A DNA stretch of 63,804 bases, filler included, from Anaerolineae bacterium (GTDB lineage: Bacteria > Chloroflexota > Anaerolineae > Epilineales > Epilineaceae), in the NCBI GenBank assembly GCA_029262755.1. It is 5 parts of 5 records of this genome, joined end to end, with 100 filler letters (N's around TTAATTAATTAA, not from the genome) between each part and the next. Parts side by side here need not be neighbours in the genome. Positions count along the whole stretch, not along the records: positions 17,665 to 43,338 come from JAJCYU010000141.1; 4 more parts are not named here. One strand, given 5' to 3'. The translations under genes and the position numbers were made by a program. Below the pieces are notes generated by a model. It was given only the letters and a program-made list of their open reading frames with translations, made no database searches and had not been told where the DNA came from. Below are positions 1 through 63,804 of this stretch, one piece after another. Within the stretch, counting starts at the first letter, position 1. Each line of letters starts with the position of its first letter.

Positions 1-1194
1 ACGGTCAAGGAACCATCGGTTGACCGCTTCCGGCGCCCGCCGCGGAAGCGTTCCGAGCGCAGTAGGCGCGGACCCAGCGTCGACCTCCGGCGGCGGCGCG
101 TCGAGCCGCCACAGCTCGATCGACGTCGGCTGACCGGCCGGTTCTCCGGTTGCGTCCAGCATGTAGGGCGCGGTTGCCCAATGGAGACGTTCGTCGTTGT
201 CGAACCACGGAATCACGGGGCCGTCCATGCTGAGCGCCCACTGGACGTCCGCGTCTTTGGTCCGGACCAGCCACAGCGCCCCCGACCCCACCCCGTTTTC
301 CACGGCCAGAGCGAGGTACCGCCCATCCCGCGTCCAGGCGGCCTGACCGCCCGGCGCGCCCGACACGAGGTTCATCGTGACGCCGGCGACGACGATCGGT
401 TCGCCGAACGTAGTCGGATCGGACGGGGACCGCGTGGTCGAGGAGCCAACAACGGCGGTAAGGGTCTCCGTGCTACGAGGGGCAACGGCGTTCATACCGG
501 CTCCCTCGCCGTCGGAGAGCGCCCACACGCGCGGCGCGCCGTCCAAGCCGATCCACGTCACGATCTTTCCGTCGGGAGCGAGGAAGACGCGCATCGGCGC
601 AGCGCTGGGCTCCGGGCTGTGCTCCGCGACAACCATCCCGTCCCCGTCGAGCACGACGAGCGCGGACGCTCCGGCCGGCTCCTCCGGACTAGGTTGGTTG
701 TATACGATGGCCACGTGCTCTGACGCGCTCGCACAGGCAAGGTCGTCGAGACGGGCGCCGTCGAAGCGCGTTTGGGCCGGGTCGAAGAACAACGTCGCGT
801 CGCGCAACACGGTCTCGGGATCCGGGTCATCCGTCGCATCGCCATCGGAAACACGGAAGACGCGGTTCTCCCAACCGCCATCCTCCCCTGCGACCTGTAC
901 GTACGTGCTCCCGGTCTCGTCCCCCTGGCAAGCCATGCGTACGTCGGGCCAACGCAGGGCTCGGTCGGCAAGCGAAGGCGCGGGTGCGGCCGGTTCCGCA
1001 GGCGGGTTGGATGCCGAGGCAATCGCTCCGCCCGGCGTCAACGACTTCGACGCGGGGCTGAGATCGCCCGGTGAGTCCGCGTTCGGGGTCGTGATTGCGG
1101 TCGCGGTTCCGGCCTTCCTCTCATCGCCGCCGGAACAGGCGATGAGCAGCGAAGACGCAAACATGACGAGTGCGATCAACGATACGAGGCGCAT
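1..1194 (-). CDS. Putative lipoprotein with beta-propeller-like body (3' partial, runs off window; absent from ORF track)
   Basis: Manual translation from ATG at 1194: MRLVSLIALVMFASSLLIAC (lipobox), Ala/Pro/Ser/Thr linker, then TolB/WD-like segments (LAPDGKIVTW, WTRDGRYLALAV); open to base 1. Confidence 0.75.
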   Translation of the reverse strand, partial: MRLVSLIALVMFASSLLIACSGGDERKAGTATAITTPNADSPGDLSPASKSLTPGGAIASASNPPAEPAAPAPSLADRALRWPDVRMACQGDETGSTYVQVAGEDGGWENRVFRVSDGDATDDPDPETVLRDATLFFDPAQTRFDGARLDDLACASASEHVAIVYNQPSPEEPAGASALVVLDGDGMVVAEHSPEPSAAPMRVFLAPDGKIVTWIGLDGAPRVWALSDGEGAGMNAVAPRSTETLTAVVGSSTTRSPSDPTTFGEPIVVAGVTMNLVSGAPGGQAAWTRDGRYLALAVENGVGSGALWLVRTKDADVQWALSMDGPVIPWFDNDERLHWATAPYMLDATGEPAGQPTSIELWRLDAPPPEVDAGSAPTALGTLPRRAPEAVNRWFLDR

Positions 1195-1463
1195 GGGCGG
1201 TCGGTCCTTGGGCTTGCGAACGGGGATCGTTCGTCGTGGGTATCGGCACTCTCGGCGCGACGTCCGGACGGTAGCGGACGGGCGTCGCGTGTTCGTCGCA
1301 CGAGCGTTCGAGCTGCGATGGTTGCTAGCGTGCGGGGTTGGGGGGGTCACGGGATGCGGGCGGTCGTAGGGGATCGCGGGGGACGGGGGGACGGAGGCTG
1401 GTGTTCAGGAGTTCGCGGGCACGCAGGGACACAGGCAAGAAAACCGGCTTCCGTGAGCGCACC

Positions 1464-3233
1464 CTATCCGGCCCGCGGCCGATACTGCAGCGCTTCCGCC
1501 ACGTCGGCGGCGCGGATCGCATCCGTGCCTGCCAGGTCGGCGATCGTACGCGAGAGTTTGAGCACACGGTGGTAGGAGCGCGCGGAAAGGGAGAGTTGGC
1601 GCATGGCCGCGCGCAGGAGGTTCTCGCCTGCCGCGTCGAGGCGGCAGTGGGCGTTGACCTCCTCAGTACCCATCTCCGCGTTGCAGGTTGCTCGGCGGGG
1701 CGCACGGGCTCCGTTCAAGCGGAATCCATCGCGCAGATCATCCGCGTACGCAGTCACCTCGGGCTGCGAATCGGCGCCTCCCGGCGCGCCGCCGGTCGCG
1801 CGTTGGACGGACGAGCGAGGCTGCGTGGCCGCATGATGCTCGCTGGTCGCGCGTGGCCCGTCATCGGCCGCCAAGGCGACGAACTCGGCCACGGCGCTTT
1901 CGACCGCGCGTCCGTTTTTGCCGGCGACGGAGCCGGTGAGCCGACGATCCCCGCGAAGGCGTGCGCGTTGGATGTTGCGGGCCGTAACCACCCGCTTCCG
2001 GACGGCGGCCGATGCTTCGCCGTGTGCGCGTCCCATCAGCTTGTCGGTCTCGACGCGTGGCACGTCCAGCTGTAGGTCGATGCGGTCGAGCAACGGGCCG
2101 CTCACGCGGCGCTCGTAGCGCAGGACAGACGCGACGCTGCACGTGCAGGCTTGGGACGAATCGCCGTAGTAGCCGCAAGGACAAGGGTTGCGCGCCGCGA
2201 CGAGGGTGAAGCTGGCGGGAAAGGTCGCGCTGCCGGCCGCGCGCGCGATCGTCACGACGCGGTCCTCGAGTGGTTGGCGCAGGGCCTCCAGGACCCGCGC
2301 CTCGAACTCAGGTAGCTCGTCGAGAAACAGCACGCCGTGGTGGGCGAGCGAGACCTCGCCCGGACGCGGCCAGGTTCCGCCGCCGATCAGGCCGGCGCCC
2401 GAGATCGTATGGTGCGGGCTGCGGAAGGGGCGGGCGCGGACCAAGGGCGTGTCGGCGGGCAGCTGCGCGGCGATCGAGCATACGGCGGTCACCTCGAGGG
2501 CCTCCTCCAGCGACAAGGGAGGCAGGATGGAGGGCAGGCAGCGCGCCAGCATCGTTTTGCCGGAGCCCGGAGGTCCGGAGAGCAGGAGGTTGTGCCCGCC
2601 GGCGGCGGCGATCTCCAATGCGCGACGGGCCTGTTCCTGCCCCCGAACATGGCATAGATCGGCGCGGTAGGCCGGTGGCTGGTCCTGCTGGGGAGGCGGA
2701 AGAGCGTCCACGGGAGCCAAGACTGCCTCGCCGCGCAGATGCGCCACCAGGGATCGCACGTCCGGCGCCGCGATGACCTCGACACCCGGCACCAGCGCTG
2801 CCTCCGCCGCGTCGGCGGCCGGCACGATGAGGCGGTGGAAGCCGCGCGCCCGCGCGGCCACCGCCACGGGTAGGATGCCGTGCGTGTGACGCAGGCCCCC
2901 GTCGAGCGCGATCTCCCCGATGACGATAGTATCCGACAGGTCGGCGGACAGTTGTTCGCTCGCTTGGAGAATGCCCAGCGCGATCGGCAGATCGTAGGTC
3001 GGTCCGGCCTTGCGTAGGTCGGCCGGCGCGAGGTTGATCGTGATACGAGCCAGGGGATAGCTCAACCCGGCGTTGCGCAGCGCCGCATAGAGGCGGTCTT
3101 TCGACTCGCGAACGGCGGCATCCGGTAGGCCGACGATGGTGGTGTGCGGCAAGCCCTGGTGGATATCGACCTCGACCTGGACGAGCTCCCCTTCGAGTCC
3201 GGACAGGGCGCAGCTGTGGATGCAAGCGAGCAT
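1464..3233 (-). CDS. comM: YifB/ComM family Mg-chelatase-like AAA+ ATPase
   Basis: IVGLPDAAVRES, INLAPADLRK, Walker A GPPGSGKT, PFRSPHH, GVLFLDELPEF, NPCPCG, ARSYHRVLKLSRTIADL. Confidence 0.93.
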   Translation of the reverse strand: MLACIHSCALSGLEGELVQVEVDIHQGLPHTTIVGLPDAAVRESKDRLYAALRNAGLSYPLARITINLAPADLRKAGPTYDLPIALGILQASEQLSADLSDTIVIGEIALDGGLRHTHGILPVAVAARARGFHRLIVPAADAAEAALVPGVEVIAAPDVRSLVAHLRGEAVLAPVDALPPPQQDQPPAYRADLCHVRGQEQARRALEIAAAGGHNLLLSGPPGSGKTMLARCLPSILPPLSLEEALEVTAVCSIAAQLPADTPLVRARPFRSPHHTISGAGLIGGGTWPRPGEVSLAHHGVLFLDELPEFEARVLEALRQPLEDRVVTIARAAGSATFPASFTLVAARNPCPCGYYGDSSQACTCSVASVLRYERRVSGPLLDRIDLQLDVPRVETDKLMGRAHGEASAAVRKRVVTARNIQRARLRGDRRLTGSVAGKNGRAVESAVAEFVALAADDGPRATSEHHAATQPRSSVQRATGGAPGGADSQPEVTAYADDLRDGFRLNGARAPRRATCNAEMGTEEVNAHCRLDAAGENLLRAAMRQLSLSARSYHRVLKLSRTIADLAGTDAIRAADVAEALQYRPRAG

Positions 3234-3530
3234 GAGGCGCTCCGCACGCGGGCGAGAGACCGGGTAGACCCGGCGTCGAGGTCGGCTTGGCTCCCAGGCT
3301 ACCGTGACGCGCGGGGTTGCGGGGAGGCGGGGCGCGCCACGTTTGCGACACGCGTGCGCCATGAGACGACGGTTGGGCGGCGGGTGATCGTGGGGTTGGG
3401 TGCGTCCGGACGAGAACCGGTGCGGCTAGGCTGTCCGTACGCAGACCTTCGCCGCCGCGAAGGAACCGGAGGGGGACCCGTCGCCATGCACCGTAACCTC
3501 ATCGCGATTCCCAGGGCCGGGGGCATGGGA

Positions 3531-3536
3531 TATACT
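3531..3536 (+). promoter_or_regulatory. Putative sigma70 -10 box (TATACT) for murA
   Basis: TATACT ~60 nt upstream of murA in an otherwise GC-rich intergenic region. Confidence 0.45.
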
Positions 3537-3598
3537 GCCGCGCGCAAGCTGGATCAGCGGTTTCCTCCCGCCGCAGCAAGAACCGAGGCCCCCCCGCC

Positions 3599-4936
3599 AT
3601 GGCTGTTGCCCTCGAGAGTCCTCCCGCCGCACCCGCACCCGCGGCCGTCGCACCGTCCGAACGTTGCTACCACGTGCACGGTGGCGTACCGCTGCGCGGC
3701 GAGATCGCCATCCGCGGCGCGAAGAACGCAGCGTTGCCGTTGCTCGCGGCCACGCTGCTCACCGAAGAACCGTGCACGCTCGAAAACGTGCCGGACATCG
3801 CCGACATGCGGACGATGATCGAGGTGCTGCAGCATCTAGGCGCCCAGGTCGAGTACGATCCGAGCGCGCACCGCATCACGGTCGAGGCGCGTGACATCCG
3901 CAGCCGCACGACACCCTTCGAGCTGGCCCTGCGGATGCGCGCCAGCTTCCTCGTCATGGGGCCGCTCCTCGCGCGCTTCGGTCAGGCCAGCGCGCCACGT
4001 CCGGGCGGCTGCGCCATCGGCGCACGCCCGGTCGACGTGCACAGCCAGGGCTTCATTCACCTCGGAGCCCAGGTGGCCACCGTCGACGACCGCTTCTCCG
4101 CCAGCGGCGAACTGCGCGGCGCCCGCTTCATCCTGGACTACCCCAGCCACACCGGCACAGAGAACGTGATCATGGCCGCCGTATTGGCCGAGGGCTTGAC
4201 CGTCATCGACAACGCCAGCATCGAGCCGGAAGTGCTCGACCTGGTCGATTTCTTGCGGGCGATGGGTGCCCGGATCGCTTGGACCGGTCCCGGCCGCATT
4301 TCCGTGCAAGGGGTCAGCCGGTTGCACGGCACGACCTACCGCCTCATGCCCGATCGCCTGGAAGCGGGCACCTATCTGCTCGCCGGCGCCATCACGGGCG
4401 GCGATGTCACCACGCGCGACATCGTGCCCGAGCACCTGCGGGCGGTGATGGCCAAGCTCGAAGAGGCGGGCGTGCGGGTGCGCGAAGGCGGCGATTGGCT
4501 GCAGGTCTCGGTGGACGGTCCGCTTCGCGCCGTCGACATCACGACCTACCCATACCCCGGCTTTCCGACCGATCTCCAGCAGCCCTTCAGCACGCTGTTG
4601 ACGCAGGCCGAGGGCGAGAGCGTCATCCATGAGACGATCTTCGAGGGTCGGCTCGGCTTCGTCGAGGATCTGCGCCGGCTCGGCGCCGACATCGACGTCA
4701 CCGGCCAGACGGCGGTCGTGCGCGGGCCGACGCCCCTGCGCGGCTCGACGGTGCAGGCCCTCAACCTGCGCGCCGGAGCCGCGGTGGTCATGGCCGCGCT
4801 CGCGGCGCACGGCGACTCTGTGGTGCGCCACGTGCATCACGTCGAGCGCGGCTACGGCGCCTTTACGGAGAACCTTTTGGCGTTGGGCGCCCAGATCGAG
4901 GTGGCGGACCAGCTGCCCGAGGTGACGCCGGCCTAA
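3599..4936 (+). CDS. murA: UDP-N-acetylglucosamine 1-carboxyvinyltransferase
   Basis: GAKNAALP, MRASFLVMGPLL, PGGCAIGARPVD (active-site Cys retained), PYPGFPTDLQ. Confidence 0.96.
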   Translation: MAVALESPPAAPAPAAVAPSERCYHVHGGVPLRGEIAIRGAKNAALPLLAATLLTEEPCTLENVPDIADMRTMIEVLQHLGAQVEYDPSAHRITVEARDIRSRTTPFELALRMRASFLVMGPLLARFGQASAPRPGGCAIGARPVDVHSQGFIHLGAQVATVDDRFSASGELRGARFILDYPSHTGTENVIMAAVLAEGLTVIDNASIEPEVLDLVDFLRAMGARIAWTGPGRISVQGVSRLHGTTYRLMPDRLEAGTYLLAGAITGGDVTTRDIVPEHLRAVMAKLEEAGVRVREGGDWLQVSVDGPLRAVDITTYPYPGFPTDLQQPFSTLLTQAEGESVIHETIFEGRLGFVEDLRRLGADIDVTGQTAVVRGPTPLRGSTVQALNLRAGAAVVMAALAAHGDSVVRHVHHVERGYGAFTENLLALGAQIEVADQLPEVTPA

Positions 4937-5123
4937 GGGCTCGTCAAACAAGTAAGAGGCGCTATCCGGCGCCGATCGCGTCGGCCGTGCGATGGCGTCT
5001 TCTATCGTCCTCGGCGGCCCATGATGTACCATCAGCGTCCTCGTACTCGTACTCGTCCCCCTCTTCAGCGCGAATCCAACTCCTCGTACCACGCCGCCTC
5101 GCGCGCGGCGGCACGGAGGCCGC

Positions 5124-6143
5124 ATGTTCACCCGCCATATCGGCATCGACCTGGGCACCGTCAACGTGCTCGTCCATGAGCGCGGCCGCGGGATCGTGCT
5201 GCGGGAACCGTCGATCGTCGCGATCTCGGTCAACGACAATCGGATCATTGCCGTGGGCGACGAGGCGCGCGAGATGCTCGGACGCACGCCGGATACCATC
5301 GAGGTGGCGCGGCCCCTGCGCGACGGAGTGATTGCGGATTACGTCGTGACGGAAGCCATGCTGCGCTACTTCATTACGAAGGTCTGCGGGCGCATGTCCT
5401 TCTTCAAGCCCGAAGTGATGATCAGCGTGCCGGTCGGCGTGACGAGCGTCGAGAGCCGCGCCGTTCGCGATGCGGCGGAGCAGGCGGGCGCGAAAGAAGC
5501 GTATTTGATCCCCGAGCCGATGGCGGCTGCGCTCGGAGCAGGTCTGCCGGTGGGCACGCCCACGGGCAACATGCTGCTGAACATGGGCGGCGGCACGAGC
5601 GAGTCGGCGGTGATCTCGGTCAACGGCATTGTCGTCGCCAACTCGGTCCGGGTGGGTGGCAACCGGATCGACGAGGCGATCATGGCCTACGTGAAGCGCA
5701 AATATAACCTCGTCATCGGCGACCGGACCGCGGAGCTGATCAAGATCGAGATCGGCAGCGCGATCAAGCCCGATCGCGCGGAAGATGAGCGGCACATGGA
5801 CGTGCGTGGCCGCGACCAGGTGACCGGTCTGCCCAAGACGATCGAGATGCGCACCTCTGAGGTCGCCGAGGCGATCGGGGAGCCGGTCCAAGCGATCGTC
5901 GGCGTGACGCGTGGCGTGCTCGAGCGCACCCCGCCGGAGCTCGTCAGCGACATCATCGACCGCGGCGTGGTCATGACCGGCGGCAGCGCGCAACTGCGCG
6001 ATCTGGATCTGCTGTTGACCGAAGAGATCGGTGTCCCCTTCTACGTAGCCGAAGACCCAATGGCCTGCGTGGCCTTGGGCGCGGGCCGCGCGTTGGAGAA
6101 CTACGCGCTCATCCGCCGCACCTTGCCCGCACTCGAGTTCTGA
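5124..6143 (+). CDS. mreB: Rod shape-determining protein MreB/Mbl (atypical phosphate-2 motif)
   Basis: [50 protein letters not shown] replaces DIGGGTTE. Confidence 0.93.
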
Positions 6144-6178
6144 GCCGGGCCGCGGAGGACACGGTTCTTCGCCCGATC

Positions 6179-7984
6179 ATGAGTAGGATCGAGCATGTGC
6201 GGGAGCGTTTGCGCTCCGCCCGCCCGACCAGCGACGAGGCGCGGCGGCTACTAGCCCTCGGCCGACCGGAATCGCCCTCCATCGCGGCGGCGCTGGTGCT
6301 GCTCGCGGGCCAGACGGTTGCCAGCCTGTCCGTTCCGTGGCTGCTGGCGCAATTACTCGACCAGCTGATCGAGCTCGGCTTCGACTCGGTCGCCGGCGGG
6401 TTGATGACGCTCGGACGATTCACGACTGCGATCCTGGTGCTCTTTGCGGTGCGCGCGTTGCTCTCCAGCGGGCAGTCGTACCTGCTGGCACGCGCCGGTG
6501 AGCGGGTCGTGCTGCGGCTACGGCGCCGGCTCTACGCTCACCTGCTGCGCCTCGGCCCTCCGTTTTACGACCACCAGCGCGTGGGCGGGCTCGTATCGCG
6601 TATGACCGGTGACGTAGCGCGGCTCCAGGCTGCCGCGACATCCGACGTTGCCGCGGTGCTCACCGCCTCCGTCACGCTGGCCGGCGCGTTGAGCCTGCTC
6701 ATCTGGCAGAACTGGCGTCTGGCGGCACTGTTGATCCTCGTCGTGCCGCCCGTGGTGGGGCTGGCGCGCTTCAACGGACGGCGGCAACGCAAGCTGGGCG
6801 AACAGGTGCAGGACCGTCAGGCGGCCATGGCGGGCGCCGTGGAGGAGAGCCTCGGCGCGATCCGCCTGTTGCAGAGCTTCGTGCGCGAGCCCCATGCCCA
6901 AGCCCGATTCGAGGACGCATCGCGCTCGTTGATGAACGCGTCGCTCGAGCGAGCGCGGGTGGTCGCGATCTTCGGCTCATCGATCTCCTTCCTGGTCTTC
7001 GGCGCGCTCGCCGGCATCCTGTACGCGGGTGGCCGCGAGGTCATCCTCGGACGCCTCACGCCGGGCGAGCTCGTCGCGTACGTGGTCTACACGCAGATGG
7101 TCGCGACCTCGGCCGGCCAACTGGTCGGCTTGTACGGTAATTGGTCCGGGGCGCTCGGCGCGGGGCGAAAGGTCTTCCACCTGCTCGACACGCCGCCTTC
7201 CGTCGAGGATCGGCCCGCTGCGGTCGGCCTCGTCCATCCCGTAGAAGGACGGATCCGCTTCGAGGACGTGTCTTTCGCGTATGGGCGCGGGGATGCGGTG
7301 TTACACGGCATCGACTTGGACGTGGCGCCGGGCGAGACCATCGCGCTCGTGGGCCCGAGCGGCGCGGGCAAGTCCACGATGATGCATCTGGTCGCGCGCT
7401 TCTATGACCCGCAGGCCGGCCGTCTTACGCTGGACGGCCACGACCTGCGCGCGCTGCGCCTTGCGGAGCTCCGCGGGGCGATCGGCCTTGTGCCGCAAGA
7501 GACGACGCTCTTCAACGCCACCGTCGCGGAAAACCTGCGCTACGGCCGCCTTGAGGCAACCGATGCGCAGCTGCGCGCCGCCGCCGAAGCCGCCTTCGCG
7601 GCGCCCTTCATCGACGCGCTGCCCGACGGCTACGCGACCGTGGTCGGCGAGCGTGGGATCCGTCTCAGCGCCGGCGAGCGCCAGCGGATCGCGATCGCGC
7701 GGGCGTTGCTTAAAGATCCACGCATCCTGTTGCTCGATGAGGCGACGGCCAGCCTCGACAGCCGCAGCGAATCGCTCGTGCAGGCTGCGTTGGAGCGCTT
7801 GATGGCCGGTCGGACCAGCCTCGTCATCGCCCACCGATTGAGCACGGTCTACTCGGCCGACCGGATCGCGGTAGTCGAACGGGGCCGGATCGTGGAGGTC
7901 GGAAGCCACGCGGAGCTGATTGCGCGCGGCGGGCTGTACGGGCAACTGCACGCGCTGCAGTTTCGGGAGCCTGAGGCGGAGTAG
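6179..7984 (+). CDS. ABC transporter, fused permease/ATPase (MsbA-like exporter)
   Basis: N-terminal TM domain; GPSGAGKST, LSAGERQRIAIAR, ILLLDEATASLD, IAHRLST. Confidence 0.92.
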   Translation: MSRIEHVRERLRSARPTSDEARRLLALGRPESPSIAAALVLLAGQTVASLSVPWLLAQLLDQLIELGFDSVAGGLMTLGRFTTAILVLFAVRALLSSGQSYLLARAGERVVLRLRRRLYAHLLRLGPPFYDHQRVGGLVSRMTGDVARLQAAATSDVAAVLTASVTLAGALSLLIWQNWRLAALLILVVPPVVGLARFNGRRQRKLGEQVQDRQAAMAGAVEESLGAIRLLQSFVREPHAQARFEDASRSLMNASLERARVVAIFGSSISFLVFGALAGILYAGGREVILGRLTPGELVAYVVYTQMVATSAGQLVGLYGNWSGALGAGRKVFHLLDTPPSVEDRPAAVGLVHPVEGRIRFEDVSFAYGRGDAVLHGIDLDVAPGETIALVGPSGAGKSTMMHLVARFYDPQAGRLTLDGHDLRALRLAELRGAIGLVPQETTLFNATVAENLRYGRLEATDAQLRAAAEAAFAAPFIDALPDGYATVVGERGIRLSAGERQRIAIARALLKDPRILLLDEATASLDSRSESLVQAALERLMAGRTSLVIAHRLSTVYSADRIAVVERGRIVEVGSHAELIARGGLYGQLHALQFREPEAE

Positions 7985-8108
7985 CGGCGCGCTTTTCGTC
8001 CCGTGCGCCCCGCGATGTAGCGCCTTGTCGGGCGTGTCTTTCGACCACCGTGCGGGGTCTTTCGGCTGCAGGCAGCGGGGAGTGCGGGTGGAAGATGACA
8101 TCACGCTC

Positions 8109-8137
8109 TTTACCCTCGACCGAGCGCGGCATATAAT
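8109..8137 (+). promoter_or_regulatory. Putative sigma70 promoter of the rpmH operon
   Basis: TTTACC (8109-8114), 17-nt spacer, TATAAT (8132-8137); GAGGAG RBS at 8167-8172. Confidence 0.6.
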
Positions 8138-8180
8138 CCCCGTTCGCATAAAGACAGCGTTGTAGTGAGGAGCACGGTCG

Positions 8181-8330
8181 ATGAAGCGCACATGGCAACC
8201 TAAGAAGCGCAAGCGGATGCGGACGCACGGCTTTCGCAAGCGCATGGCAACGAAGAATGGCCGCTCGGTGCTCAAGCGCCGACGGGCTAAGGGGCGCAAG
8301 CGCCTCGCAGTGCAGCGCTACTCCAAGTAG
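8181..8330 (+). CDS. rpmH: 50S ribosomal protein L34 (absent from ORF track)
   Basis: [49 protein letters not shown]. Confidence 0.97.
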
Positions 8331-8331
8331 C

Positions 8332-8712
8332 TTGCGTCGCGAGCGAAGGCTTCGTCACGGCAGTGACTTTCGGCGGGTGCGGTCTCGGGGTCGATCCTGG
8401 GCGCACCCGCTGCTTGTGCTGGTTGTGGCAGCGCATCCGGACGGACCGGAGGCGATTACGCGCGTCGGCTTCGTGGCCGGCAAGCGCGTGGGCAACGCCG
8501 TGATCCGCAACAAGGCACGGCGCCGCGTACGCGAGGCCGTGCGAGCACGGTACGAGCAGCTTCCTTCTGGACGCGATCTGGTGTTGATCTTGCGATCAAG
8601 CGCTGGTGCTGCTTCCTTCGAAACCTTGGATCAAACCGTCGTGCAGTTGCTCAAGCGCGCCGGTTTGCTGGAGATACGCACCCCCGAATGCGCCGCCTCG
8701 CCCTCGGGCTGA
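8332..8712 (+). CDS. rnpA: Ribonuclease P protein component
   Basis: [36 protein letters not shown] (RNR-type motif); probable TTG start right after rpmH. Confidence 0.92.
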
Positions 8713-8897
8713 TCCGGCTTTACCAAGTCACGCTGAGCCGCGTCTTGCCCGCCTCGTGCCGCTTCACCCCGTCGTGCTCGCAGTACGGCTACGAGGCCAT
8801 TACTCGTCACGGGCTGATGCGAGGCGGCATGATGACGATCAAACGGCTGGGTCGCTGTCACCCATTCCACCCCGGTGGACACGACCCTGTTCCCTAG
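8688..8897 (+). CDS. yidD: Membrane protein insertion efficiency factor YidD
   Basis: [24 protein letters not shown]. Confidence 0.95.
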
Positions 8898-8954
8898 GGT
8901 TCGCGCGCGGCTTCTCGCGCCGTCTCCCCCAACCGACGTCCGGACCGTGTTTCG

Positions 8955-9851
8955 ATGAACCCCATCAATTGGATCGCAGACTGGGTAACCCGGCTGCTGC
9001 AGTATTTGGCCGACACCACGGAATCCTTGGTGACGCTGCCGGATAGCATCTCGTCGTGGGCCGTAGCCATCATCCTCATCGGCATCCTGGTCAAGATCGT
9101 CACGTGGCCGCTCAACGCCACCCAGATGCGCTCCATGAAGGCGATGCAGGAACTCCAGCCGCAGCTCAAGGAGATCCAGGCTGCGCACAAGGATGATCGC
9201 GAGAAGCTGGCTCAAGCGCAGATGGACCTGTACAAAGAGAATGGCGTCAACCCCTTCGGGGGCTGCTTTCCGCTCTTGATCCAAATGCCGATTCTCTTCG
9301 GCTTGTACCGCGCGATCTTCAAGCTCGGACCGCCGCCCTCCGGCACGGGCCAGCTCGTGGGCGAGCACTTCTTTTGGATCCGCGATCTGGGCGAATGTGA
9401 GCCCAGCCCTCTCTGCGACGCGGTCGGCGGCCCCTTCGGATTGCCGATCCCGATCCTCTTGATCGCGATGACCATCGCGCAGATGGCTTATCAGAAGTGG
9501 ATGACGCCCCCCTCCACCGGCGGTAGCGACACCCAAGCGCAGGCCATGCAGTCGGTGTTCAAGTGGATGCCGCTGATGTTTGCGTTCATCTTTGCTTCCC
9601 TACCCTCGGGCCTCGTGCTGTACTACACGGTCTTCACCGTCGCCAACATCGTGCAGCAGCTGACGCTGCGCCGTGGCCAGAAGTCTCCCGCCGCTCTGTC
9701 CGCCGGTGCGGAAACCGCGGACGAGAGCCCAGATACGTCGAAATCCGTCGAGCAATCGGCGCCCGCACAGGAGAAGAGATCCCATGAGCGAAGCTCGTCC
9801 CAATCCCGGAAGCAGCGGAAGCGACGGAGCAAAGACGCACGTCGAGGTTAA
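8955..9851 (+). CDS. yidC: YidC/Oxa1 membrane protein insertase (short monoderm type, basic C-tail)
   Basis: MQELQPQLKEIQ, LYKENGVNPFGGCFPLLIQMPIL, LPSGLVLYY. Confidence 0.95.
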   Translation: MNPINWIADWVTRLLQYLADTTESLVTLPDSISSWAVAIILIGILVKIVTWPLNATQMRSMKAMQELQPQLKEIQAAHKDDREKLAQAQMDLYKENGVNPFGGCFPLLIQMPILFGLYRAIFKLGPPPSGTGQLVGEHFFWIRDLGECEPSPLCDAVGGPFGLPIPILLIAMTIAQMAYQKWMTPPSTGGSDTQAQAMQSVFKWMPLMFAFIFASLPSGLVLYYTVFTVANIVQQLTLRRGQKSPAALSAGAETADESPDTSKSVEQSAPAQEKRSHERSSSQSRKQRKRRSKDARRG

Positions 9852-10860
9852 GGCGCGCACGATCGACGAGGCCATTGCGCGCGGCCTCGTTCGTCTGGGT
9901 GGCCTGTCGCGAAGCGAAGTCGAGATTACGGTGGTGAAGGAAGGCAAGGCCGGCGTGCTCGGCTTCGGCGCCGAAGAAGCGTTGGTGCGCCTCACGCCCT
10001 TGGGTCCCGGTGAAACGTCCTCCGCCGCGTCATCGGCAGCCAAGGCCGAGCCGGCGTCCGGACGCGGCGGCGACGCCGGTGAGACGGACGGCGGTCCCCG
10101 AAAGCGGCGGCGGCGACGACGGCGCGGCGGTGGTGACGAAACGCGGGAGCAGCAGCGTGCGGCCGAACCCTCCCAGCCCGCTCAGGCTGCCGCGCCCGCG
10201 CCGGCGCCTGCACGAGAGCCGGATGCACCGACCCGGCGCGAGGATCGGCCCGCACGAGAGCGCGTCGCGGCACGCACGCCGCAACCGGCTGCGCCCCGCG
10301 AGCAGGCGCCGCGAGAACAGGCGCCACGCTCCACAGCGCCCGCTCCGAAGCCTGCCGCGGACGATGCCGCCGTGTTGGAGATTGCATCCGAGGTCGTGGG
10401 CGATATGCTCGCCAAGTTGGGCTTCGAGGACGTTCGCCTCCAGCCGGAAGGCGGACTGTTGCCGGATGAGATGCAGGAGGACAGCTCGGCCGTCCTTTGC
10501 ATCCGAGGCACAGGCACGGATCGTCTGCTCGGCCGCGACGGCGAGTCCCTCCGGGCGCTGCAGTTCATCACCCGCCTCATGGTCAGCCGCCGCACGGAAC
10601 AATGGACAAACCTGCTGATCGATGTCGACGGCGACCGCCGCCGTCAGGTCAAGGAGCTGATCGCCCTGTCCCAGCAGTCGGCCGACCTGGTCGAAAGCGA
10701 CGGTCGTCCGGTCTCGTTGCCGCCGATGGGCGCCTACGAGCGCAGGGTCGTGCACATTGCACTGAAGGACCACCCGACGATCGCCACACAGAGCATCGGC
10801 AGCGGTGATCGCCGCAAGGTCACCGTTCGGCGCCGCGTTCAGCTGCTGCCGGAACTCTAG
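9784..10860 (+). CDS. jag: Jag/KhpB (EloR) RNA-binding protein, Jag_N + KH + R3H
   Basis: ARTIDEAIARGL...GVLGFG, LLGRDGESLRALQ, LPPMGAYERRVVHIAL; follows yidC. Confidence 0.9.
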   Translation: MSEARPNPGSSGSDGAKTHVEVKARTIDEAIARGLVRLGGLSRSEVEITVVKEGKAGVLGFGAEEALVRLTPLGPGETSSAASSAAKAEPASGRGGDAGETDGGPRKRRRRRRRGGGDETREQQRAAEPSQPAQAAAPAPAPAREPDAPTRREDRPARERVAARTPQPAAPREQAPREQAPRSTAPAPKPAADDAAVLEIASEVVGDMLAKLGFEDVRLQPEGGLLPDEMQEDSSAVLCIRGTGTDRLLGRDGESLRALQFITRLMVSRRTEQWTNLLIDVDGDRRRQVKELIALSQQSADLVESDGRPVSLPPMGAYERRVVHIALKDHPTIATQSIGSGDRRKVTVRRRVQLLPEL

Positions 10861-10987
10861 GCCGGCAGGTCCCCCTGACACAGAAACCGCCCAACGACGT
10901 GTCGCGACGTGACGCGAACCGGGCAGCAGCAAACGCGGCGCACGATAGCAATCGTGCGCCGCGTTGCGTTGTCGGCCGGAACTCTGC

Positions 10988-11839
10988 ATGAGCACGAAGC
11001 GATACCTGGCAGTCGGCCACGTCACCCTCGATATCGACGAATCACGGCCGGCCGAGCCAAAGCTGGGCGGAACGGTGGTGTATGCGGCGGGCACGGCGGC
11101 GCGACTCGGTTGGCAGGCGGCTGTCGCAACGCGGTCCACTCAGCGCAACGAATTGGCGTCTCTGTTGCCTGGTGTGGATATCGCCGGTCGGCCCACGCCG
11201 CGTGACACACGCTTCGCCCATTCCTACGACGCCGTGGGCAATCGTAGCCAACGCGTGCTGGACCGGGCGGCGGACATCGGCGTGGCCGACCTGCCGTCGG
11301 CCTGGCTTGATCCGGACGTTCTCCACGTCGGGCCCGTCCTCGACGAGGTGTCGGCCGCGACCGTCGCGGACGTACGGGCCTCGTTCGTCGGCCTCACCGT
11401 TCAGGGGTGGCTGCGCCACGCAGCGCAAGACGGCACGATCCACGTCCGTGCGCAGAGCGTACCGCATGCGATCCTCGCGCGCGCGGACGGCATTGTGCTC
11501 AGCGAGGAAGATTTGGCGCCCGATATGCGCGACTGGCCGCGACGAACCGTGCGCCCCGGAAGGTGGGTGGCCGTTACCGGCGGTATGAACGGAGCCACCC
11601 TCTGGATCGACGAAGCCTGCCTCCACCAGCCCGCGTTCCCCGCGGCCGCCGTCGACCCGACGGGCGCGGGCGACGTATTCGCCGCGATCCTCTTCCTTCG
11701 CATGGCGAGCGGGGCCAGCGCCCGGGAGGCGCTACGGGACGCAGCAGCCGGCGCAGCATGGAGCGTCGAGCATCGTGGACCCGACGGGCTGCCGGACGAA
11801 CGCGCGATACGGGAGGTGTGTGGGCGCGACAACGCGTAG
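10988..11839 (+). CDS. PfkB family carbohydrate kinase
   Basis: VGHVTLD, LGGTVVYAA, VDPTGAGDVFAA. Confidence 0.88.
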   Translation: MSTKRYLAVGHVTLDIDESRPAEPKLGGTVVYAAGTAARLGWQAAVATRSTQRNELASLLPGVDIAGRPTPRDTRFAHSYDAVGNRSQRVLDRAADIGVADLPSAWLDPDVLHVGPVLDEVSAATVADVRASFVGLTVQGWLRHAAQDGTIHVRAQSVPHAILARADGIVLSEEDLAPDMRDWPRRTVRPGRWVAVTGGMNGATLWIDEACLHQPAFPAAAVDPTGAGDVFAAILFLRMASGASAREALRDAAAGAAWSVEHRGPDGLPDERAIREVCGRDNA

Positions 11840-11995
11840 ACGTGGGTTAACGCTAGTGGTGGTCGGCCGAGAGTTAAGGGAACAGCCGCGTCCCGACGAC
11901 CTAGTACGGCCCCTTCCCTTTCGGCTTGGCCGGCCTTGTCGGCCCCGCTATCCTCTCCGCCCTCGTTCCGACACGCCCCGCGGAGACCCCGACGT

Positions 11996-12781
11996 ATGAC
12001 CCATGTACTGGCCATCGTCAACCAAAAGGGTGGCGTCGGCAAGACCACGACGGCCGTCAACCTCGGCGCCGCGCTCGCAGAGGCGGGTCGTCGCACCGTG
12101 GTGCTGGACTGCGATCCGCAGGCCAACGCGACCCGCTCGCTCACCCCGTTGCAGCCGGTCGAGCGCACGATCTATGACGTGCTCGTCGACGGGGTCGCCA
12201 TTGCGGATGCAATGGTGCAGACGCAGGTGGAAGGGCTCGACATCGTCCCCGCCTCGCAAGCGCTCGCCGGTGCCGAGATCGAGCTGGTCAACCTGGCCGG
12301 CCGCGAAGCACGGCTGCGCGATGCGCTCAAGGTATTGAGGCAGACGGGCGATCACGATATCGCCCTCATCGACTGCCCGCCTAGTTTGGGCCTGCTCTCG
12401 GTCAACGCCTTGGTTGCCGCGGACGGAGTCATCGTTCCGGTGCAATGCGAGTACCTGTCCCTGGAAGGTCTTGGGCATCTGGTTCGCACGCTGGAGCTGG
12501 TCCAGAAGCGTCTCAACCAGGATCTAGAGTTGACCGGACTGCTGATGACGATGTTTGATCCGCGCACGAACCTGTCGAGCCAGGTCGTGGAAGAGGTCGG
12601 CCGTCACTTTCCGCGCAAGCGCTTCCACACCGTGATCCCGCGTTCCATTCGCATGGGCGAAGCGCCGAGCTATGGGGAGCCGATCACGAGCTATGCGCCG
12701 CGTTCCCCGGGCGCCTTGGCCTACCGCGCACTCGCAGGCGAGCTGATCGGCCGTCTCGACGCACCGAACGGGCAAGCCTGA
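11996..12781 (+). CDS. parA: Chromosome partitioning ATPase ParA/Soj
   Basis: NQKGGVGKTTT, LIDCPPSLGLL, PVQCEYLSLEGL, EAPSYG. Confidence 0.96.
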   Translation: MTHVLAIVNQKGGVGKTTTAVNLGAALAEAGRRTVVLDCDPQANATRSLTPLQPVERTIYDVLVDGVAIADAMVQTQVEGLDIVPASQALAGAEIELVNLAGREARLRDALKVLRQTGDHDIALIDCPPSLGLLSVNALVAADGVIVPVQCEYLSLEGLGHLVRTLELVQKRLNQDLELTGLLMTMFDPRTNLSSQVVEEVGRHFPRKRFHTVIPRSIRMGEAPSYGEPITSYAPRSPGALAYRALAGELIGRLDAPNGQA

Positions 12782-12862
12782 GCGCTCTGCTAGGACTACG
12801 TCCTTCTTGCAGATGCGGGCACTACCGATTCACCACGATTTCGGACGAAGCGAGGCCATGTC

Positions 12863-13750
12863 ATGACCAAGCAACGACGCGGGCTGGGCCGCGGACTCGA
12901 TGCCCTACTCACCGGCACGGAGTCATCGACCGGTGAAGAGCGGGCCGCGCCGACGGGCACGACACGCACCGTGCCCGTTGCCTCGATTCAGGCGAACCCC
13001 TATCAGCCGCGGAAGGATTTCGACGAGGATCAGCTCGCGGAGCTCGCGGCGTCCATTCGCGTCCACGGCCTGATCCAGCCGCTGATCGTCAAGCCCGAAG
13101 GCGACGGCTGGACCCTCATCGCCGGCGAGCGACGCCTACGGGCCTCGCAGCTGGCGGGACTCGACGAAGTGCCCGTCGTCGAACGCGAGGCCGACCCGCA
13201 GCAGATGTTGGCCGTCGCGATCATCGAGAACGTACAGCGTGCGGACCTCGATCCGCTCGAGTCCGCCACGGCCTATCGACGCCTGATGGATGAGTTCGGC
13301 CTCACGCAAGCGGAGGTCGCAAAGCTGGTAGGCAAGTCGCGCGCGGCCATCGCGAATACCGTACGCTTGCTGGGCCTGTCGGAGGACGTACGCGCCCTCG
13401 TTGCGGCCGGACATTTGAGCGAAGGGCTCGCGCGCCCACTCCTGACACTTCCATCGGACGAAGCACAGCTCGCGATGGCGCAACGCGCAATCCGTGAAGG
13501 CTGGACGGCACGGCAGGTCGAGGCGGCGGTCCGCGCCTTCATGGCGCCCGCCGATGCCGATCCCTCCGAGGCCGTTGGCGCATCGAAGGCCGGCAGTGAC
13601 CCCAATACCGTCGCGGCCGCTCGCGCTCTGGAAGATCATCTGGGCACGCGGGTCGACATTCATCGGAAGGGCGCCGGGGGCTCGGTCGTGGTGCACTTCT
13701 ATTCGGAAGAGGAATTGTCGAGCCTCTATGATCGCCTGATCGGTACGTAG
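12863..13750 (+). CDS. parB: Chromosome partitioning protein ParB/Spo0J
   Basis: RGLGRGLDALL, NPYQPRKDF, IAGERRLRA, ENVQRADL, HTH GKSRAAIANTVRLL. Confidence 0.96.
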   Translation: MTKQRRGLGRGLDALLTGTESSTGEERAAPTGTTRTVPVASIQANPYQPRKDFDEDQLAELAASIRVHGLIQPLIVKPEGDGWTLIAGERRLRASQLAGLDEVPVVEREADPQQMLAVAIIENVQRADLDPLESATAYRRLMDEFGLTQAEVAKLVGKSRAAIANTVRLLGLSEDVRALVAAGHLSEGLARPLLTLPSDEAQLAMAQRAIREGWTARQVEAAVRAFMAPADADPSEAVGASKAGSDPNTVAAARALEDHLGTRVDIHRKGAGGSVVVHFYSEEELSSLYDRLIGT

Positions 13751-13869
13751 GCGGCCCTGCCGAACGCACACCCGGCTACGACACCTGCCCTGCCGAGCGG
13801 TTGTGTTGCGCAAAGCCGGCCCTCCGCGTTGTCTTCCTCTACCGGAATCATCGGCCCGCCGTGAAGGAG

Positions 13870-13885
13870 TGTTTCACGTGAAGCA
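13870..13885. promoter_or_regulatory. parS centromere-like site
   Basis: TGTTTCACGTGAAGCA, 15/16 match to the palindrome TGTTTCACGTGAAACA, 120 bp after parB. Confidence 0.8.
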
Positions 13886-14750
13886 ATCCGAGCACCGGAT
13901 CTGCGACTACGAGGGCAGCCCCTACCGCCGCGTCTTCTGGGAAGAGGCGGATCGAAGCTACGAGGACCAGGCCGAACGTCTTGTTCTTCGCGCTCTTTTG
14001 CCGCAGCAAGGCCGTCGCATCGTGGAAATTGGTGCCGGCTTCGGGCGTCTTGTGGATGAGTATCGAGGCTACGATCAGGTTATCTTGCTCGACTACGCCC
14101 GTAGCATGCTCACCGATGCGCGTGAACGCCTTGGTGACGCCTACACCTATGTGTGCGCGGACCTCTATCGCCTGCCCTTCGCGGACCAATCTCTGGACAC
14201 GGTGACGCAGATCCGCGTCCTGCATCACGTAGAGCATATCGAAGACGCCTTCGATGAGGTCGCACGCAGCCTCTGCGCCGGCGGCTCCTACGTCCTCGAG
14301 TTCGCGAACAAGCGCAATGCGAAGGCGATTGCCCGCAAGCTCACCGGAGCACAGGACACGGATCCCTTCTCCGAAGAGCCTTTGGAATTCGTCGAGTTGA
14401 ATTGGAATTTCCATCCCCGGCACGTTGAACGGGCTCTACGCGCATCGGGCCTGGAACCGCGAGAGCGCCGTGCTGCGTCTCACTTCCGCATCCCCGCCTT
14501 GAAGCGGATGGTGCCGGCAGCGGCGCTCGCCCGCATCGACTCGCTCCTCGGCGCTCCCCTTGCGCCGCTCGCCCCCTCGCCCAGCCAGTTCGTGCGCTCG
14601 GCGCGCCTAACGGGCGGCGCGCTCAACCGCATGCAATGGCGCTGCCTGGCCTGTGGTCACGGGGCATTGAACGAAGAGACGGCAGGTCTGCGCTGCCCCG
14701 AATGCGACCATCTCTGGCCCTTGATCGACGGCGTGTATCAGTTCCGTTGA
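13878..14750 (+). CDS. Class I SAM-dependent methyltransferase with C-terminal Trm112-like zinc ribbon
   Basis: IVEIGAGFGR motif I, DLYRLPFADQSLD; C-terminal CLAC...CPEC..WPLIDGVY; AAGGAG 8 nt before GTG. Confidence 0.85.
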   Translation: MKQSEHRICDYEGSPYRRVFWEEADRSYEDQAERLVLRALLPQQGRRIVEIGAGFGRLVDEYRGYDQVILLDYARSMLTDARERLGDAYTYVCADLYRLPFADQSLDTVTQIRVLHHVEHIEDAFDEVARSLCAGGSYVLEFANKRNAKAIARKLTGAQDTDPFSEEPLEFVELNWNFHPRHVERALRASGLEPRERRAASHFRIPALKRMVPAAALARIDSLLGAPLAPLAPSPSQFVRSARLTGGALNRMQWRCLACGHGALNEETAGLRCPECDHLWPLIDGVYQFR

Positions 14751-14835
14751 TCGACCTCCGGAGTGACGCGTCTTCTACATCTCGTGGCGTTGCGGCCACT
14801 CCCCACACTACATGTTGATTCCACGGGCTAGCCCG

Positions 14836-14864
14836 TTGCTATCGCCTAGGCCCTGACCTATACT
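14836..14864 (+). promoter_or_regulatory. Putative sigma70 promoter of dnaN
   Basis: TTGCTA (14836-14841), 17-nt spacer, TATACT (14859-14864). Confidence 0.6.
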
Positions 14865-14948
14865 CGCCCGGACCGCGCGTGGATCCCGATCCCGCGTCGC
14901 GATCGACCGTCTCGGGCGGGCTACAGCCCCCCGCATGTGGAGGCTGCC

Positions 14949-16085
14949 ATGAAGGTCTCGTGCCCGCAGGACGCCCTGGCGCGCGGTCTCGCCACCGTGC
15001 AACGCGCCGTGGCAACGCGTAGCACGCTGCCGATCCTGTCCAACATCCTGCTCGAAACCGAGGAGGATCGGCTCAAGATGTCGGCCACCAATCTCGAGAT
15101 CGGGATCAGCTGTTGGATCGACGCCACCGTGCGCAGCCCGGGCTCCACCACGGTGCCCGCGCGACTGCTCTCCGACTTCGTCAATTCTCTGCCCGAGGGC
15201 CAAGTCGACATGGACCTCAACGGGCGCAACCACACCCTGAAGCTCAGCTGCGACCGGTACAAGGCGGATATTCGCGGCATCAGCGCCGACGACTTTCCGC
15301 TGCTGCCTACCGTGGACGAAGGCGTGCGCTTCTCTCTCGATCCCATCGAGATGCGCTCGATGATCTCCCAAGCCATCATCTCCTCGGCGCATGATGACGC
15401 GCGCCCCATCTTGACCGGTGTCCTGATGGTTGCCGATCCGGACCTCGGCAAGCTCACGCTCGCCGCCGCGGACGGCTTCCGCTTGTCCGTGCGCGACGGA
15501 GAGCTCGACGCACCGATCGACGGGCGCGTCAGCATCATCATCCCCGCACGTGCCCTGGCCGAGTTGCAGCGCGTCGCCAACGACGAGGATGACCGCATCG
15601 ACGTCGCGATCACGCCCAACCGCAATCAGGTCCTCTTTCAACTGCGGGACGTCGATATCGTTTCGCAGCTGATCGAGGGCAGCTTCCCCGACTACGAAAA
15701 GATCGTGCCGCCGTCCTACACCACACGGGTCGTCGTGAACACGAAGGCGTTGCATTCCGCCGTGCGCATCGCCAGCTTCTTCGCGCGGGACGCGGCCAAC
15801 GTCATCCGGATTCGGATCGACGCCGGCGACGAGCTGGGAGGCACCCTGACCGTCACGGCGCAGGCCGCCGAGATCGGCGGGAACGAGAGCGAGATCGAGG
15901 CATCGGTGGAAGGCGAAGGGCTTGAGGTCGCGTTCAACGCCAAGTACTTGCTCGACGTACTGAACGTCGTCGGCAGCGAACAAGCGGCGTTGGAATTGAG
16001 CGGTGCTTCGAGTCCGGGTGTCATCAAGCCGGTGAACGATACGCCCTTCACGCACGTCATCATGCCGATGCATATCGCGCGTTGA
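14949..16085 (+). CDS. dnaN: DNA polymerase III beta sliding clamp
   Basis: STLPILSNILL, ATNLEIGI, ARPILTGV, AADGFRL, LIEGSFPDY, AFNAKYLLD, VIMPM. Confidence 0.97.
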   Translation: MKVSCPQDALARGLATVQRAVATRSTLPILSNILLETEEDRLKMSATNLEIGISCWIDATVRSPGSTTVPARLLSDFVNSLPEGQVDMDLNGRNHTLKLSCDRYKADIRGISADDFPLLPTVDEGVRFSLDPIEMRSMISQAIISSAHDDARPILTGVLMVADPDLGKLTLAAADGFRLSVRDGELDAPIDGRVSIIIPARALAELQRVANDEDDRIDVAITPNRNQVLFQLRDVDIVSQLIEGSFPDYEKIVPPSYTTRVVVNTKALHSAVRIASFFARDAANVIRIRIDAGDELGGTLTVTAQAAEIGGNESEIEASVEGEGLEVAFNAKYLLDVLNVVGSEQAALELSGASSPGVIKPVNDTPFTHVIMPMHIAR

Positions 16086-16157
16086 CGTCGAGCGGCGCGA
16101 TGTCCCTTGTGCCTCGATTGTCGCGGTGACCACCGCCCAACCCTATAATCGCCGGCC

Positions 16158-17462
16158 GTGTACCTCCGACGGCTGACCCTAGAGCACTTTCGCTGCTACG
16201 CGCGGCTCGACCTCACGCTTCCGTGTGAGACCGTGGTCATCGCGGGCCCCAACGCGCAGGGAAAAACGAGCCTCCTCGAGGCCGCGTATTTGCTCGCGAC
16301 CACGCGCGCCCCGTACAGCGTTCCCGACCGCCAGCTGATCCGGTGGGCCGCGCTGGAGGAAGAGGTCCTGCCCTTCGCCCGGGTCCGCGGCGAGATCGCC
16401 ATGGCGTCCGGTAGCCGTACCATCGAGATCCTTACCCTCCGTCAGCCAGGGGAGGGCCGAGAGCAGGTCACGAAGCGCGCGCGTGTCGATGAGGTGCCGC
16501 GGCGCGCGATGGACGTCCTCGGCCAACTCAATGTGGTCCTCTTCACACCCCGCGACGTCGAGATCGTGGCGGGCGGCCCGGTCGAACGGCGCCGCTACCT
16601 GGACGGCCTTCTCTGCCAGGTGGATCGCCACTACTGCCGCACGCTCGCCCGCTACAACCGGATCCTCGGTCAGCGGAACCATCTCCTGCGCGGTCTTCGA
16701 GATCGCCGCGGAGAACGCGGCGGGCAACGCGAAGAACTGGCCGTATGGGATACGCGCCTCGCCGAAGACGGTGCTCACCTGCTGCTGCGCCGGCATGCGC
16801 TGCTCGCGCGTCTCGAGCCCATCGTCTCCGAGATCCACGCCTCGCTCGCCGGTGAGCCCTTGGTCACCCGCTATCACGACAGCCTCTCGGAGGCTGAACC
16901 CACCCCGTCCCCCGAGGACCGACAACCCGACACCGGCGATCCGCTGCCGCCCGGAGTCGCCCCGGTCTCCGCCACGGCACCGTCCGCCAAGGAGCAATCA
17001 GCCCGCTTCGAAGCGGTCCTTCGTGCCCGACATGACGAGGAGATTCGGCGCGGACAAACCGCCGTCGGGCCACACCGCGACGACCTCTCGTTCACGGTGA
17101 ACGACGTCGACATGCGCAGCTACGGCTCGCGGGGCCAGCAGCGAACCGTCACCCTCGCACTGAAGCTCGCCGAAGCACGGTTGATGTGGACCCTTACCGG
17201 CGAGCGCCCCGTCCTCTTGCTGGACGACGTCCTCGGCGAGCTCGACGGGCAACGCCGGGCGCAGCTGCTCGCCCACATCGACGGGCGACAGCAGGTGCTG
17301 GTCACCACGACGGACGCCGATACGCTCCCACCCGACTTCGCGGGCGACGCCCTCGTCCTCCACGTGCTCGACGGCGCGATCCAACGCGCGACCCGCGGCG
17401 GCGTTGCGGTCACGGTGCCGACGCACGATGGCTCCTCCCCCGAAGCCGTGCCCGCCGGCTGA
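16158..17462 (+). CDS. recF: DNA replication/repair protein RecF
   Basis: GPNAQGKTSLLEA, GPHRDD, GSRGQQR, VLLLDDVLGELD. Confidence 0.95.
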   Translation: MYLRRLTLEHFRCYARLDLTLPCETVVIAGPNAQGKTSLLEAAYLLATTRAPYSVPDRQLIRWAALEEEVLPFARVRGEIAMASGSRTIEILTLRQPGEGREQVTKRARVDEVPRRAMDVLGQLNVVLFTPRDVEIVAGGPVERRRYLDGLLCQVDRHYCRTLARYNRILGQRNHLLRGLRDRRGERGGQREELAVWDTRLAEDGAHLLLRRHALLARLEPIVSEIHASLAGEPLVTRYHDSLSEAEPTPSPEDRQPDTGDPLPPGVAPVSATAPSAKEQSARFEAVLRARHDEEIRRGQTAVGPHRDDLSFTVNDVDMRSYGSRGQQRTVTLALKLAEARLMWTLTGERPVLLLDDVLGELDGQRRAQLLAHIDGRQQVLVTTTDADTLPPDFAGDALVLHVLDGAIQRATRGGVAVTVPTHDGSSPEAVPAG

Positions 17463-17564
17463 GCTACAACGCCGGCAACGACGCCGGCTACGTCCGCCAG
17501 CCTCGCGACCGGCTGTCCGAGGCACACTTCGAGCCACCCATCCGGCGAGAGCTTCGACGGCTTC

Positions 17565-17664
17565 NNNNNNNNNNNNNNNNNNNNNNNNNNNNNNNNNNNN
17601 NNNNNNNNTTAATTAATTAANNNNNNNNNNNNNNNNNNNNNNNNNNNNNNNNNNNNNNNNNNNN
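17565..17664. other. Artificial contig linker (N44-TTAATTAATTAA-N44)
   Basis: N runs flanking a six-frame stop linker. Confidence 0.99.
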
Positions 17665-19875
17665 CGGAACCTCCGTCGGCATCGGCGTCGGCGTTGCGGG
17701 TGCCTCCGTCGGTGCGGGCGGCTCGGTCGGTGCGGGCGGCTCCGGGGTCGCGCTCGGGCCCGGCGCAGGCTCCATCGTGATGGTCACCGTAGCCGTCGCC
17801 GTCACGATGGCCGTCGGCAACGGCGGTGCGGCCGTATGCGTCGCGGTCGGGACGATACCCGGCTCGACCGTGGCCGTCGGCGGCACTGTAGGCTCTTCGG
17901 TCGGCGGCGTATCCGGACCGTGCTGGCCTTCCCGCCACGCGTAGACCTGCACGCGGCTGTTGCCCGAGTCGGCGACGGCGACCTGTCCATCCGCCGCTAC
18001 GCCGATCCCGCGCGGCAGCCACATCCGTCCCTCGGAGGCGCCCGGCCCATCCGCCAAGGTGCTGACCATGTGCTTCTCCAGCGCCGTGCCCGGCTCCGGG
18101 TGGCTGTAGACCGCCAGGCGAGCGTGGGCCCGGCCGTCGCTCTCGAGCACGTATAGGAATTGCGCGTCGGCGGATAGCGCAACCGGATTCCAAAGCGCGC
18201 CGCGCTCAGCATCTTCCGGCGTGGCGGCGCCCGTCCAGTAGCCAATGAGTCCGCCCGTGGGCGTGAAGGCCTGTACGCGCGACTGGTTGCGCTCTAGGGA
18301 GTACACCCGCGTGCCCTCGCCCTCGATATCCGCAACCGCGACGGCGACGGGATAGCGCAGCTCGCCCGGCGCGTCGCCGGCTTCGCCGACGAGGTTTAGC
18401 ACCGCGCCGTCCGGCGCGCGGCGCACAATGCGGCTATTCAAGCTGTCCGCGATGTAGACCTGCCCCGACGGCGAGACGGCGACATCGACCGGCGTGTCGA
18501 AGCCGCCCTGATGCTTGACCGCCTCGTCCTCGCCCCATCGATCCAAGGGTGTGCCGTCAGCGCTGACGACGAAGACGGCGTGCTGGCTGGGATCCGCGAT
18601 AAAGATTCGTGCGTCGTCCGGCTTCGGCCCGCTGCGGTGCACGGCCAATCCGGCCGGCTGCGCAAGGGGCGCGCCGGACTGATACAAGCCGCCCACGCGC
18701 ACGCGCGCCTGGCCGGAGATGGGGTCCAGCAGGAGGACACGCCCAAGCGCCGCATCGGACACGGCGAGGAAGTGCGGGTCCACCGCGACGTCAACCGGCA
18801 GATCAAAGTGATCGTCGCCCCGACCGCGCAACCCGAATGGACGGGCTTGGGCCGCGGCGTTGACCAGCCAAAGCGCGAACTGCGGCTCGCGCGGATCCGC
18901 GACGACCGCCGTATCTTCGTCGACGATCGCGACCCCAAGTTGGGGATACGAGCCGCCTCGTGCAACGCTCGCGCCGCGCAAATCCCGCGTCCACGAGAGG
19001 CGCCGGCTGGGCTCGAAGCGCGCAACACGCGGCTGCATGCCCTCGGGTCGGTAGTCGGCGATGACAAAGCTGCCGTCCGCGCCGACCGCGATGCCGGCCG
19101 GTCGGTAGAGGCGATGATCGCCCCCGCCTTCGAAGGCGCCGCGCGCATTGCCGTCCGCGGAGAATCGTTGGATGCGGTGGTTGTCGTGATCGGCAACCCA
19201 GATCTCACCGTCCGGACCGATGTCGAGATCGGTCGGGCGGAGCAACTGGCCGAGCTCGCTGCCTGCGCCACCAAAGGTGCGTAGCCACGTGCCCACCGGA
19301 TCGAAGACCTGCACGACATGACGGTCCTGGTCGGCGACGTAGACGCGCCCCCCACGATCGACGGCGACGGCGACGGGCGCCTCGAATAGACCATCGCCGT
19401 TACCGCGACCACCCCATGACTCGGCGAAGCAAGACTGGAGTTGCTGCGGAATGTAGCACAGCGGTGACGGCCGGAAGCGCAAGACGCGACGATGACCGGT
19501 GTCCACAACGTACACCGATCGTCCGTCCGAGGACACCGCGACATCGCTCGGCTGCCAGAACTCGCCGGCGCCGGCGCCGCGCCCGCCGAAGGAGCCAAGC
19601 GGCACGCCCGCGGCCGTGAAGACCTGGATGCGTGCGTGGGCCGAATCGACCGCGTAGATGGTTCCGTCCGCCTTCGAGACAGCGACGCCGCGCGGATCGT
19701 TGAGCATCCCGGCTGGCGGGGCCCCCACGACCACGCGGAAACTACCATCCGGGGCGGCCAACACCGGCGTCATGACCGCCACCGTGATGAGCACGGACAA
19801 CGCCACGGTGAGCAGGTTCCGCGAAGCGGGCCCACGCGACCACCACCGGTTGTTTGTTCCTACTGCTTGGGGCAT
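17665..19875 (-). CDS. Secreted NHL-repeat (beta-propeller) protein with Pro/Thr-rich tail, 3' truncated by gap
   Basis: Hydrophobic signal; repeats such as F..P.DVAVS.DG.VYV.D.G..RVQVF; PTATPEP-rich end. Confidence 0.88.
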
Positions 19876-20539
19876 CGAGATTGGCTCAGTCGCGCATGCG
19901 CGGGGCAAGAACAGCTTGGATCGCGGCTGAATCGGACAGAGCGCCGTTCAGGCCATGGGGTCTCGGGCAGGCCGTGCAGTTTCGGGGTCCGCGTGGAAAG
20001 ACGTCGAGACGCACGATCCGGATACGGTCAACGTTGGGGTCAACGTTTGGGGCGACAGATCCGGTGATTACAACCCTGGCATTATACGGTCGGAGGAGGG
20101 GGGCTGTCCAGCGATTGATGCGTCTCCAAGTCGAAGCCGGGAGGCCTTCGGTAGCGCAGGCGAACGCCGCCGAATCCTTGACGCTGATAGGCTCGCTACC
20201 GTAGGATCGCGCGCCGTGTATCGGTGGTTTCGCGGACTCGACTTCATCCTGCGCATGCCCGACCAACCAATCGTGCAGTGAAGGCGCGGGACTCGATCGC
20301 CCCAACCAATCGTGGTGCGAAGCATGCCCGAATTCAAAAATGACCCCCCTTCCGGAGGTCGAGCGGCCCCGATTGCAAAGAGGGCACCCAGCCACAGGCG
20401 CAGTAATGCAGCCGAATCGGGTTGCGCCTCCCACGGATTGGCCTCATGACGCGCCTGAATGACGCATCCGTTATCGAGGCGTTGCGGGCTTTGATACCAC
20501 CGCCGAGAAGGGTTGAGGCTCTCATTGGGGGAGTCACAG

Positions 20540-21691
20540 GTGTATGACCTGCGATTGCCCCGCGAAGTCGCGCGCAAGAGGGCTCGTCGGTGGCCGCCCG
20601 TCCTTGCGCTGATCGCGCTTGCCTGTGTGTTGTGGTTGCGCGATCACCCGGCCGTCGTGCGTGAACCCTTGGCGCGCTTCCTCCCGTCGGCCACGCCCTC
20701 ACCGACCGCAACGCCGGCGGCCGCCGTGGCGCGGGCGACGGCCGAGGCCGCCCGCGTGTCCGGCGATGCGAGCGCCGCCCTCGACGCATGGGCCACCGCG
20801 GTGGATCGCGAGCCGAGCTCCGTCGAAGGCCACATCGCCCTGGCCGAGGGCTTGAGCCGCCGCCGGCTTCACGACCTGGCGCTCGCTGCGAGCGCAACGG
20901 CGGTCGCGCTCGCGCCGCGGGACGCAACGGCGCATGTCGCGCACTCGATGGCGCTCGACTGGGCGGGTAAGCCGAAAGAAGCGGTAGCGGCCGCGCTCGT
21001 GGCAATCGACCTGTCGCCGGAGGACGCGGCCGCCTACGCGGCCTTGGCCGAAGCCTACGCCGGCGACGGCCGGTGGGACCCCGCCTTGGCGGCGGCCCGT
21101 CGCGCGGTCGATCTCGACCCGACGTTGCCGTCGGTCCACCGCGCGATGGGCATGGCGCGTGAGACCAGGGGCGACGCCACGGCGGCGCTCAGCCACTATC
21201 GCGACGCCCTCGCCCTGGCGCCGAGCGACGCGGCGCTCCACGTTGACATCGGTCGTGCGCAGCGCCTCGCGGGCGAATTCGACGCCGCGCGGGAGTCCTT
21301 CCGGACCGCGTCGCGGCTGGACCCCGGCGATCCGGTTCCCTATGACCAACTCGGGCTGATGGCCTACGGGCAAGCCGATCACGACACGGCGGCCGCCTTC
21401 TTCCAACAGGCGATCAGCGCACGACCCGATTACGCGCCCGGCCACGGTCACCTCGGGTGGACCTACTACGCGCAGCTGAAGTGGCCGGATGCCGCGCGCT
21501 ACTTCGAGCGCGCGATCGAGCTCGGTGCGCGCTCGCCCGAGTACTACTACGAGCTCGGGCTCTCGCTGGTCTATCAAGGCGATTGCGACGCAGGCCGCCC
21601 GTGGTTGGAGCAGGCCTTGGTGCTGGATCCGGGCGCCGAACCCGCCGTCGAAGGCCTTCGGCTATGCCCGGAGGACGCGGACGAGGACTGA
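20540..21691 (+). CDS. Membrane-anchored TPR-repeat protein
   Basis: N-terminal TM, PT linker, many A..A..LDP helical TPR repeats. Confidence 0.85.
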   Translation: MYDLRLPREVARKRARRWPPVLALIALACVLWLRDHPAVVREPLARFLPSATPSPTATPAAAVARATAEAARVSGDASAALDAWATAVDREPSSVEGHIALAEGLSRRRLHDLALAASATAVALAPRDATAHVAHSMALDWAGKPKEAVAAALVAIDLSPEDAAAYAALAEAYAGDGRWDPALAAARRAVDLDPTLPSVHRAMGMARETRGDATAALSHYRDALALAPSDAALHVDIGRAQRLAGEFDAARESFRTASRLDPGDPVPYDQLGLMAYGQADHDTAAAFFQQAISARPDYAPGHGHLGWTYYAQLKWPDAARYFERAIELGARSPEYYYELGLSLVYQGDCDAGRPWLEQALVLDPGAEPAVEGLRLCPEDADED

Positions 21692-21788
21692 AGGGGCTCG
21701 ACCGGGCCCGTCGAAAGCCGTCTGTCGAAAACAAGACTCCGGGCGAAGCAACGCGCAATGCTCTAGCAGAGTGCTAACGGACGGGACC

Positions 21789-21818
21789 TTGCCCGGCCGC
21801 AGCGCGGCGTCCTATACT
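21789..21818 (+). promoter_or_regulatory. Putative sigma70 promoter of groESL
   Basis: TTGCCC, 18-nt spacer, TATACT directly upstream of CIRCE. Confidence 0.6.
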
Positions 21819-21822
21819 CCGG

Positions 21823-21849
21823 TTGGCACTCTCGAAGCTAGAGTGCCAG
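21823..21849 (+). promoter_or_regulatory. CIRCE element (HrcA operator)
   Basis: TTGGCACTC-N9-GAGTGCCAG vs consensus TTAGCACTC-N9-GAGTGCTAA, upstream of groES. Confidence 0.88.
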
Positions 21850-21985
21850 TACTTCCGGCGCTCGTTGCGACGAGCGCCGTCTGCATGGCGTCGCAGTGCG
21901 GCGCCGCTCCCCATTCTTCATGGGGTTCCCCATCCGATATGGGCGGCAGCGTCCGCCGTATTACCAAGGAGGCAGTGGTACAGGC

Positions 21986-22288
21986 ATGGCCGAAATGAAC
22001 CTTCAGCCCCTGGGCGATCGCGTGATCGTGGAGCCGATCGAGCAGGAAGAGATGACCGCTAGCGGCATCGTCCTGCCCGAGAGTGCCAAAGAAAAGCCGC
22101 AGCGCGGCACCATCGTCGCAGTCGGCCCCGGCCGACTCGATGAGGACGGCGACGACCGCCTTCCCATGGATGTCGCCGTCGGCGACGTCGTGATCTACGC
22201 GCAGTATGCGGGTACCACGTACAAGATGAACGACATCAAGTACCTGGTTCTCAACGAGAAGGACATCCTGGCCAAGTTCGTTTCCTAG
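21986..22288 (+). CDS. groES: Co-chaperonin GroES
   Basis: [28 protein letters not shown]. Confidence 0.97.
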
Positions 22289-22368
22289 GACCGTCGCTTC
22301 CGGGCACGGCGTCCGGATTCGACCGCCTGTGGTACGAACACTCGGCCCATCGACATAGGAGAACGTGA

Positions 22369-24015
<1,647 letters not shown>

Positions 24016-24100
24016 TCCCGTCGCGCCTTGCGCGCGGCGGTAGCGGCGGCTGCAAGGCAGCACGGCAGTCGTAGGAGCAACATCAGCAACATCAGCCAAC

Positions 24101-24135
24101 GAAAACGGGGTGGCCTTCGCGGGCCGCCCCGTTTC
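24101..24135. terminator. Intrinsic terminator hairpin, probably bidirectional
   Basis: GAAAACGGGGTGGCC-TTCGCG-GGCCGCCCCGTTTC followed by TGTTT, between convergent genes. Confidence 0.8.
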
Positions 24136-24187
24136 TGTTTGGTCGAAGTTCCGTTGCGACGCTGTCGTTCCGTCGCTACGCCCTCCC

Positions 24188-24580
24188 TCAGTCGCGTCCG
24201 CTATCGAGGAAGGAACCCCCCACCGCGGTGATGAGGCTGTAGATCAGCGAGCCCCACAGCGCGGGCATGAAGCCCGTCACCGTGAAGCCAAGCCCGAGCA
24301 GCCCTGCGACATAGCTCGCGATCCAGAATGCAACCGCGTTGACCACAAACGAAAACAATCCGAGGGTCATGATCTGCAACGGGCAGGTCAGAGCGGTGAG
24401 AATCGGGCGGACCAGGCTCATGACAAGGCCGAGAACGAGGGCCAGGATGGCGTACGTGGCGAAGGGACTGTCGAGGCCGAAGCCGGACGCACCGTCGGGT
24501 GCGACGCTCACGCCGTCCACAAAGTACTGGGCGGCAAAGAGCGCGGCCGCGGCGAGAACCCAGCGAAACAACATGCCCAT
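24188..24580 (-). CDS. 4-TM membrane protein, YvlD / phage holin superfamily IV-like
   Basis: LVRPILTALTCPLQIMTLGLFSFVVNAVAFW, GFMPALWGSLI. Confidence 0.85.
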   Translation of the reverse strand: MGMLFRWVLAAAALFAAQYFVDGVSVAPDGASGFGLDSPFATYAILALVLGLVMSLVRPILTALTCPLQIMTLGLFSFVVNAVAFWIASYVAGLLGLGFTVTGFMPALWGSLIYSLITAVGGSFLDSGRD

Positions 24581-24835
24581 CGGCGATCTCCTGGAAGGGT
24601 GCTGACGAATTCGAAGAACGCGTCCGCGGTCATTGGAAGGGCGAACAAGAACGGTGACCGCGGAGCGACAAGGACGCTGGACCACGCGCCCAGGCGCTCG
24701 AAGGGTGCGTCCGGGGACGGTGTGCGTCAACCCGCCGTTCTTCGGGCGCTTTCGCCGCGCCATGTACAATCCGGGCCCCCGATGCCCGTCGTTGGGCATC
24801 GATGCGCCACCAACCCACCAGGCGAGCCGAAACCC

Positions 24836-25669
24836 ATGCGCGACAAGTCCCGCTCCAAACGCCGTATTCTACGCCGACCCAAGAACGGCGGCCCGCGACC
24901 GGACGGCATCATCATCAAGACGCCCGCCCAGATCGAAGCCATGGCGCGTTCCGGCCGCCTCGTTGCCGACTGCTTCGCGCTGTTGGGCGATGCGATCCAA
25001 CCCGGCATCCGCTTGGACGAGCTTGACGAGCGCGTCGAGGCGCTCATCGCAGAGCGCGGCGCGTTGCCGCTATACAAGGGCTATCAGGGCAGCCCGCCAA
25101 GCCATCCGCCCTTCCCCGGCGTGATCTGCGCGTCGGTGAACGAGGAGGTCTGCCACGGAATCCCCGGACCCCGCGCCCTCGAGGAGGGCGACATCGTCGG
25201 CATCGACATCGGTTTGCGCTACGAGGGCTGGTGCGGCGACTCGTGCGTGACCTTCCCCGTCGGCAAGGTCTCCACCGAGGCCGATCACCTGCTGACGATC
25301 ACGCGTGAGTGCATGGAGCGCGGCATCCGGATGGCCCGCGCGGGCAACCGTCTCGGCGACCTCGGCCACGCGATCCAGCGCCACGCCGAGCGCAACGACT
25401 GCAGCGTGGTTCGCGTGTGGGGCGGCCATGGCATCGGGGAGAGCCTGCACGAGCCACCCTCCGTGTCGCATACGGGGGAACGCGGTCAGGGCTTGCTGCT
25501 GGAGGAGGGCATGGTCTTCACGATCGAGCCCATGATCAACGCCGGCGCGCACGAGTGGGAGATCCTCGACGACGGATGGACCGTGGTCACGTGCGACGGC
25601 GCCCTCTCGGCGCAGTTCGAGCACACGATTGCGATCACGCCCCACGGCCCGCGGATCCTCTCTGCCTAA
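24836..25669 (+). CDS. map: Type I methionine aminopeptidase
   Basis: CASVNEEVCHGIP, GDIVGIDIG, GHGIG..LHEPP, FTIEPMIN, SAQFEHTI. Confidence 0.95.
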   Translation: MRDKSRSKRRILRRPKNGGPRPDGIIIKTPAQIEAMARSGRLVADCFALLGDAIQPGIRLDELDERVEALIAERGALPLYKGYQGSPPSHPPFPGVICASVNEEVCHGIPGPRALEEGDIVGIDIGLRYEGWCGDSCVTFPVGKVSTEADHLLTITRECMERGIRMARAGNRLGDLGHAIQRHAERNDCSVVRVWGGHGIGESLHEPPSVSHTGERGQGLLLEEGMVFTIEPMINAGAHEWEILDDGWTVVTCDGALSAQFEHTIAITPHGPRILSA

Positions 25670-25932
25670 AGGCTGTGCGGGGAGTCGAGCGTCGGCGCGT
25701 CGCACGACGTTCTCGACGCAGGCGTGCCGAGCTCGCAGCCTCCCTCGCCGCATCCTACTGGCTCGATCGAAGGGGGCCGGGTCGATCATACGGGTCCGGT
25801 CGCCCGACCTGTGTTCCCGTGCGGACCTACCGTAACGATATCTCGATCGCAGCGCTCGTGCTGCGGCGCTTCGACTCGATGATCGGCCAGTCCCGTGTTT
25901 CGCGCTGCGTCGCCCTATGCTACCCTGGCGCT

Positions 25933-26113
25933 CGGCGCTCGCGGGGCGCCGCCCGTCCGCGGAAAGGGACACAGTCCCACCCGCCTTCGCTGTATGCGAA
26001 GCACCCATGTGTGACTTCCTTCTCGTACTTGGTCCAGCCCGTGCCAACAGGCCGGCCGATGTACGAAGCCCGAACGGTGCGGACGCCGGGCTACGCGGCC
26101 GAAGGAGGCTCGC
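25933..26113 (+). ncRNA. Candidate structured cis-regulatory leader RNA of the ankyrin gene
   Basis: Five local hairpins, a long-range CGTCCGC/GCGGACG pairing and an anti-SD CTTCCTTC complementary to GAAGGAGG; extended -10-like TGCTACCCT at 25918-25926. Confidence 0.5.
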
Positions 26114-27847
26114 ATGTCCCAGGATGCCATCCCTGCCTCGACCCCGGAGCGCTCGCTCCCGCCCCGCCCCAACCTCGATCGCCTGAAGGACGAGGCGCGT
26201 CGCAGACAGCGCGACGGCGAGTTCGCCGTCCGAGCCGACGCCCTGTTCGCGATTGCACGAGAGCACGGTTTCTCGAGCTGGCCGGCGCTCAAGGTCCATG
26301 TCGAGGCCATGCGCACCGCCGCATCCGACCGGCTCGACGTCCTGCTCGACGCCGTCGTTCCGCGCCCGACCACCGATCATCGCGGCGGCTCGCTGCAGCG
26401 TGTCGACGCGCTCCTGGCGGTCGATCCCGGCCTGGCCGGCGCGAGCATCGCCGCTGCCGCGGCCACCGGTGACACCTCCGCCGTCGCATCGTTCGTCGGC
26501 CGGGACCCGGCCCTAGCCGCCCAACCGAGCGGCCCTCGCGCGTGGCCTCCGCTGCTGTATGCGTGCTTCTCGCGCGTTCTTCAGCACCATCCGGAGAGGC
26601 AGCCTGACTTCGACACCGTCGTCGCGCTGCTACTTGCTGCGGGCGCGGACGCAAACGCGAGCTTCCACAATCCCGAGGACCCGGTGGGCACCGAAACGGC
26701 CTTGTACGGTGCTTCCTCCGTGGTGCGCAGTCCTTCGATCACGCGTCGTCTGCTCGAGGCCGGTGCAAGCGCAGACGACGAAGAGGTCGCCTATCACGTG
26801 CCGGCCCACCCCCCTTGTCTGGCGGTGTGGCTGGATCACGCGCCACCAGCGAAGCTGCTGACCACGGCCCTGCTGCGCACCCTGGACTTTGATGACATCG
26901 CGGCTACACGTCTGGTTCTGGCCCGCGGCGGCGATCCCGCGGCCGCGGGCATTTGGTCCGGGCGCACCGCGTTACACATGGCTGTCGACCGCTGGAAGTC
27001 CATGGAGTTCACCGAACTCCTGTTGGCCCATGGCGCGGACCCCAACAAGGCGGATCTGCACGGCGTGACCCCCTACGCCCTCGCCATGCGCCTCGGCCGC
27101 AGCGACATCGCGGCCCGCCTGCGCGAGGCTGGTGCGCGCGATGAGCTGGCACCGCGCGACCGCTACGTGGCCGCATGTGCCGCTGGGGACCGCGCGGCGG
27201 CAGACGCGATACTCGCCGCGGACCCCACGTTGCGCGACTCCCTGCGCATCGCCGACCACTGGGTCCTGGCCGAAGCCGCCAAGGCCGGCCGCCTCGACGC
27301 GGTTGCGCTCATGCTCGACATGGGCTTCGACCTGCGCCAGGGCCAGCACGGATACACCCCGCTCCATTGGGCGGCCTTCCACGGCCACAGCGCGGTCGTC
27401 GAGCTCCTGCTGGAGCGCGGCGCCGATCCGTCGCTGCGGGACCCGCACTATCACAGCGCCGCCTGGGGCTGGGCCGAACACTCGGGCCACGAAGCCCTCG
27501 GCATCCGCTTGCTGCGCGCCGGCGCCGAGCGGGGAAGTCTGATCGCGGCCGTGGCGCTGGACGACGGCGAGCGCGTGGATGCGCTCTTGGCCGCGGATCC
27601 CGCGGCGGCGGCGCGGAGCGACGGCTGGCTGTCCCCGTTGCACGTCGCGGCCGCGATGGGCCGTTTAGCGCTGATGGAGCGCCTCGTCGCGGCAGGCGCG
27701 GTGCTCGACGCTCCCGGCGGCGACGGGATGACGCCGCTGGAGCGCGCGCTCGATCAGGGCCAGGACGAGGCGGCGGCGTGGTTGCGCGCTCGGGGGGCGG
27801 CAGAGCCGAGGGTGCCGATTGCGGGGGCCGAGAAGGGGCAAGGTTGA
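26114..27847 (+). CDS. Ankyrin-repeat protein with small N-terminal helical domain
   Basis: N-terminal SLPPRPNLDRLKDEARR...AIAREHGFSSWPALKVHVE; ankyrin repeats GRTALHMA, GYTPLHWAAFHGH, SPLHVAAAMG. Confidence 0.9.
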   Translation: MSQDAIPASTPERSLPPRPNLDRLKDEARRRQRDGEFAVRADALFAIAREHGFSSWPALKVHVEAMRTAASDRLDVLLDAVVPRPTTDHRGGSLQRVDALLAVDPGLAGASIAAAAATGDTSAVASFVGRDPALAAQPSGPRAWPPLLYACFSRVLQHHPERQPDFDTVVALLLAAGADANASFHNPEDPVGTETALYGASSVVRSPSITRRLLEAGASADDEEVAYHVPAHPPCLAVWLDHAPPAKLLTTALLRTLDFDDIAATRLVLARGGDPAAAGIWSGRTALHMAVDRWKSMEFTELLLAHGADPNKADLHGVTPYALAMRLGRSDIAARLREAGARDELAPRDRYVAACAAGDRAAADAILAADPTLRDSLRIADHWVLAEAAKAGRLDAVALMLDMGFDLRQGQHGYTPLHWAAFHGHSAVVELLLERGADPSLRDPHYHSAAWGWAEHSGHEALGIRLLRAGAERGSLIAAVALDDGERVDALLAADPAAAARSDGWLSPLHVAAAMGRLALMERLVAAGAVLDAPGGDGMTPLERALDQGQDEAAAWLRARGAAEPRVPIAGAEKGQG

Positions 27848-27927
27848 ACAGGGGCGCAGGTCGGCGCGCTTCGCCTCGCTCACCCTACCCAATTGGCCAA
27901 TACCATTCGCCCCCTTAAGCTTGCGAC

Positions 27928-28422
27928 ATGCCGATTGCCAACCCCTTCAGCCGCTTCCTGCGCACCCGCCTGGCGGACGCCGTGACCTCCGGATCCTCCG
28001 GAATCGGCGTCGCGGGCGACACGGATTCCCGCGAGGACTCCGCTGCGCCCGTCACCGGCGTTGCGCGGGAGACCGCCGAGCTCGAAGCCTTCGCCCGCTA
28101 CTGGGACGACGTCGAGACGCTGATCATCCAGGTGTACCGACGGCCCGGTGCACGGCGTGCGGATCGGCGCGATTGGCTATTGCTACGCGAGGACTTCGAA
28201 GCGATGTACGCCGCCGTCGCAGACACGCTCGAGCCTCATTGGCGGGGCGTGCTGGCCGGTGGCGCACCGTTGAACGCGGACCCGTTTCGCTCGTTGTTGG
28301 ACGCGGAATCCGCCCGCGCCTTCGCGGACGACTGGAACGCAATGCAGCGACTGCCCGCCGCACGTGAGGCGCTCAACCGAAGGCTGCTCGCTCTCAGCAC
28401 GCTCGTGGAGGGCAGGACCTAG
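27928..28422 (+). CDS. Hypothetical protein
   Basis: Clean ORF filling the gap; Trp-containing helical C-half (WNAMQRLPAAREALNR). Confidence 0.7.
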   Translation: MPIANPFSRFLRTRLADAVTSGSSGIGVAGDTDSREDSAAPVTGVARETAELEAFARYWDDVETLIIQVYRRPGARRADRRDWLLLREDFEAMYAAVADTLEPHWRGVLAGGAPLNADPFRSLLDAESARAFADDWNAMQRLPAAREALNRRLLALSTLVEGRT

Positions 28423-28603
28423 CGAACGGCCTCGGCTTCAACGCGGCCGTAACGGGTCGCGTTCTTCGCATACCCTACACACGGCACCGCATTATTGGCA
28501 CCGCTCCGACGTCGGACGTCCCATTCCGGTCGCCTGCAATCGGCCACCCGCGCGTTGCCAACGCCGGACCGTATTCCTCGCATCGCAGCCAGGAGCTTGT
28601 TGC

Positions 28604-30112
28604 ATGACCATCGACCTGAACCGGCCGTCCTCGAACGGCAGCCCGGCTGCGCTCGCCTCGTCCCCAACGCCGCAATCCGAGACGGACTCGGCAGCCGCGA
28701 CAACCGCGGCAGCCACGACAGCCGCGCCGACCGATCTCGACCCGGCGGACCTCCTCGCGCGCTTTCGCAGCGTGCGCGCCCTCACCGAGCATCTGTGCGA
28801 GCCGCTCGAGGTCGAGGACTACGTTATCCAAACGATGCCGGATGTCAGTCCCGCCAAGTGGCATCTCGCGCACACGACGTGGTTCTTCGAGACCTTCCTG
28901 CTTCAGGCGCACGCCTCTGGCTACGAGGTACTGCATCCGATGTACAACTACCTCTTCAACTCCTACTACAACGCGGTCGGCTACCGGCATTGTCGCCCGA
29001 AGCGCGGCCTGATCTCGCGCCCGACGGTGGCCGAGATCTATGACTATCGCCGTTATGTCGATCAACATGTCGAGCAATTCGTCGAAGAGGTCGATCCCGC
29101 TACCTGGGCCGCGGCCGCATCCGTGCTCGAGCTCGGCCTGCACCACGAGCAGCAGCACCAAGAGCTGATGCTCATGGACCTCAAGCACGTATTCAGCGAG
29201 AACCCGCTGTTCCCCGCGTATCGTGAGCGAGACACGGTCGAGAAGACGAGGAGCGTGAACAACGCCCCGTCGGCGCCGACCGCCCTGCGTTGGATCGACC
29301 ATCCGGGCGGCATCTCGTGGACCGGGCACGCCGACGACGATCCCGGCTTTCACTTCGACAACGAAGGTCCGCGGCACCGCGTCTGGCTCGAGCCCTTCTC
29401 GATCGCTTCGCGAATGGTGACCAACGCCGAATACCTGGCCTTCATCGCCGACGGCGGCTACGAGCGGCCCGAGCTGTGGCTGTCCCTCGGCTGGGACTGG
29501 GCTCAGCGCGAAGGCTGGACAGCGCCGCTGTACTGGCAGGATCACGGAGCGGGCGCGGGCACAGATACAGGCTCGTTCGCGGATACGGGCACGGCCACGG
29601 AACGGGACGCCCCGTCCGCGGATATCGCCGATTGGAAGCTGATGACCTTGGCCGGCGTGCTCGCGCTCGATCCGGAAGAGCCCGTCGTCCACCTCAGCTA
29701 CTTCGAGGCCGATGCCTACGCTACGTGGGCGGGCGCGCGGCTGCCGACCGAGCATGAATGGGAAGCCGTGGCGGCGGAGCGGCCGATCCGCGGCAACCTC
29801 GTCGAGTCCGGCCGCTACCATCCCGCCGCGACCCCGGCCCCGGCCGAGGCGCGAACATCGGACGACGTCCAGCAGCTTTTCGGCGAGGCATGGGAGTGGA
29901 CGGCAAGCGCATACGCGCCCTATCCCGGATATCGTCCCGCGGAGGGCGCGCTCGGCGAATACAACGGCAAGTTCATGAGCAACCAATACGTGCTACGCGG
30001 CGGTTCGTGCGCGACGTCGCATAGCCACCTACGCGCCACCTATCGCAACTTCTTCCCACCGGACGCTCGGTGGCCTTTCACCGGCCTGCGCCTGGCCAAG
30101 GACGCCGGTTGA
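28604..30112 (+). CDS. egtB: Ergothioneine sulfoxide synthase EgtB (type II-like)
   Basis: SPAKWHLAHTTWFFE, NSYY, HHEQQHQEL iron ligands, FGE-sulfatase domain, GEYNGKFM. Confidence 0.93.
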   Translation: MTIDLNRPSSNGSPAALASSPTPQSETDSAAATTAAATTAAPTDLDPADLLARFRSVRALTEHLCEPLEVEDYVIQTMPDVSPAKWHLAHTTWFFETFLLQAHASGYEVLHPMYNYLFNSYYNAVGYRHCRPKRGLISRPTVAEIYDYRRYVDQHVEQFVEEVDPATWAAAASVLELGLHHEQQHQELMLMDLKHVFSENPLFPAYRERDTVEKTRSVNNAPSAPTALRWIDHPGGISWTGHADDDPGFHFDNEGPRHRVWLEPFSIASRMVTNAEYLAFIADGGYERPELWLSLGWDWAQREGWTAPLYWQDHGAGAGTDTGSFADTGTATERDAPSADIADWKLMTLAGVLALDPEEPVVHLSYFEADAYATWAGARLPTEHEWEAVAAERPIRGNLVESGRYHPAATPAPAEARTSDDVQQLFGEAWEWTASAYAPYPGYRPAEGALGEYNGKFMSNQYVLRGGSCATSHSHLRATYRNFFPPDARWPFTGLRLAKDAG

Positions 30113-31137
30113 TGGCTGAGCCGACGAGCCCGTCCATCGAGCTGCTCGACCTGCACCCGCCCGCCGGAGACTTGCGCGCCGACGTGCTGGCCGGGCTTGC
30201 GGGAGACCTACCGGGTGCGGCGAGCGACGCGCCCGCACGGCGCATTCCGCCAAAATGGTTCTACGACGAACGCGGTTCGGCGCTCTTCGACGCGATCTGC
30301 GACCTGGACGAGTACTACCCGACGCGCACGGAGCTGGCCATCACCCGCGATTGCGGCGGCGAGATGTCCATGCACATCGGGCCGCGCGCGCTGCTGGTGG
30401 AATACGGCAGCGGATCGAGCATCAAGACGCGCGTGTTATTGGCGCATTTGCGCGACCCAGCCGGCTATGTGCCCATCGATATCTCGCGCGATCACCTGCG
30501 CGCCTCGGCGGCCCGCTTAGCCGCGGAGTTCCCGGGTCTCGAAGTCCTTCCCGTCTGCGCGGATTACACCCGACCATTGGACTTGCCCTCGCCCAGCCGC
30601 ATTCCGGGTCGCACGGTGATCTACTTCCCCGGTTCGACCATCGGCAACTTCGTGCCCGCGGATGCGGTCGATTTCCTGCGCGTTGCCCACGATGAGGCCG
30701 GGCCGGCCGGACAGCTGCTGATCGGCGTCGATCTGGTCAAGGACCCGGCCGTGTTGGTGCCCGCCTACGACGACCCGCGCGGCGTCACCGCCGCGTTCAA
30801 CAAGAACCTGCTCACACGGATCAATCGTGAGGTGGGCGCGGACTTCGATCCCGACGCCTTCGCGCATCGCGCCTCGTGGTGGCAGGATCCCGCGGTTGAA
30901 GGGCGGGGCCGGGTCGAGATCGAGCTGGTCAGCCGCCTCGAGCAAACCGCCACCGTCGATGGGCACGCGTTCACGTTCGCGGAAGGAGAGAGCATCCTGA
31001 CCGAATATTCCTACAAGTATTCGACCACCGCCTTTGCGCAGTTGGCCGCCCAGGCGGGATGGTCCGTCGTGCGTGTATGGACCGACCCCAATCGGCTCTT
31101 TAGCGTCCAGCTCCTCGATCGAAGCGAGGCCCGCTGA
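30112..31137 (+). CDS. egtD: L-histidine N-alpha-trimethyltransferase EgtD
   Basis: PPKWFYDERGSALF, YYPTRTE, EYGSGSSIKT, GSTIGNF, TEYSYKY; TGATG coupling to egtB. Confidence 0.93.
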   Translation: MAEPTSPSIELLDLHPPAGDLRADVLAGLAGDLPGAASDAPARRIPPKWFYDERGSALFDAICDLDEYYPTRTELAITRDCGGEMSMHIGPRALLVEYGSGSSIKTRVLLAHLRDPAGYVPIDISRDHLRASAARLAAEFPGLEVLPVCADYTRPLDLPSPSRIPGRTVIYFPGSTIGNFVPADAVDFLRVAHDEAGPAGQLLIGVDLVKDPAVLVPAYDDPRGVTAAFNKNLLTRINREVGADFDPDAFAHRASWWQDPAVEGRGRVEIELVSRLEQTATVDGHAFTFAEGESILTEYSYKYSTTAFAQLAAQAGWSVVRVWTDPNRLFSVQLLDRSEAR

Positions 31138-31460
31138 TGCGTACGCCTGCGGGCACCGAATGCCCCCACTACTACGAGGACTTCAACCGCGGCCGGCAAA
31201 CGCAGGAGTGTCGGCTGGTGCAGCGCAATCGCGCATCCCTGCCCTGGCGCCCTGCCGATTGTGAGCGCTGCCCGGTGCCCGAGATATTGCGTACGAACCG
31301 ATCCTCCGATCTGCGCCTTGAACTCACGATCGAGAAGCGCTTCGGATTCTTTCGGCGCAATCGCGTGGAGGCATACTGCCTGGCCCACGTGCGCGGCGTC
31401 TCGGATCCCATCCGCGGTTGTCCGGACTGCGCCGCGGATCGCAGCCAGGTCGCCCCCTAA
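31137..31460 (+). CDS. Small Cys-rich hypothetical protein
   Basis: 7 Cys including CERC and CPDC; TGATG-coupled to egtD. Confidence 0.75.
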   Translation: MRTPAGTECPHYYEDFNRGRQTQECRLVQRNRASLPWRPADCERCPVPEILRTNRSSDLRLELTIEKRFGFFRRNRVEAYCLAHVRGVSDPIRGCPDCAADRSQVAP

Positions 31461-31519
31461 GCCCACTCGAGACGGCGCAAGATGGGCGCGACCGTGTCGC
31501 CGGAACGGCGCGGGTCTCC

Positions 31520-31547
31520 TTGCGGGGCGGTGGGCGGGCACTATAAT
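31520..31547 (+). promoter_or_regulatory. Putative sigma70 promoter of ilvE
   Basis: TTGCGG, 16-nt spacer, TATAAT (31542-31547). Confidence 0.55.
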
Positions 31548-31744
31548 CGGAATCGTCGCCCCGTTTCGTTGGCAGCCGAGTGGGGTAGGCCGCCGCAGCG
31601 TAGTCACGCACCGCCGGAAGGAGTCCGTCCGGCGTCGCACACCCGCGGCGCGATGGAGTTCCGTCGCGCCGTTTGCGGTTCCCTAGGCACCGCGAGCCCT
31701 CCCCAGGGGCCGCAACGTGCCACGAATTTGAATGGAGCGCGCAC

Positions 31745-32689
31745 ATGCAGGGCAAGTACGCCTTTTTCGACGGCGGCATTGTGCCGATCGAAGACGCGAA
31801 GGTCAGCGTCCGTACCCATTCCTTCAACTACGGCACGGGCTGCTTCGAGGGGATTCGCGGCTATTGGAATCCCGAAGAGCGGCAGATGCTCGTGTTCCGC
31901 ATGCGCGAACACTACGTGCGCTTCCTGCAATCGTGCTCGTTGCTGATGATCAAGCTGCCCTACGACGCCGATCAACTGTGCGCCATCACCCTCGATCTTC
32001 TGCGCAAGGAAGGCTTTGAGTCCGATACCTACATCCGCCCGTTGGCCTACAAGTCTGACGAGCTAATCGGCGTGAAGCTCCACGGCCTGACCGACGCCCT
32101 GACGATCTTTGCCACCCCCTTCGGGCGCTACGTCGACGCGGAAGAAGGGGCGCGCGTGCACGTCTCTTCGTGGCGTCGCATCGACGACAATGCCTTGCCG
32201 GCGCGCGGTAAGATCGTCGGCGCCTACGTCAACAGCGCCTTCTCCAAGACGGAAGCCCTGCTCAACGGCTTCGACGAGGCCATCGTCCTGACCCAGGACG
32301 GGCACGTCAGCGAGGGCAGCGCAGAGAACCTGTTCGTCATGCGCGACGGCACGGTCTACACGCCGCCCGTCACCGACAATATCCTGGAGGGCATCACCCG
32401 CGACACCGTGATGCACCTGCTCAGCGAGGAGATGGGTCTGCCCGTCGTGGAGCGCTCCATCGACCGGACGGAACTGTACTGTGCCGACGAGGTGTTTATG
32501 AGCGGCACGGGCGTCCAGATCGCGGCCATCATCGAGATCGATCACCGACCGGTCGGCACCGGCGCGATGGGTCCCACCGTACGGGCGCTGCGGGATCGCT
32601 ACTTCGACGTAGTCCGAGGTCGCGCTCCCCAGTACCGGTCCTGGTGTGAGCCGGTCTATGTCGGCGCGAACGAGAAGGTGACCGCTTGA
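31745..32689 (+). CDS. ilvE: Branched-chain amino acid aminotransferase
   Basis: HSFNYGTGCFEGIRGY, GKIVGAYVNS, EGSAENLF, ILEGITR. Confidence 0.93.
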   Translation: MQGKYAFFDGGIVPIEDAKVSVRTHSFNYGTGCFEGIRGYWNPEERQMLVFRMREHYVRFLQSCSLLMIKLPYDADQLCAITLDLLRKEGFESDTYIRPLAYKSDELIGVKLHGLTDALTIFATPFGRYVDAEEGARVHVSSWRRIDDNALPARGKIVGAYVNSAFSKTEALLNGFDEAIVLTQDGHVSEGSAENLFVMRDGTVYTPPVTDNILEGITRDTVMHLLSEEMGLPVVERSIDRTELYCADEVFMSGTGVQIAAIIEIDHRPVGTGAMGPTVRALRDRYFDVVRGRAPQYRSWCEPVYVGANEKVTA

Positions 32690-32726
32690 CCTTCCACCCG
32701 CCGTTGGGCGAAGTCACCCGCTGACC

Positions 32727-33584
32727 ATGGCAACGCAAACGCCTTCTCCGCACACTTCGCGCACCGCTCGTCTGCGCGCAGGGATCCCGCTCATCGCCGC
32801 CGCGGCGATGCTGGCGATGATCTTCGCGCCTACGTTGCGCTGGCTGGCCGATACGTGGCGGGTTCATCCCTACTACGGCCATGGACCGCTCGTCGTGGCT
32901 GCGGCCGTCTTCCTCGCCTGGCGCGCTCGGGATGCGTGGCGGTCCAACACACCATCCGCGCTGGGGCTCATCCCGCTTGGCGCGGGGCTGGCCCTACACG
33001 TGATTGCGCTACCGATGTCCGCGCGGCTTGTTTCCGCCGCGGGCCTGTTGCTCGCCCTCGCCGGCCTCGCCCTCTTGGGCGGCGGATTGCCGCGGATGAG
33101 GGCCCTTTCGCTGCCCTTGCTCCTGCTTGCCTTGGCCGTGCCGCTCCCGCTGGTCGAGCGAACGGCGCCGTTCTTGGCCGCGCGGGTCGCTAGCGTCGCC
33201 GCCTGGTCTGCCGGCGCATTGGGCGCTGTCGTTCAGCAGAAGGGGGCGCAGCTGATCGTCGGCGACGGTGTGCTCGCGGTGGGCGCACCGTGCAGCGGGC
33301 TGCGATCGCTCGTCGCGCTGCTGACCCTGGCCGTGTTCTTGGCGGGGGTGCTGGACGGCCCGCCGATGCGCCGCTCGCTGATCGTGCTTGCTGCGCTCCC
33401 GCTGGCCCTCGTGGCCAACGGCGCGCGGCTCACGGCATTGCTTTGGGTGGCCCATGCTCAAGGCACAGATGCCGGCCTGGCGCTCTTCCATGGCCCGGTT
33501 GCACCGCTGCTCTATATGGCTGCAGCGGTCGGTTTGGTCGCCATCTCGCGAGGCTTGGGCTTTGATGTCCGCCCAAGCGCCTGA
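32727..33584 (+). CDS. Exosortase/archaeosortase family transpeptidase
   Basis: Multi-TM; HPYYGHG, PCSGLRS (Cys), ANGARL (Arg), FHG (His). Confidence 0.85.
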   Translation: MATQTPSPHTSRTARLRAGIPLIAAAAMLAMIFAPTLRWLADTWRVHPYYGHGPLVVAAAVFLAWRARDAWRSNTPSALGLIPLGAGLALHVIALPMSARLVSAAGLLLALAGLALLGGGLPRMRALSLPLLLLALAVPLPLVERTAPFLAARVASVAAWSAGALGAVVQQKGAQLIVGDGVLAVGAPCSGLRSLVALLTLAVFLAGVLDGPPMRRSLIVLAALPLALVANGARLTALLWVAHAQGTDAGLALFHGPVAPLLYMAAAVGLVAISRGLGFDVRPSA

Positions 33585-34581
33585 TTCGTCCGACATCTCC
33601 GCGGACGGTCTGCCTCCCGCCGAGGACGATCGACGGTCCGCGCAGCATTGGGCGTCGGACACCTCGTCTGAGCCGAGCATGCTGCCTGCAACGGGGAATA
33701 CGCGCGCGGCAGGCGATACCGTGGGCGACTCGCTGCGCGACTCGGTACGCGATGACGAGCTCGACAACACCGCGCCACCGGTTCCGCCGACGGACCTACG
33801 TGCCGCCGGGGAACGCCTCGCCGCGGTCGATAGCGAAGCCGGAACGACGACCGGCGCCGACGACGACACGGCCGCGCGCTCGCGACGCCTCTGGTGGGCG
33901 GGGGCGGCCGTGGCGGCCGTCGGCCTGCTCGCCGCGTGGTGGCCGCGCGATGAGGCTGCGCCGCCCGTTTCCTCCGTGCCGTCCGCGCGCCACGTCTACT
34001 TCGCCGACGTCGCAGGCTGGTACAAGCAGACGCCGGCCGAGGTGGCGATCGCCTCGCCATACGACCTCACGCTGGCCGCGCTGCCTGCCGGCCTCCCCAT
34101 GGCTCTCGGGCCGTGGCAAGGAGGCGAGCGCATCCACGATCCCGCGGTGGACCAGTGGTTCCGCGATCCTCCCGTCTCGATCGAGCGCACGTACCGCAGG
34201 GCGGACGGCGAGCTGATCTGGCTTTCCGCCTTCGGGCACGAGGGTCGGCCGAGCTACCACCTCTTCGAGCATACGCCGGAGATCTGCTATCCGCTCGGCG
34301 GCTGGGAGGTCGAGCATTTCGCGCCCGCCAAGCTCTCGTTCGGGGACGGACCTCGCCCCTTCACCGTCAACCACGGCATCGCAACGAAGCCGGACGGCTC
34401 ACGTCTGGTGTTCGTCTTCTTCTACCTGTGGGACCAACCGGCCCGCAACCCGGAACGGGGTGTGCTCTCGATTCGCATCGCGGCCCCCGTGCGCACCAGC
34501 CCCGAAGCTACGCTTGCGCTGCTCGAGGACGATTTCTTAGCGCGGATCTTCGACGGCACGCTCGCCTGGCGGCGGTTCTAG
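33565..34581 (+). CDS. Exosortase-associated EpsI family protein with long acidic N-terminal extension
   Basis: LPMALGPWQG, RTYRRADGELIWL, HTPEICYPLGGW; overlaps exosortase stop. Confidence 0.75.
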   Translation: MSAQAPDSSDISADGLPPAEDDRRSAQHWASDTSSEPSMLPATGNTRAAGDTVGDSLRDSVRDDELDNTAPPVPPTDLRAAGERLAAVDSEAGTTTGADDDTAARSRRLWWAGAAVAAVGLLAAWWPRDEAAPPVSSVPSARHVYFADVAGWYKQTPAEVAIASPYDLTLAALPAGLPMALGPWQGGERIHDPAVDQWFRDPPVSIERTYRRADGELIWLSAFGHEGRPSYHLFEHTPEICYPLGGWEVEHFAPAKLSFGDGPRPFTVNHGIATKPDGSRLVFVFFYLWDQPARNPERGVLSIRIAAPVRTSPEATLALLEDDFLARIFDGTLAWRRF

Positions 34582-35487
34582 ATGGACTTCGAGGCCGCTC
34601 GATCCCGCGGCGGGCTGATCGGCGCCGGCGCTGCGATCTTGTGTCTCGCGCTCTCGATCGGCCTCGGTTGGGCCGCGGCGCAAGCCGGTCCGAGCCCACG
34701 CGCCGTGCTGTTGCTGCTGCCCCTTGTCGCGCTGCTGCCGCTAGGCGCATGGTTGGCCTACGGGGCCGTCTCCCACAGTTCGTTGCGCTATCACGTGGGG
34801 CGCGACGGCGTGATCATGCGTTGGTCCGGCGCCCGACAGGTCGTGCCCATGGCCGAGATCACGCACCTGCTCAACCGCCCTGTGGACGAAACCAAGGGCC
34901 CTGCGCGGTTGCCGATCTGGCGCGCCGGTCGGGCCGTCGTGCACGGCGAGGACTTCGGGGAGCGCGAAGCCCTCGTCCTCGCCACGGTGCCGCCCGCGGA
35001 GCAGCTGCTGATCGTCACGCGCGCCCTCGCCTATTGCATCTCTCCCGCCGACCCGGCCTCCTTCGTCGACGAGTTCAAGCGACGTCGCGCCCTCGGCGCA
35101 CGGCAAGCGCTCGAAGAACGTACGGAGCCACCGCGCTGGGCGCGGTTCTCCATCTTGGGCGATCGTCTGGCCGGGCTGCTGATCGTCGCGTGCGCGGCCA
35201 TTTGTGGTCTCGCGTTCGCCCTGTTGGCGTGGCAATATCCTGACCTTCCGGGCGAGTTGTCCCTACGGTTCCGTTTCGATTCCGTGGTCGGGGCGCCCCT
35301 TCCCGGCCCCGGTGCGCCAACGCGCATTGCCTGGCGATTGCCCATCCTCGGCTTGGCGGCACTCGTGTTCAACGGACTGCTCGCCTTTCGCGTCCACGAC
35401 GGGGCACGCCTGGCCGCCAGGTTGTTGTTGGTCGGTGCGTTGCTCGTGCAACTCGCCCTCGCCGTCGCGGTGATCCGCGCCATCTAG
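34582..35487 (+). CDS. Membrane protein with bacterial PH-like domain
   Basis: 2 TM, LRYHVGRDGVIMRW...YCISPADPASF, further TMs; abuts epsI stop. Confidence 0.7.
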   Translation: MDFEAARSRGGLIGAGAAILCLALSIGLGWAAAQAGPSPRAVLLLLPLVALLPLGAWLAYGAVSHSSLRYHVGRDGVIMRWSGARQVVPMAEITHLLNRPVDETKGPARLPIWRAGRAVVHGEDFGEREALVLATVPPAEQLLIVTRALAYCISPADPASFVDEFKRRRALGARQALEERTEPPRWARFSILGDRLAGLLIVACAAICGLAFALLAWQYPDLPGELSLRFRFDSVVGAPLPGPGAPTRIAWRLPILGLAALVFNGLLAFRVHDGARLAARLLLVGALLVQLALAVAVIRAI

Positions 35488-35604
35488 CCCGCAGCATCCG
35501 TTGCGCACTCAACACCGTGGCACACTCAACACCGTTGCACCCTCGGCACCGTGTTCCCCCGTGCCCCACGACCATCGTGGCGGACTTCAAAATCGGAGCG
35601 CACC

Positions 35605-37671
35605 GTGACCCCGACCGTCACCGAACGAATCGGCATCGACATCGGCCACGCGGAGACGGCCCCGGAACGCGCGGCCGCCGCCGCACGCGCCGGCGCGCGT
35701 ATCGTGCGCCTGCGATTCGCGCTCTCGGGCAGTTCCGGCGTCGACGACGCCGTGCTCGCCCGAGCCCGAGCCGCAACCAAGGCCGCACGCGACGCACGAA
35801 TACGCGTGCTCGCCGTGCTCGACCACGACCTGACCGTCGCGCCGGGCGGGGCGGCCGGTTTGGGTGTATCACCGGCCGTCGCCGAAGCGTGGGGCCGTGA
35901 GTTGGCCGGCAACGCCGAACGGCTCGCCGCGGCGTTGGGCGATCAAGTCGCTGCGTGGGAGGTGCTGCCGGGGCCGAATTGGCGCGGCCCCTCCGGCTCC
36001 GTTCCGCGTCTGCCCGCCGCGCGCTGGGCCGCCTTGCTCGCCGAGGTCGCCACCGCGCTGCGCGACGGGCATCCGGAAGCGCAGGTCGTCGCCGGCGCGT
36101 TGATCAGCGACGACGAGGACGATGGCGTCGCGTACTTGCGTGAAGCCGCTTCCGCCGGTGGATGGCGTTCGCACGCCGGCGCGCCGGTCGATGCCCTCGC
36201 CGTTCAGCTGGCCGTGCTGCCCGAAGGCGGCCCGTCGGAAGGCGTGGTGGCCGCCACGGTCGCAGAGCGTACCCAGCGCCTGTGGCGTGCCGCGGAATCG
36301 TGCATCGCCGGCGCACGCCGCCCCAAGGGCTTGTGGGTGACAGGCGTTAGCTGGGACGCGATCTACGCCGGCGAAGCCGCCCAAGCCCGCAACCTGTGGA
36401 CCGCGCTGGACACGCTTTCCGCCGACCCGAGCATTGCGGCCGTCATCTGGACGGCCCTCGTCGACCAGAATGCGTCCAACGGGCTCTTCGCCTCCTCCGG
36501 CTCCCTGGACGCCGCATCGCGCCGACCGGCGTGGACGGCCTTCCACGACTTCGCCACTTACGCACGTCAGATCAGCCCACCGATCGGCGCCGCGACCCTC
36601 GTTCTAGGCGCGGACGGCACGACGGACGGAGACGAGGCGCTCACGGATCTCCCATTGACCGGCGAGATCGTCGACGCAGCCTTGCCCGGTATCAGCGAGG
36701 CACGGTCGACGTCGGATTTCGCGCCCTTGGGCGAGGACGATCCCACGTCGGCGGCAAACGATCGGCACGCGCAAGCCGCGGATGCGCAACAGGCCGCCAC
36801 CGACGCGCTCCCGGTCGGGCATCGTGCGCACGAGGACAACGAGGCTTCGGCCACGGAATCGTCCGTGCTGCCGACGGCCGATGAGGCCTACGTCGAGCCG
36901 CCTACCGAGCCGATCGCGACGCCGGTAGCGCAGGCGGCGAGGACGGTCCACGAGCCGGACGGCGCGCTCGACGATGCACGCGCTAGCGGTGACGGGCGCA
37001 CGGGAGGCTCGCAATCCGAGAGCGCCATCGATGGGAGCGCCATGGATGAGAGCGCCAATGCAGGAGGCACGGATGCCCTCTCCGATGCGGATGCCGGTGT
37101 CGGTCGCGACTTCGCGGCGGACGGACGTGCGGATCAGGCGGGGCCCGGCGCCGGCGATGGCGATGGCGCCGGCGATGGCCCGTTTGTAAGCGGGGCTTCG
37201 TCCAAGAACCCAACGCCCCCCGAAGACCATGGCGTCAGCGCCGGCGCCGTGCGCTTCCGCATGCCGACGATCGCAGAAGTTCTCTCCGCCACGGGCCTCA
37301 GCGGAGCGCGCCATGCGGCGGCGCTGGCGGAGATCGACCGTCGCTACGGCAGCCGCGAATGGCTACCGCCCGGCGCGTACGATATCGATCTGCCGCTCGT
37401 GCAGGATGCGGACATCGACGATCCGGAGCGCGGCGCGTCGCCCGCGTTGGCTTCGCGCCCGACGCCGACCAACCAAACCGTGCTATCCGCGCTCTATCAA
37501 GTGGGCGGTGGATCCTGGGCACTGCTCGAGCGCGTCGGTCTCGATCTAGCAACCCTCGTCACCGGCCGCGACGCTCCCTACGAGGGACCCGACCTGACGC
37601 GTGCGGAGGGACTAACGTCCGAACAGCGCGCGGCCCTGGCTCGAGCTCTAGCTGGCCCGGCCCCGGAGTAG
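35605..37671 (+). CDS. Glycoside-hydrolase clan A-like TIM barrel lacking catalytic Glu, acidic linker, small C-terminal domain
   Basis: AAWEVLPGPNW (cf. WEIWNEPN), LWVTGVSW (cf. LWVTEFGW), VDALAVQ; start uncertain. Confidence 0.65.
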   Translation: MTPTVTERIGIDIGHAETAPERAAAAARAGARIVRLRFALSGSSGVDDAVLARARAATKAARDARIRVLAVLDHDLTVAPGGAAGLGVSPAVAEAWGRELAGNAERLAAALGDQVAAWEVLPGPNWRGPSGSVPRLPAARWAALLAEVATALRDGHPEAQVVAGALISDDEDDGVAYLREAASAGGWRSHAGAPVDALAVQLAVLPEGGPSEGVVAATVAERTQRLWRAAESCIAGARRPKGLWVTGVSWDAIYAGEAAQARNLWTALDTLSADPSIAAVIWTALVDQNASNGLFASSGSLDAASRRPAWTAFHDFATYARQISPPIGAATLVLGADGTTDGDEALTDLPLTGEIVDAALPGISEARSTSDFAPLGEDDPTSAANDRHAQAADAQQAATDALPVGHRAHEDNEASATESSVLPTADEAYVEPPTEPIATPVAQAARTVHEPDGALDDARASGDGRTGGSQSESAIDGSAMDESANAGGTDALSDADAGVGRDFAADGRADQAGPGAGDGDGAGDGPFVSGASSKNPTPPEDHGVSAGAVRFRMPTIAEVLSATGLSGARHAAALAEIDRRYGSREWLPPGAYDIDLPLVQDADIDDPERGASPALASRPTPTNQTVLSALYQVGGGSWALLERVGLDLATLVTGRDAPYEGPDLTRAEGLTSEQRAALARALAGPAPE

Positions 37672-37749
37672 AGGTGGGTCGCAGGCGCAGGCGCAAAAGT
37701 GGCGACGCGCGCAGTGCGAAGCGATATGCACCAAGGGCCACGTCGCATC

Positions 37750-37809
37750 GTGCGCGGAGTTGTGCGCGGAGTTGTGCACGGAGTTGTGCACGAAGCAGTG
37801 CACGGGCGT
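37750..37809. repeat. Degenerate 12-bp tandem repeat x5
   Basis: GTGCGCGGAGTT x2, GTGCACGGAGTT, GTGCACGAAGCA, GTGCACGGGCGT. Confidence 0.85.
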
Positions 37810-37866
37810 CCGCGTAGCGATGGGTTGCTGGAACTCGCTGCGATGTCCGGCAGCGCGCTCCCTACC

Positions 37867-39108
37867 CTAACCTCCGCTCCGGTCCCGTTTCTTCTTCGCC
37901 TTGCTTGTCCCGTTGAGGCGGGCTTGCTGCGCGCGGTCCTCCGGTAACTCGGCGCTGCCGTTCTCCTTCGCCAGGCGCCTGCGTCGTGCTCGGCGCCGCA
38001 TTCGGATCTCCCAGAACCGCACCTCGCGTTCCGCACGGTGCGCGAAGCTCTTGACGCCTGCAAGACCGAACCGCGCGCCCTGAACGCTGCGCCGCCACAT
38101 CGACCACTCGCGGTCCGCCGGATCGTAGGTCCACTCCACGAGGGCCGCACCCCATGTAAGCCCGCCGCCGAAGCCGACCATGACCCCGTGGTCTCCGGCA
38201 CGTACGCGGCCCTCCTCAATGGCCTCGACCAACGCAAGCGGCACGCTTGCAGCGGAGGTATTACCGTAGTTGGCCAAGTTGCTGTAGATCCGCTCCAGCG
38301 GAATACCGAGCTGCTGGGCCGCCTTCGAGAGGATGCGGCTGTTCGCCTGGTGCGGGATGATCAGGTCGATGTCCTCGATCTCAAGCTCCGCGTCGCTCAC
38401 GACTTCTCGCGTCACACGGTCCACGATCCGGGTCGCAAAGCGGTACACCTCGCGGCCCGCCATTTTCATGAAGGGGCCATCACCCTTGGCCTGTCGCTCC
38501 GCAGAGACCGGATTGCGCGTTCCAAGCCCTACGGTGAGCACATCGCCGCCCGAGCCGTCCGAGCCAAGGCGGAAGCTCAGCACGCCACCGGCCATCTCCG
38601 ATGCCTGGAGCACGACAGCGCCCGCGCCGTCTCCGAAGAGCACGCAGGTGCTGCGGTCCGTCCAGTCCATGACGCGCGACATGGACTCGGAGCCCACCAC
38701 CAACGCGTTCTCGTACGCTCCCGAGCGCACCATGCTGGACGCTACGGACAGCGCATACACAAAGCCGGAACAGGCCGTGTTCAAGTCGAAGGCCGCGGCA
38801 TGGGTAGCCCCAAGACCGTCCTGGATCAGGCTCGCCGTGTTGGGCATCAGGTAGTCGGGCGTCGAGGTCGCGCACACTACCAGATCCAGACGACCGGGGT
38901 CGAGGTTTGCCCGCTGCAGGGCCTTGCGCCCCGCCTTGATCGCCATCGTCGACGTATGGTCTTCGTCGTCTGCTATATGCCGCTGTCGGATGCCGGTTCG
39001 CTCACGGATCCACGCATCGGATGTGGGCACCAGATGCGACAGCTCTTCGTTGGTCACAATCCGCGGAGGGACGTATGCGCCCCAACCCGTAATATGCGCA
39101 TAGCGCAT
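37867..39108 (-). CDS. fabH: 3-oxoacyl-ACP synthase III with basic C-terminal extension
   Basis: FDLNTACSGF, LFGDGAGA, PHQAN, YGNTSAAS, GFGGGLTWG. Confidence 0.95.
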   Translation of the reverse strand: MRYAHITGWGAYVPPRIVTNEELSHLVPTSDAWIRERTGIRQRHIADDEDHTSTMAIKAGRKALQRANLDPGRLDLVVCATSTPDYLMPNTASLIQDGLGATHAAAFDLNTACSGFVYALSVASSMVRSGAYENALVVGSESMSRVMDWTDRSTCVLFGDGAGAVVLQASEMAGGVLSFRLGSDGSGGDVLTVGLGTRNPVSAERQAKGDGPFMKMAGREVYRFATRIVDRVTREVVSDAELEIEDIDLIIPHQANSRILSKAAQQLGIPLERIYSNLANYGNTSAASVPLALVEAIEEGRVRAGDHGVMVGFGGGLTWGAALVEWTYDPADREWSMWRRSVQGARFGLAGVKSFAHRAEREVRFWEIRMRRRARRRRLAKENGSAELPEDRAQQARLNGTSKAKKKRDRSGG

Positions 39109-39143
39109 GGTCTACCGTCCTTCCCTGGCTGGGATCTCGTCCC

Positions 39144-40442
39144 TCAGGCGCGGCGGAAGATCAGACAGGCGTTGTGGCCCCCGAAGCCGAGAGAATTCGA
39201 CAAGACCACGTCCACGCCCTCCGTGTGCCGAGCCTGGTTCGGCACGTAGTCCAGATCGCACGTGGGATCCGGCGTCGTCTGGTTGATCGTCGGGGGCAAG
39301 ATCCCCGTCTCGATAACCTTGCAGCACGCGAAGGCCTCCACAGCGCCACCGGCACCGAGCAAGTGGCCGATCATCCCTTTTGTCGAGCTGATCGGCACGT
39401 CGTGGGCGCGATCTCCAAACAAGGTCTTCATGGCAACCGTCTCGGTCTTGTCGTTGAGCTCCGTGCTCGTACCGTGTGCGTTGACGTATTGAATGTCGTC
39501 CGGCGTGAGCCCGGCTTCCTCCAGCGCTGCTTGGATTGCGCGCAGGATGCCGTCTCCGTCCTCCGAAGGCGCCGTGATGTGGCCTGCGTCGCACGTGGAG
39601 CCGTAGCCGGCCAGCTCGCAGTAGATCCGGGCGCCACGCGCAACGGCGTGGTCCCAGCGTTCGAGAACGAGAATGCCGGCGCCCTCGCCCATGACGAAGC
39701 CGTCCCGCAGACCGTCGAAGGGCCGGCTGCCTACTTTCGGATCGCCGTCCCACTTCGAGAGCGCGCCCATGTTCTGAAAACCCGCCACCGTCACGGGGAT
39801 GATCGCCGCCTCCGCACCGCCGGCCACCATGACGTCTGCACGGCCGCGCTTAATAGCCTCGGCCGCCTCGCCGATCGCGTTGGCGCCCGACGCGCAGGCC
39901 GATACGTGGGCCATGTTGGGCCCGCGCAGGTTGTGCTCGATGGCCACCGCACCAGGCGTGGAGTCGATGAGCACCATCGGCACCGCCAACGGGCTCACCC
40001 GGCGCTGACCCCGTTCTTGCAGGACCGCCTCCGCCTCGACCAGCGTGCCCACGCCGCCCACGCCGGAGCCGACGTAGCAGCCGACCCGCTCCGGCGCCAT
40101 GATATCCGGATCGATGCGCCCATCTTCCCCGAGCAGCCCCGCGTCGTCCAGCGCTTCTCGGCCGGCCACCAACGCAAACTGCGTGACTCTGTCGTTGCGC
40201 TTGACCGTCTTGCGATCGAGATGGTCGGTGGCCTCGTAGTTGTTGATCTGCCCAGCGATGCGGGCGCTGAAGCCCATGCCCTCCGCGTCGAAGTGGGTGA
40301 TGGGCCCGATACCGGACACACCCTCGACGAACGACTGCCAGGTTGCTTCCGTATTCAGGCCGACCGGTGTGATCGCACCGAGCCCGGTGACCGCGATCCG
40401 TATGTCTTGCGTACCGCTACCTGCGTGGCGTTCGTTGCTCAT
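39144..40442 (-). CDS. fabF: 3-oxoacyl-ACP synthase II
   Basis: VTGLGAITPVG, SACASG, NAHGTST, GHLLGAGG, NSLGFGGHN. Confidence 0.96.
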   Translation of the reverse strand: MSNERHAGSGTQDIRIAVTGLGAITPVGLNTEATWQSFVEGVSGIGPITHFDAEGMGFSARIAGQINNYEATDHLDRKTVKRNDRVTQFALVAGREALDDAGLLGEDGRIDPDIMAPERVGCYVGSGVGGVGTLVEAEAVLQERGQRRVSPLAVPMVLIDSTPGAVAIEHNLRGPNMAHVSACASGANAIGEAAEAIKRGRADVMVAGGAEAAIIPVTVAGFQNMGALSKWDGDPKVGSRPFDGLRDGFVMGEGAGILVLERWDHAVARGARIYCELAGYGSTCDAGHITAPSEDGDGILRAIQAALEEAGLTPDDIQYVNAHGTSTELNDKTETVAMKTLFGDRAHDVPISSTKGMIGHLLGAGGAVEAFACCKVIETGILPPTINQTTPDPTCDLDYVPNQARHTEGVDVVLSNSLGFGGHNACLIFRRA

Positions 40443-40524
40443 GGGGACGTGGCTCCTGGTGGGAACGTCGGGCAAGTATACAGCGTCGCGCGGCTCCGCA
40501 TCGGGCGTGGGCTCTCGTGGGAGC

Positions 40525-41763
40525 ATGCTAGTATTGGCCGCCGCCCAACGCTCACCCCCGCCATGCGGCCCTTCGGTCCATGTTCCGGAGCTTCCCTTGA
40601 TCGACTGGACCCTGGCCGACCCCCTCGTTGCCGGTGTGGAAGACGACGTGACGGACGTGTTCGCCGTCCACGACGCGCGCCTCCAGAAATTGCCGGGTGG
40701 GGCCAAAGCGGTCGTGCTCTTCGGCCGCTTCCTGCGCAGTTCGTCGATGGTATACGAGACCGTCGCGCCGCGCTTGGCCGAGCGCGGCCTCCTGACGTTG
40801 CTCCGCCGCGAGGGCGACCGCGACGTGCTCATCGCCCAACCCGCGCCGCCGGCTCGTGGCCGCAGGCGCGTGTGGATCAACGCCTTGCTGTTGATCGCTA
40901 CGATCGCGAGCACGATCTCGGCCGGTGCCTTCCAGTCCCTTTCCGAAGCCGCGAACGAACGTCTCAACGCCGCAACGGGCGAGTTTGACCTGATGTGGCG
41001 CTTGGCAGCCGAGGTCGCCGCCGACTGGACGTCCGGGATCCCGTTTATGCTCGCCTTGCTCGGCATCCTCGGGGTGCACGAGCTCGGCCACTACTTCGCG
41101 GGCCGCTACTACAAGCTTCCGGTCAGCCTACCGTACTTCATACCGTTCCCGCTCAACTACCTCACCGGCACCCTCGGCGCGGTCATCCGCATCGACGGCC
41201 CCTTCGCGTCCCGCAAGGCCTTGTTCGATGTCGGCATCGCGGGTCCACTCGCGGGCCTCGCGATTGCGATCCCCGTCACGATCGCCGGCCTGGCGCAGGC
41301 GGATCTCGTGCCGGTCCTGGGCGAAGGTTCGATCGTATTCCAGGAACCGATGCTCTTTCGCGCCATTGCGCATTGGTTGGTCGGACCTCGTCCGCCCGGC
41401 ATGGACCTGGAGATGAACCCGCTGCTCATGGCCGGCTGGTGGGGGCTGCTCGTGACCGCCATCAACCTCTTCCCGGTTTCACAGCTGGACGGCGGCCACA
41501 TCAGCTACGCGCTGTTCGGGCGCGCGCACCGCTGGGTGGCGTGGGGCATGTACGCCTTCGCGTTGGTCGTCACCTTCTCCAACGCGGACGGCATGGCCTA
41601 CGTCCTGATGCTGGGGCTCGTGCTCTTCATGGGCATCACGCACCCGCCCGCCCTCGACGACGTCACGCCCGTGGACGGATGGCGCCGCTTGCTCGGGCTG
41701 GCCACGCTCGCGCTGTTCTTCCTGTTGATCACCCCGCAGCCGATCACGTTTGGCGGGCCGTAG
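40525..41763 (+). CDS. Site-2 protease (peptidase M50)
   Basis: HELGH, DVGIAGPLAG, NLFPVSQLDGGH; start uncertain. Confidence 0.9.
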   Translation: MLVLAAAQRSPPPCGPSVHVPELPLIDWTLADPLVAGVEDDVTDVFAVHDARLQKLPGGAKAVVLFGRFLRSSSMVYETVAPRLAERGLLTLLRREGDRDVLIAQPAPPARGRRRVWINALLLIATIASTISAGAFQSLSEAANERLNAATGEFDLMWRLAAEVAADWTSGIPFMLALLGILGVHELGHYFAGRYYKLPVSLPYFIPFPLNYLTGTLGAVIRIDGPFASRKALFDVGIAGPLAGLAIAIPVTIAGLAQADLVPVLGEGSIVFQEPMLFRAIAHWLVGPRPPGMDLEMNPLLMAGWWGLLVTAINLFPVSQLDGGHISYALFGRAHRWVAWGMYAFALVVTFSNADGMAYVLMLGLVLFMGITHPPALDDVTPVDGWRRLLGLATLALFFLLITPQPITFGGP

Positions 41764-41990
41764 GCGGTTGGTCGTGTCGGACGAGCGTGTGGATTGGGCG
41801 ATGGCGCGGATCGATGGTTGGGGCGCGTGGATTGGGACCCTCCGAACGATAAGCAGGGCGCGGCGGAGAAACAGATTGGGAGGGGACTATCGGCCCTGTG
41901 GCGCTGGACCGAGTCTTTTCGGAGCTAGGCGGGCGCGCGCATCGTCGATCGGGTTTGAAACCGCAGGACGGGCATCGCGAACCTGTGGCG

Positions 41991-42740
41991 CTAGTCCTTG
42001 TCCTCGTCCTTGTCCTTCTTCGGGGCTAGGCGGACGGCGGCTTCGGCGTCCAGGGCGTCGCGGAGGGCGCGTTGGTCGGCCGGCTTGAGCGGGCGGTGGC
42101 CGAAGTCGGCGCGTAGGGCGCGCTTGAGGTCGGCGGCCAGCATGACCGGTACGTTCGGATCCTCGGCGTGCAGGACGGCGCGGGGGTGGGTCAGGACCAT
42201 GACGCGTTCGATGGGGACGTCGGCCAGGTCGGGGGCGTGGCGGCGCAGGTCGTCGCGCAGGGCCTCCACTTGGATGTCCAGCAGGCGGGACGGATCACGC
42301 ACGGGGCGGCGGCCGATGCTCAGCAGTCGGCGGACGATGGATCGTTGGTCGCGCCAGCGTTTGCCGTGCACGGTCAGCGGGCCGTCGAAGTTGTAGGGTT
42401 CGATCACGGTCAGGCCCCACGGGGCCAGCGCGACGTGATCGGCGCCTAGCACCCAGTGGTAGAGCTTCCAGCCGGCATTGCTGCCAGCCATGGCTTCGCG
42501 GATCGCGATCTCAGGGCGTGGCGGGAGCATCCAGCGGTCCATGAGGGCCACACCGCTCCAGCTCAGGATCGTGCCGACGATCAAGGCGCCGTAGGAAAGG
42601 GCAAGGCTGCGCGAATCGCCGGAGCCGATGAAAAGGCCGCCGATCAGGATGATGAAGCCGAAGAGCACCATGCGCCGGGCGAGACGCCGGCGTCGCATGG
42701 CGAGGTCTTCGTGCACGACCACCTGCATGGCGGCGCTCAT
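41991..42740 (-). CDS. Hypothetical 2-TM membrane protein with NERD-like soluble domain
   Basis: Two TMs then LYHWVLGADHVALAPWGLTVIE; overlaps plsX stop. Confidence 0.7.
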   Translation of the reverse strand: MSAAMQVVVHEDLAMRRRRLARRMVLFGFIILIGGLFIGSGDSRSLALSYGALIVGTILSWSGVALMDRWMLPPRPEIAIREAMAGSNAGWKLYHWVLGADHVALAPWGLTVIEPYNFDGPLTVHGKRWRDQRSIVRRLLSIGRRPVRDPSRLLDIQVEALRDDLRRHAPDLADVPIERVMVLTHPRAVLHAEDPNVPVMLAADLKRALRADFGHRPLKPADQRALRDALDAEAAVRLAPKKDKDEDKD

Positions 42741-43338
42741 GCTTCGACCGGAGCCGGGTTGGTCGACCGATCGGCGCGAGCTGTGTGCTCGGATGATTCG
42801 TCGGGCTGCAGCGACGCGGCTTGTTCGGCGTGCAGCGTCGCCTCCGCGACGCCGCGCTCGATGGCTGAGACCAGGTCGAGCTCCGCGGCGCGGCAGGCCA
42901 CGTCGATCATCGACACCACGGCTTGTGCATCGGAGCGGCCGTGGCCGATGGCCACCGTTCCGCGTACGCCGAGCAACATCACGCCTCCATATTGCCGGTA
43001 GTCCCACCGCTTCTTCACACGGCCCATGGCGGGCCGCATGAGCAGGGCTCCGAGCGTGCTCATGGGATCGCGCAGGGACTCTTCGCGCAGCGTCACCCGG
43101 ACGAGATCGCCGATTCCCTCGGAGAGCTTGAGCATGAGGTTGCCCGTGAAACCGTCCGTCACCGCGACGTCCACCCCGCCGAGCGGCACATCCATGCCCT
43201 CGACGTTGCCCACGAAGTTGACCTGGCTTGCCTCCAGCAGGGGCGTCGCGCGTTGCACGACGACCGTGCCCTTGCCGCGCTCCTCGCCGATCGTCAGCAG
43301 GCCCACGGTGGGACGGGTCTTGCCGAGGATGTGGCGCG
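42737..43338 (-). CDS. plsX: Phosphate acyltransferase PlsX (5' truncated by gap)
   Basis: VGLLTIGEERGKG, NFVGNVEG, VTDGFTGNLMLKLSEG, GHGRS. Confidence 0.93.
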
Positions 43339-43438
43339 NNNNNNNNNNNNNNNNNNNNNNNNNNNNNNNNNNNNNNNNNNNNTTAATTAATTAANNNNNN
43401 NNNNNNNNNNNNNNNNNNNNNNNNNNNNNNNNNNNNNN
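43339..43438. other. Artificial contig linker
   Basis: N44-TTAATTAATTAA-N44. Confidence 0.99.
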
Positions 43439-43729
43439 GCCAGCGATGGCGACGCGTTCGACGAGTCCGTCCAGGGGCCGGGAGGACGCGACGAGCGTGA
43501 TCGAATCGTCGCCCAGCTGGAGGCGCGAGACGCGGACCCCGTGGCCCACGATCGCGTGTGCGTCCGTTGCGGCGACGTCGGTCGACACGCCGCCAATCGC
43601 GCCGGCGATGAGGTCGGTGGGCTGTGCCCGTACGGGGAGCGGTGCGCTTGGCCCGCGCAATCGAGGCGCCCGTTCAGCGCCAACGGCGAGCAGGAGCGAT
43701 ATCGACAGGATTCGCATGAGAGCGCGCAT
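43439..43729 (-). CDS. Secreted LVIVD-like repeat protein, N-terminal fragment
   Basis: Signal peptide; GAIGGVSTDVA...AIVGHGVRV resembles the start of the 45300 protein (GHTGGV...AWLAVGPRL). Confidence 0.6.
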
Positions 43730-43977
43730 CGAGCAAGCCCTTTCGGCGGAACGAGGCGGGCGAGCATCCCGCGTGTCGAGAGGTACAGACACTCGAGGGC
43801 TGCGAAGGGGATCGGGGACCGGTGCGATCGACAGGAATGGCGGCACGAACCGCACTGAGCGCGACATTCTTGCAACGCTCGTCGCCTAGGATGTCAGCGT
43901 CTGCAGATGCTTGAACGTTTGGCTGGTTTTCGTCGTCCGTACTGGACGACTCTTGGAGCACTACCTAGGAGGCTGTT

Positions 43978-44868
43978 GTGTTTGACTTGGCGAATGGGAT
44001 TGGACGGCGCTGGGCTCGTTTGATGGTTGTGTTTGGCATGTTGGGAGTGCTTGGGTTGGCAATGGGGATCGGATCGACAACGCCGAAGGTGATGGCGCAG
44101 GGGAGTGGTGCCGGGGAGCCGATCTGTAGCGTCGTGTTCGATCCTGAGCTGGCGTGTTCGGGTGCGGACGTCGAGTTCCTTTCGGTGGCGTTGGTGCCGG
44201 AGATCAACATCGACTGCGTCGACAGCGAGGGCTACAAAGTCCGAATCGAGGGTGACCGCTGTGGTGGATCGCCATCGAATGCGCCGGCGGGGGTCACCGT
44301 GACGTGCGGGGATGGATCCAAGGTGCCGATGAACGTACCGGCGGGATCCCACTTCGATTTCCTCGTGGCGGATTCGTCCGGAGAAACGTGCCTGTGCCAA
44401 GAAGCGGGTGGCATCGCATCCGTCAAGGTCTTGCCGATCCTCGGCACGCAGCTTGAGAATCTGAAGGCGACGATCGAATGCTGCGAGTGCGACTTGGGGG
44501 AGCCGACGCCCACGCCGACACCGGATCCCGCCTGCGTACAAGGTCACACGCTTGACCCGGACTGCGCGCGGATTCACTTCATCGGCGGCGGTCTCGAGCC
44601 GAGCACGTGCACCGACGCAGCGGGCTACGACGTGAAGGTAAGCGGCATCGGCTGCGGCACGAGCACCAACCAGATGCAGATTCGGGTGACGTGCGATGAT
44701 GGCTCGATCGAGCCGAGCGACGTGACGGTGTCCCCGGGCACGGCGTTCTCGAAGACCCTGCCCTGCGCCTGCGCGGGTACGGGTGGCGTAGAGTCGGTGC
44801 GGCTATCCGGCAGCGGCAATGCGAAGGCCGAGAACGTCGAGGTCGAGGTGACCTGCTGCGACTGCTAA
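43978..44868 (+). CDS. Secreted Cys-rich protein with two tandem homologous domains
   Basis: AGGAGG RBS, signal peptide, two ~115-aa repeats ending CCEC/CCDC joined by PTPTPTP. Confidence 0.8.
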   Translation: MFDLANGIGRRWARLMVVFGMLGVLGLAMGIGSTTPKVMAQGSGAGEPICSVVFDPELACSGADVEFLSVALVPEINIDCVDSEGYKVRIEGDRCGGSPSNAPAGVTVTCGDGSKVPMNVPAGSHFDFLVADSSGETCLCQEAGGIASVKVLPILGTQLENLKATIECCECDLGEPTPTPTPDPACVQGHTLDPDCARIHFIGGGLEPSTCTDAAGYDVKVSGIGCGTSTNQMQIRVTCDDGSIEPSDVTVSPGTAFSKTLPCACAGTGGVESVRLSGSGNAKAENVEVEVTCCDC

Positions 44869-45299
44869 CGGATAGCTGGACGTCGGATGCACGGGGCGTT
44901 CCCCCGCAGAGCAATAGGGACGGGAGCCCGCAACGCAGATAGGGCGCCCAGCTCGGAAACGGAGTCCAACACGGTTGAGAGGGGGTGGCGGGAGCCACCC
45001 TCTCCGCCGTCTTGTTACAACGGCCGGCTATCTGCTGTCTCCGCCGCGGGACGATGGTGCAACGCAGGGACGTTACGCTGTTGATGCGAACGCGGGATGC
45101 CGTAACCAATGCGGTGATGAGGTGTCCATGGTTGCTGGTACTGTGCGCGCTTCGTGGGATAGCAGGTCCGGAGGCCATCGAGCGCGAGGGTGACACGGAT
45201 CAATCCGTCGAGCGTACTTCGTGCTCGGCGGGACGTGCCCGCGAACGAGTTTGGGGCTTGCGCGTCCCGTACATCGAGATCGAACCGTCAGGAGCTGCG

Positions 45300-47552
45300 A
45301 TGACGTTGCCGGCGCGCCACTACGCGGTATCCACCCACTGGTCGCGAATGCACACGAAGCGTTCGCGACGCGGGTGGGCGTTGCTCGTTCGCCTTGCAAG
45401 CGCTTCTGCTGCGCTGTTCGCCTTCGCCGCGATCGGTGTTGCGACGCAGTCCGCCGCGATTCAGGGCGTGGCGGCCGCACCTCGCGCCGACGAGGCGGGG
45501 CCTGCCGAGCCGCCCCTCGAGAAGGACATGGCGTCGTGGCGGACGGGGCGATTCACGGCGATCGGGCATACGGGCGGGGTCGTGCATTCGCCCACGTACG
45601 AACCGCTCCGGTCCATCGCGTGGCTGGCGGTCGGGCCGCGATTGGTCGCGATGGACGTGAGCGACGTAGCGCCGGGTCTGCGTCCGCTCGGGCGAACGCC
45701 GGCGCTGCCGGGCCCCGTGTTCCGTATTGCCGTCGGTCACCAGTTTGTGTTGACGACAGATCGATCCGAGCGACCTTCCGCCTGGTTGATCGACGGCAGG
45801 GATCCCGCGTGGCCCCGCGGCGTGCGACGCCTCGAGCTGGGGGCGCCGCCCCGCGCGGTTGCGGCGGATGGGCGCAATGCGGTCGTGATTGCCGGCAACG
45901 ACATCGTGCTCCTGAACGTAGAGAATCCTTCCGCACCCTGCATCGTCGAACGTCGCACGCTACCGGGCATCGAACCCGGCGCCCGAGCATTGCATGCGGT
46001 GCTCGACGGCCTGCGGCTGGCCGTGGCGACGGACGACGGAAGAGTCTTGGTCGTCGACTTGGGTCTGCCGGAAGAAGGAGCGGTCCCCGCCGTGATCGAG
46101 GAAGGGCAAACGGTGGAGATGCATCTCGACGGGGACCGGCTATTCGTATTGAACGAATTCGGATTCCTCTTCCTGTACCGAGTACGACCGGTGCTCACAC
46201 GGGTTTGGGCCATGGCGCGAGATGAGGACAACCGCATCATCCTCGATTTCGGCGTGGCAGGCGATGCGTTGGCGCTCCTCAAGGGAGTCGGCGGGGAGGC
46301 GAGCCTGACGCTGGAAGTCCGCTCGCTCGCCGGACCGGAAGGGGAGCGCCGTGAGCCCCCATTGCTGGCGCCCGCGGTGGCCATTGCCCAGCCGCACCCT
46401 TCGATTCCCCTGTACATATCGCAGGGATTGGGTGCACGCTCGGGTCAGCCCTTGGCGCTGCTGCATGACGGCCGCGTCGAAACCGTGCCCGTCGCAGAGA
46501 TCAGCGCGCCACGCGGTGCAGGGGCGGTCCCGGCATGGGAGCCCTCCGCCACCGCATGGGCACCGGTCGCCGATACGGTGATTGCGATGGCGCGGAGCCA
46601 CGACCTGATTGCGGTCGCGGGGCGGAACGGGCGCGTGGACCTACTCGATCCACGTCATCCGGACGCGCCACGCTTGATCGGTACGTGGCGGGAGGAGATT
46701 GCGGGCGATTGGGCGCCGCATGTGCAAGACCTGCAGTTCGTGGAGAATGTGTTGTGGGTCGCGTTGAACTCCCGTGTCGTCGCGTTGGACGTCAGAAAGC
46801 CGGAGTCGCCCCGGCCTGTGTATAGCAAGGCCGTCGGAAGCGGTGCGCGGATGATCATTGCGGGCCACAGGGTCATCGTGTTTTCGTCACACGGGCTTTA
46901 CAGCGCAGATGGGCTCCGGCCAGACGAAGGGCTCCGGCTTCTCAATCGAAGAAGTCTCTCGATCACGGCCCTCGCGATGCACGACCAGCAGCTCTGGGCG
47001 GCCGGCCACGGTCCTACAGGCACGAGCAACCTCTATGCGTTCGACGTTTCTGGTCCCGAGATCCGCGTGAATGCGGAGCACACGCTGGGCGTAACCATTC
47101 ATGCTCTCGCCAGTGCAGGACGCAACCTTGTCGCGTTGTCCAGCGCCGGCGACGGTATCAGCCCTGACGCGTTGCAAGTACTCGACGTGGCGGATTGGTC
47201 GAATGTTCGTGGGCTCGGCCAACTCGACCTCGCGCCTCCAGCGGCCGACGGGCGCGTCGGGATCGCCGGGACCCGTGGCGCCTTGCTGGCATGGGACGGC
47301 AGCGTGATCGTGGCGCACCCTTCGGTCGGGTTGATCGAGGTGGACTTGAGCGTGCCGTCGTTCCCCGACGAGCTGGGCCGCTTCCCGGTGACCGCCGGCG
47401 CAGACACGCTGCTGCGCGATGTCGGGGGCGACGTATTGTGGGTGGGTAGTGTGCTGGGCGGACTGACAGCGTTGCGCAAGACCGCACCGGAGGCTCGGCC
47501 GGTCCAGCTGTGGCTACCGATCGCGACCGCGTGGGGTCCAGCGGGGCCCTGA
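45300..47552 (+). CDS. Secreted LVIVD-like beta-propeller protein
   Basis: AGGAG RBS; repeats LVAMDVSD, VLLNVENPSAP, VALDVRKPESP; C-terminal LWLPIA. Confidence 0.75.
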   Translation: MTLPARHYAVSTHWSRMHTKRSRRGWALLVRLASASAALFAFAAIGVATQSAAIQGVAAAPRADEAGPAEPPLEKDMASWRTGRFTAIGHTGGVVHSPTYEPLRSIAWLAVGPRLVAMDVSDVAPGLRPLGRTPALPGPVFRIAVGHQFVLTTDRSERPSAWLIDGRDPAWPRGVRRLELGAPPRAVAADGRNAVVIAGNDIVLLNVENPSAPCIVERRTLPGIEPGARALHAVLDGLRLAVATDDGRVLVVDLGLPEEGAVPAVIEEGQTVEMHLDGDRLFVLNEFGFLFLYRVRPVLTRVWAMARDEDNRIILDFGVAGDALALLKGVGGEASLTLEVRSLAGPEGERREPPLLAPAVAIAQPHPSIPLYISQGLGARSGQPLALLHDGRVETVPVAEISAPRGAGAVPAWEPSATAWAPVADTVIAMARSHDLIAVAGRNGRVDLLDPRHPDAPRLIGTWREEIAGDWAPHVQDLQFVENVLWVALNSRVVALDVRKPESPRPVYSKAVGSGARMIIAGHRVIVFSSHGLYSADGLRPDEGLRLLNRRSLSITALAMHDQQLWAAGHGPTGTSNLYAFDVSGPEIRVNAEHTLGVTIHALASAGRNLVALSSAGDGISPDALQVLDVADWSNVRGLGQLDLAPPAADGRVGIAGTRGALLAWDGSVIVAHPSVGLIEVDLSVPSFPDELGRFPVTAGADTLLRDVGGDVLWVGSVLGGLTALRKTAPEARPVQLWLPIATAWGPAGP

Positions 47553-47579
47553 GGGCCGACGGCAATCGACCGCTTCGAG

Positions 47580-49574
47580 CTAGCCGCCGCCCTCGGCGAT
47601 CTCGGATAGTTCGAGCCAGCGCATGGTCGCGTCATCGAGCTGCTCTTCCAGCGCGGCGAGCTCGTCGGCGAGGGCGGACATGCGCGCGAAGTCGGCGCCG
47701 GCGCCGTTGATCGCGGCTTCGAGCTCGGCCTTGCGCGCTTCCTGCGTTGCGATCGATGCCGTGACGGCTTCCAGCTCGCGGGCTTCCTTGAAGCTGAGCT
47801 TGCGCGGACGCACGGTGCCGCGCTGCGTCGCGTCGGCGGTGGCGGTGGCGTGGGAGGTGGAGGTTGCGTTGGACTCGCCCGGTTGATCAGGGCCGGCGGA
47901 AGAATCGCGAATGCCGCTCGCGCTATTCGCGCTTCCCGCGGCGTTCTCGGCGTCGGGGCCGGTGCCGTTGGCGCGTTGCTCGCCGCGAATCCGCAGGTAG
48001 CTCTCGAAGGGAACGGGATAGCCCGCGTGCAAGCGTCCGCCTTGGACGACCGCGAGCTGATCGACCGTGCGGTCCAAGAAGTAGCGGTCGTGGCTGACCA
48101 CGATCAGGGTGCCGGTGAAGCGATCGAGGAAGTCCTCCAAGACGCCCAAGGTCTCGATGTCGACATCGTTGGTCGGCTCGTCGAGCAGGAGCACGTTGGG
48201 TTGGTGGATGAGCGTGCGCAGCAGGTACAGGCGGCGGCGCTCGCCGCCGGACAGGCTGCCGATGTAGGCCTGTTGCTGCTTGCGGGAGAAGAGCAGCCAC
48301 TCGAGCATGAGTGCGGAAGTGACGCGGCCGCCGTCCGGCGTTTGGATCAGGGGCGCCTCTTGGTCGATGTAGTCGATCAGGCGCAGGTCGTCCCGTAGCT
48401 CCGCGCTGCGCTGGTCGAAGTAGCCGAGCTTCACCGTATCGCCCCACGAGACGGTGCCCGAGTCGGGTTCTGTTCGACCCGCGAGGATGTCGAGCAAGGT
48501 GCTCTTGCCCGCGCCGTTGGGGCCGAGGATGCCGATACGGTCGCCGGGGCCAAGATGCAGGCTCACGTCGTCGAGCACCGTCTGGTCGCCGTAGGCCTTG
48601 CTCAGGTGGTCGGCTTCCAGCGCGCGCTTGCCGAGCCTGCGGGAGGCCAGGGCGAAGGCGACGCGGTCTTCGCGCCGGTCGTAGCGCAGGGTCTGCAGCT
48701 CGTCGATCCGCTGCTTGCGCGCCTTCTGCTTGGTGCTGCGTGCTTTCGCTCCGCGCCGGAGCCACTCGAGCTCGCGTGCAAGGTGGCGTCGCCGCACTTC
48801 TTCGGACTTGGTGAGGCGTTCGTGGCGTTGGGCGCGTTTCTCGATGTAGTGCCCGTAGTTGCCGGGGTAGCTGACGAGCGCGCGACGGTCCAGCTCCACG
48901 ATGCGGTTGGCCACGCGGTCCAGGAAATAGCGATCATGGGTGACCATCAGCAAGGAACGGTTGCCGCGCACCAGGAAGGCCTCCAGCCACGCGACCGTGT
49001 CGGCATCGATATGGTTGGTCGGCTCGTCGAGCACAAGCAGGTCCGCGGGGTCGATGAGCGCCCGCGCGAGGGCGACGCGCTTGTGCTGGCCGCCGGAGAG
49101 CGTGGCAACACGCGTGTCCATATCCGTGATGCCCAGTCGTGTCAGCACGGCCTTCGCCTCGGCCTCCGCGTTCCAACCGCCCTCCGCGTCGAGCGCCGCG
49201 ACGGTCGCGTGGAGCCGTTGCTGGGTGGCTCCGTCGTCGGGTGCGGCGTCGAGCGCGCGTACCGCGGCGGCGTGATCGCGAAGGCGCCGTAGGATGGGCG
49301 CTTCGCCGTGGTAGACGGCTTCCAGGACCGTGTGCTCCGGGTCGAGGACGGGCTCCTGCGGCAGGTACGTCACCCGCACGTTGCCCCACACCGTGACGCT
49401 GCCGGCGTCCGGTGTAGCCAGGTCGGCGACAAGACGCAGCAGCGTGGTCTTGCCGCTGCCGTTGACGCCGATCAAGCCGATGCGCTCGCCGGACTCGATG
49501 CGCAGATCGACGCCTTCGAGCAGGACGCGTTCGGAGTACTGCTTGCCGACGCCTTCCAGGGTGACGAGATTCAT
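47580..49574 (-). CDS. ABC-F family ATPase (Uup-like)
   Basis: Two NBDs (GVNGSGKT, LSGGQ, LDEPTNH; GPNGAGKS, LSGGE, LDEPTND), KLSFKE C-terminal coil. Confidence 0.93.
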   Translation of the reverse strand: MNLVTLEGVGKQYSERVLLEGVDLRIESGERIGLIGVNGSGKTTLLRLVADLATPDAGSVTVWGNVRVTYLPQEPVLDPEHTVLEAVYHGEAPILRRLRDHAAAVRALDAAPDDGATQQRLHATVAALDAEGGWNAEAEAKAVLTRLGITDMDTRVATLSGGQHKRVALARALIDPADLLVLDEPTNHIDADTVAWLEAFLVRGNRSLLMVTHDRYFLDRVANRIVELDRRALVSYPGNYGHYIEKRAQRHERLTKSEEVRRRHLARELEWLRRGAKARSTKQKARKQRIDELQTLRYDRREDRVAFALASRRLGKRALEADHLSKAYGDQTVLDDVSLHLGPGDRIGILGPNGAGKSTLLDILAGRTEPDSGTVSWGDTVKLGYFDQRSAELRDDLRLIDYIDQEAPLIQTPDGGRVTSALMLEWLLFSRKQQQAYIGSLSGGERRRLYLLRTLIHQPNVLLLDEPTNDVDIETLGVLEDFLDRFTGTLIVVSHDRYFLDRTVDQLAVVQGGRLHAGYPVPFESYLRIRGEQRANGTGPDAENAAGSANSASGIRDSSAGPDQPGESNATSTSHATATADATQRGTVRPRKLSFKEARELEAVTASIATQEARKAELEAAINGAGADFARMSALADELAALEEQLDDATMRWLELSEIAEGGG

Positions 49575-49781
49575 GGGGGTTCGAGTTCCTGAGGTCGGTC
49601 GATGGCTGGATGGGAACGCGGCGCCGCTCGAAGTGGGAGCGATGGTGACGTTTGCGCCGCGCCGATCGCGTTCGCGAGCACGTAGGCGAGTAGGTATGCG
49701 AGTACTGCGCGACCTATTCGCACAGGATACCGTAGCGCAAGGGGCGTGACCTTCCCGGCTCGCTGCCCTATCGTCTCCGGC

Positions 49782-52376
49782 ATGCGACGAATTCTTACCA
49801 GCGGCATCACGCCGCGTTGGCGCAAGGTCGTGCGCGATCTGGTCCAAGACCGGACCCGAACCGCGCTCGCGGTCGGGGCGGTCGCGGTCGGGGTGTTCGC
49901 CGTGGGCATGATCGCGAGCACGCGCATCCTCCTGCTCGCCGAGCTCAACGACGGTTGGGAAACCACCGAACCGGCCGACGCCACGCTCTACATGGAAGGC
50001 TTCGGCGACGACCTGGTGGCGATGGCGGAGCGCGTCCCTGGTGTTCGCGCCGCCGAGGGCCGTCGCGGCGTGTGGCTGCGCTTCGCGTTCGAAGAAGATC
50101 CGGCGGCGACCGGCGAGCGGGTCGCGCTGGCCGCCGGGCGAGACGAGCGGGGAAACGAACGGCCGGCGGGTCGCGACGCGGGAGCCGAGGCGGACGGCAG
50201 CGGGGCTGTCGGGCGCGAGGGAGGGGCCGGATCGGCGCAGGCCAGAGGCGCGGAGGACGCTGCCGCGCCTCGCTCCGAGCACGAGACCGTTTGGCGCGAC
50301 ATCAACCTGCAGGCGATCGGCGACTTCGCCGCGATGCGGGTTTCGCGAATCGAGCTTGTATCCGGCGCGTGGCCGCCGCAGGACGGCGACGTGTTGCTGG
50401 AGCGCGCCGCGTTGGAACACGCGGGTGTGCGGGTCGGAGACGAGCTGCGCGTGGAAGCCGCGGGCGGCAAGCTGCGTGTGCTGCGCGTGTCGGGCGTCGT
50501 GCACGATCGGCGGCGCGCCAACGCGCTGCTCGAGCAGAGCGCGGCCGGCTACGTGACGCGCGAAACCATGGATGCGCTCGGCTACGGGGTCGCCTACACC
50601 GAACTGCATTTGGCCGTGGCGCCGGGTGCGGAGCGTGCGGAGGTCGAAGGCGTTGCGGAGAGCGTGAAGCAGCGCGTTGAGCGCGGCGGGCTGCCCGTCG
50701 GTTGGGTTCAGATTCCGGAGCCGGGTGAACACCCGATGGACGACACGGTGAGCCCCGTGTTCCTGATCCTCGGCGTGCTGGGCGGCTTGGCGACGGCCCT
50801 TTCGGCCCTGTTGGTGGTGAACACGATCATGGCCTTGCTCGCGCGCCAGGTGCGCCAGATCGGGATCATGAAGGCCGTGGGTGCACGCAGCGAGCAGCTG
50901 GCGGCGATGTATGCGGGTACGGTCTTCGCCTTCGGCTTGCTCTCGCTCGCGATCGCTGTGCCGCTCGGTGTCATCGGCACGCGGGCTTTCAGCGCCTGGT
51001 TGGCCGGGCTCTTGAACGTGAACGCGCCACCGTGGGCCTTGCCGCTGCCCGTGCTCGCAGCGCAGATCGCGGTCGCGCTGCTGGTACCGGTGGCGGCGGC
51101 GGCCTGGCCGCTCGCGCTCGGCGCACGCATGCCCGTGCGGCGCGCGCTGTCGGAGCACGGGCACGGTGACCGGAGCGTGGGGAGCGGGCGGATGGATCGG
51201 GCCCTACGCCGCGTGCCGTGGCTGTCGCGGCCGCAGCGTCTGGCGCTACGCAACGCATTTCGGCGCAAGGGGCGGCTGGCATTGACGCTGCTGACCCTCG
51301 CGCTCGCGGGTGCGATCGTGATCTCCGTGTTCACGGTGCGTAGCTCGCTGCTCAACACGCTCGACGGCATCTTGGCCTACTGGGGCCACGACGTGCGGGT
51401 TGGCTTTCGCGATTCACATCGTGCGGATGCGCTCGTGAGCGAGGCGCTTGGGGTGCCGGGTGTGGAAGCCGCGGAGGCCTGGGCATTCCACGGATCGCGG
51501 CGACTCCGGCCGGACGGTGAAGAGAGCGGCGACATCCTTATCGTGGGGCCCGCGGAAGGCACGGTGTTGATCGCGCCGCGGCTGCGGGCCGGGCGTTGGC
51601 TGTTGCCGGCGGATGAGCGCGGGGTGGTGATCAATCACGAGCTCGTGTCCGAAGAGCCGGACGCGCTGGGCGTCGGCGACGAGATCGTGCTTGTGGTGGG
51701 GCCGCGCGAGATTGCGTTTCGGGTGGTCGGCGTCCTCGAGACGACGCGGTCGGGTCCGCGCGCCTATCTCAACTACGAGGCGCTTGGGCGACTGACGGGT
51801 GAGGTTGGACGCGCAGGGAGCGTTCGTGTTGTGACGTCGCGCCACGACGCGGCCTTTCAACAGGGGGTAGGGCAGGCGCTGGAGCAGCACTTCAACGCCA
51901 TCGGGCTCGGTGTCGACGACATGGACGTGATGGCCTCGACGCGCGAATCGACCGAGTACCAGTTCAACATCTTGGTGAGCATTCTGCTGGTCATGGCCGC
52001 CTTACTCGGGGTCGTGGGGGCGCTGGGCCTCGCGAGCACGATGAGCATGAACGTCTTGGAGCGAACACGGGAGCTGGGCGTGCTGCGCTCGTTGGGCGCG
52101 GGCCATCGCACTGTGTTCGGGCTCGTCGTGCTCGAGGGATTGGTCATTGGGGCGATGAGCGGGCTGCTGGGATGGATCGCATCGGTGCCCCTAGGGCGGG
52201 TCTTTTCCGCGGCCGTCGGGGTCGCCTTCCTCGAGGGGCCGTTGGACCACCGATTTTCGTGGGGCGGTGCGGCGCTGTGGATCGGGTCTTCGTTGACGTT
52301 GGCGGCCTTGGCCTCCCTCGCACCAGCGGCGAGCGCGATGCGGATGAGCGTGCGCGAGGCCTTGCAATACGAATGA
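49782..52376 (+). CDS. FtsX/MacB-like ABC transporter permease (duplicated)
   Basis: WRKVVRDL, QIGIMKAVGA, NAFRRKGRLALT, NVLERTRELGVLRSLGA, SVREALQYE. Confidence 0.9.
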   Translation: MRRILTSGITPRWRKVVRDLVQDRTRTALAVGAVAVGVFAVGMIASTRILLLAELNDGWETTEPADATLYMEGFGDDLVAMAERVPGVRAAEGRRGVWLRFAFEEDPAATGERVALAAGRDERGNERPAGRDAGAEADGSGAVGREGGAGSAQARGAEDAAAPRSEHETVWRDINLQAIGDFAAMRVSRIELVSGAWPPQDGDVLLERAALEHAGVRVGDELRVEAAGGKLRVLRVSGVVHDRRRANALLEQSAAGYVTRETMDALGYGVAYTELHLAVAPGAERAEVEGVAESVKQRVERGGLPVGWVQIPEPGEHPMDDTVSPVFLILGVLGGLATALSALLVVNTIMALLARQVRQIGIMKAVGARSEQLAAMYAGTVFAFGLLSLAIAVPLGVIGTRAFSAWLAGLLNVNAPPWALPLPVLAAQIAVALLVPVAAAAWPLALGARMPVRRALSEHGHGDRSVGSGRMDRALRRVPWLSRPQRLALRNAFRRKGRLALTLLTLALAGAIVISVFTVRSSLLNTLDGILAYWGHDVRVGFRDSHRADALVSEALGVPGVEAAEAWAFHGSRRLRPDGEESGDILIVGPAEGTVLIAPRLRAGRWLLPADERGVVINHELVSEEPDALGVGDEIVLVVGPREIAFRVVGVLETTRSGPRAYLNYEALGRLTGEVGRAGSVRVVTSRHDAAFQQGVGQALEQHFNAIGLGVDDMDVMASTRESTEYQFNILVSILLVMAALLGVVGALGLASTMSMNVLERTRELGVLRSLGAGHRTVFGLVVLEGLVIGAMSGLLGWIASVPLGRVFSAAVGVAFLEGPLDHRFSWGGAALWIGSSLTLAALASLAPAASAMRMSVREALQYE

Positions 52377-52384
52377 GGTGTGCA

Positions 52385-53584
52385 ATGGATGGATGGAGAG
52401 AGGACCGAAGCGCTCGCGAGGATCGCCGTCGCTTGCGCGGCGCGCTAGCGCTTGTGGCGGTGGCGATGGCGATGGTTGCGGGCCTGACGGCCGCGTTCGC
52501 GATGTCGCTGCGCGCTGCACCGGTTTCGGCCGATGCCGAGGTATGCCGCGGATGGCGGGACGCGCATCCGGAGTGGATCTTCTGCGACGACTTCGAGTCG
52601 GACGCGCCGCTACGCGCGCCCGATCGTTACTTCGAGTACGGCGATGCGGGTGGCAACTTCGTGCCGCAGGACGGCGCGGGGGTCGACGGATCGCGCGGGA
52701 TGCGCGCGCGCTTTCTGGCCGGGGCCGTGGGAGCGGGGGGCATGAAGCTCGCATTCGGGCGCAACCCGAACGGGTACATGAACAGCGCGCTGCGCCCGAC
52801 CGAGGATTTTCGCGAAGTGTGGTACCGAATGGACCTGCGCATGCAGGAGGGCTGGGTGGGCGACCCCGCCAAGCTATCGCGCGCCACCGTGTTCACCCAC
52901 CCCTCGGATTGGTCCCAAGCGATGATCGCCCATCTATGGGGCGACGGAAAGAACCATCTGCTTGTGGATCCCGTGCGCTGCGTCGACGGGAACGGGCGCG
53001 TGAAGTGCAAGGGCTACAACGATTTTTCGAATATGAGCTGGCTGGGCTACAAGCCGGGTGAGACGCCGATCTTTGACACGGATCGGGCAGGTTCCTGGCA
53101 CGCCGTGGAAACACATGTCCGGCTCAACGATCCGGGTCGCGCGAACGGGGTCCAAGAATTTTGGATCGACGGTCGGTTGGAGGCGCGGCGAGAGGGTCTC
53201 GATTTCGTCGGCACGTACACCGACTATGCGCTGAACGCGATCTTCTTCGAGAACTACTGGAACGACGGCTCACCGGTGGAGCAAGAGCGCTACTTCGACA
53301 ACATCGTGGTGTCGGCGGCGCCGATCGGGGCGTTGGGGGACGGGGCCGAACCGACAGTGACGGCGGCCGTGGAAGCAACTGTGGCGGCAAGCGCGACGGC
53401 GACCGGAATAGCGACCAGCGCGGCCGGCGCGACTGCGACCGCCGCCGCCACGGCGCGCGCGACCGCCCCGGCGACCGCGACGCGAAACGTGGTGCCGACG
53501 GCCTCGCCGACGTCGATCGCGCCGACGTCGAATCCGCCCGCACGATCGGTCCTCGCGCTCCCGCGGGTATTGCGAGGACGGTGA
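52385..53584 (+). CDS. Secreted polysaccharide-lyase-like (jelly-roll) protein with Ala/Thr linker
   Basis: Signal; WIFCDDFES, WHAVETHVRLNDPGRANGVQEFWIDG, YFDNIVVS; C-terminal LALPRVLRGR. Confidence 0.7.
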   Translation: MDGWREDRSAREDRRRLRGALALVAVAMAMVAGLTAAFAMSLRAAPVSADAEVCRGWRDAHPEWIFCDDFESDAPLRAPDRYFEYGDAGGNFVPQDGAGVDGSRGMRARFLAGAVGAGGMKLAFGRNPNGYMNSALRPTEDFREVWYRMDLRMQEGWVGDPAKLSRATVFTHPSDWSQAMIAHLWGDGKNHLLVDPVRCVDGNGRVKCKGYNDFSNMSWLGYKPGETPIFDTDRAGSWHAVETHVRLNDPGRANGVQEFWIDGRLEARREGLDFVGTYTDYALNAIFFENYWNDGSPVEQERYFDNIVVSAAPIGALGDGAEPTVTAAVEATVAASATATGIATSAAGATATAAATARATAPATATRNVVPTASPTSIAPTSNPPARSVLALPRVLRGR

Positions 53585-53603
53585 GGCGTATCGCCCGCAC
53601 GCC

Positions 53604-54383
53604 CTACGCGCGCATCAGGCCCCACATGGCCATCGTGGTGGCGGGGCCGACCGGCAGCCACAGAACGAACTGTGCGATATCCATCGCCGCTTCTACGCCC
53701 TCTCCGAGGAATGCGCCCACGATGGGACTCGCCATTCCGAGCATGCCGTTGAGGGCGCCGAAGATCAGGCTGATGAGGAACATCGTGAAAACATGGCCCT
53801 TGGTAATGGACCAACTGCGATCCAGGGCTGCGAAGGGGTTGTCTTCGCCCATGATCACCACGGGCCCCGCGAGGCTCAGCCGGATGGTCATGAACCAGAT
53901 TGGCGGCAACGTTAGGAGCAGGATCATGAGTGCGCCGAATCCGGGCATCAGGCGGAAGAGAAGGAAGAACGCCCCGATCACGATACCGCCCATCAGCATG
54001 TAGGTCATCAACAAGCCGAGCATGGGAACGATCCTGCCGTGTGCCGCCTCGACTTCCTCAAAGGTGTCCCCGACCGGCTGGCCGTTGACGTGCGTTTCAG
54101 CGTCGCCGAAGAGCACGGCGCCGGCGATGCGGTAGCTGGCGACGGAGGCGGCCGTGAAGGATACGACGATGCCGATGACCGCGATGAGCAGCGCGGGCAC
54201 CAGCAGCACGCTTTCAGCCGGCACCACGAGTCCGCCGAGCATCAAGACGGCGGTCACGGCGCCGCCGACGAGCAGGAAGGGCAGCAGCATGGGAACGTAG
54301 CGGCGACTCAAGATCGCCCAGGTCGTGTCCAAAATGGTGGATACGGAAACGGAACGGCTACGGGTAAGGGGCAGGGCGACCAT
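53604..54383 (-). CDS. Hypothetical multi-pass membrane protein
   Basis: About 6 TMs; IMGEDNPFAALDRSWSITKGH. Confidence 0.75.
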   Translation of the reverse strand: MVALPLTRSRSVSVSTILDTTWAILSRRYVPMLLPFLLVGGAVTAVLMLGGLVVPAESVLLVPALLIAVIGIVVSFTAASVASYRIAGAVLFGDAETHVNGQPVGDTFEEVEAAHGRIVPMLGLLMTYMLMGGIVIGAFFLLFRLMPGFGALMILLLTLPPIWFMTIRLSLAGPVVIMGEDNPFAALDRSWSITKGHVFTMFLISLIFGALNGMLGMASPIVGAFLGEGVEAAMDIAQFVLWLPVGPATTMAMWGLMRA

Positions 54384-54631
54384 GCAACGTCTCCTTCGAT
54401 GCGTGCGACGGTGTGAACATCGATGCGGCATGCTTCTCTACCCTATCGTACGAGAAAAGGCTGGTTCGTGTTGTGGCGTTTGTCACAGAACGAGCGGTTG
54501 TGGCGCCTCCAGGTCGGCGCAGAACCTTAAGCCGCTTCCTTGCCGCCGCGGCGCCCGCTGCCGTATCATCCGACGTGGCTGCGCCTCGCCCCGGCGTGTG
54601 CCCATAGACCCCGCACACTCTGGAGAGCCGG

Positions 54632-56347
54632 ATGACCAACGAGCCCACCCTCATCGCGCCCATCGACGTCTCACAGTGGGAGAGCCTGGCGCCGCGCTAT
54701 GCGGCGCTCGCAAGCGCAGATCTGAACGACGAAACGGCGGAAGACTGGCTCGGGGCGTGGTCCTCGTTGGCCGAGGAAGTCGCGGAGGGAGCATCGACGC
54801 TATCCATTCGGTATAGCCAAAACACAGCGGATCCCGAGCGGGAGGCGGCGTGGTTCGGCTATTTGCGCGCCGTGGCGCCGCATGTACGGGAGGCCGAGCA
54901 TCAGCTCAAGACCCGGTGGTCGCAGGCCGGGTGGCGGGGTGGGAACGGGCAGCTGGGCACCGTGCGCCGGCGCTTCGCCTCCGACGTCGAGTTGTTTCGG
55001 GACGAGAGCCAGACCCTGATCTCCACGGCACAGACGCGCTCCGCGCGCTACGGGCAGATCATTGGCGGATTGGAGATCGAGTTCGACGGCGAGGGCAAGA
55101 CGCTGCCGCAGATGATGCCGTACCTCTCGGAGACGGATCGCACCGTCCGTGAGGGGGCGTGGCGGGCGATGATGGAGGCGCGCGAGGACGTGCGTGGGGA
55201 GCTGAACGAACTCTTCGACGAGTTGCTAGGCCTCCGAGTAGAGATCGCGCGCAACGCCGGATTCGACAACTTTCGCGACTACCAATGGCGCGTCATGGGG
55301 CGTTTCGACTACAGCCCTGAAGACGCGTTCGCGTTTCACGATGCGATTCTCAAGGTCGTGGTGCCGGCGCTGGCACGGCAGCGGGAGCGCCGCGCGGCGG
55401 ACCTTGGATTGTCGACGATCATGCCCTGGGACACCCAGGTCGACCCGCTCGGTACGGAGCCGCTACGGCCATTCGAGAGCGGCGAGGAACTGACCGAGCG
55501 CAGCGCGGCCGTCTTCGATCAAGTAGACGCCCAATTGGGCGGCTATGTGCGGCGGATGCGCGACGAGGGCCTGCTCGACCTTGAGAATCGCAAGGGCAAG
55601 GCGCCCGGTGGCTACTGTGCGACGCTGGCACAACGGCGCCTGCCGTTCATCTTCATGAACGCGGTCGGCAGCGAGCAGAACGTGCGCACGATGCTGCACG
55701 AAGCCGGGCATGCCTTTCACGTCTTCGAGGCGCGCGCGCTGCCGTTCATGTGGCAACGCCGCAGCCCGATGGAGTTCGCCGAGGTCGCCTCGATGACCAT
55801 GGAGCTCCTCACGGCGCCCTACGTCGAGCGCGAGAGCGGCGGTTTCTTCGCCGGCGCGGACGCACTTCGGGCGCGGATCTCGCATCTGGAGCGGATCATC
55901 AGCTTCCTGCCGTACATGGCGGTTGTGGACGCGTTCCAGATGTGGGTCTACGCCAACCCGAAGCACAGCGTGGCCGAGCGGGACGCGGCGTGGCTTGCCT
56001 TGCACGAACGCTTCGTGGTCGGAGAGGACTGGACCGGTCTGGAGGACATTCGCTCGGGCATGTGGCAGCACAAGCTGCACATCTTCCAAGTTCCGTTTTA
56101 CTACATCGAGTATGGCATCGCCCAGCTCGGCGCCCTGCAGGTGTGGCGCAACAGCCTGGGCGATCCGGCCGCAGCGCTTGCGAGCTACCGGCATGCGCTT
56201 TCGCTCGGGGGAACGCGTACGCTGCCCGAGTTGTTCGAGGCGGCCGGCGCGAAGCTCGCCTTTGACGCAGAGACGATCGGCGAGTTGGTGAGCCTGATCG
56301 AGACGACGGTCGAAGGGTTGCGCGAGCAACTCGGCGAGGCTACCTAA
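54632..56347 (+). CDS. M3 family oligoendopeptidase (M3B)
   Basis: RKGKAPGGYC, LHEAGHAFH, EFAEVASMTME, PFYYIEYGIAQLGA. Confidence 0.93.
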   Translation: MTNEPTLIAPIDVSQWESLAPRYAALASADLNDETAEDWLGAWSSLAEEVAEGASTLSIRYSQNTADPEREAAWFGYLRAVAPHVREAEHQLKTRWSQAGWRGGNGQLGTVRRRFASDVELFRDESQTLISTAQTRSARYGQIIGGLEIEFDGEGKTLPQMMPYLSETDRTVREGAWRAMMEAREDVRGELNELFDELLGLRVEIARNAGFDNFRDYQWRVMGRFDYSPEDAFAFHDAILKVVVPALARQRERRAADLGLSTIMPWDTQVDPLGTEPLRPFESGEELTERSAAVFDQVDAQLGGYVRRMRDEGLLDLENRKGKAPGGYCATLAQRRLPFIFMNAVGSEQNVRTMLHEAGHAFHVFEARALPFMWQRRSPMEFAEVASMTMELLTAPYVERESGGFFAGADALRARISHLERIISFLPYMAVVDAFQMWVYANPKHSVAERDAAWLALHERFVVGEDWTGLEDIRSGMWQHKLHIFQVPFYYIEYGIAQLGALQVWRNSLGDPAAALASYRHALSLGGTRTLPELFEAAGAKLAFDAETIGELVSLIETTVEGLREQLGEAT

Positions 56348-56409
56348 TCATTGCTATCAACCGGTCGCCTGTGGCGACCCGCGCGCCGAAATGGCGCCAG
56401 GAGGGGAGC

Positions 56410-56922
56410 ATGAGCGCGTTACGACAAGTGTCGCTTGCGCTGGCTGTTGTGTTGCTGTTCGGCACGGCAGGGTGCAGCGGTTTCGGAGCGGACGGAAGCC
56501 CCAATGACGGCGAGACCGCGGCCGCTCGCGAGTCCGAGAGTGACGGGACCGGGGGCCATGCGGTGCCGCACGGCACGGAGGACGCCCACGATGGCACGGC
56601 GTCCGACGATCGTGACGACGCCGCGGAGGAAGGCGAAGACGACGACGCGGCGGATGCGGCCGACGACCGCGAGGCCGATGGCGGCGAAGACGACAACGAC
56701 GATGAAGGCGAGCCGGACGAGGACGCGAGCGCGGAGCTGGCCGCCGCCGGCTCGGCGAACGCCGCGCCGGGACCCGCGGACCCGCTGTCCGCCGCGGAAG
56801 CGGAGCGCGCGCTGCAGTTGGCGCTGGCTGGCCCCGAGGTCGGGGCGCTTGCCGCGGCGGCCGTGGACCGCGACGCGGTGCTCTACGGCAGCACGGACAC
56901 GGAGTTGGATGCGGCCAGCGAA
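56410..56922 (+). CDS. Putative lipoprotein with Asp/Glu-rich region (3' truncated)
   Basis: LAVVLLFGTAGC lipobox; acidic linker; DPLSAAEAERA. Confidence 0.65.
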
Positions 56923-57022
56923 NNNNNNNNNNNNNNNNNNNNNNNNNNNNNNNNNNNNNNNNNNNNTTAATTAATTAANNNNNNNNNNNNNNNNNNNNNN
57001 NNNNNNNNNNNNNNNNNNNNNN
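56923..57022. other. Artificial contig linker
   Basis: N44-TTAATTAATTAA-N44. Confidence 0.99.
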
Positions 57023-57023
57023 A

Positions 57024-58958
57024 TTCTTCGCAAGCGCGACCCCTCCCCCCACTGCGACGACCGCACCCACGGTCGGACCCGGCTCCCCCACGCTGACACC
57101 TGCGCCCACGTTCACGCCCCGTCCGACCCTCTCGCCTGTACCGACCCTCTCGCCGGTGCCGACGCCGAGCCCGACGGGCACGTCGACTCCGGCCCCGACG
57201 CCGCGCGGCAACGCCCCCTTCGTCGAAGCAGCGCCCGCGATCCGCTTCCCGGCCATCGCCGCGGCGGCGCCGGACGCCCCGTGTCGCGCAGAGGTGCGGA
57301 TCTACAACCCGGGCACGCGGCCCGCACTGGCGCTGATCGTCGCGCAGGAAGCTGGGGATGCCACGTGCTTGTCGCCTTGGGCATGCCCGGCGGCCTTCAC
57401 CGTCCAGTGCACTGGGCTCATCGCGCCGGCGGGGGTCTGGCGCTGGAGCCCGCCCTTCGGCGGCAACGGCGATCCAACCGGCGTCGGTCAAGACCCCGAT
57501 AGCCCGGTTGCCGCCACGATCTTCAGCGTCTCCCGCCAAGGCCTACGCGCGATCGGCATCGATGCGCCGGGCTCGATCGCGGCGGAGCTCTGCGCCTCGA
57601 CAGCCCACCTGCTCGCGTCGGACCGAGCCTGCGCCGCGTGGCCTGCCTTCGTGGCCGCCTGGCTGACGGGCGCGACCTTCCCCGCCGACGATCTCGTCAC
57701 GGACGACCCTGGCGCCGGCCTCTTCCGCGCGGTGCCGGTCCGCCCCGGCAGCCCGCTCGTGGCCGAGATCTATCGCACGTGCGATGACGCCGCCGGCGCA
57801 TACGTTGGCCGGCAGGGGACGGACGTGGGATGGCCGGTCGCGGCGTTGGGGTCCGGCGGTGGGGACGGGCAGGTGGTGAGCGAGCAGGGCCGGCATGGGG
57901 CGTACATCGCGCTGTTGCCGGAACATGGTCCGCGGGTCGAGGGTGGCGCGGCGGATGGCGCGGCGGAACTGGCGGTTAGTAGCGCGGCGGATATGGCGAC
58001 GGGTAGCGGAACGGGTGGAGCGACGGTTGGCGCCGCAGGCGTGCCCTTGGCATCGGTCGCGCAGACCGGAGCGACCGTCACCGTGCATCTGCAATCCGCC
58101 GGCACGGTCTGCGCCCCCGTGACCCTCGACGCGCTCGACGCCGAGGGCCGTGTCGTCGCCACGTGTGGGCGCTTCGATCTACCGCCGGCGGGCCTGTTGC
58201 GCGTCGACATCAGCGAGTGCGTCGCAGATCCGGCCGTTCTCGCGGTGCGCGCCGCGGCGGACGGTCCGCTGGCGGCCGTGCTCGACCTGCGCCGGACTTC
58301 GGCCGCGAACGGGATCGCCGCGGATGCCGGTGGCGGTGCTGTGGGCACGGTGCTGGCGACGGTGCCGTTCGCGCCCCGCATCCCGCGCGATCCGACGGCG
58401 AGACCGCTCGGGGGCTCGCCGGGTGTCGCGTTCGCACCGTTGTTGTACCGTGGCTACACGGGCTGGCAGTCTCGCCTTCGGATTCACAACACGGACGAAC
58501 AGCGGACGGCGCGCTACCGGATCACCGTGATGAGCGTTGGCGGGTACGAGATGGACAGGCACGAATCGGGGCCGGTCGCGCCCGGCGGTACGATCGTGGT
58601 GGATCTCGCGAACGTCGTGGACGAAGACATATGCGCGCCGATTCACGCGCGGGTCGAGTCGTGGGCGGTCGGCGGCGCCGCGCTCGCGTACGAGCGCGGT
58701 ACGCGCGCGCTGGACGCGGACGTCGGTCGCACGTTGGACGCGGACGTCGCTCGCGCGCTGGACGGGGACGTCGCTCGCGCGCTGGACGCGCTCGCCATCT
58801 GTCCCGAGGATCGCAGAGGCTGGACGCCGACGCCGGCTCCGGGGCGACAGCCGCCTCCGCGGGCAACCGCCACGCCGACCGCGACGCCCGGACGGGCGGA
58901 ACCGCCGGGCGGGTGGGTTGGGCGCGTGGCGTTGCCTATCGTTCAACGGGGGCGCTAA
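57024..58958 (+). CDS. Surface protein (5' truncated), divergent member of the Cys-rich family at 61177
   Basis: PT-rich start, CRAEVRIYNPG...VQCTGLIAP, GWQSRLRIHN, PT linker, C-terminal VALPIVQRGR. Confidence 0.75.
   Translation, partial: FFASATPPPTATTAPTVGPGSPTLTPAPTFTPRPTLSPVPTLSPVPTPSPTGTSTPAPTPRGNAPFVEAAPAIRFPAIAAAAPDAPCRAEVRIYNPGTRPALALIVAQEAGDATCLSPWACPAAFTVQCTGLIAPAGVWRWSPPFGGNGDPTGVGQDPDSPVAATIFSVSRQGLRAIGIDAPGSIAAELCASTAHLLASDRACAAWPAFVAAWLTGATFPADDLVTDDPGAGLFRAVPVRPGSPLVAEIYRTCDDAAGAYVGRQGTDVGWPVAALGSGGGDGQVVSEQGRHGAYIALLPEHGPRVEGGAADGAAELAVSSAADMATGSGTGGATVGAAGVPLASVAQTGATVTVHLQSAGTVCAPVTLDALDAEGRVVATCGRFDLPPAGLLRVDISECVADPAVLAVRAAADGPLAAVLDLRRTSAANGIAADAGGGAVGTVLATVPFAPRIPRDPTARPLGGSPGVAFAPLLYRGYTGWQSRLRIHNTDEQRTARYRITVMSVGGYEMDRHESGPVAPGGTIVVDLANVVDEDICAPIHARVESWAVGGAALAYERGTRALDADVGRTLDADVARALDGDVARALDALAICPEDRRGWTPTPAPGRQPPPRATATPTATPGRAEPPGGWVGRVALPIVQRGR
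58704..58790 (+). repeat. In-frame 24-bp tandem repeat (~3.5 copies)
   Basis: Encodes RALDADVG RTLDADVA RALDGDVA RALDA. Confidence 0.85.
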
Positions 58959-59103
58959 GGGGCGCGGCGAGCGATCCCGGACCGCCGAAGACACTGGTCA
59001 CGCCGGCGCATATCAGTACCCGTCGCGCCAAGACCACGGCGCCCAGATCGCGAATCGGCCGCGTGCGCTGTCCGCACTGTTCGCGTTGCCCGCGCCACCC
59101 GTC

Positions 59104-59873
59104 CTACAACCGCACCCGCGTCACCCACCCCTCCCGCGCTCCCCGCTTCTCCCGCAGCTTCCCCGTGACGAACTCGTCACCCTCGCTCGGCTCCGGAAAC
59201 AAGAACACCGCCGCCAACAGCGGCTGCCCCGGTGCTACGCCACAGCGGTCGAGCAGCGCGCGTTCGCGCAACATGCCGCCGCTCGACCAGTAGCTGGCCA
59301 GCCCGCGGGCCGTGGCTGCGAGGAGCAGGTTCTGCGTAGCTGCGCTCGCAGCGGCCAGGTGCTCGGCGTTGCGGTCGTCGATCACGAGCGCGCGCGAGGG
59401 CTCGGCGGCCGGCGGCGGTGGGTCGGGCAGCCACGTGACGAGCACGAGCGCGCCGGCCGCGGCCAGCATACGGGGGATCTTGCTCGTGCGCGCGGAGGTC
59501 CACGGCTCGACGTCTTCCTGCGCGTCGAGGAAGGCGAGCAGGCCGCGGCAGGCGGGGTCGTCCAGGACGTACATCCGCCACGGGACGATGGCGCCGAGAT
59601 CGCCGCGGCGGTGGACGGCGTGGGCCGCGTAGTGGAAGGGCGCCCAGCCGGCGGCGGTCACCGACTCGTCGACCTGCGCCATGAAGCCGGCGGGGATGAC
59701 GGCCGGATCGTGGGCGAGCGGAATACCTTGACGGTGCGCCGTGCCCGGATGACCGTGTCGACGGTGGCGGCCGTGCGCCCCGATGCGAGGTCGATCGGGG
59801 TGTCGATTGGGGTCGCGTCTTCGCGCATAGGAGCGCCCGGCATCGCGTCGTCCAGCAATGAATCGCCCGGCAT
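59104..59873 (-). pseudogene. Nitroreductase family gene split by a frameshift near 59720
   Basis: GGAGG-ATG frame gives TVDTVIRARRTVKVF then stops at 59658; other frame carries AAGWAPFH, EHLAAASAATQNLLLAATARG..YWSSGG. Confidence 0.75.
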
Positions 59874-60155
59874 CGTGTGCCTCCGCAGCGGTGTGGGGTG
59901 GGTGGGTCTCGGGATTGATCGGAGATGTGGTCGAGCGCCCAATCGCGACCAGCACGGCCGGATCATGCAGAATAGTCGTGCGCCCTGGCGAATCACGAGG
60001 CGCGACGGCTCGCCACAAAGACGGTATCCGTCACGATCGCAAGGAGCTCTCGACCGTAGAGAACACCGTGCATCCGCGAAAAACATCTAACCTCGCTGAA
60101 CACCCAAACCCACCGAACACTCGCCCTCACAGAACATCCAACCCCACCAAACAAC

Positions 60156-60184
60156 CGGGGCGGGTGCCTTGCGGCCCCGCCCCG
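60156..60184 (-). terminator. Terminator-like hairpin downstream of rplT
   Basis: CGGGGCGGG/CCCGCCCCG stem followed on the minus strand by GTTGTTT. Confidence 0.65.
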
Positions 60185-60247
60185 TTCCTATTCTTCTTCG
60201 TATTACAACCTAGGTCGTTGCCCTAGATCCTACACAACGTGCGCCGA

Positions 60248-60664
60248 TCAGGCCGCTTCGGCCTCTGCGCCGCCGTCGCCGCCGCTGCCGCCGTCGTTGG
60301 ACTTGTTCGCTTCGATCGCGTCCTTGACCACGTCCATGATGGCCGTGAAGGCCTTCGGGTCGCGGACGGCGATGTCGGCGAGCATGCGGCGGTCCAGCGT
60401 GATGCCGGCCAAGCCGAGGCCGTGGATCAGGCGGCTGTAGGAGAGGCCGTTGAGCCTCGACGCCGCGTTGATACGCTGGATCCACAGACGACGGAAGTCA
60501 CGCTTGCGCGTGCGCCGGTGGCGATAGGCGTGCTCGCGGGCCTTGGTGACGGCCTCTTTCGCACGGCGGAACAGGCGGCGACGGCCTTGCTGATAGCCGC
60601 GGGCTGCCTTGAGAATCTTGCGGTGGCGTTGGACGCGCACCTTTCCGGTCTTAACGCGGGCCAT
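60248..60664 (-). CDS. rplT: 50S ribosomal protein L20
   Basis: [34 protein letters not shown]. Confidence 0.98.
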
Positions 60665-60676
60665 GTCTGGGGCTCC

Positions 60677-60886
60677 CTATTTCTTCCACAAGCCCGGCGC
60701 GAGGCGCTTGACGCGCTTCACACTAGCCTTGTGCGTGACGATCATGTACTCGTCGAACAGCCGACGTACGCGCTTGGACTTCTTGCGGCGCAAGTGGCTC
60801 TTGCCGATCTTGGTGCGCATGAGCTTGCCGCCGGCGGACACCTTGAAGCGGCGCGCGGTCGACTTGTGGGTTTTCATCTTGGGCAT
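60677..60886 (-). CDS. rpmI: 50S ribosomal protein L35
   Basis: MPKMKTHKSTARRFKVSAGGK. Confidence 0.97.
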   Translation of the reverse strand: MPKMKTHKSTARRFKVSAGGKLMRTKIGKSHLRRKKSKRVRRLFDEYMIVTHKASVKRVKRLAPGLWKK

Positions 60887-60938
60887 GGCGACACGTCCTT
60901 GACTCTTCAATCTAGCGATGCGCGGCGAACGGGAAAGG

Positions 60939-61076
60939 CTAGTCTTCCTTTTCCTCGTCGCTATCAGCGGAAGCTTTCTCACGGACCGCGGCCTTCTTGG
61001 CCGTGGCCTTCTTCTTGTCGGCCGCCTTTCTAGCGACCCGATCCGGAACCTCGTCATCCTCATCATCATCGAGGAT
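60939..61076 (-). CDS. Charged C-terminal fragment of upstream gene (by synteny possibly infC)
   Basis: ILDDDEDDEVPDRVARKAADKKKATAKKAAVREKASADSDEEKED*; identity from position only. Confidence 0.4.
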   Translation of the reverse strand: MLDDDEDDEVPDRVARKAADKKKATAKKAAVREKASADSDEEKED

Positions 61077-61176
61077 NNNNNNNNNNNNNNNNNNNNNNNN
61101 NNNNNNNNNNNNNNNNNNNNTTAATTAATTAANNNNNNNNNNNNNNNNNNNNNNNNNNNNNNNNNNNNNNNNNNNN
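61077..61176. other. Artificial contig linker
   Basis: N44-TTAATTAATTAA-N44. Confidence 0.99.
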
Positions 61177-62409
61177 GGGCTTCAACATACCCGTGCACTC
61201 GACCTTCAGCGGACCCGCGGCCTGCGGCGGGCAGAAGCCCGGCTCGCCCCACGTGATCAGCGCGGCCTTCGCGAAGTCGCAACCGAGGTTCTGGACCTCG
61301 ATCCACGTCTCGCACACGTCGTCCTGGCCCAAGAAGTTCAGGATGGGCAGGTGTACCTGGTTGCCCAACTGGATTTCCGGGAAGACACGCGGGTCGCAGG
61401 GAAGCTCGATCGGATCCTCGTCGACGAAGACGAAGAAGCCGTCACCATCGTCCACGACACCGTTAGCCGGCGGGTTGAGGGCGCCATCGGCCCACACCGT
61501 GCGCTCGACCACGAGCGCACCGACGTTGCCGACACCGGTCGGGAAGAAGACGACATGCTCGATGACGTCACACGCACCCGGCGCGATGTTCAAGTCCGCG
61601 GTGGCGCTGCCACCGAGGGGAGCGGCGCCGGGAATCTGACCCGGGCCGACACCGGACGTAACGGAACGCACCTGGACCGGCGCGCCGGTGGTCGAAGCGA
61701 TCGAAACGCTGTACTCGGGCTGGCCGGGAATGTCGGACAGCGGCTGCACGCCCGTGTTACACACGGTCGCGCTGATGATCGCCTCGCCCGTGATACAGGG
61801 CAGCTCGATCGGATCCTCGAATGCAACCGGGATCTCTTCGACGAACGGGGCGTTGTTGACGCAGGTCGGGACCTCGATCGTGAGATCGCCATCCACGTCC
61901 AGCGTGCCGGCCCACCACGGGCCGACGACGATGGTGTAGAAACCATCGTCCATGTCGTTGACCGTCAGGCTCGACTGCGGGTTACACCCGTCGTCGTCGA
62001 AGCCGACGTAGTTCTCGCACGTATCGAGGCTGTTGAAGCCCCCGGCCGGAGCCGGCGAAGACGTGCGATCCTGGTAGGCCTGCAGCACCGTGTCACCGGC
62101 AGCAGAACAGGTCTCTGCAATGACTGTGTGCGGGCCCGCGACCGCCGAAACGATCTCGAGCTCGAAGTCCTCGTAGCGCTCAAACCACAACGTGCCGGTG
62201 CAGGCCGCGTTGTGGGTGAAGTTCGCTGTGGTGGGGTTCACGCTCGTATCGAACGGGAACGTCTCGACGTCACCGGGGCCACAGGCGACGCCGTCGCCCT
62301 GTGCACCGATGAACTGGGCGGAAGCGGTGTTGGCGTTCATCGCGAACAGGCCGAAAACGACCAGCGCGGTGATCGCCAAAACCGGCAACCGCAAGAACCG
62401 ATGAGTCAT
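61177..62409 (-). CDS. Large secreted Cys-rich surface protein (3' truncated)
   Basis: GAGGGAGGA RBS, signal ending ASA-Q, PPC-like domain, HLPILNFLGQDDVCETWIEVQN...GPLKVECTG. Confidence 0.85.
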
Positions 62410-62845
62410 GTGTGATCCTCCCTCGATCAGGAAGTGCATAGGGGGCAATTCCCCAAAAAAAGATGTTGCGGCGTGTACGCCTCGATGCTTCGAAATATCT
62501 GTCGGGGCATACATGACCGGACGCGGCACTCACCGCACTGACCTCGAGCTTCTATAACGCAGGCCGTGACGTGGAAGATACGGGCGCGTGAGAGATTCGT
62601 GGGAAATTGCTCAGAATGGTCTGAGGTGGCCCTCTATTGATTGCTACGTCGCCGGTTCTTGCGCGCATGGCACGATTGCGGAATAGGGCGAGTTCTGCAA
62701 CAGATTGCCATGCTGGAGGGTTCGGGTACCGCTCGGTGCGCCGCGGCGCCCTGCCGCTACTCAACGACGGTTCCGAGGCCGGCGCGTCGCATCAGCACGT
62801 GAGGACAGCGCGCTCGCACCACGTGGCCGAACGGATTCCGCAACG

Positions 62846-62882
62846 CGAACCGCCCCCCTGCGCAAGGCAGGAGGGCGGTTCG
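62846..62882. terminator. Strong hairpin downstream of the 62931 gene
   Basis: CGAACCGCCCCCCTGC-GCAA-GGCAGGAGGGCGGTTCG. Confidence 0.7.
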
Positions 62883-62930
62883 GGTTTGCAGATCGTAGCC
62901 CGCCAGGCGGATTAGATCGAAGCTACCTGC

Positions 62931-63803
62931 CTACGGCAAGTCGCCGGTGAGCGTGAAGTTGTACGTACCGCCAACACCCGGCGCGAAGATCTCCGCGACC
63001 ACGACGACCAGCGTCTGGCCGGCTGGTATGACGGCGCCGAACATCTGAGCCGCCGGCGTCGAGCCGTTATCCGCGAGGTGATTCAGGCAGATATCGGTGT
63101 TGGGGTCGTAGCTGTTCAGGTAGAACGCCGCTTGACCTGCCACGGCGTTTGCACCCGTCCAGTTGAAGGAGATGGTCACACACGCGTCGCCACCCTCGCA
63201 GTTGTCAAAGAAGATGGCGTCATAGTTGACCGTGGTGGGTGCTGCGAACGTACCCGGGCACACGTTGCCGTCCGGGCACTGGCCGTTGTCGAGGAAGCGA
63301 CCCAGGCGGTTGCCGCCTTGAACCCCGCTAATCGAGAAGACACCAGGCGTCGAGGCACCGGAACCCACGGTTCCCTCGATGATGCCACCCGGATAGCGGC
63401 GACAGTTGTCCTCGCCGTCCTCGCCGAAGCGAAGATCCGGGAAGCCCGGGCACAGCGGCGGATAGCCCATGAAGCAGAAGGCGAACTCGTTGTCTTCTTC
63501 GTCCGACTGGCGGAAGGGGATACCGCGCGCGCCGGCTGCCTCATCACCCGGGACATCCTCGCCCAGGCGCGTGCCCTTACGCTCGATCGCCACCGCGCCG
63601 AGACCCACCAAGTTGCGTACGAAGAAGCCCGTGTCGTCGAAGACGTCATGCTCCCAGAACCAAGCCGAGATGATGGCCGAGCCCTTGAAGCCCTCGTTGA
63701 TGTAGCCCCACGTCTGCAGGTCGATGTACTCCACCTGCTTCTCGTTGAGCTTCTGGCAGATGTAGTCGAGCAGACCGTTCTGGTCGTAGAAGTAGATCAC
63801 GAA
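62931..63803 (-). CDS. C-terminal part of a large Cys-rich surface protein (5' beyond window)
   Basis: IYFYDQNGLLDYICQKL...GFKGSAIISA; C-terminal PPC-like domain (FYLNSYDP..ICLN, GTYNFTL). Confidence 0.8.
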   Translation of the reverse strand, partial: FVIYFYDQNGLLDYICQKLNEKQVEYIDLQTWGYINEGFKGSAIISAWFWEHDVFDDTGFFVRNLVGLGAVAIERKGTRLGEDVPGDEAAGARGIPFRQSDEEDNEFAFCFMGYPPLCPGFPDLRFGEDGEDNCRRYPGGIIEGTVGSGASTPGVFSISGVQGGNRLGRFLDNGQCPDGNVCPGTFAAPTTVNYDAIFFDNCEGGDACVTISFNWTGANAVAGQAAFYLNSYDPNTDICLNHLADNGSTPAAQMFGAVIPAGQTLVVVVAEIFAPGVGGTYNFTLTGDLP

Positions 63804-63804
63804 G

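Follow-up and report, generated by a model that had tools for sequence, protein, structure and literature searches.

What is the structured stretch directly upstream of an ankyrin-repeat gene in this Anaerolineae bacterium, and does the start of the encoded protein belong with it? In the window (the whole stretch of DNA that was analysed, 63,804 nt), an earlier note had described an extended -10-like box, a series of hairpins, a seven-base complement, a Shine-Dalgarno (SD) sequence and an ATG, and had proposed that the leader RNA hides the SD and travels with a small helical module at the N terminus of the protein. Reading the sequence directly, we found the box, all of the hairpins and complements, the SD and the start codon exactly where they had been placed (Table 1). 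The ankyrin-repeat gene has its promoter and 5' leader at positions 25918-26116. The leader, which carries an extra inserted hairpin, belongs to a family of cis-acting leader RNAs that is widespread and apparently uncatalogued. We are highly confident that the family is conserved and cis-regulatory and that it is coupled to the module.

Table 1. Parts of the leader and of the gene that follows it (positions in the window)
Feature	Position	Strand	Remark
Extended -10-like box TGCTACCCT	25918-25926	+	
P1 hairpin, GGCGCTC/GGGCGCC region	25934-25950	+	Stem 25934-25938 with 25946-25950, loop 25939-25945
PK1 5' strand GCGGG, in P1 loop	25941-25945	+	Partner 25980-25984
PK2 5' strand CGUCCGC (CGTCCGC)	25954-25960	+	Exactly complementary to its partner GCGGACG, 26079-26085, P4 loop
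Junction GGAAA between PK2 and P2	25961-25965	+	Conserved
P2 hairpin GGGAC-ACA-GUCCC	25966-25978	+	
PK1 3' strand CCCGC	25980-25984	+	Partner 25941-25945
P3 hairpin CTTCGC/GCGAAG	25985-26001	+	Sequence and length variable
Anti-SD/anti-start strand CAUGUGUGACUUCCUUC	26006-26022	+	Pairs with 26101-26116 in the minimum-free-energy fold
CTTCCTTC	26015-26022	+	Within the anti-SD/anti-start strand
Inserted hairpin TCGTAC/GTACGA	26023-26066	+	Between anti-SD and P4; lineage-specific
P4 hairpin AGCCCG/CGGGCU	26067-26092	+	Loop holds the PK2 3' strand GCGGACG (26079-26085)
Shine-Dalgarno GAAGGAGG	26101-26108	+	Inside the sequestering helix
Start codon ATG	26114-26116	+	Inside the sequestering helix
N-terminal module, coding region (LPPRPNLDRLKDEARR ... 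AIAREHGFSSWPALKVHVE)	26114-26310	+	
Gene of the 577-aa ankyrin-repeat protein	26114-27847	+	Downstream of the leader; Pfam Ank_2 at 2.8e-33

Taken alone, this leader is only mildly unusual. Nested folding gives a minimum free energy of -98.9 kcal/mol (z = -2.24), a value matched by 4 of 200 shuffles, and by our own arithmetic one 7-nt complement in 180 nt of GC-rich sequence is close to the chance expectation. Folding energy against shuffles, which the earlier note had named as a check, sets this leader somewhat apart but comes near to speaking against its relatives, whose nested folding is ordinary (z from +0.71 to -2.40 in 20 leaders, 0.62 and -0.37 in two orthologues), nested-only folding being blind to the two pseudoknots described below. 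The leader rises above chance because it is conserved, with compensatory changes, in those relatives.

A model (R1) built solely from two 40%-identical orthologues recovered this leader at 41.5 bits (E 2.4e-7) as the sole such match in its own genome; an R1 match in G034 (31 bits) was treated as doubtful, the conserved core being absent from its alignment. When a core pattern with 20 fixed bases was searched in one-genome-per-species contigs, it gave at least 120 loci in about 10 phyla, including Acidobacteriota, Gemmatimonadota, Planctomycetota, Latescibacterota, Chloroflexota, and others. Cultured carriers are two Acidobacteriaceae isolates and one Terriglobus strain. The spread is patchy (14 of 61 genomes of one acidobacterial family and 3 of 35 in the order of this bacterium), and genomes hold one to four copies, placed before paralogous genes. 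The order of parts in the family is -10 box, P1, PK1, PK2 strand, GGAAA, P2, a variable P3, anti-SD, P4 with the PK2 partner in its loop, SD, and AUG. Two structure-blind MAFFT alignments were used, A3 with 116 rows and A6 with 76 leaders; most of their loci were chosen by the core pattern, so the conservation of its 20 columns there is by construction. A further set of 12 copies was aligned with a family model, R2, the pattern not being imposed on most of its rows. The R1-fitted alignment A4 was left out of the pair counts because its anti-SD region was visibly misaligned.

Covariation upstream of the homologs, which the earlier note had suggested examining, came out clearly in these sets and, judged from aligned sequences, supports P1, PK1, PK2, P2, P4, and the anti-SD:SD helix. 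Paired cells amounted to 83.3% and 81.7% in the structure-blind alignments, against 40 to 51% with partners slid. None of 500 shuffles attained any of the five pairing measures in A6, and in A3 none attained four of them while 20 of 500 attained the fifth (further pair types), counts that overstate significance because related sequences are not independent. The 12 copies, mostly outside the pattern selection, gave 83.8% paired cells against 38 to 51% when slid, with 23 of 37 pairs changed on both sides. The fold contains two interlocked pseudoknots: PK1 joins the P1 loop to a segment behind P2, and PK2 joins the linker from P1 to P2 to the loop of P4.

The helices differ in how far they match the first description. 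The GGCGCTC/GGGCGCC hairpin is present, but the family stem is only 4 to 5 bp long, and the 3' part of its loop forms PK1, a second pseudoknot that had gone unnoticed. A 4-bp P1 stem was found in 101 of 114 relatives, whereas 200 partner shuffles gave 45.8 on average and 60 at most; the stem types include GCAA/UUGC, GCGC/GCGC, GCAC/GUGC, and GCUU/AAGC. The PK1 pair beside the invariant GG:CC is CG in 44 leaders, AU in 10, GC in 4, UA in 3, UG in 2, and other in 13 (n = 76), and the 12-copy set has AU 8/GC 3 and CG 7/AU 2 in PK1. The coding CCUG of the Leu-Pro codons, considered as an alternative partner for the P1 loop, was rejected because by eye it showed no covariation with that loop within the AAGG/CCUU class. 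The pseudoknot proposed earlier, PK2, is borne out by compensatory changes both in the orthologues (C-GUCCGC:GCGGAC-G here versus G-GUCCGC:GCGGAC-C there) and in copies outside the pattern selection (AUCCGC:GCGGAU twice, ACCCGC:GCGGGU once). The junction GGAAA occurs in 10 of the 12 copies of the R2 alignment, where most rows were not pattern-imposed. For P2, the fourth pair is CG 6/AU 5/UG 1 in the 12-copy set and the fifth UA 34/CG 13 in the 76 copies. Relatives have a hairpin-capable but unalignable segment at the position of P3, which was left unscored. P4 is paired in 94.5% of cells in the 76 copies and in 100% in the 12, where four of five pairs changed on both sides. The TCGTAC/GTACGA hairpin exists at this locus as described but is missing from all 76 aligned relatives; because of this insertion, the R2 match falls into two segments, 25932-26016 and 26068-26093.

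P4 stacks on a helix that the pyrimidine-rich strand forms with the SD and, in this leader, with the AUG; the ribosome-binding site is therefore buried in the fully folded, conserved state. This anti-SD:SD helix encloses P4 and is present in most of the minimum-free-energy folds computed for 20 relatives. Across 113 leaders, duplexes between each anti-SD and its own SD averaged -13.27 kcal/mol, against -10.07 for partner-swapped duplexes (standard deviation of the means, 0.19) and -7.94 for shuffled ones. The earlier proposal that the leader is a genuine structured RNA and sequesters its SD is thus supported. One of the two anti-SD segments named at the outset, CTTCCTTC, does lie in the sequestering strand, but the other, CCTTCG (25984-25989), turned out to be the 5' arm of P3.

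Upstream, TAnnnT begins 32 to 35 nt 5' of the UCCGCGG core in 90 of 113 relatives, and the extended form TGnTAnnnT begins 35 to 37 nt 5' of it in 58 of 113; the TACCCT of this leader stands at -35 relative to the same core. A generic scan of 25600-26200 (sigma-70 consensus for the promoter) gave no promoter or terminator, so the support for the -10 box is this positional conservation. The transcript probably starts a few bases 5' of P1.

The second claim, that leader and module travel together and that similar leaders precede other genes with this module, fared well. Among the matches listed, the module lies directly downstream (within 400 nt) in 116 of 120 pattern loci, the four misses being two contig ends, one chance match, and one truncated RNA. 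When R2 was run on five genomes, all 14 RNA matches preceded a module gene, and 14 of the 17 module genes carried the RNA; the other three have divergent or internal modules that lack the LPxxP start. The association persists across different C termini, since among 31 downstream proteins 24 end in ankyrin repeats, 5 in Clp_N, and 2 in no recognised domain, with no enzyme or transporter seen. The protein of this locus scores 114.8 bits with Ank_2 (cut-off 27.3) and 87.5 with Ank (cut-off 21.1).

The module itself is a predicted three-helix bundle (pLDDT 81) that matches 993 protein clusters at E ≤ 1e-3 and, by our own count on this protein, has a net charge of only about +2. A search for a second copy in its own genome returned none (best other match, E 0.2). 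Foldseek against the PDB with the predicted fold was uninformative (best E 0.44), as was VIA (best Z 4.0, ion-channel and other helical fragments), and a PDB sequence search gave nothing meaningful beyond a designed protein at E 0.02. The ESM Atlas offered three unnamed clusters at 0.85, a score of lead level only, and in NCBIfam and PADLOC the similarities were all generic ankyrin or Clp_N ones that scored far under the cut-offs. The N-terminal part of PF20066 (Glyoxalase_8; model positions ca. 5 to 107, cut-off 23.7 bits) matched the module of the relatives L040 (29.9), L077 (27.1), and L110 (25.0 bits) above the cut-off, and that of L041 (22.6 bits) below it; the protein studied here has the same module by profile, no PF20066 match at E ≤ 0.01, and no glyoxalase domain.

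The leader had been said to match no recognised riboswitch class, and scans with Rfam 15 (4,227 models) agree. In positions 25000-27000 the only match at E ≤ 10 was a spurious one to mir-632 on the minus strand of the coding region, and in 20 canonical relatives (E ≤ 1) only miRNA-like matches to an unrelated hairpin in L120 were obtained, together with an M23 RNA match (E 0.9) whose 23.3 bits fall short of the gathering score of 41.2. In the literature covered, which includes the main texts of PMC8632094, PMC5737381, and bioRxiv 10.64898/2026.10.21.760802 (by term look-up), no leader preceding ankyrin or Clp_N genes is described. The leader RNA is thus apparently uncatalogued, while the ankyrin-repeat protein itself belongs to the known Pfam Ank clan.

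How might such a leader work? Its conserved fold is the one that buries the SD, which would fit repression, and we suppose that this fold keeps translation off. The module of the gene product would then bind its own leader and stabilise the fold, giving negative feedback, possibly with a preference for acting in cis because the module emerges first from the ribosome, close to the 5' leader of its own mRNA. In being tied strictly to one protein domain, the RNA resembles autoregulated leaders, an association with a single gene family being also known for true riboswitches. That the products are binding-domain proteins and not enzymes or transporters would likewise fit module feedback. We put forward the whole, including the module as effector of the leader fold, tentatively as the best explanation. 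It is also possible, if somewhat doubtful, that leader and module form a portable, co-inherited RNA-protein unit in which the nascent module, perhaps co-translationally in cis, stops initiation. Such a self-limiting cassette, fused to ankyrin repeats or to Clp_N, would have spread across about 10 bacterial phyla.

An orphan riboswitch is a rather unlikely alternative to feedback by the module. In that case P1-PK1-P2-PK2-P4 would be an aptamer for a small molecule or ion, the ligand would stabilise P4, PK2, and the SD-sequestering helix to give an OFF switch, and the module-bearing proteins would act in the biology of the ligand. The compact multi-helix fold, the near-invariant unpaired GGAAA and ACC, and the integrated SD-sequestering platform are what an aptamer might look like, a conserved 5' structured domain with covariation and a coupled expression platform being both present computationally. 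The copy numbers before paralogous genes, the many phyla, and fold and sequence searches with the module that gave no sign of a known RNA-binding relative point the same way, and for several validated riboswitch classes a motif of one gene family was long all that was known. Against this, all 130 testable instances among the matches listed precede the same module, a transporter or enzyme gene following in none of them, ankyrin and Clp_N binding scaffolds suit the metabolite homeostasis of an OFF switch poorly, and the aligned set shows no other expression platform (a terminator, for example).

Other readers of the leader, namely a temperature or physical cue, a global RNA-binding protein, a small RNA, a helicase, or ribosome standby binding, we consider unlikely. 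The module would then co-occur only as the companion of an ancestral leader kept by one gene family that spread through transfer and domain shuffling. Burial of SD and AUG is the only functional feature readable from the sequence, and the patchy distribution would suit an accessory transferred gene with its own leader, but a thermometer or generic protein site needs neither two covarying pseudoknots nor ca. 25 near-invariant bases across about 10 phyla, and the leader is kept when C-terminal domains are swapped and lost in the three genes with a diverged module. That the element is a DNA-level site (operator, recombination site, or cassette boundary) or an overlooked short coding sequence is very improbable, for although the core contains a palindromic hexamer and the element always moves with the gene start among the matches listed, the compensatory changes are strand-specific RNA-type pairs, G-U included, in six helices, the orientation to the gene and the distance from the -10 box are fixed, and in our own reading the alignments contain no conserved reading frame.

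The leader precedes scaffold proteins (ankyrin and Clp_N) whose shared N-terminal module is uncharacterised and occurs in about 1,000 protein clusters, and its carriers are soil-dominant, poorly studied phyla. Either effector would be of interest, as a new riboswitch ligand or as a new RNA-binding domain with feedback control, and either outcome would give a direct experimental handle on what the module-bearing proteins respond to. If leader and module do form a portable unit, they would together be a new autoregulatory ribonucleoprotein system, and the fold of the module would be new among RNA-binding folds.

Among known systems, SAM-II, preQ1-II, and similar RNAs are pseudoknot riboswitches that bury the SD sequence. 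Like them, this RNA is a 5' leader with a hairpin-loop pseudoknot contiguous with SD sequestration and with conserved unpaired bases adjoining conserved helices; unlike them, it has two interlocked pseudoknots and a separate anti-SD helix, precedes genes of binding-scaffold proteins, and is, like the 20 canonical relatives, matched by no Rfam riboswitch model in the scans described above. Genes of ribosomal and other RNA-binding proteins have autoregulatory leaders, such as the pseudoknotted ones of S15 and L20, whose proteins are established RNA binders and whose leaders mimic rRNA sites. The likeness lies in a structured leader confined to the gene of one protein family and in a fold that involves the ribosome-binding site and fits negative feedback; the difference is that the candidate binder here is an uncharacterised three-helix module, fused to varying domains and without a detectable relative of known function.

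Orphan leader motifs, which take their names from the domain encoded downstream and of which some have since proved to be riboswitches, offer a further comparison. Examples are the DUF1646 motif, reported to have become the Na+ riboswitch (PMC9337991), and the nadA motif of Acidobacteria (PMC6859854). Our motif shares with them its discovery by comparative genomics, the tie to one gene family, and its frequency in soil phyla such as Acidobacteriota, but it stands outside the Rfam 15 families, and its tied unit is the N-terminal domain of differing architectures rather than a gene family of defined biochemical role. To our knowledge, structured leaders that span many phyla and contain two covarying pseudoknots are rare, and most of the known ones are in Rfam. 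HDV-like ribozymes are nested double-pseudoknot RNAs and, like this leader, fit two interleaved pseudoknots into ca. 100 nt, but the strand order differs and no Rfam ribozyme matched; unlike in those ribozymes, the 3' part of this RNA is an SD-sequestering helix, which points to translation control.

The 40%-identical orthologue of the ankyrin-repeat protein was found in only 2 of 41 related genomes (G001 and G011, of the same family), and the regions upstream of these genes share with the window a set of blocks whose conservation far exceeds that of the proteins: a hairpin, the core GUCCGCGGAAAGGGA-N-UCCCACC, a pyrimidine-rich strand that pairs with the Shine-Dalgarno (anti-SD), and a CCCG/CGGG hairpin with GCGGAC in its loop, followed by the Shine-Dalgarno (SD). 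All the sequence elements described in the earlier note were located at the coordinates it gave by direct reading of the sequence, and the pseudoknot that it proposed covaries, with C-GUCCGC facing GCGGAC-G in the window and G-GUCCGC facing GCGGAC-C in the orthologues. A covariance model with the two orthologues as sole input (R1) matched the window leader with 41.5 bits (E 2.4e-7), its only good match in this genome. Among 35 genomes of the order, the leader is present in only three, the window's and those of the two orthologue holders; a fourth R1 match (31 bits), which lacks the core, was regarded as doubtful.

The contig of the leader corresponds to window positions 17665-43338 only, in an assembly of 428 contigs that is 84% complete; positions 1-17664 and 43339-63804 are N or fall outside this contig. 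The region from the aminopeptidase stop to the -10 box yielded no consensus promoter or terminator on scanning, nor any Rfam match.

Features of the locus and of loci carrying the leader or the module
Feature	Position	Description
Methionine aminopeptidase gene (Peptidase_M24)	ends 25669	upstream of leader
Intergenic gap holding leader		442 nt, between methionine aminopeptidase and ankyrin-repeat genes
Aminopeptidase stop to -10 box	25672-25917	~245 nt without recognised feature
Leader	25918-26116	including -10-like box
Leader match of family model R2	25932-26016	45.1 bits, E 1.6e-10
Anti-SD strand	26006-26022	paired with SD and AUG in minimum-free-energy fold
Inserted hairpin	26023-26066	44 nt
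P4 hairpin	26068-26093	second, separate R2 match in window
Ankyrin-repeat gene	26114-27847	577 aa, downstream of leader
N-terminal module	26114-26310
Frame 3' of ankyrin gene	27928-28422	164 aa, no Pfam match
EgtB-like frame 3' of ankyrin gene	28604-30112	DinB_2 and FGE-sulfatase domains
Leaderless module gene	L175:1069-1716 (-)	bleomycin-binding-like (glyoxalase domain) protein, begins directly at PNLENLKKQAK
Leaderless module gene		ankyrin protein with divergent module, right behind another gene
Leaderless module gene		leucine-rich-repeat protein with two divergent tandem modules
L126 leader copies	56-187 (-) and 277-410 (+)	minus-strand P2 is GGGC/GCCC
L036 partial leader	1977-2067	5' half only (P1, PK strands, P2), without P4, SD or module gene

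On its own, the window leader is merely mildly unusual, its nested minimum free energy of -98.9 kcal/mol (z = -2.24) being equalled by 4 of 200 shuffles. Nested folding energies are ordinary in the leaders of 20 relatives (z from +0.71 to -2.40), with 0.62 and -0.37 for the two orthologues, as they should be if pseudoknots make the key contacts. The inserted hairpin, found in no aligned relative, creates a three-way junction where the anti-SD helix meets P4 and leaves the topology unchanged.

From 5' to 3', the shared architecture comprises a -10 box, hairpin P1 with the 5' strand of pseudoknot PK1 in its loop, the 5' strand of pseudoknot PK2, GGAAA, P2, the PK1 3' strand, a variable P3, the anti-SD, P4 with the PK2 3' strand in its loop, SD, and AUG. 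At 90 of 113 loci, a TAnnnT box starts 32 to 35 nt upstream of the core (at -35 in the window), a fixed position suggesting that the RNA starts about at P1. Pairing was assessed in two structure-blind MAFFT alignments, A3 (116 rows, including one chance match and one truncated copy) and A6 (76 rows, a non-redundant selection made by hand among the 116, with G001 and the second L126 copy added). Paired cells amounted to 83.3% (A3) and 81.7% (A6) versus 40 to 51% with partners slid. None of 500 shuffles attained any of five pairing measures with A6, or four of them with A3, where the fifth (further pair types) was attained by 20 of 500, although these counts are not probabilities because related sequences are non-independent. 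The PK1 pair adjoining the fixed GG:CC is CG in 44 rows of A6, AU in 10, GC in 4, UA in 3, UG in 2, and other in 13.

Since MAFFT registers were shifted for P1 and the anti-SD helix, both were tested per sequence. The 4-bp P1 stem forms in 101 of 114 leaders (L091 and L036 dropped) versus a mean of 45.8 (maximum 60) with 3' arms swapped among sequences, and the anti-SD:SD duplex averages -13.27 kcal/mol in 113 leaders (L041 also dropped), compared to -10.07 with swapped partners and -7.94 with shuffled strands. Because P2 and half of PK2 are set by the core pattern itself, copies found by R2 were examined instead. Here P2 alternates between GGGA/UCCC and GGGC/GCCC (CG 6, AU 5, UG 1), PK2 varies as AUCCGC:GCGGAU (twice) and ACCCGC:GCGGGU (once), and 83.8% of cells are paired versus 38 to 51% when slid, both sides having changed in 23 of 37 pairs. 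Together, these analyses show a conserved double-pseudoknot leader with the ribosome-binding site buried in the fully folded form.

At least 120 loci matched the 20-base core pattern in a scan of one genome per species; by our own estimate, random sequence would give fewer than 10. By record title, Acidobacteriota are the majority among the matches listed, and the others belong to Gemmatimonadota, Planctomycetota, Myxococcota, Gammaproteobacteria, Spirochaetia, Latescibacterota, Verrucomicrobiota, Actinomycetota, Eisenbacteria, and Chloroflexota; cultured strains account for three. Occurrence is patchy: in one acidobacterial family, at least 14 of 61 genomes have a match at E ≤ 1e-4, strict filters making this a lower bound. 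Two leader copies share a 625-bp stretch of a Gemmatimonadaceae contig (L126), oriented back to back, and each faces a module gene of its own. Pseudogenes or errors in long-read assembly could explain two acidobacterial loci, L066 (leader intact, ATT where the start codon is expected) and L055 (module frameshifted by one base near its beginning), and the L036 copy looks like a truncated remnant.

The first 74 residues of the window protein match 993 protein clusters (E ≤ 1e-3), in proteins of 62 to 795 aa where the module is mostly N-terminal and sometimes in tandem. Modeled with an alignment of relatives, it is predicted to be a three-helix bundle (pLDDT 81), for which fold and sequence searches returned no informative relative. 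Within the 400 nt downstream of the 120 pattern loci listed, the module profile finds a match at 116 (median E 2e-24); of the other four, two lie at contig ends, one is a chance pattern match with no RNA-model match at all, and one is a 5'-half copy. Across five well-assembled genomes, a module-coding frame follows directly behind each of the 14 R2 matches, and the RNA is present at 14 of 17 module genes. With these counts, the earlier statement that similar leaders precede other module genes proved correct. Ankyrin repeats occur in 24 of 31 downstream proteins and Clp_N in 5, with 2 matching no family; the N-terminal part of the Pfam model Glyoxalase_8 is matched by the module in some of these proteins. 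The leader is tied to the module, especially to the canonical LPxxPNLExLKKQAK start, and not to ankyrin repeats. Binding domains in general seem to be the partners of the module (Clp_N, ankyrin, LRR, and bleomycin-binding-like glyoxalase domains).

The leader fold would hold translation down, with some factor stabilizing or melting it. Our tentative preference is that the module itself may exert feedback on the leader, given its strict tie to one protein domain across changing architectures, products of the binding-scaffold kind and not enzymes or transporters, and a folded-equals-off arrangement that suits negative feedback. A riboswitch for a ligand not yet known is a possible alternative, which the complex conserved core would fit equally well. 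Less probably, the leader answers to another trans-acting factor or to a physical cue. A conserved element acting at the DNA level is unlikely, considering the RNA-type compensatory pairs and the fixed orientation.

The leader had been said to resemble no known riboswitch class, in agreement with the lack of any Rfam 15 match to it: positions 25000-27000 gave nothing at E ≤ 10 except a spurious opposite-strand miRNA match inside the gene, and twenty canonical pattern loci gave no match at E ≤ 1. No published description was found by full-text literature searches or in the main texts of RNA-discovery papers. The element belongs among structured cis-regulatory leaders, and there is a substantial chance that leader and module constitute a new RNA-protein autoregulatory unit.
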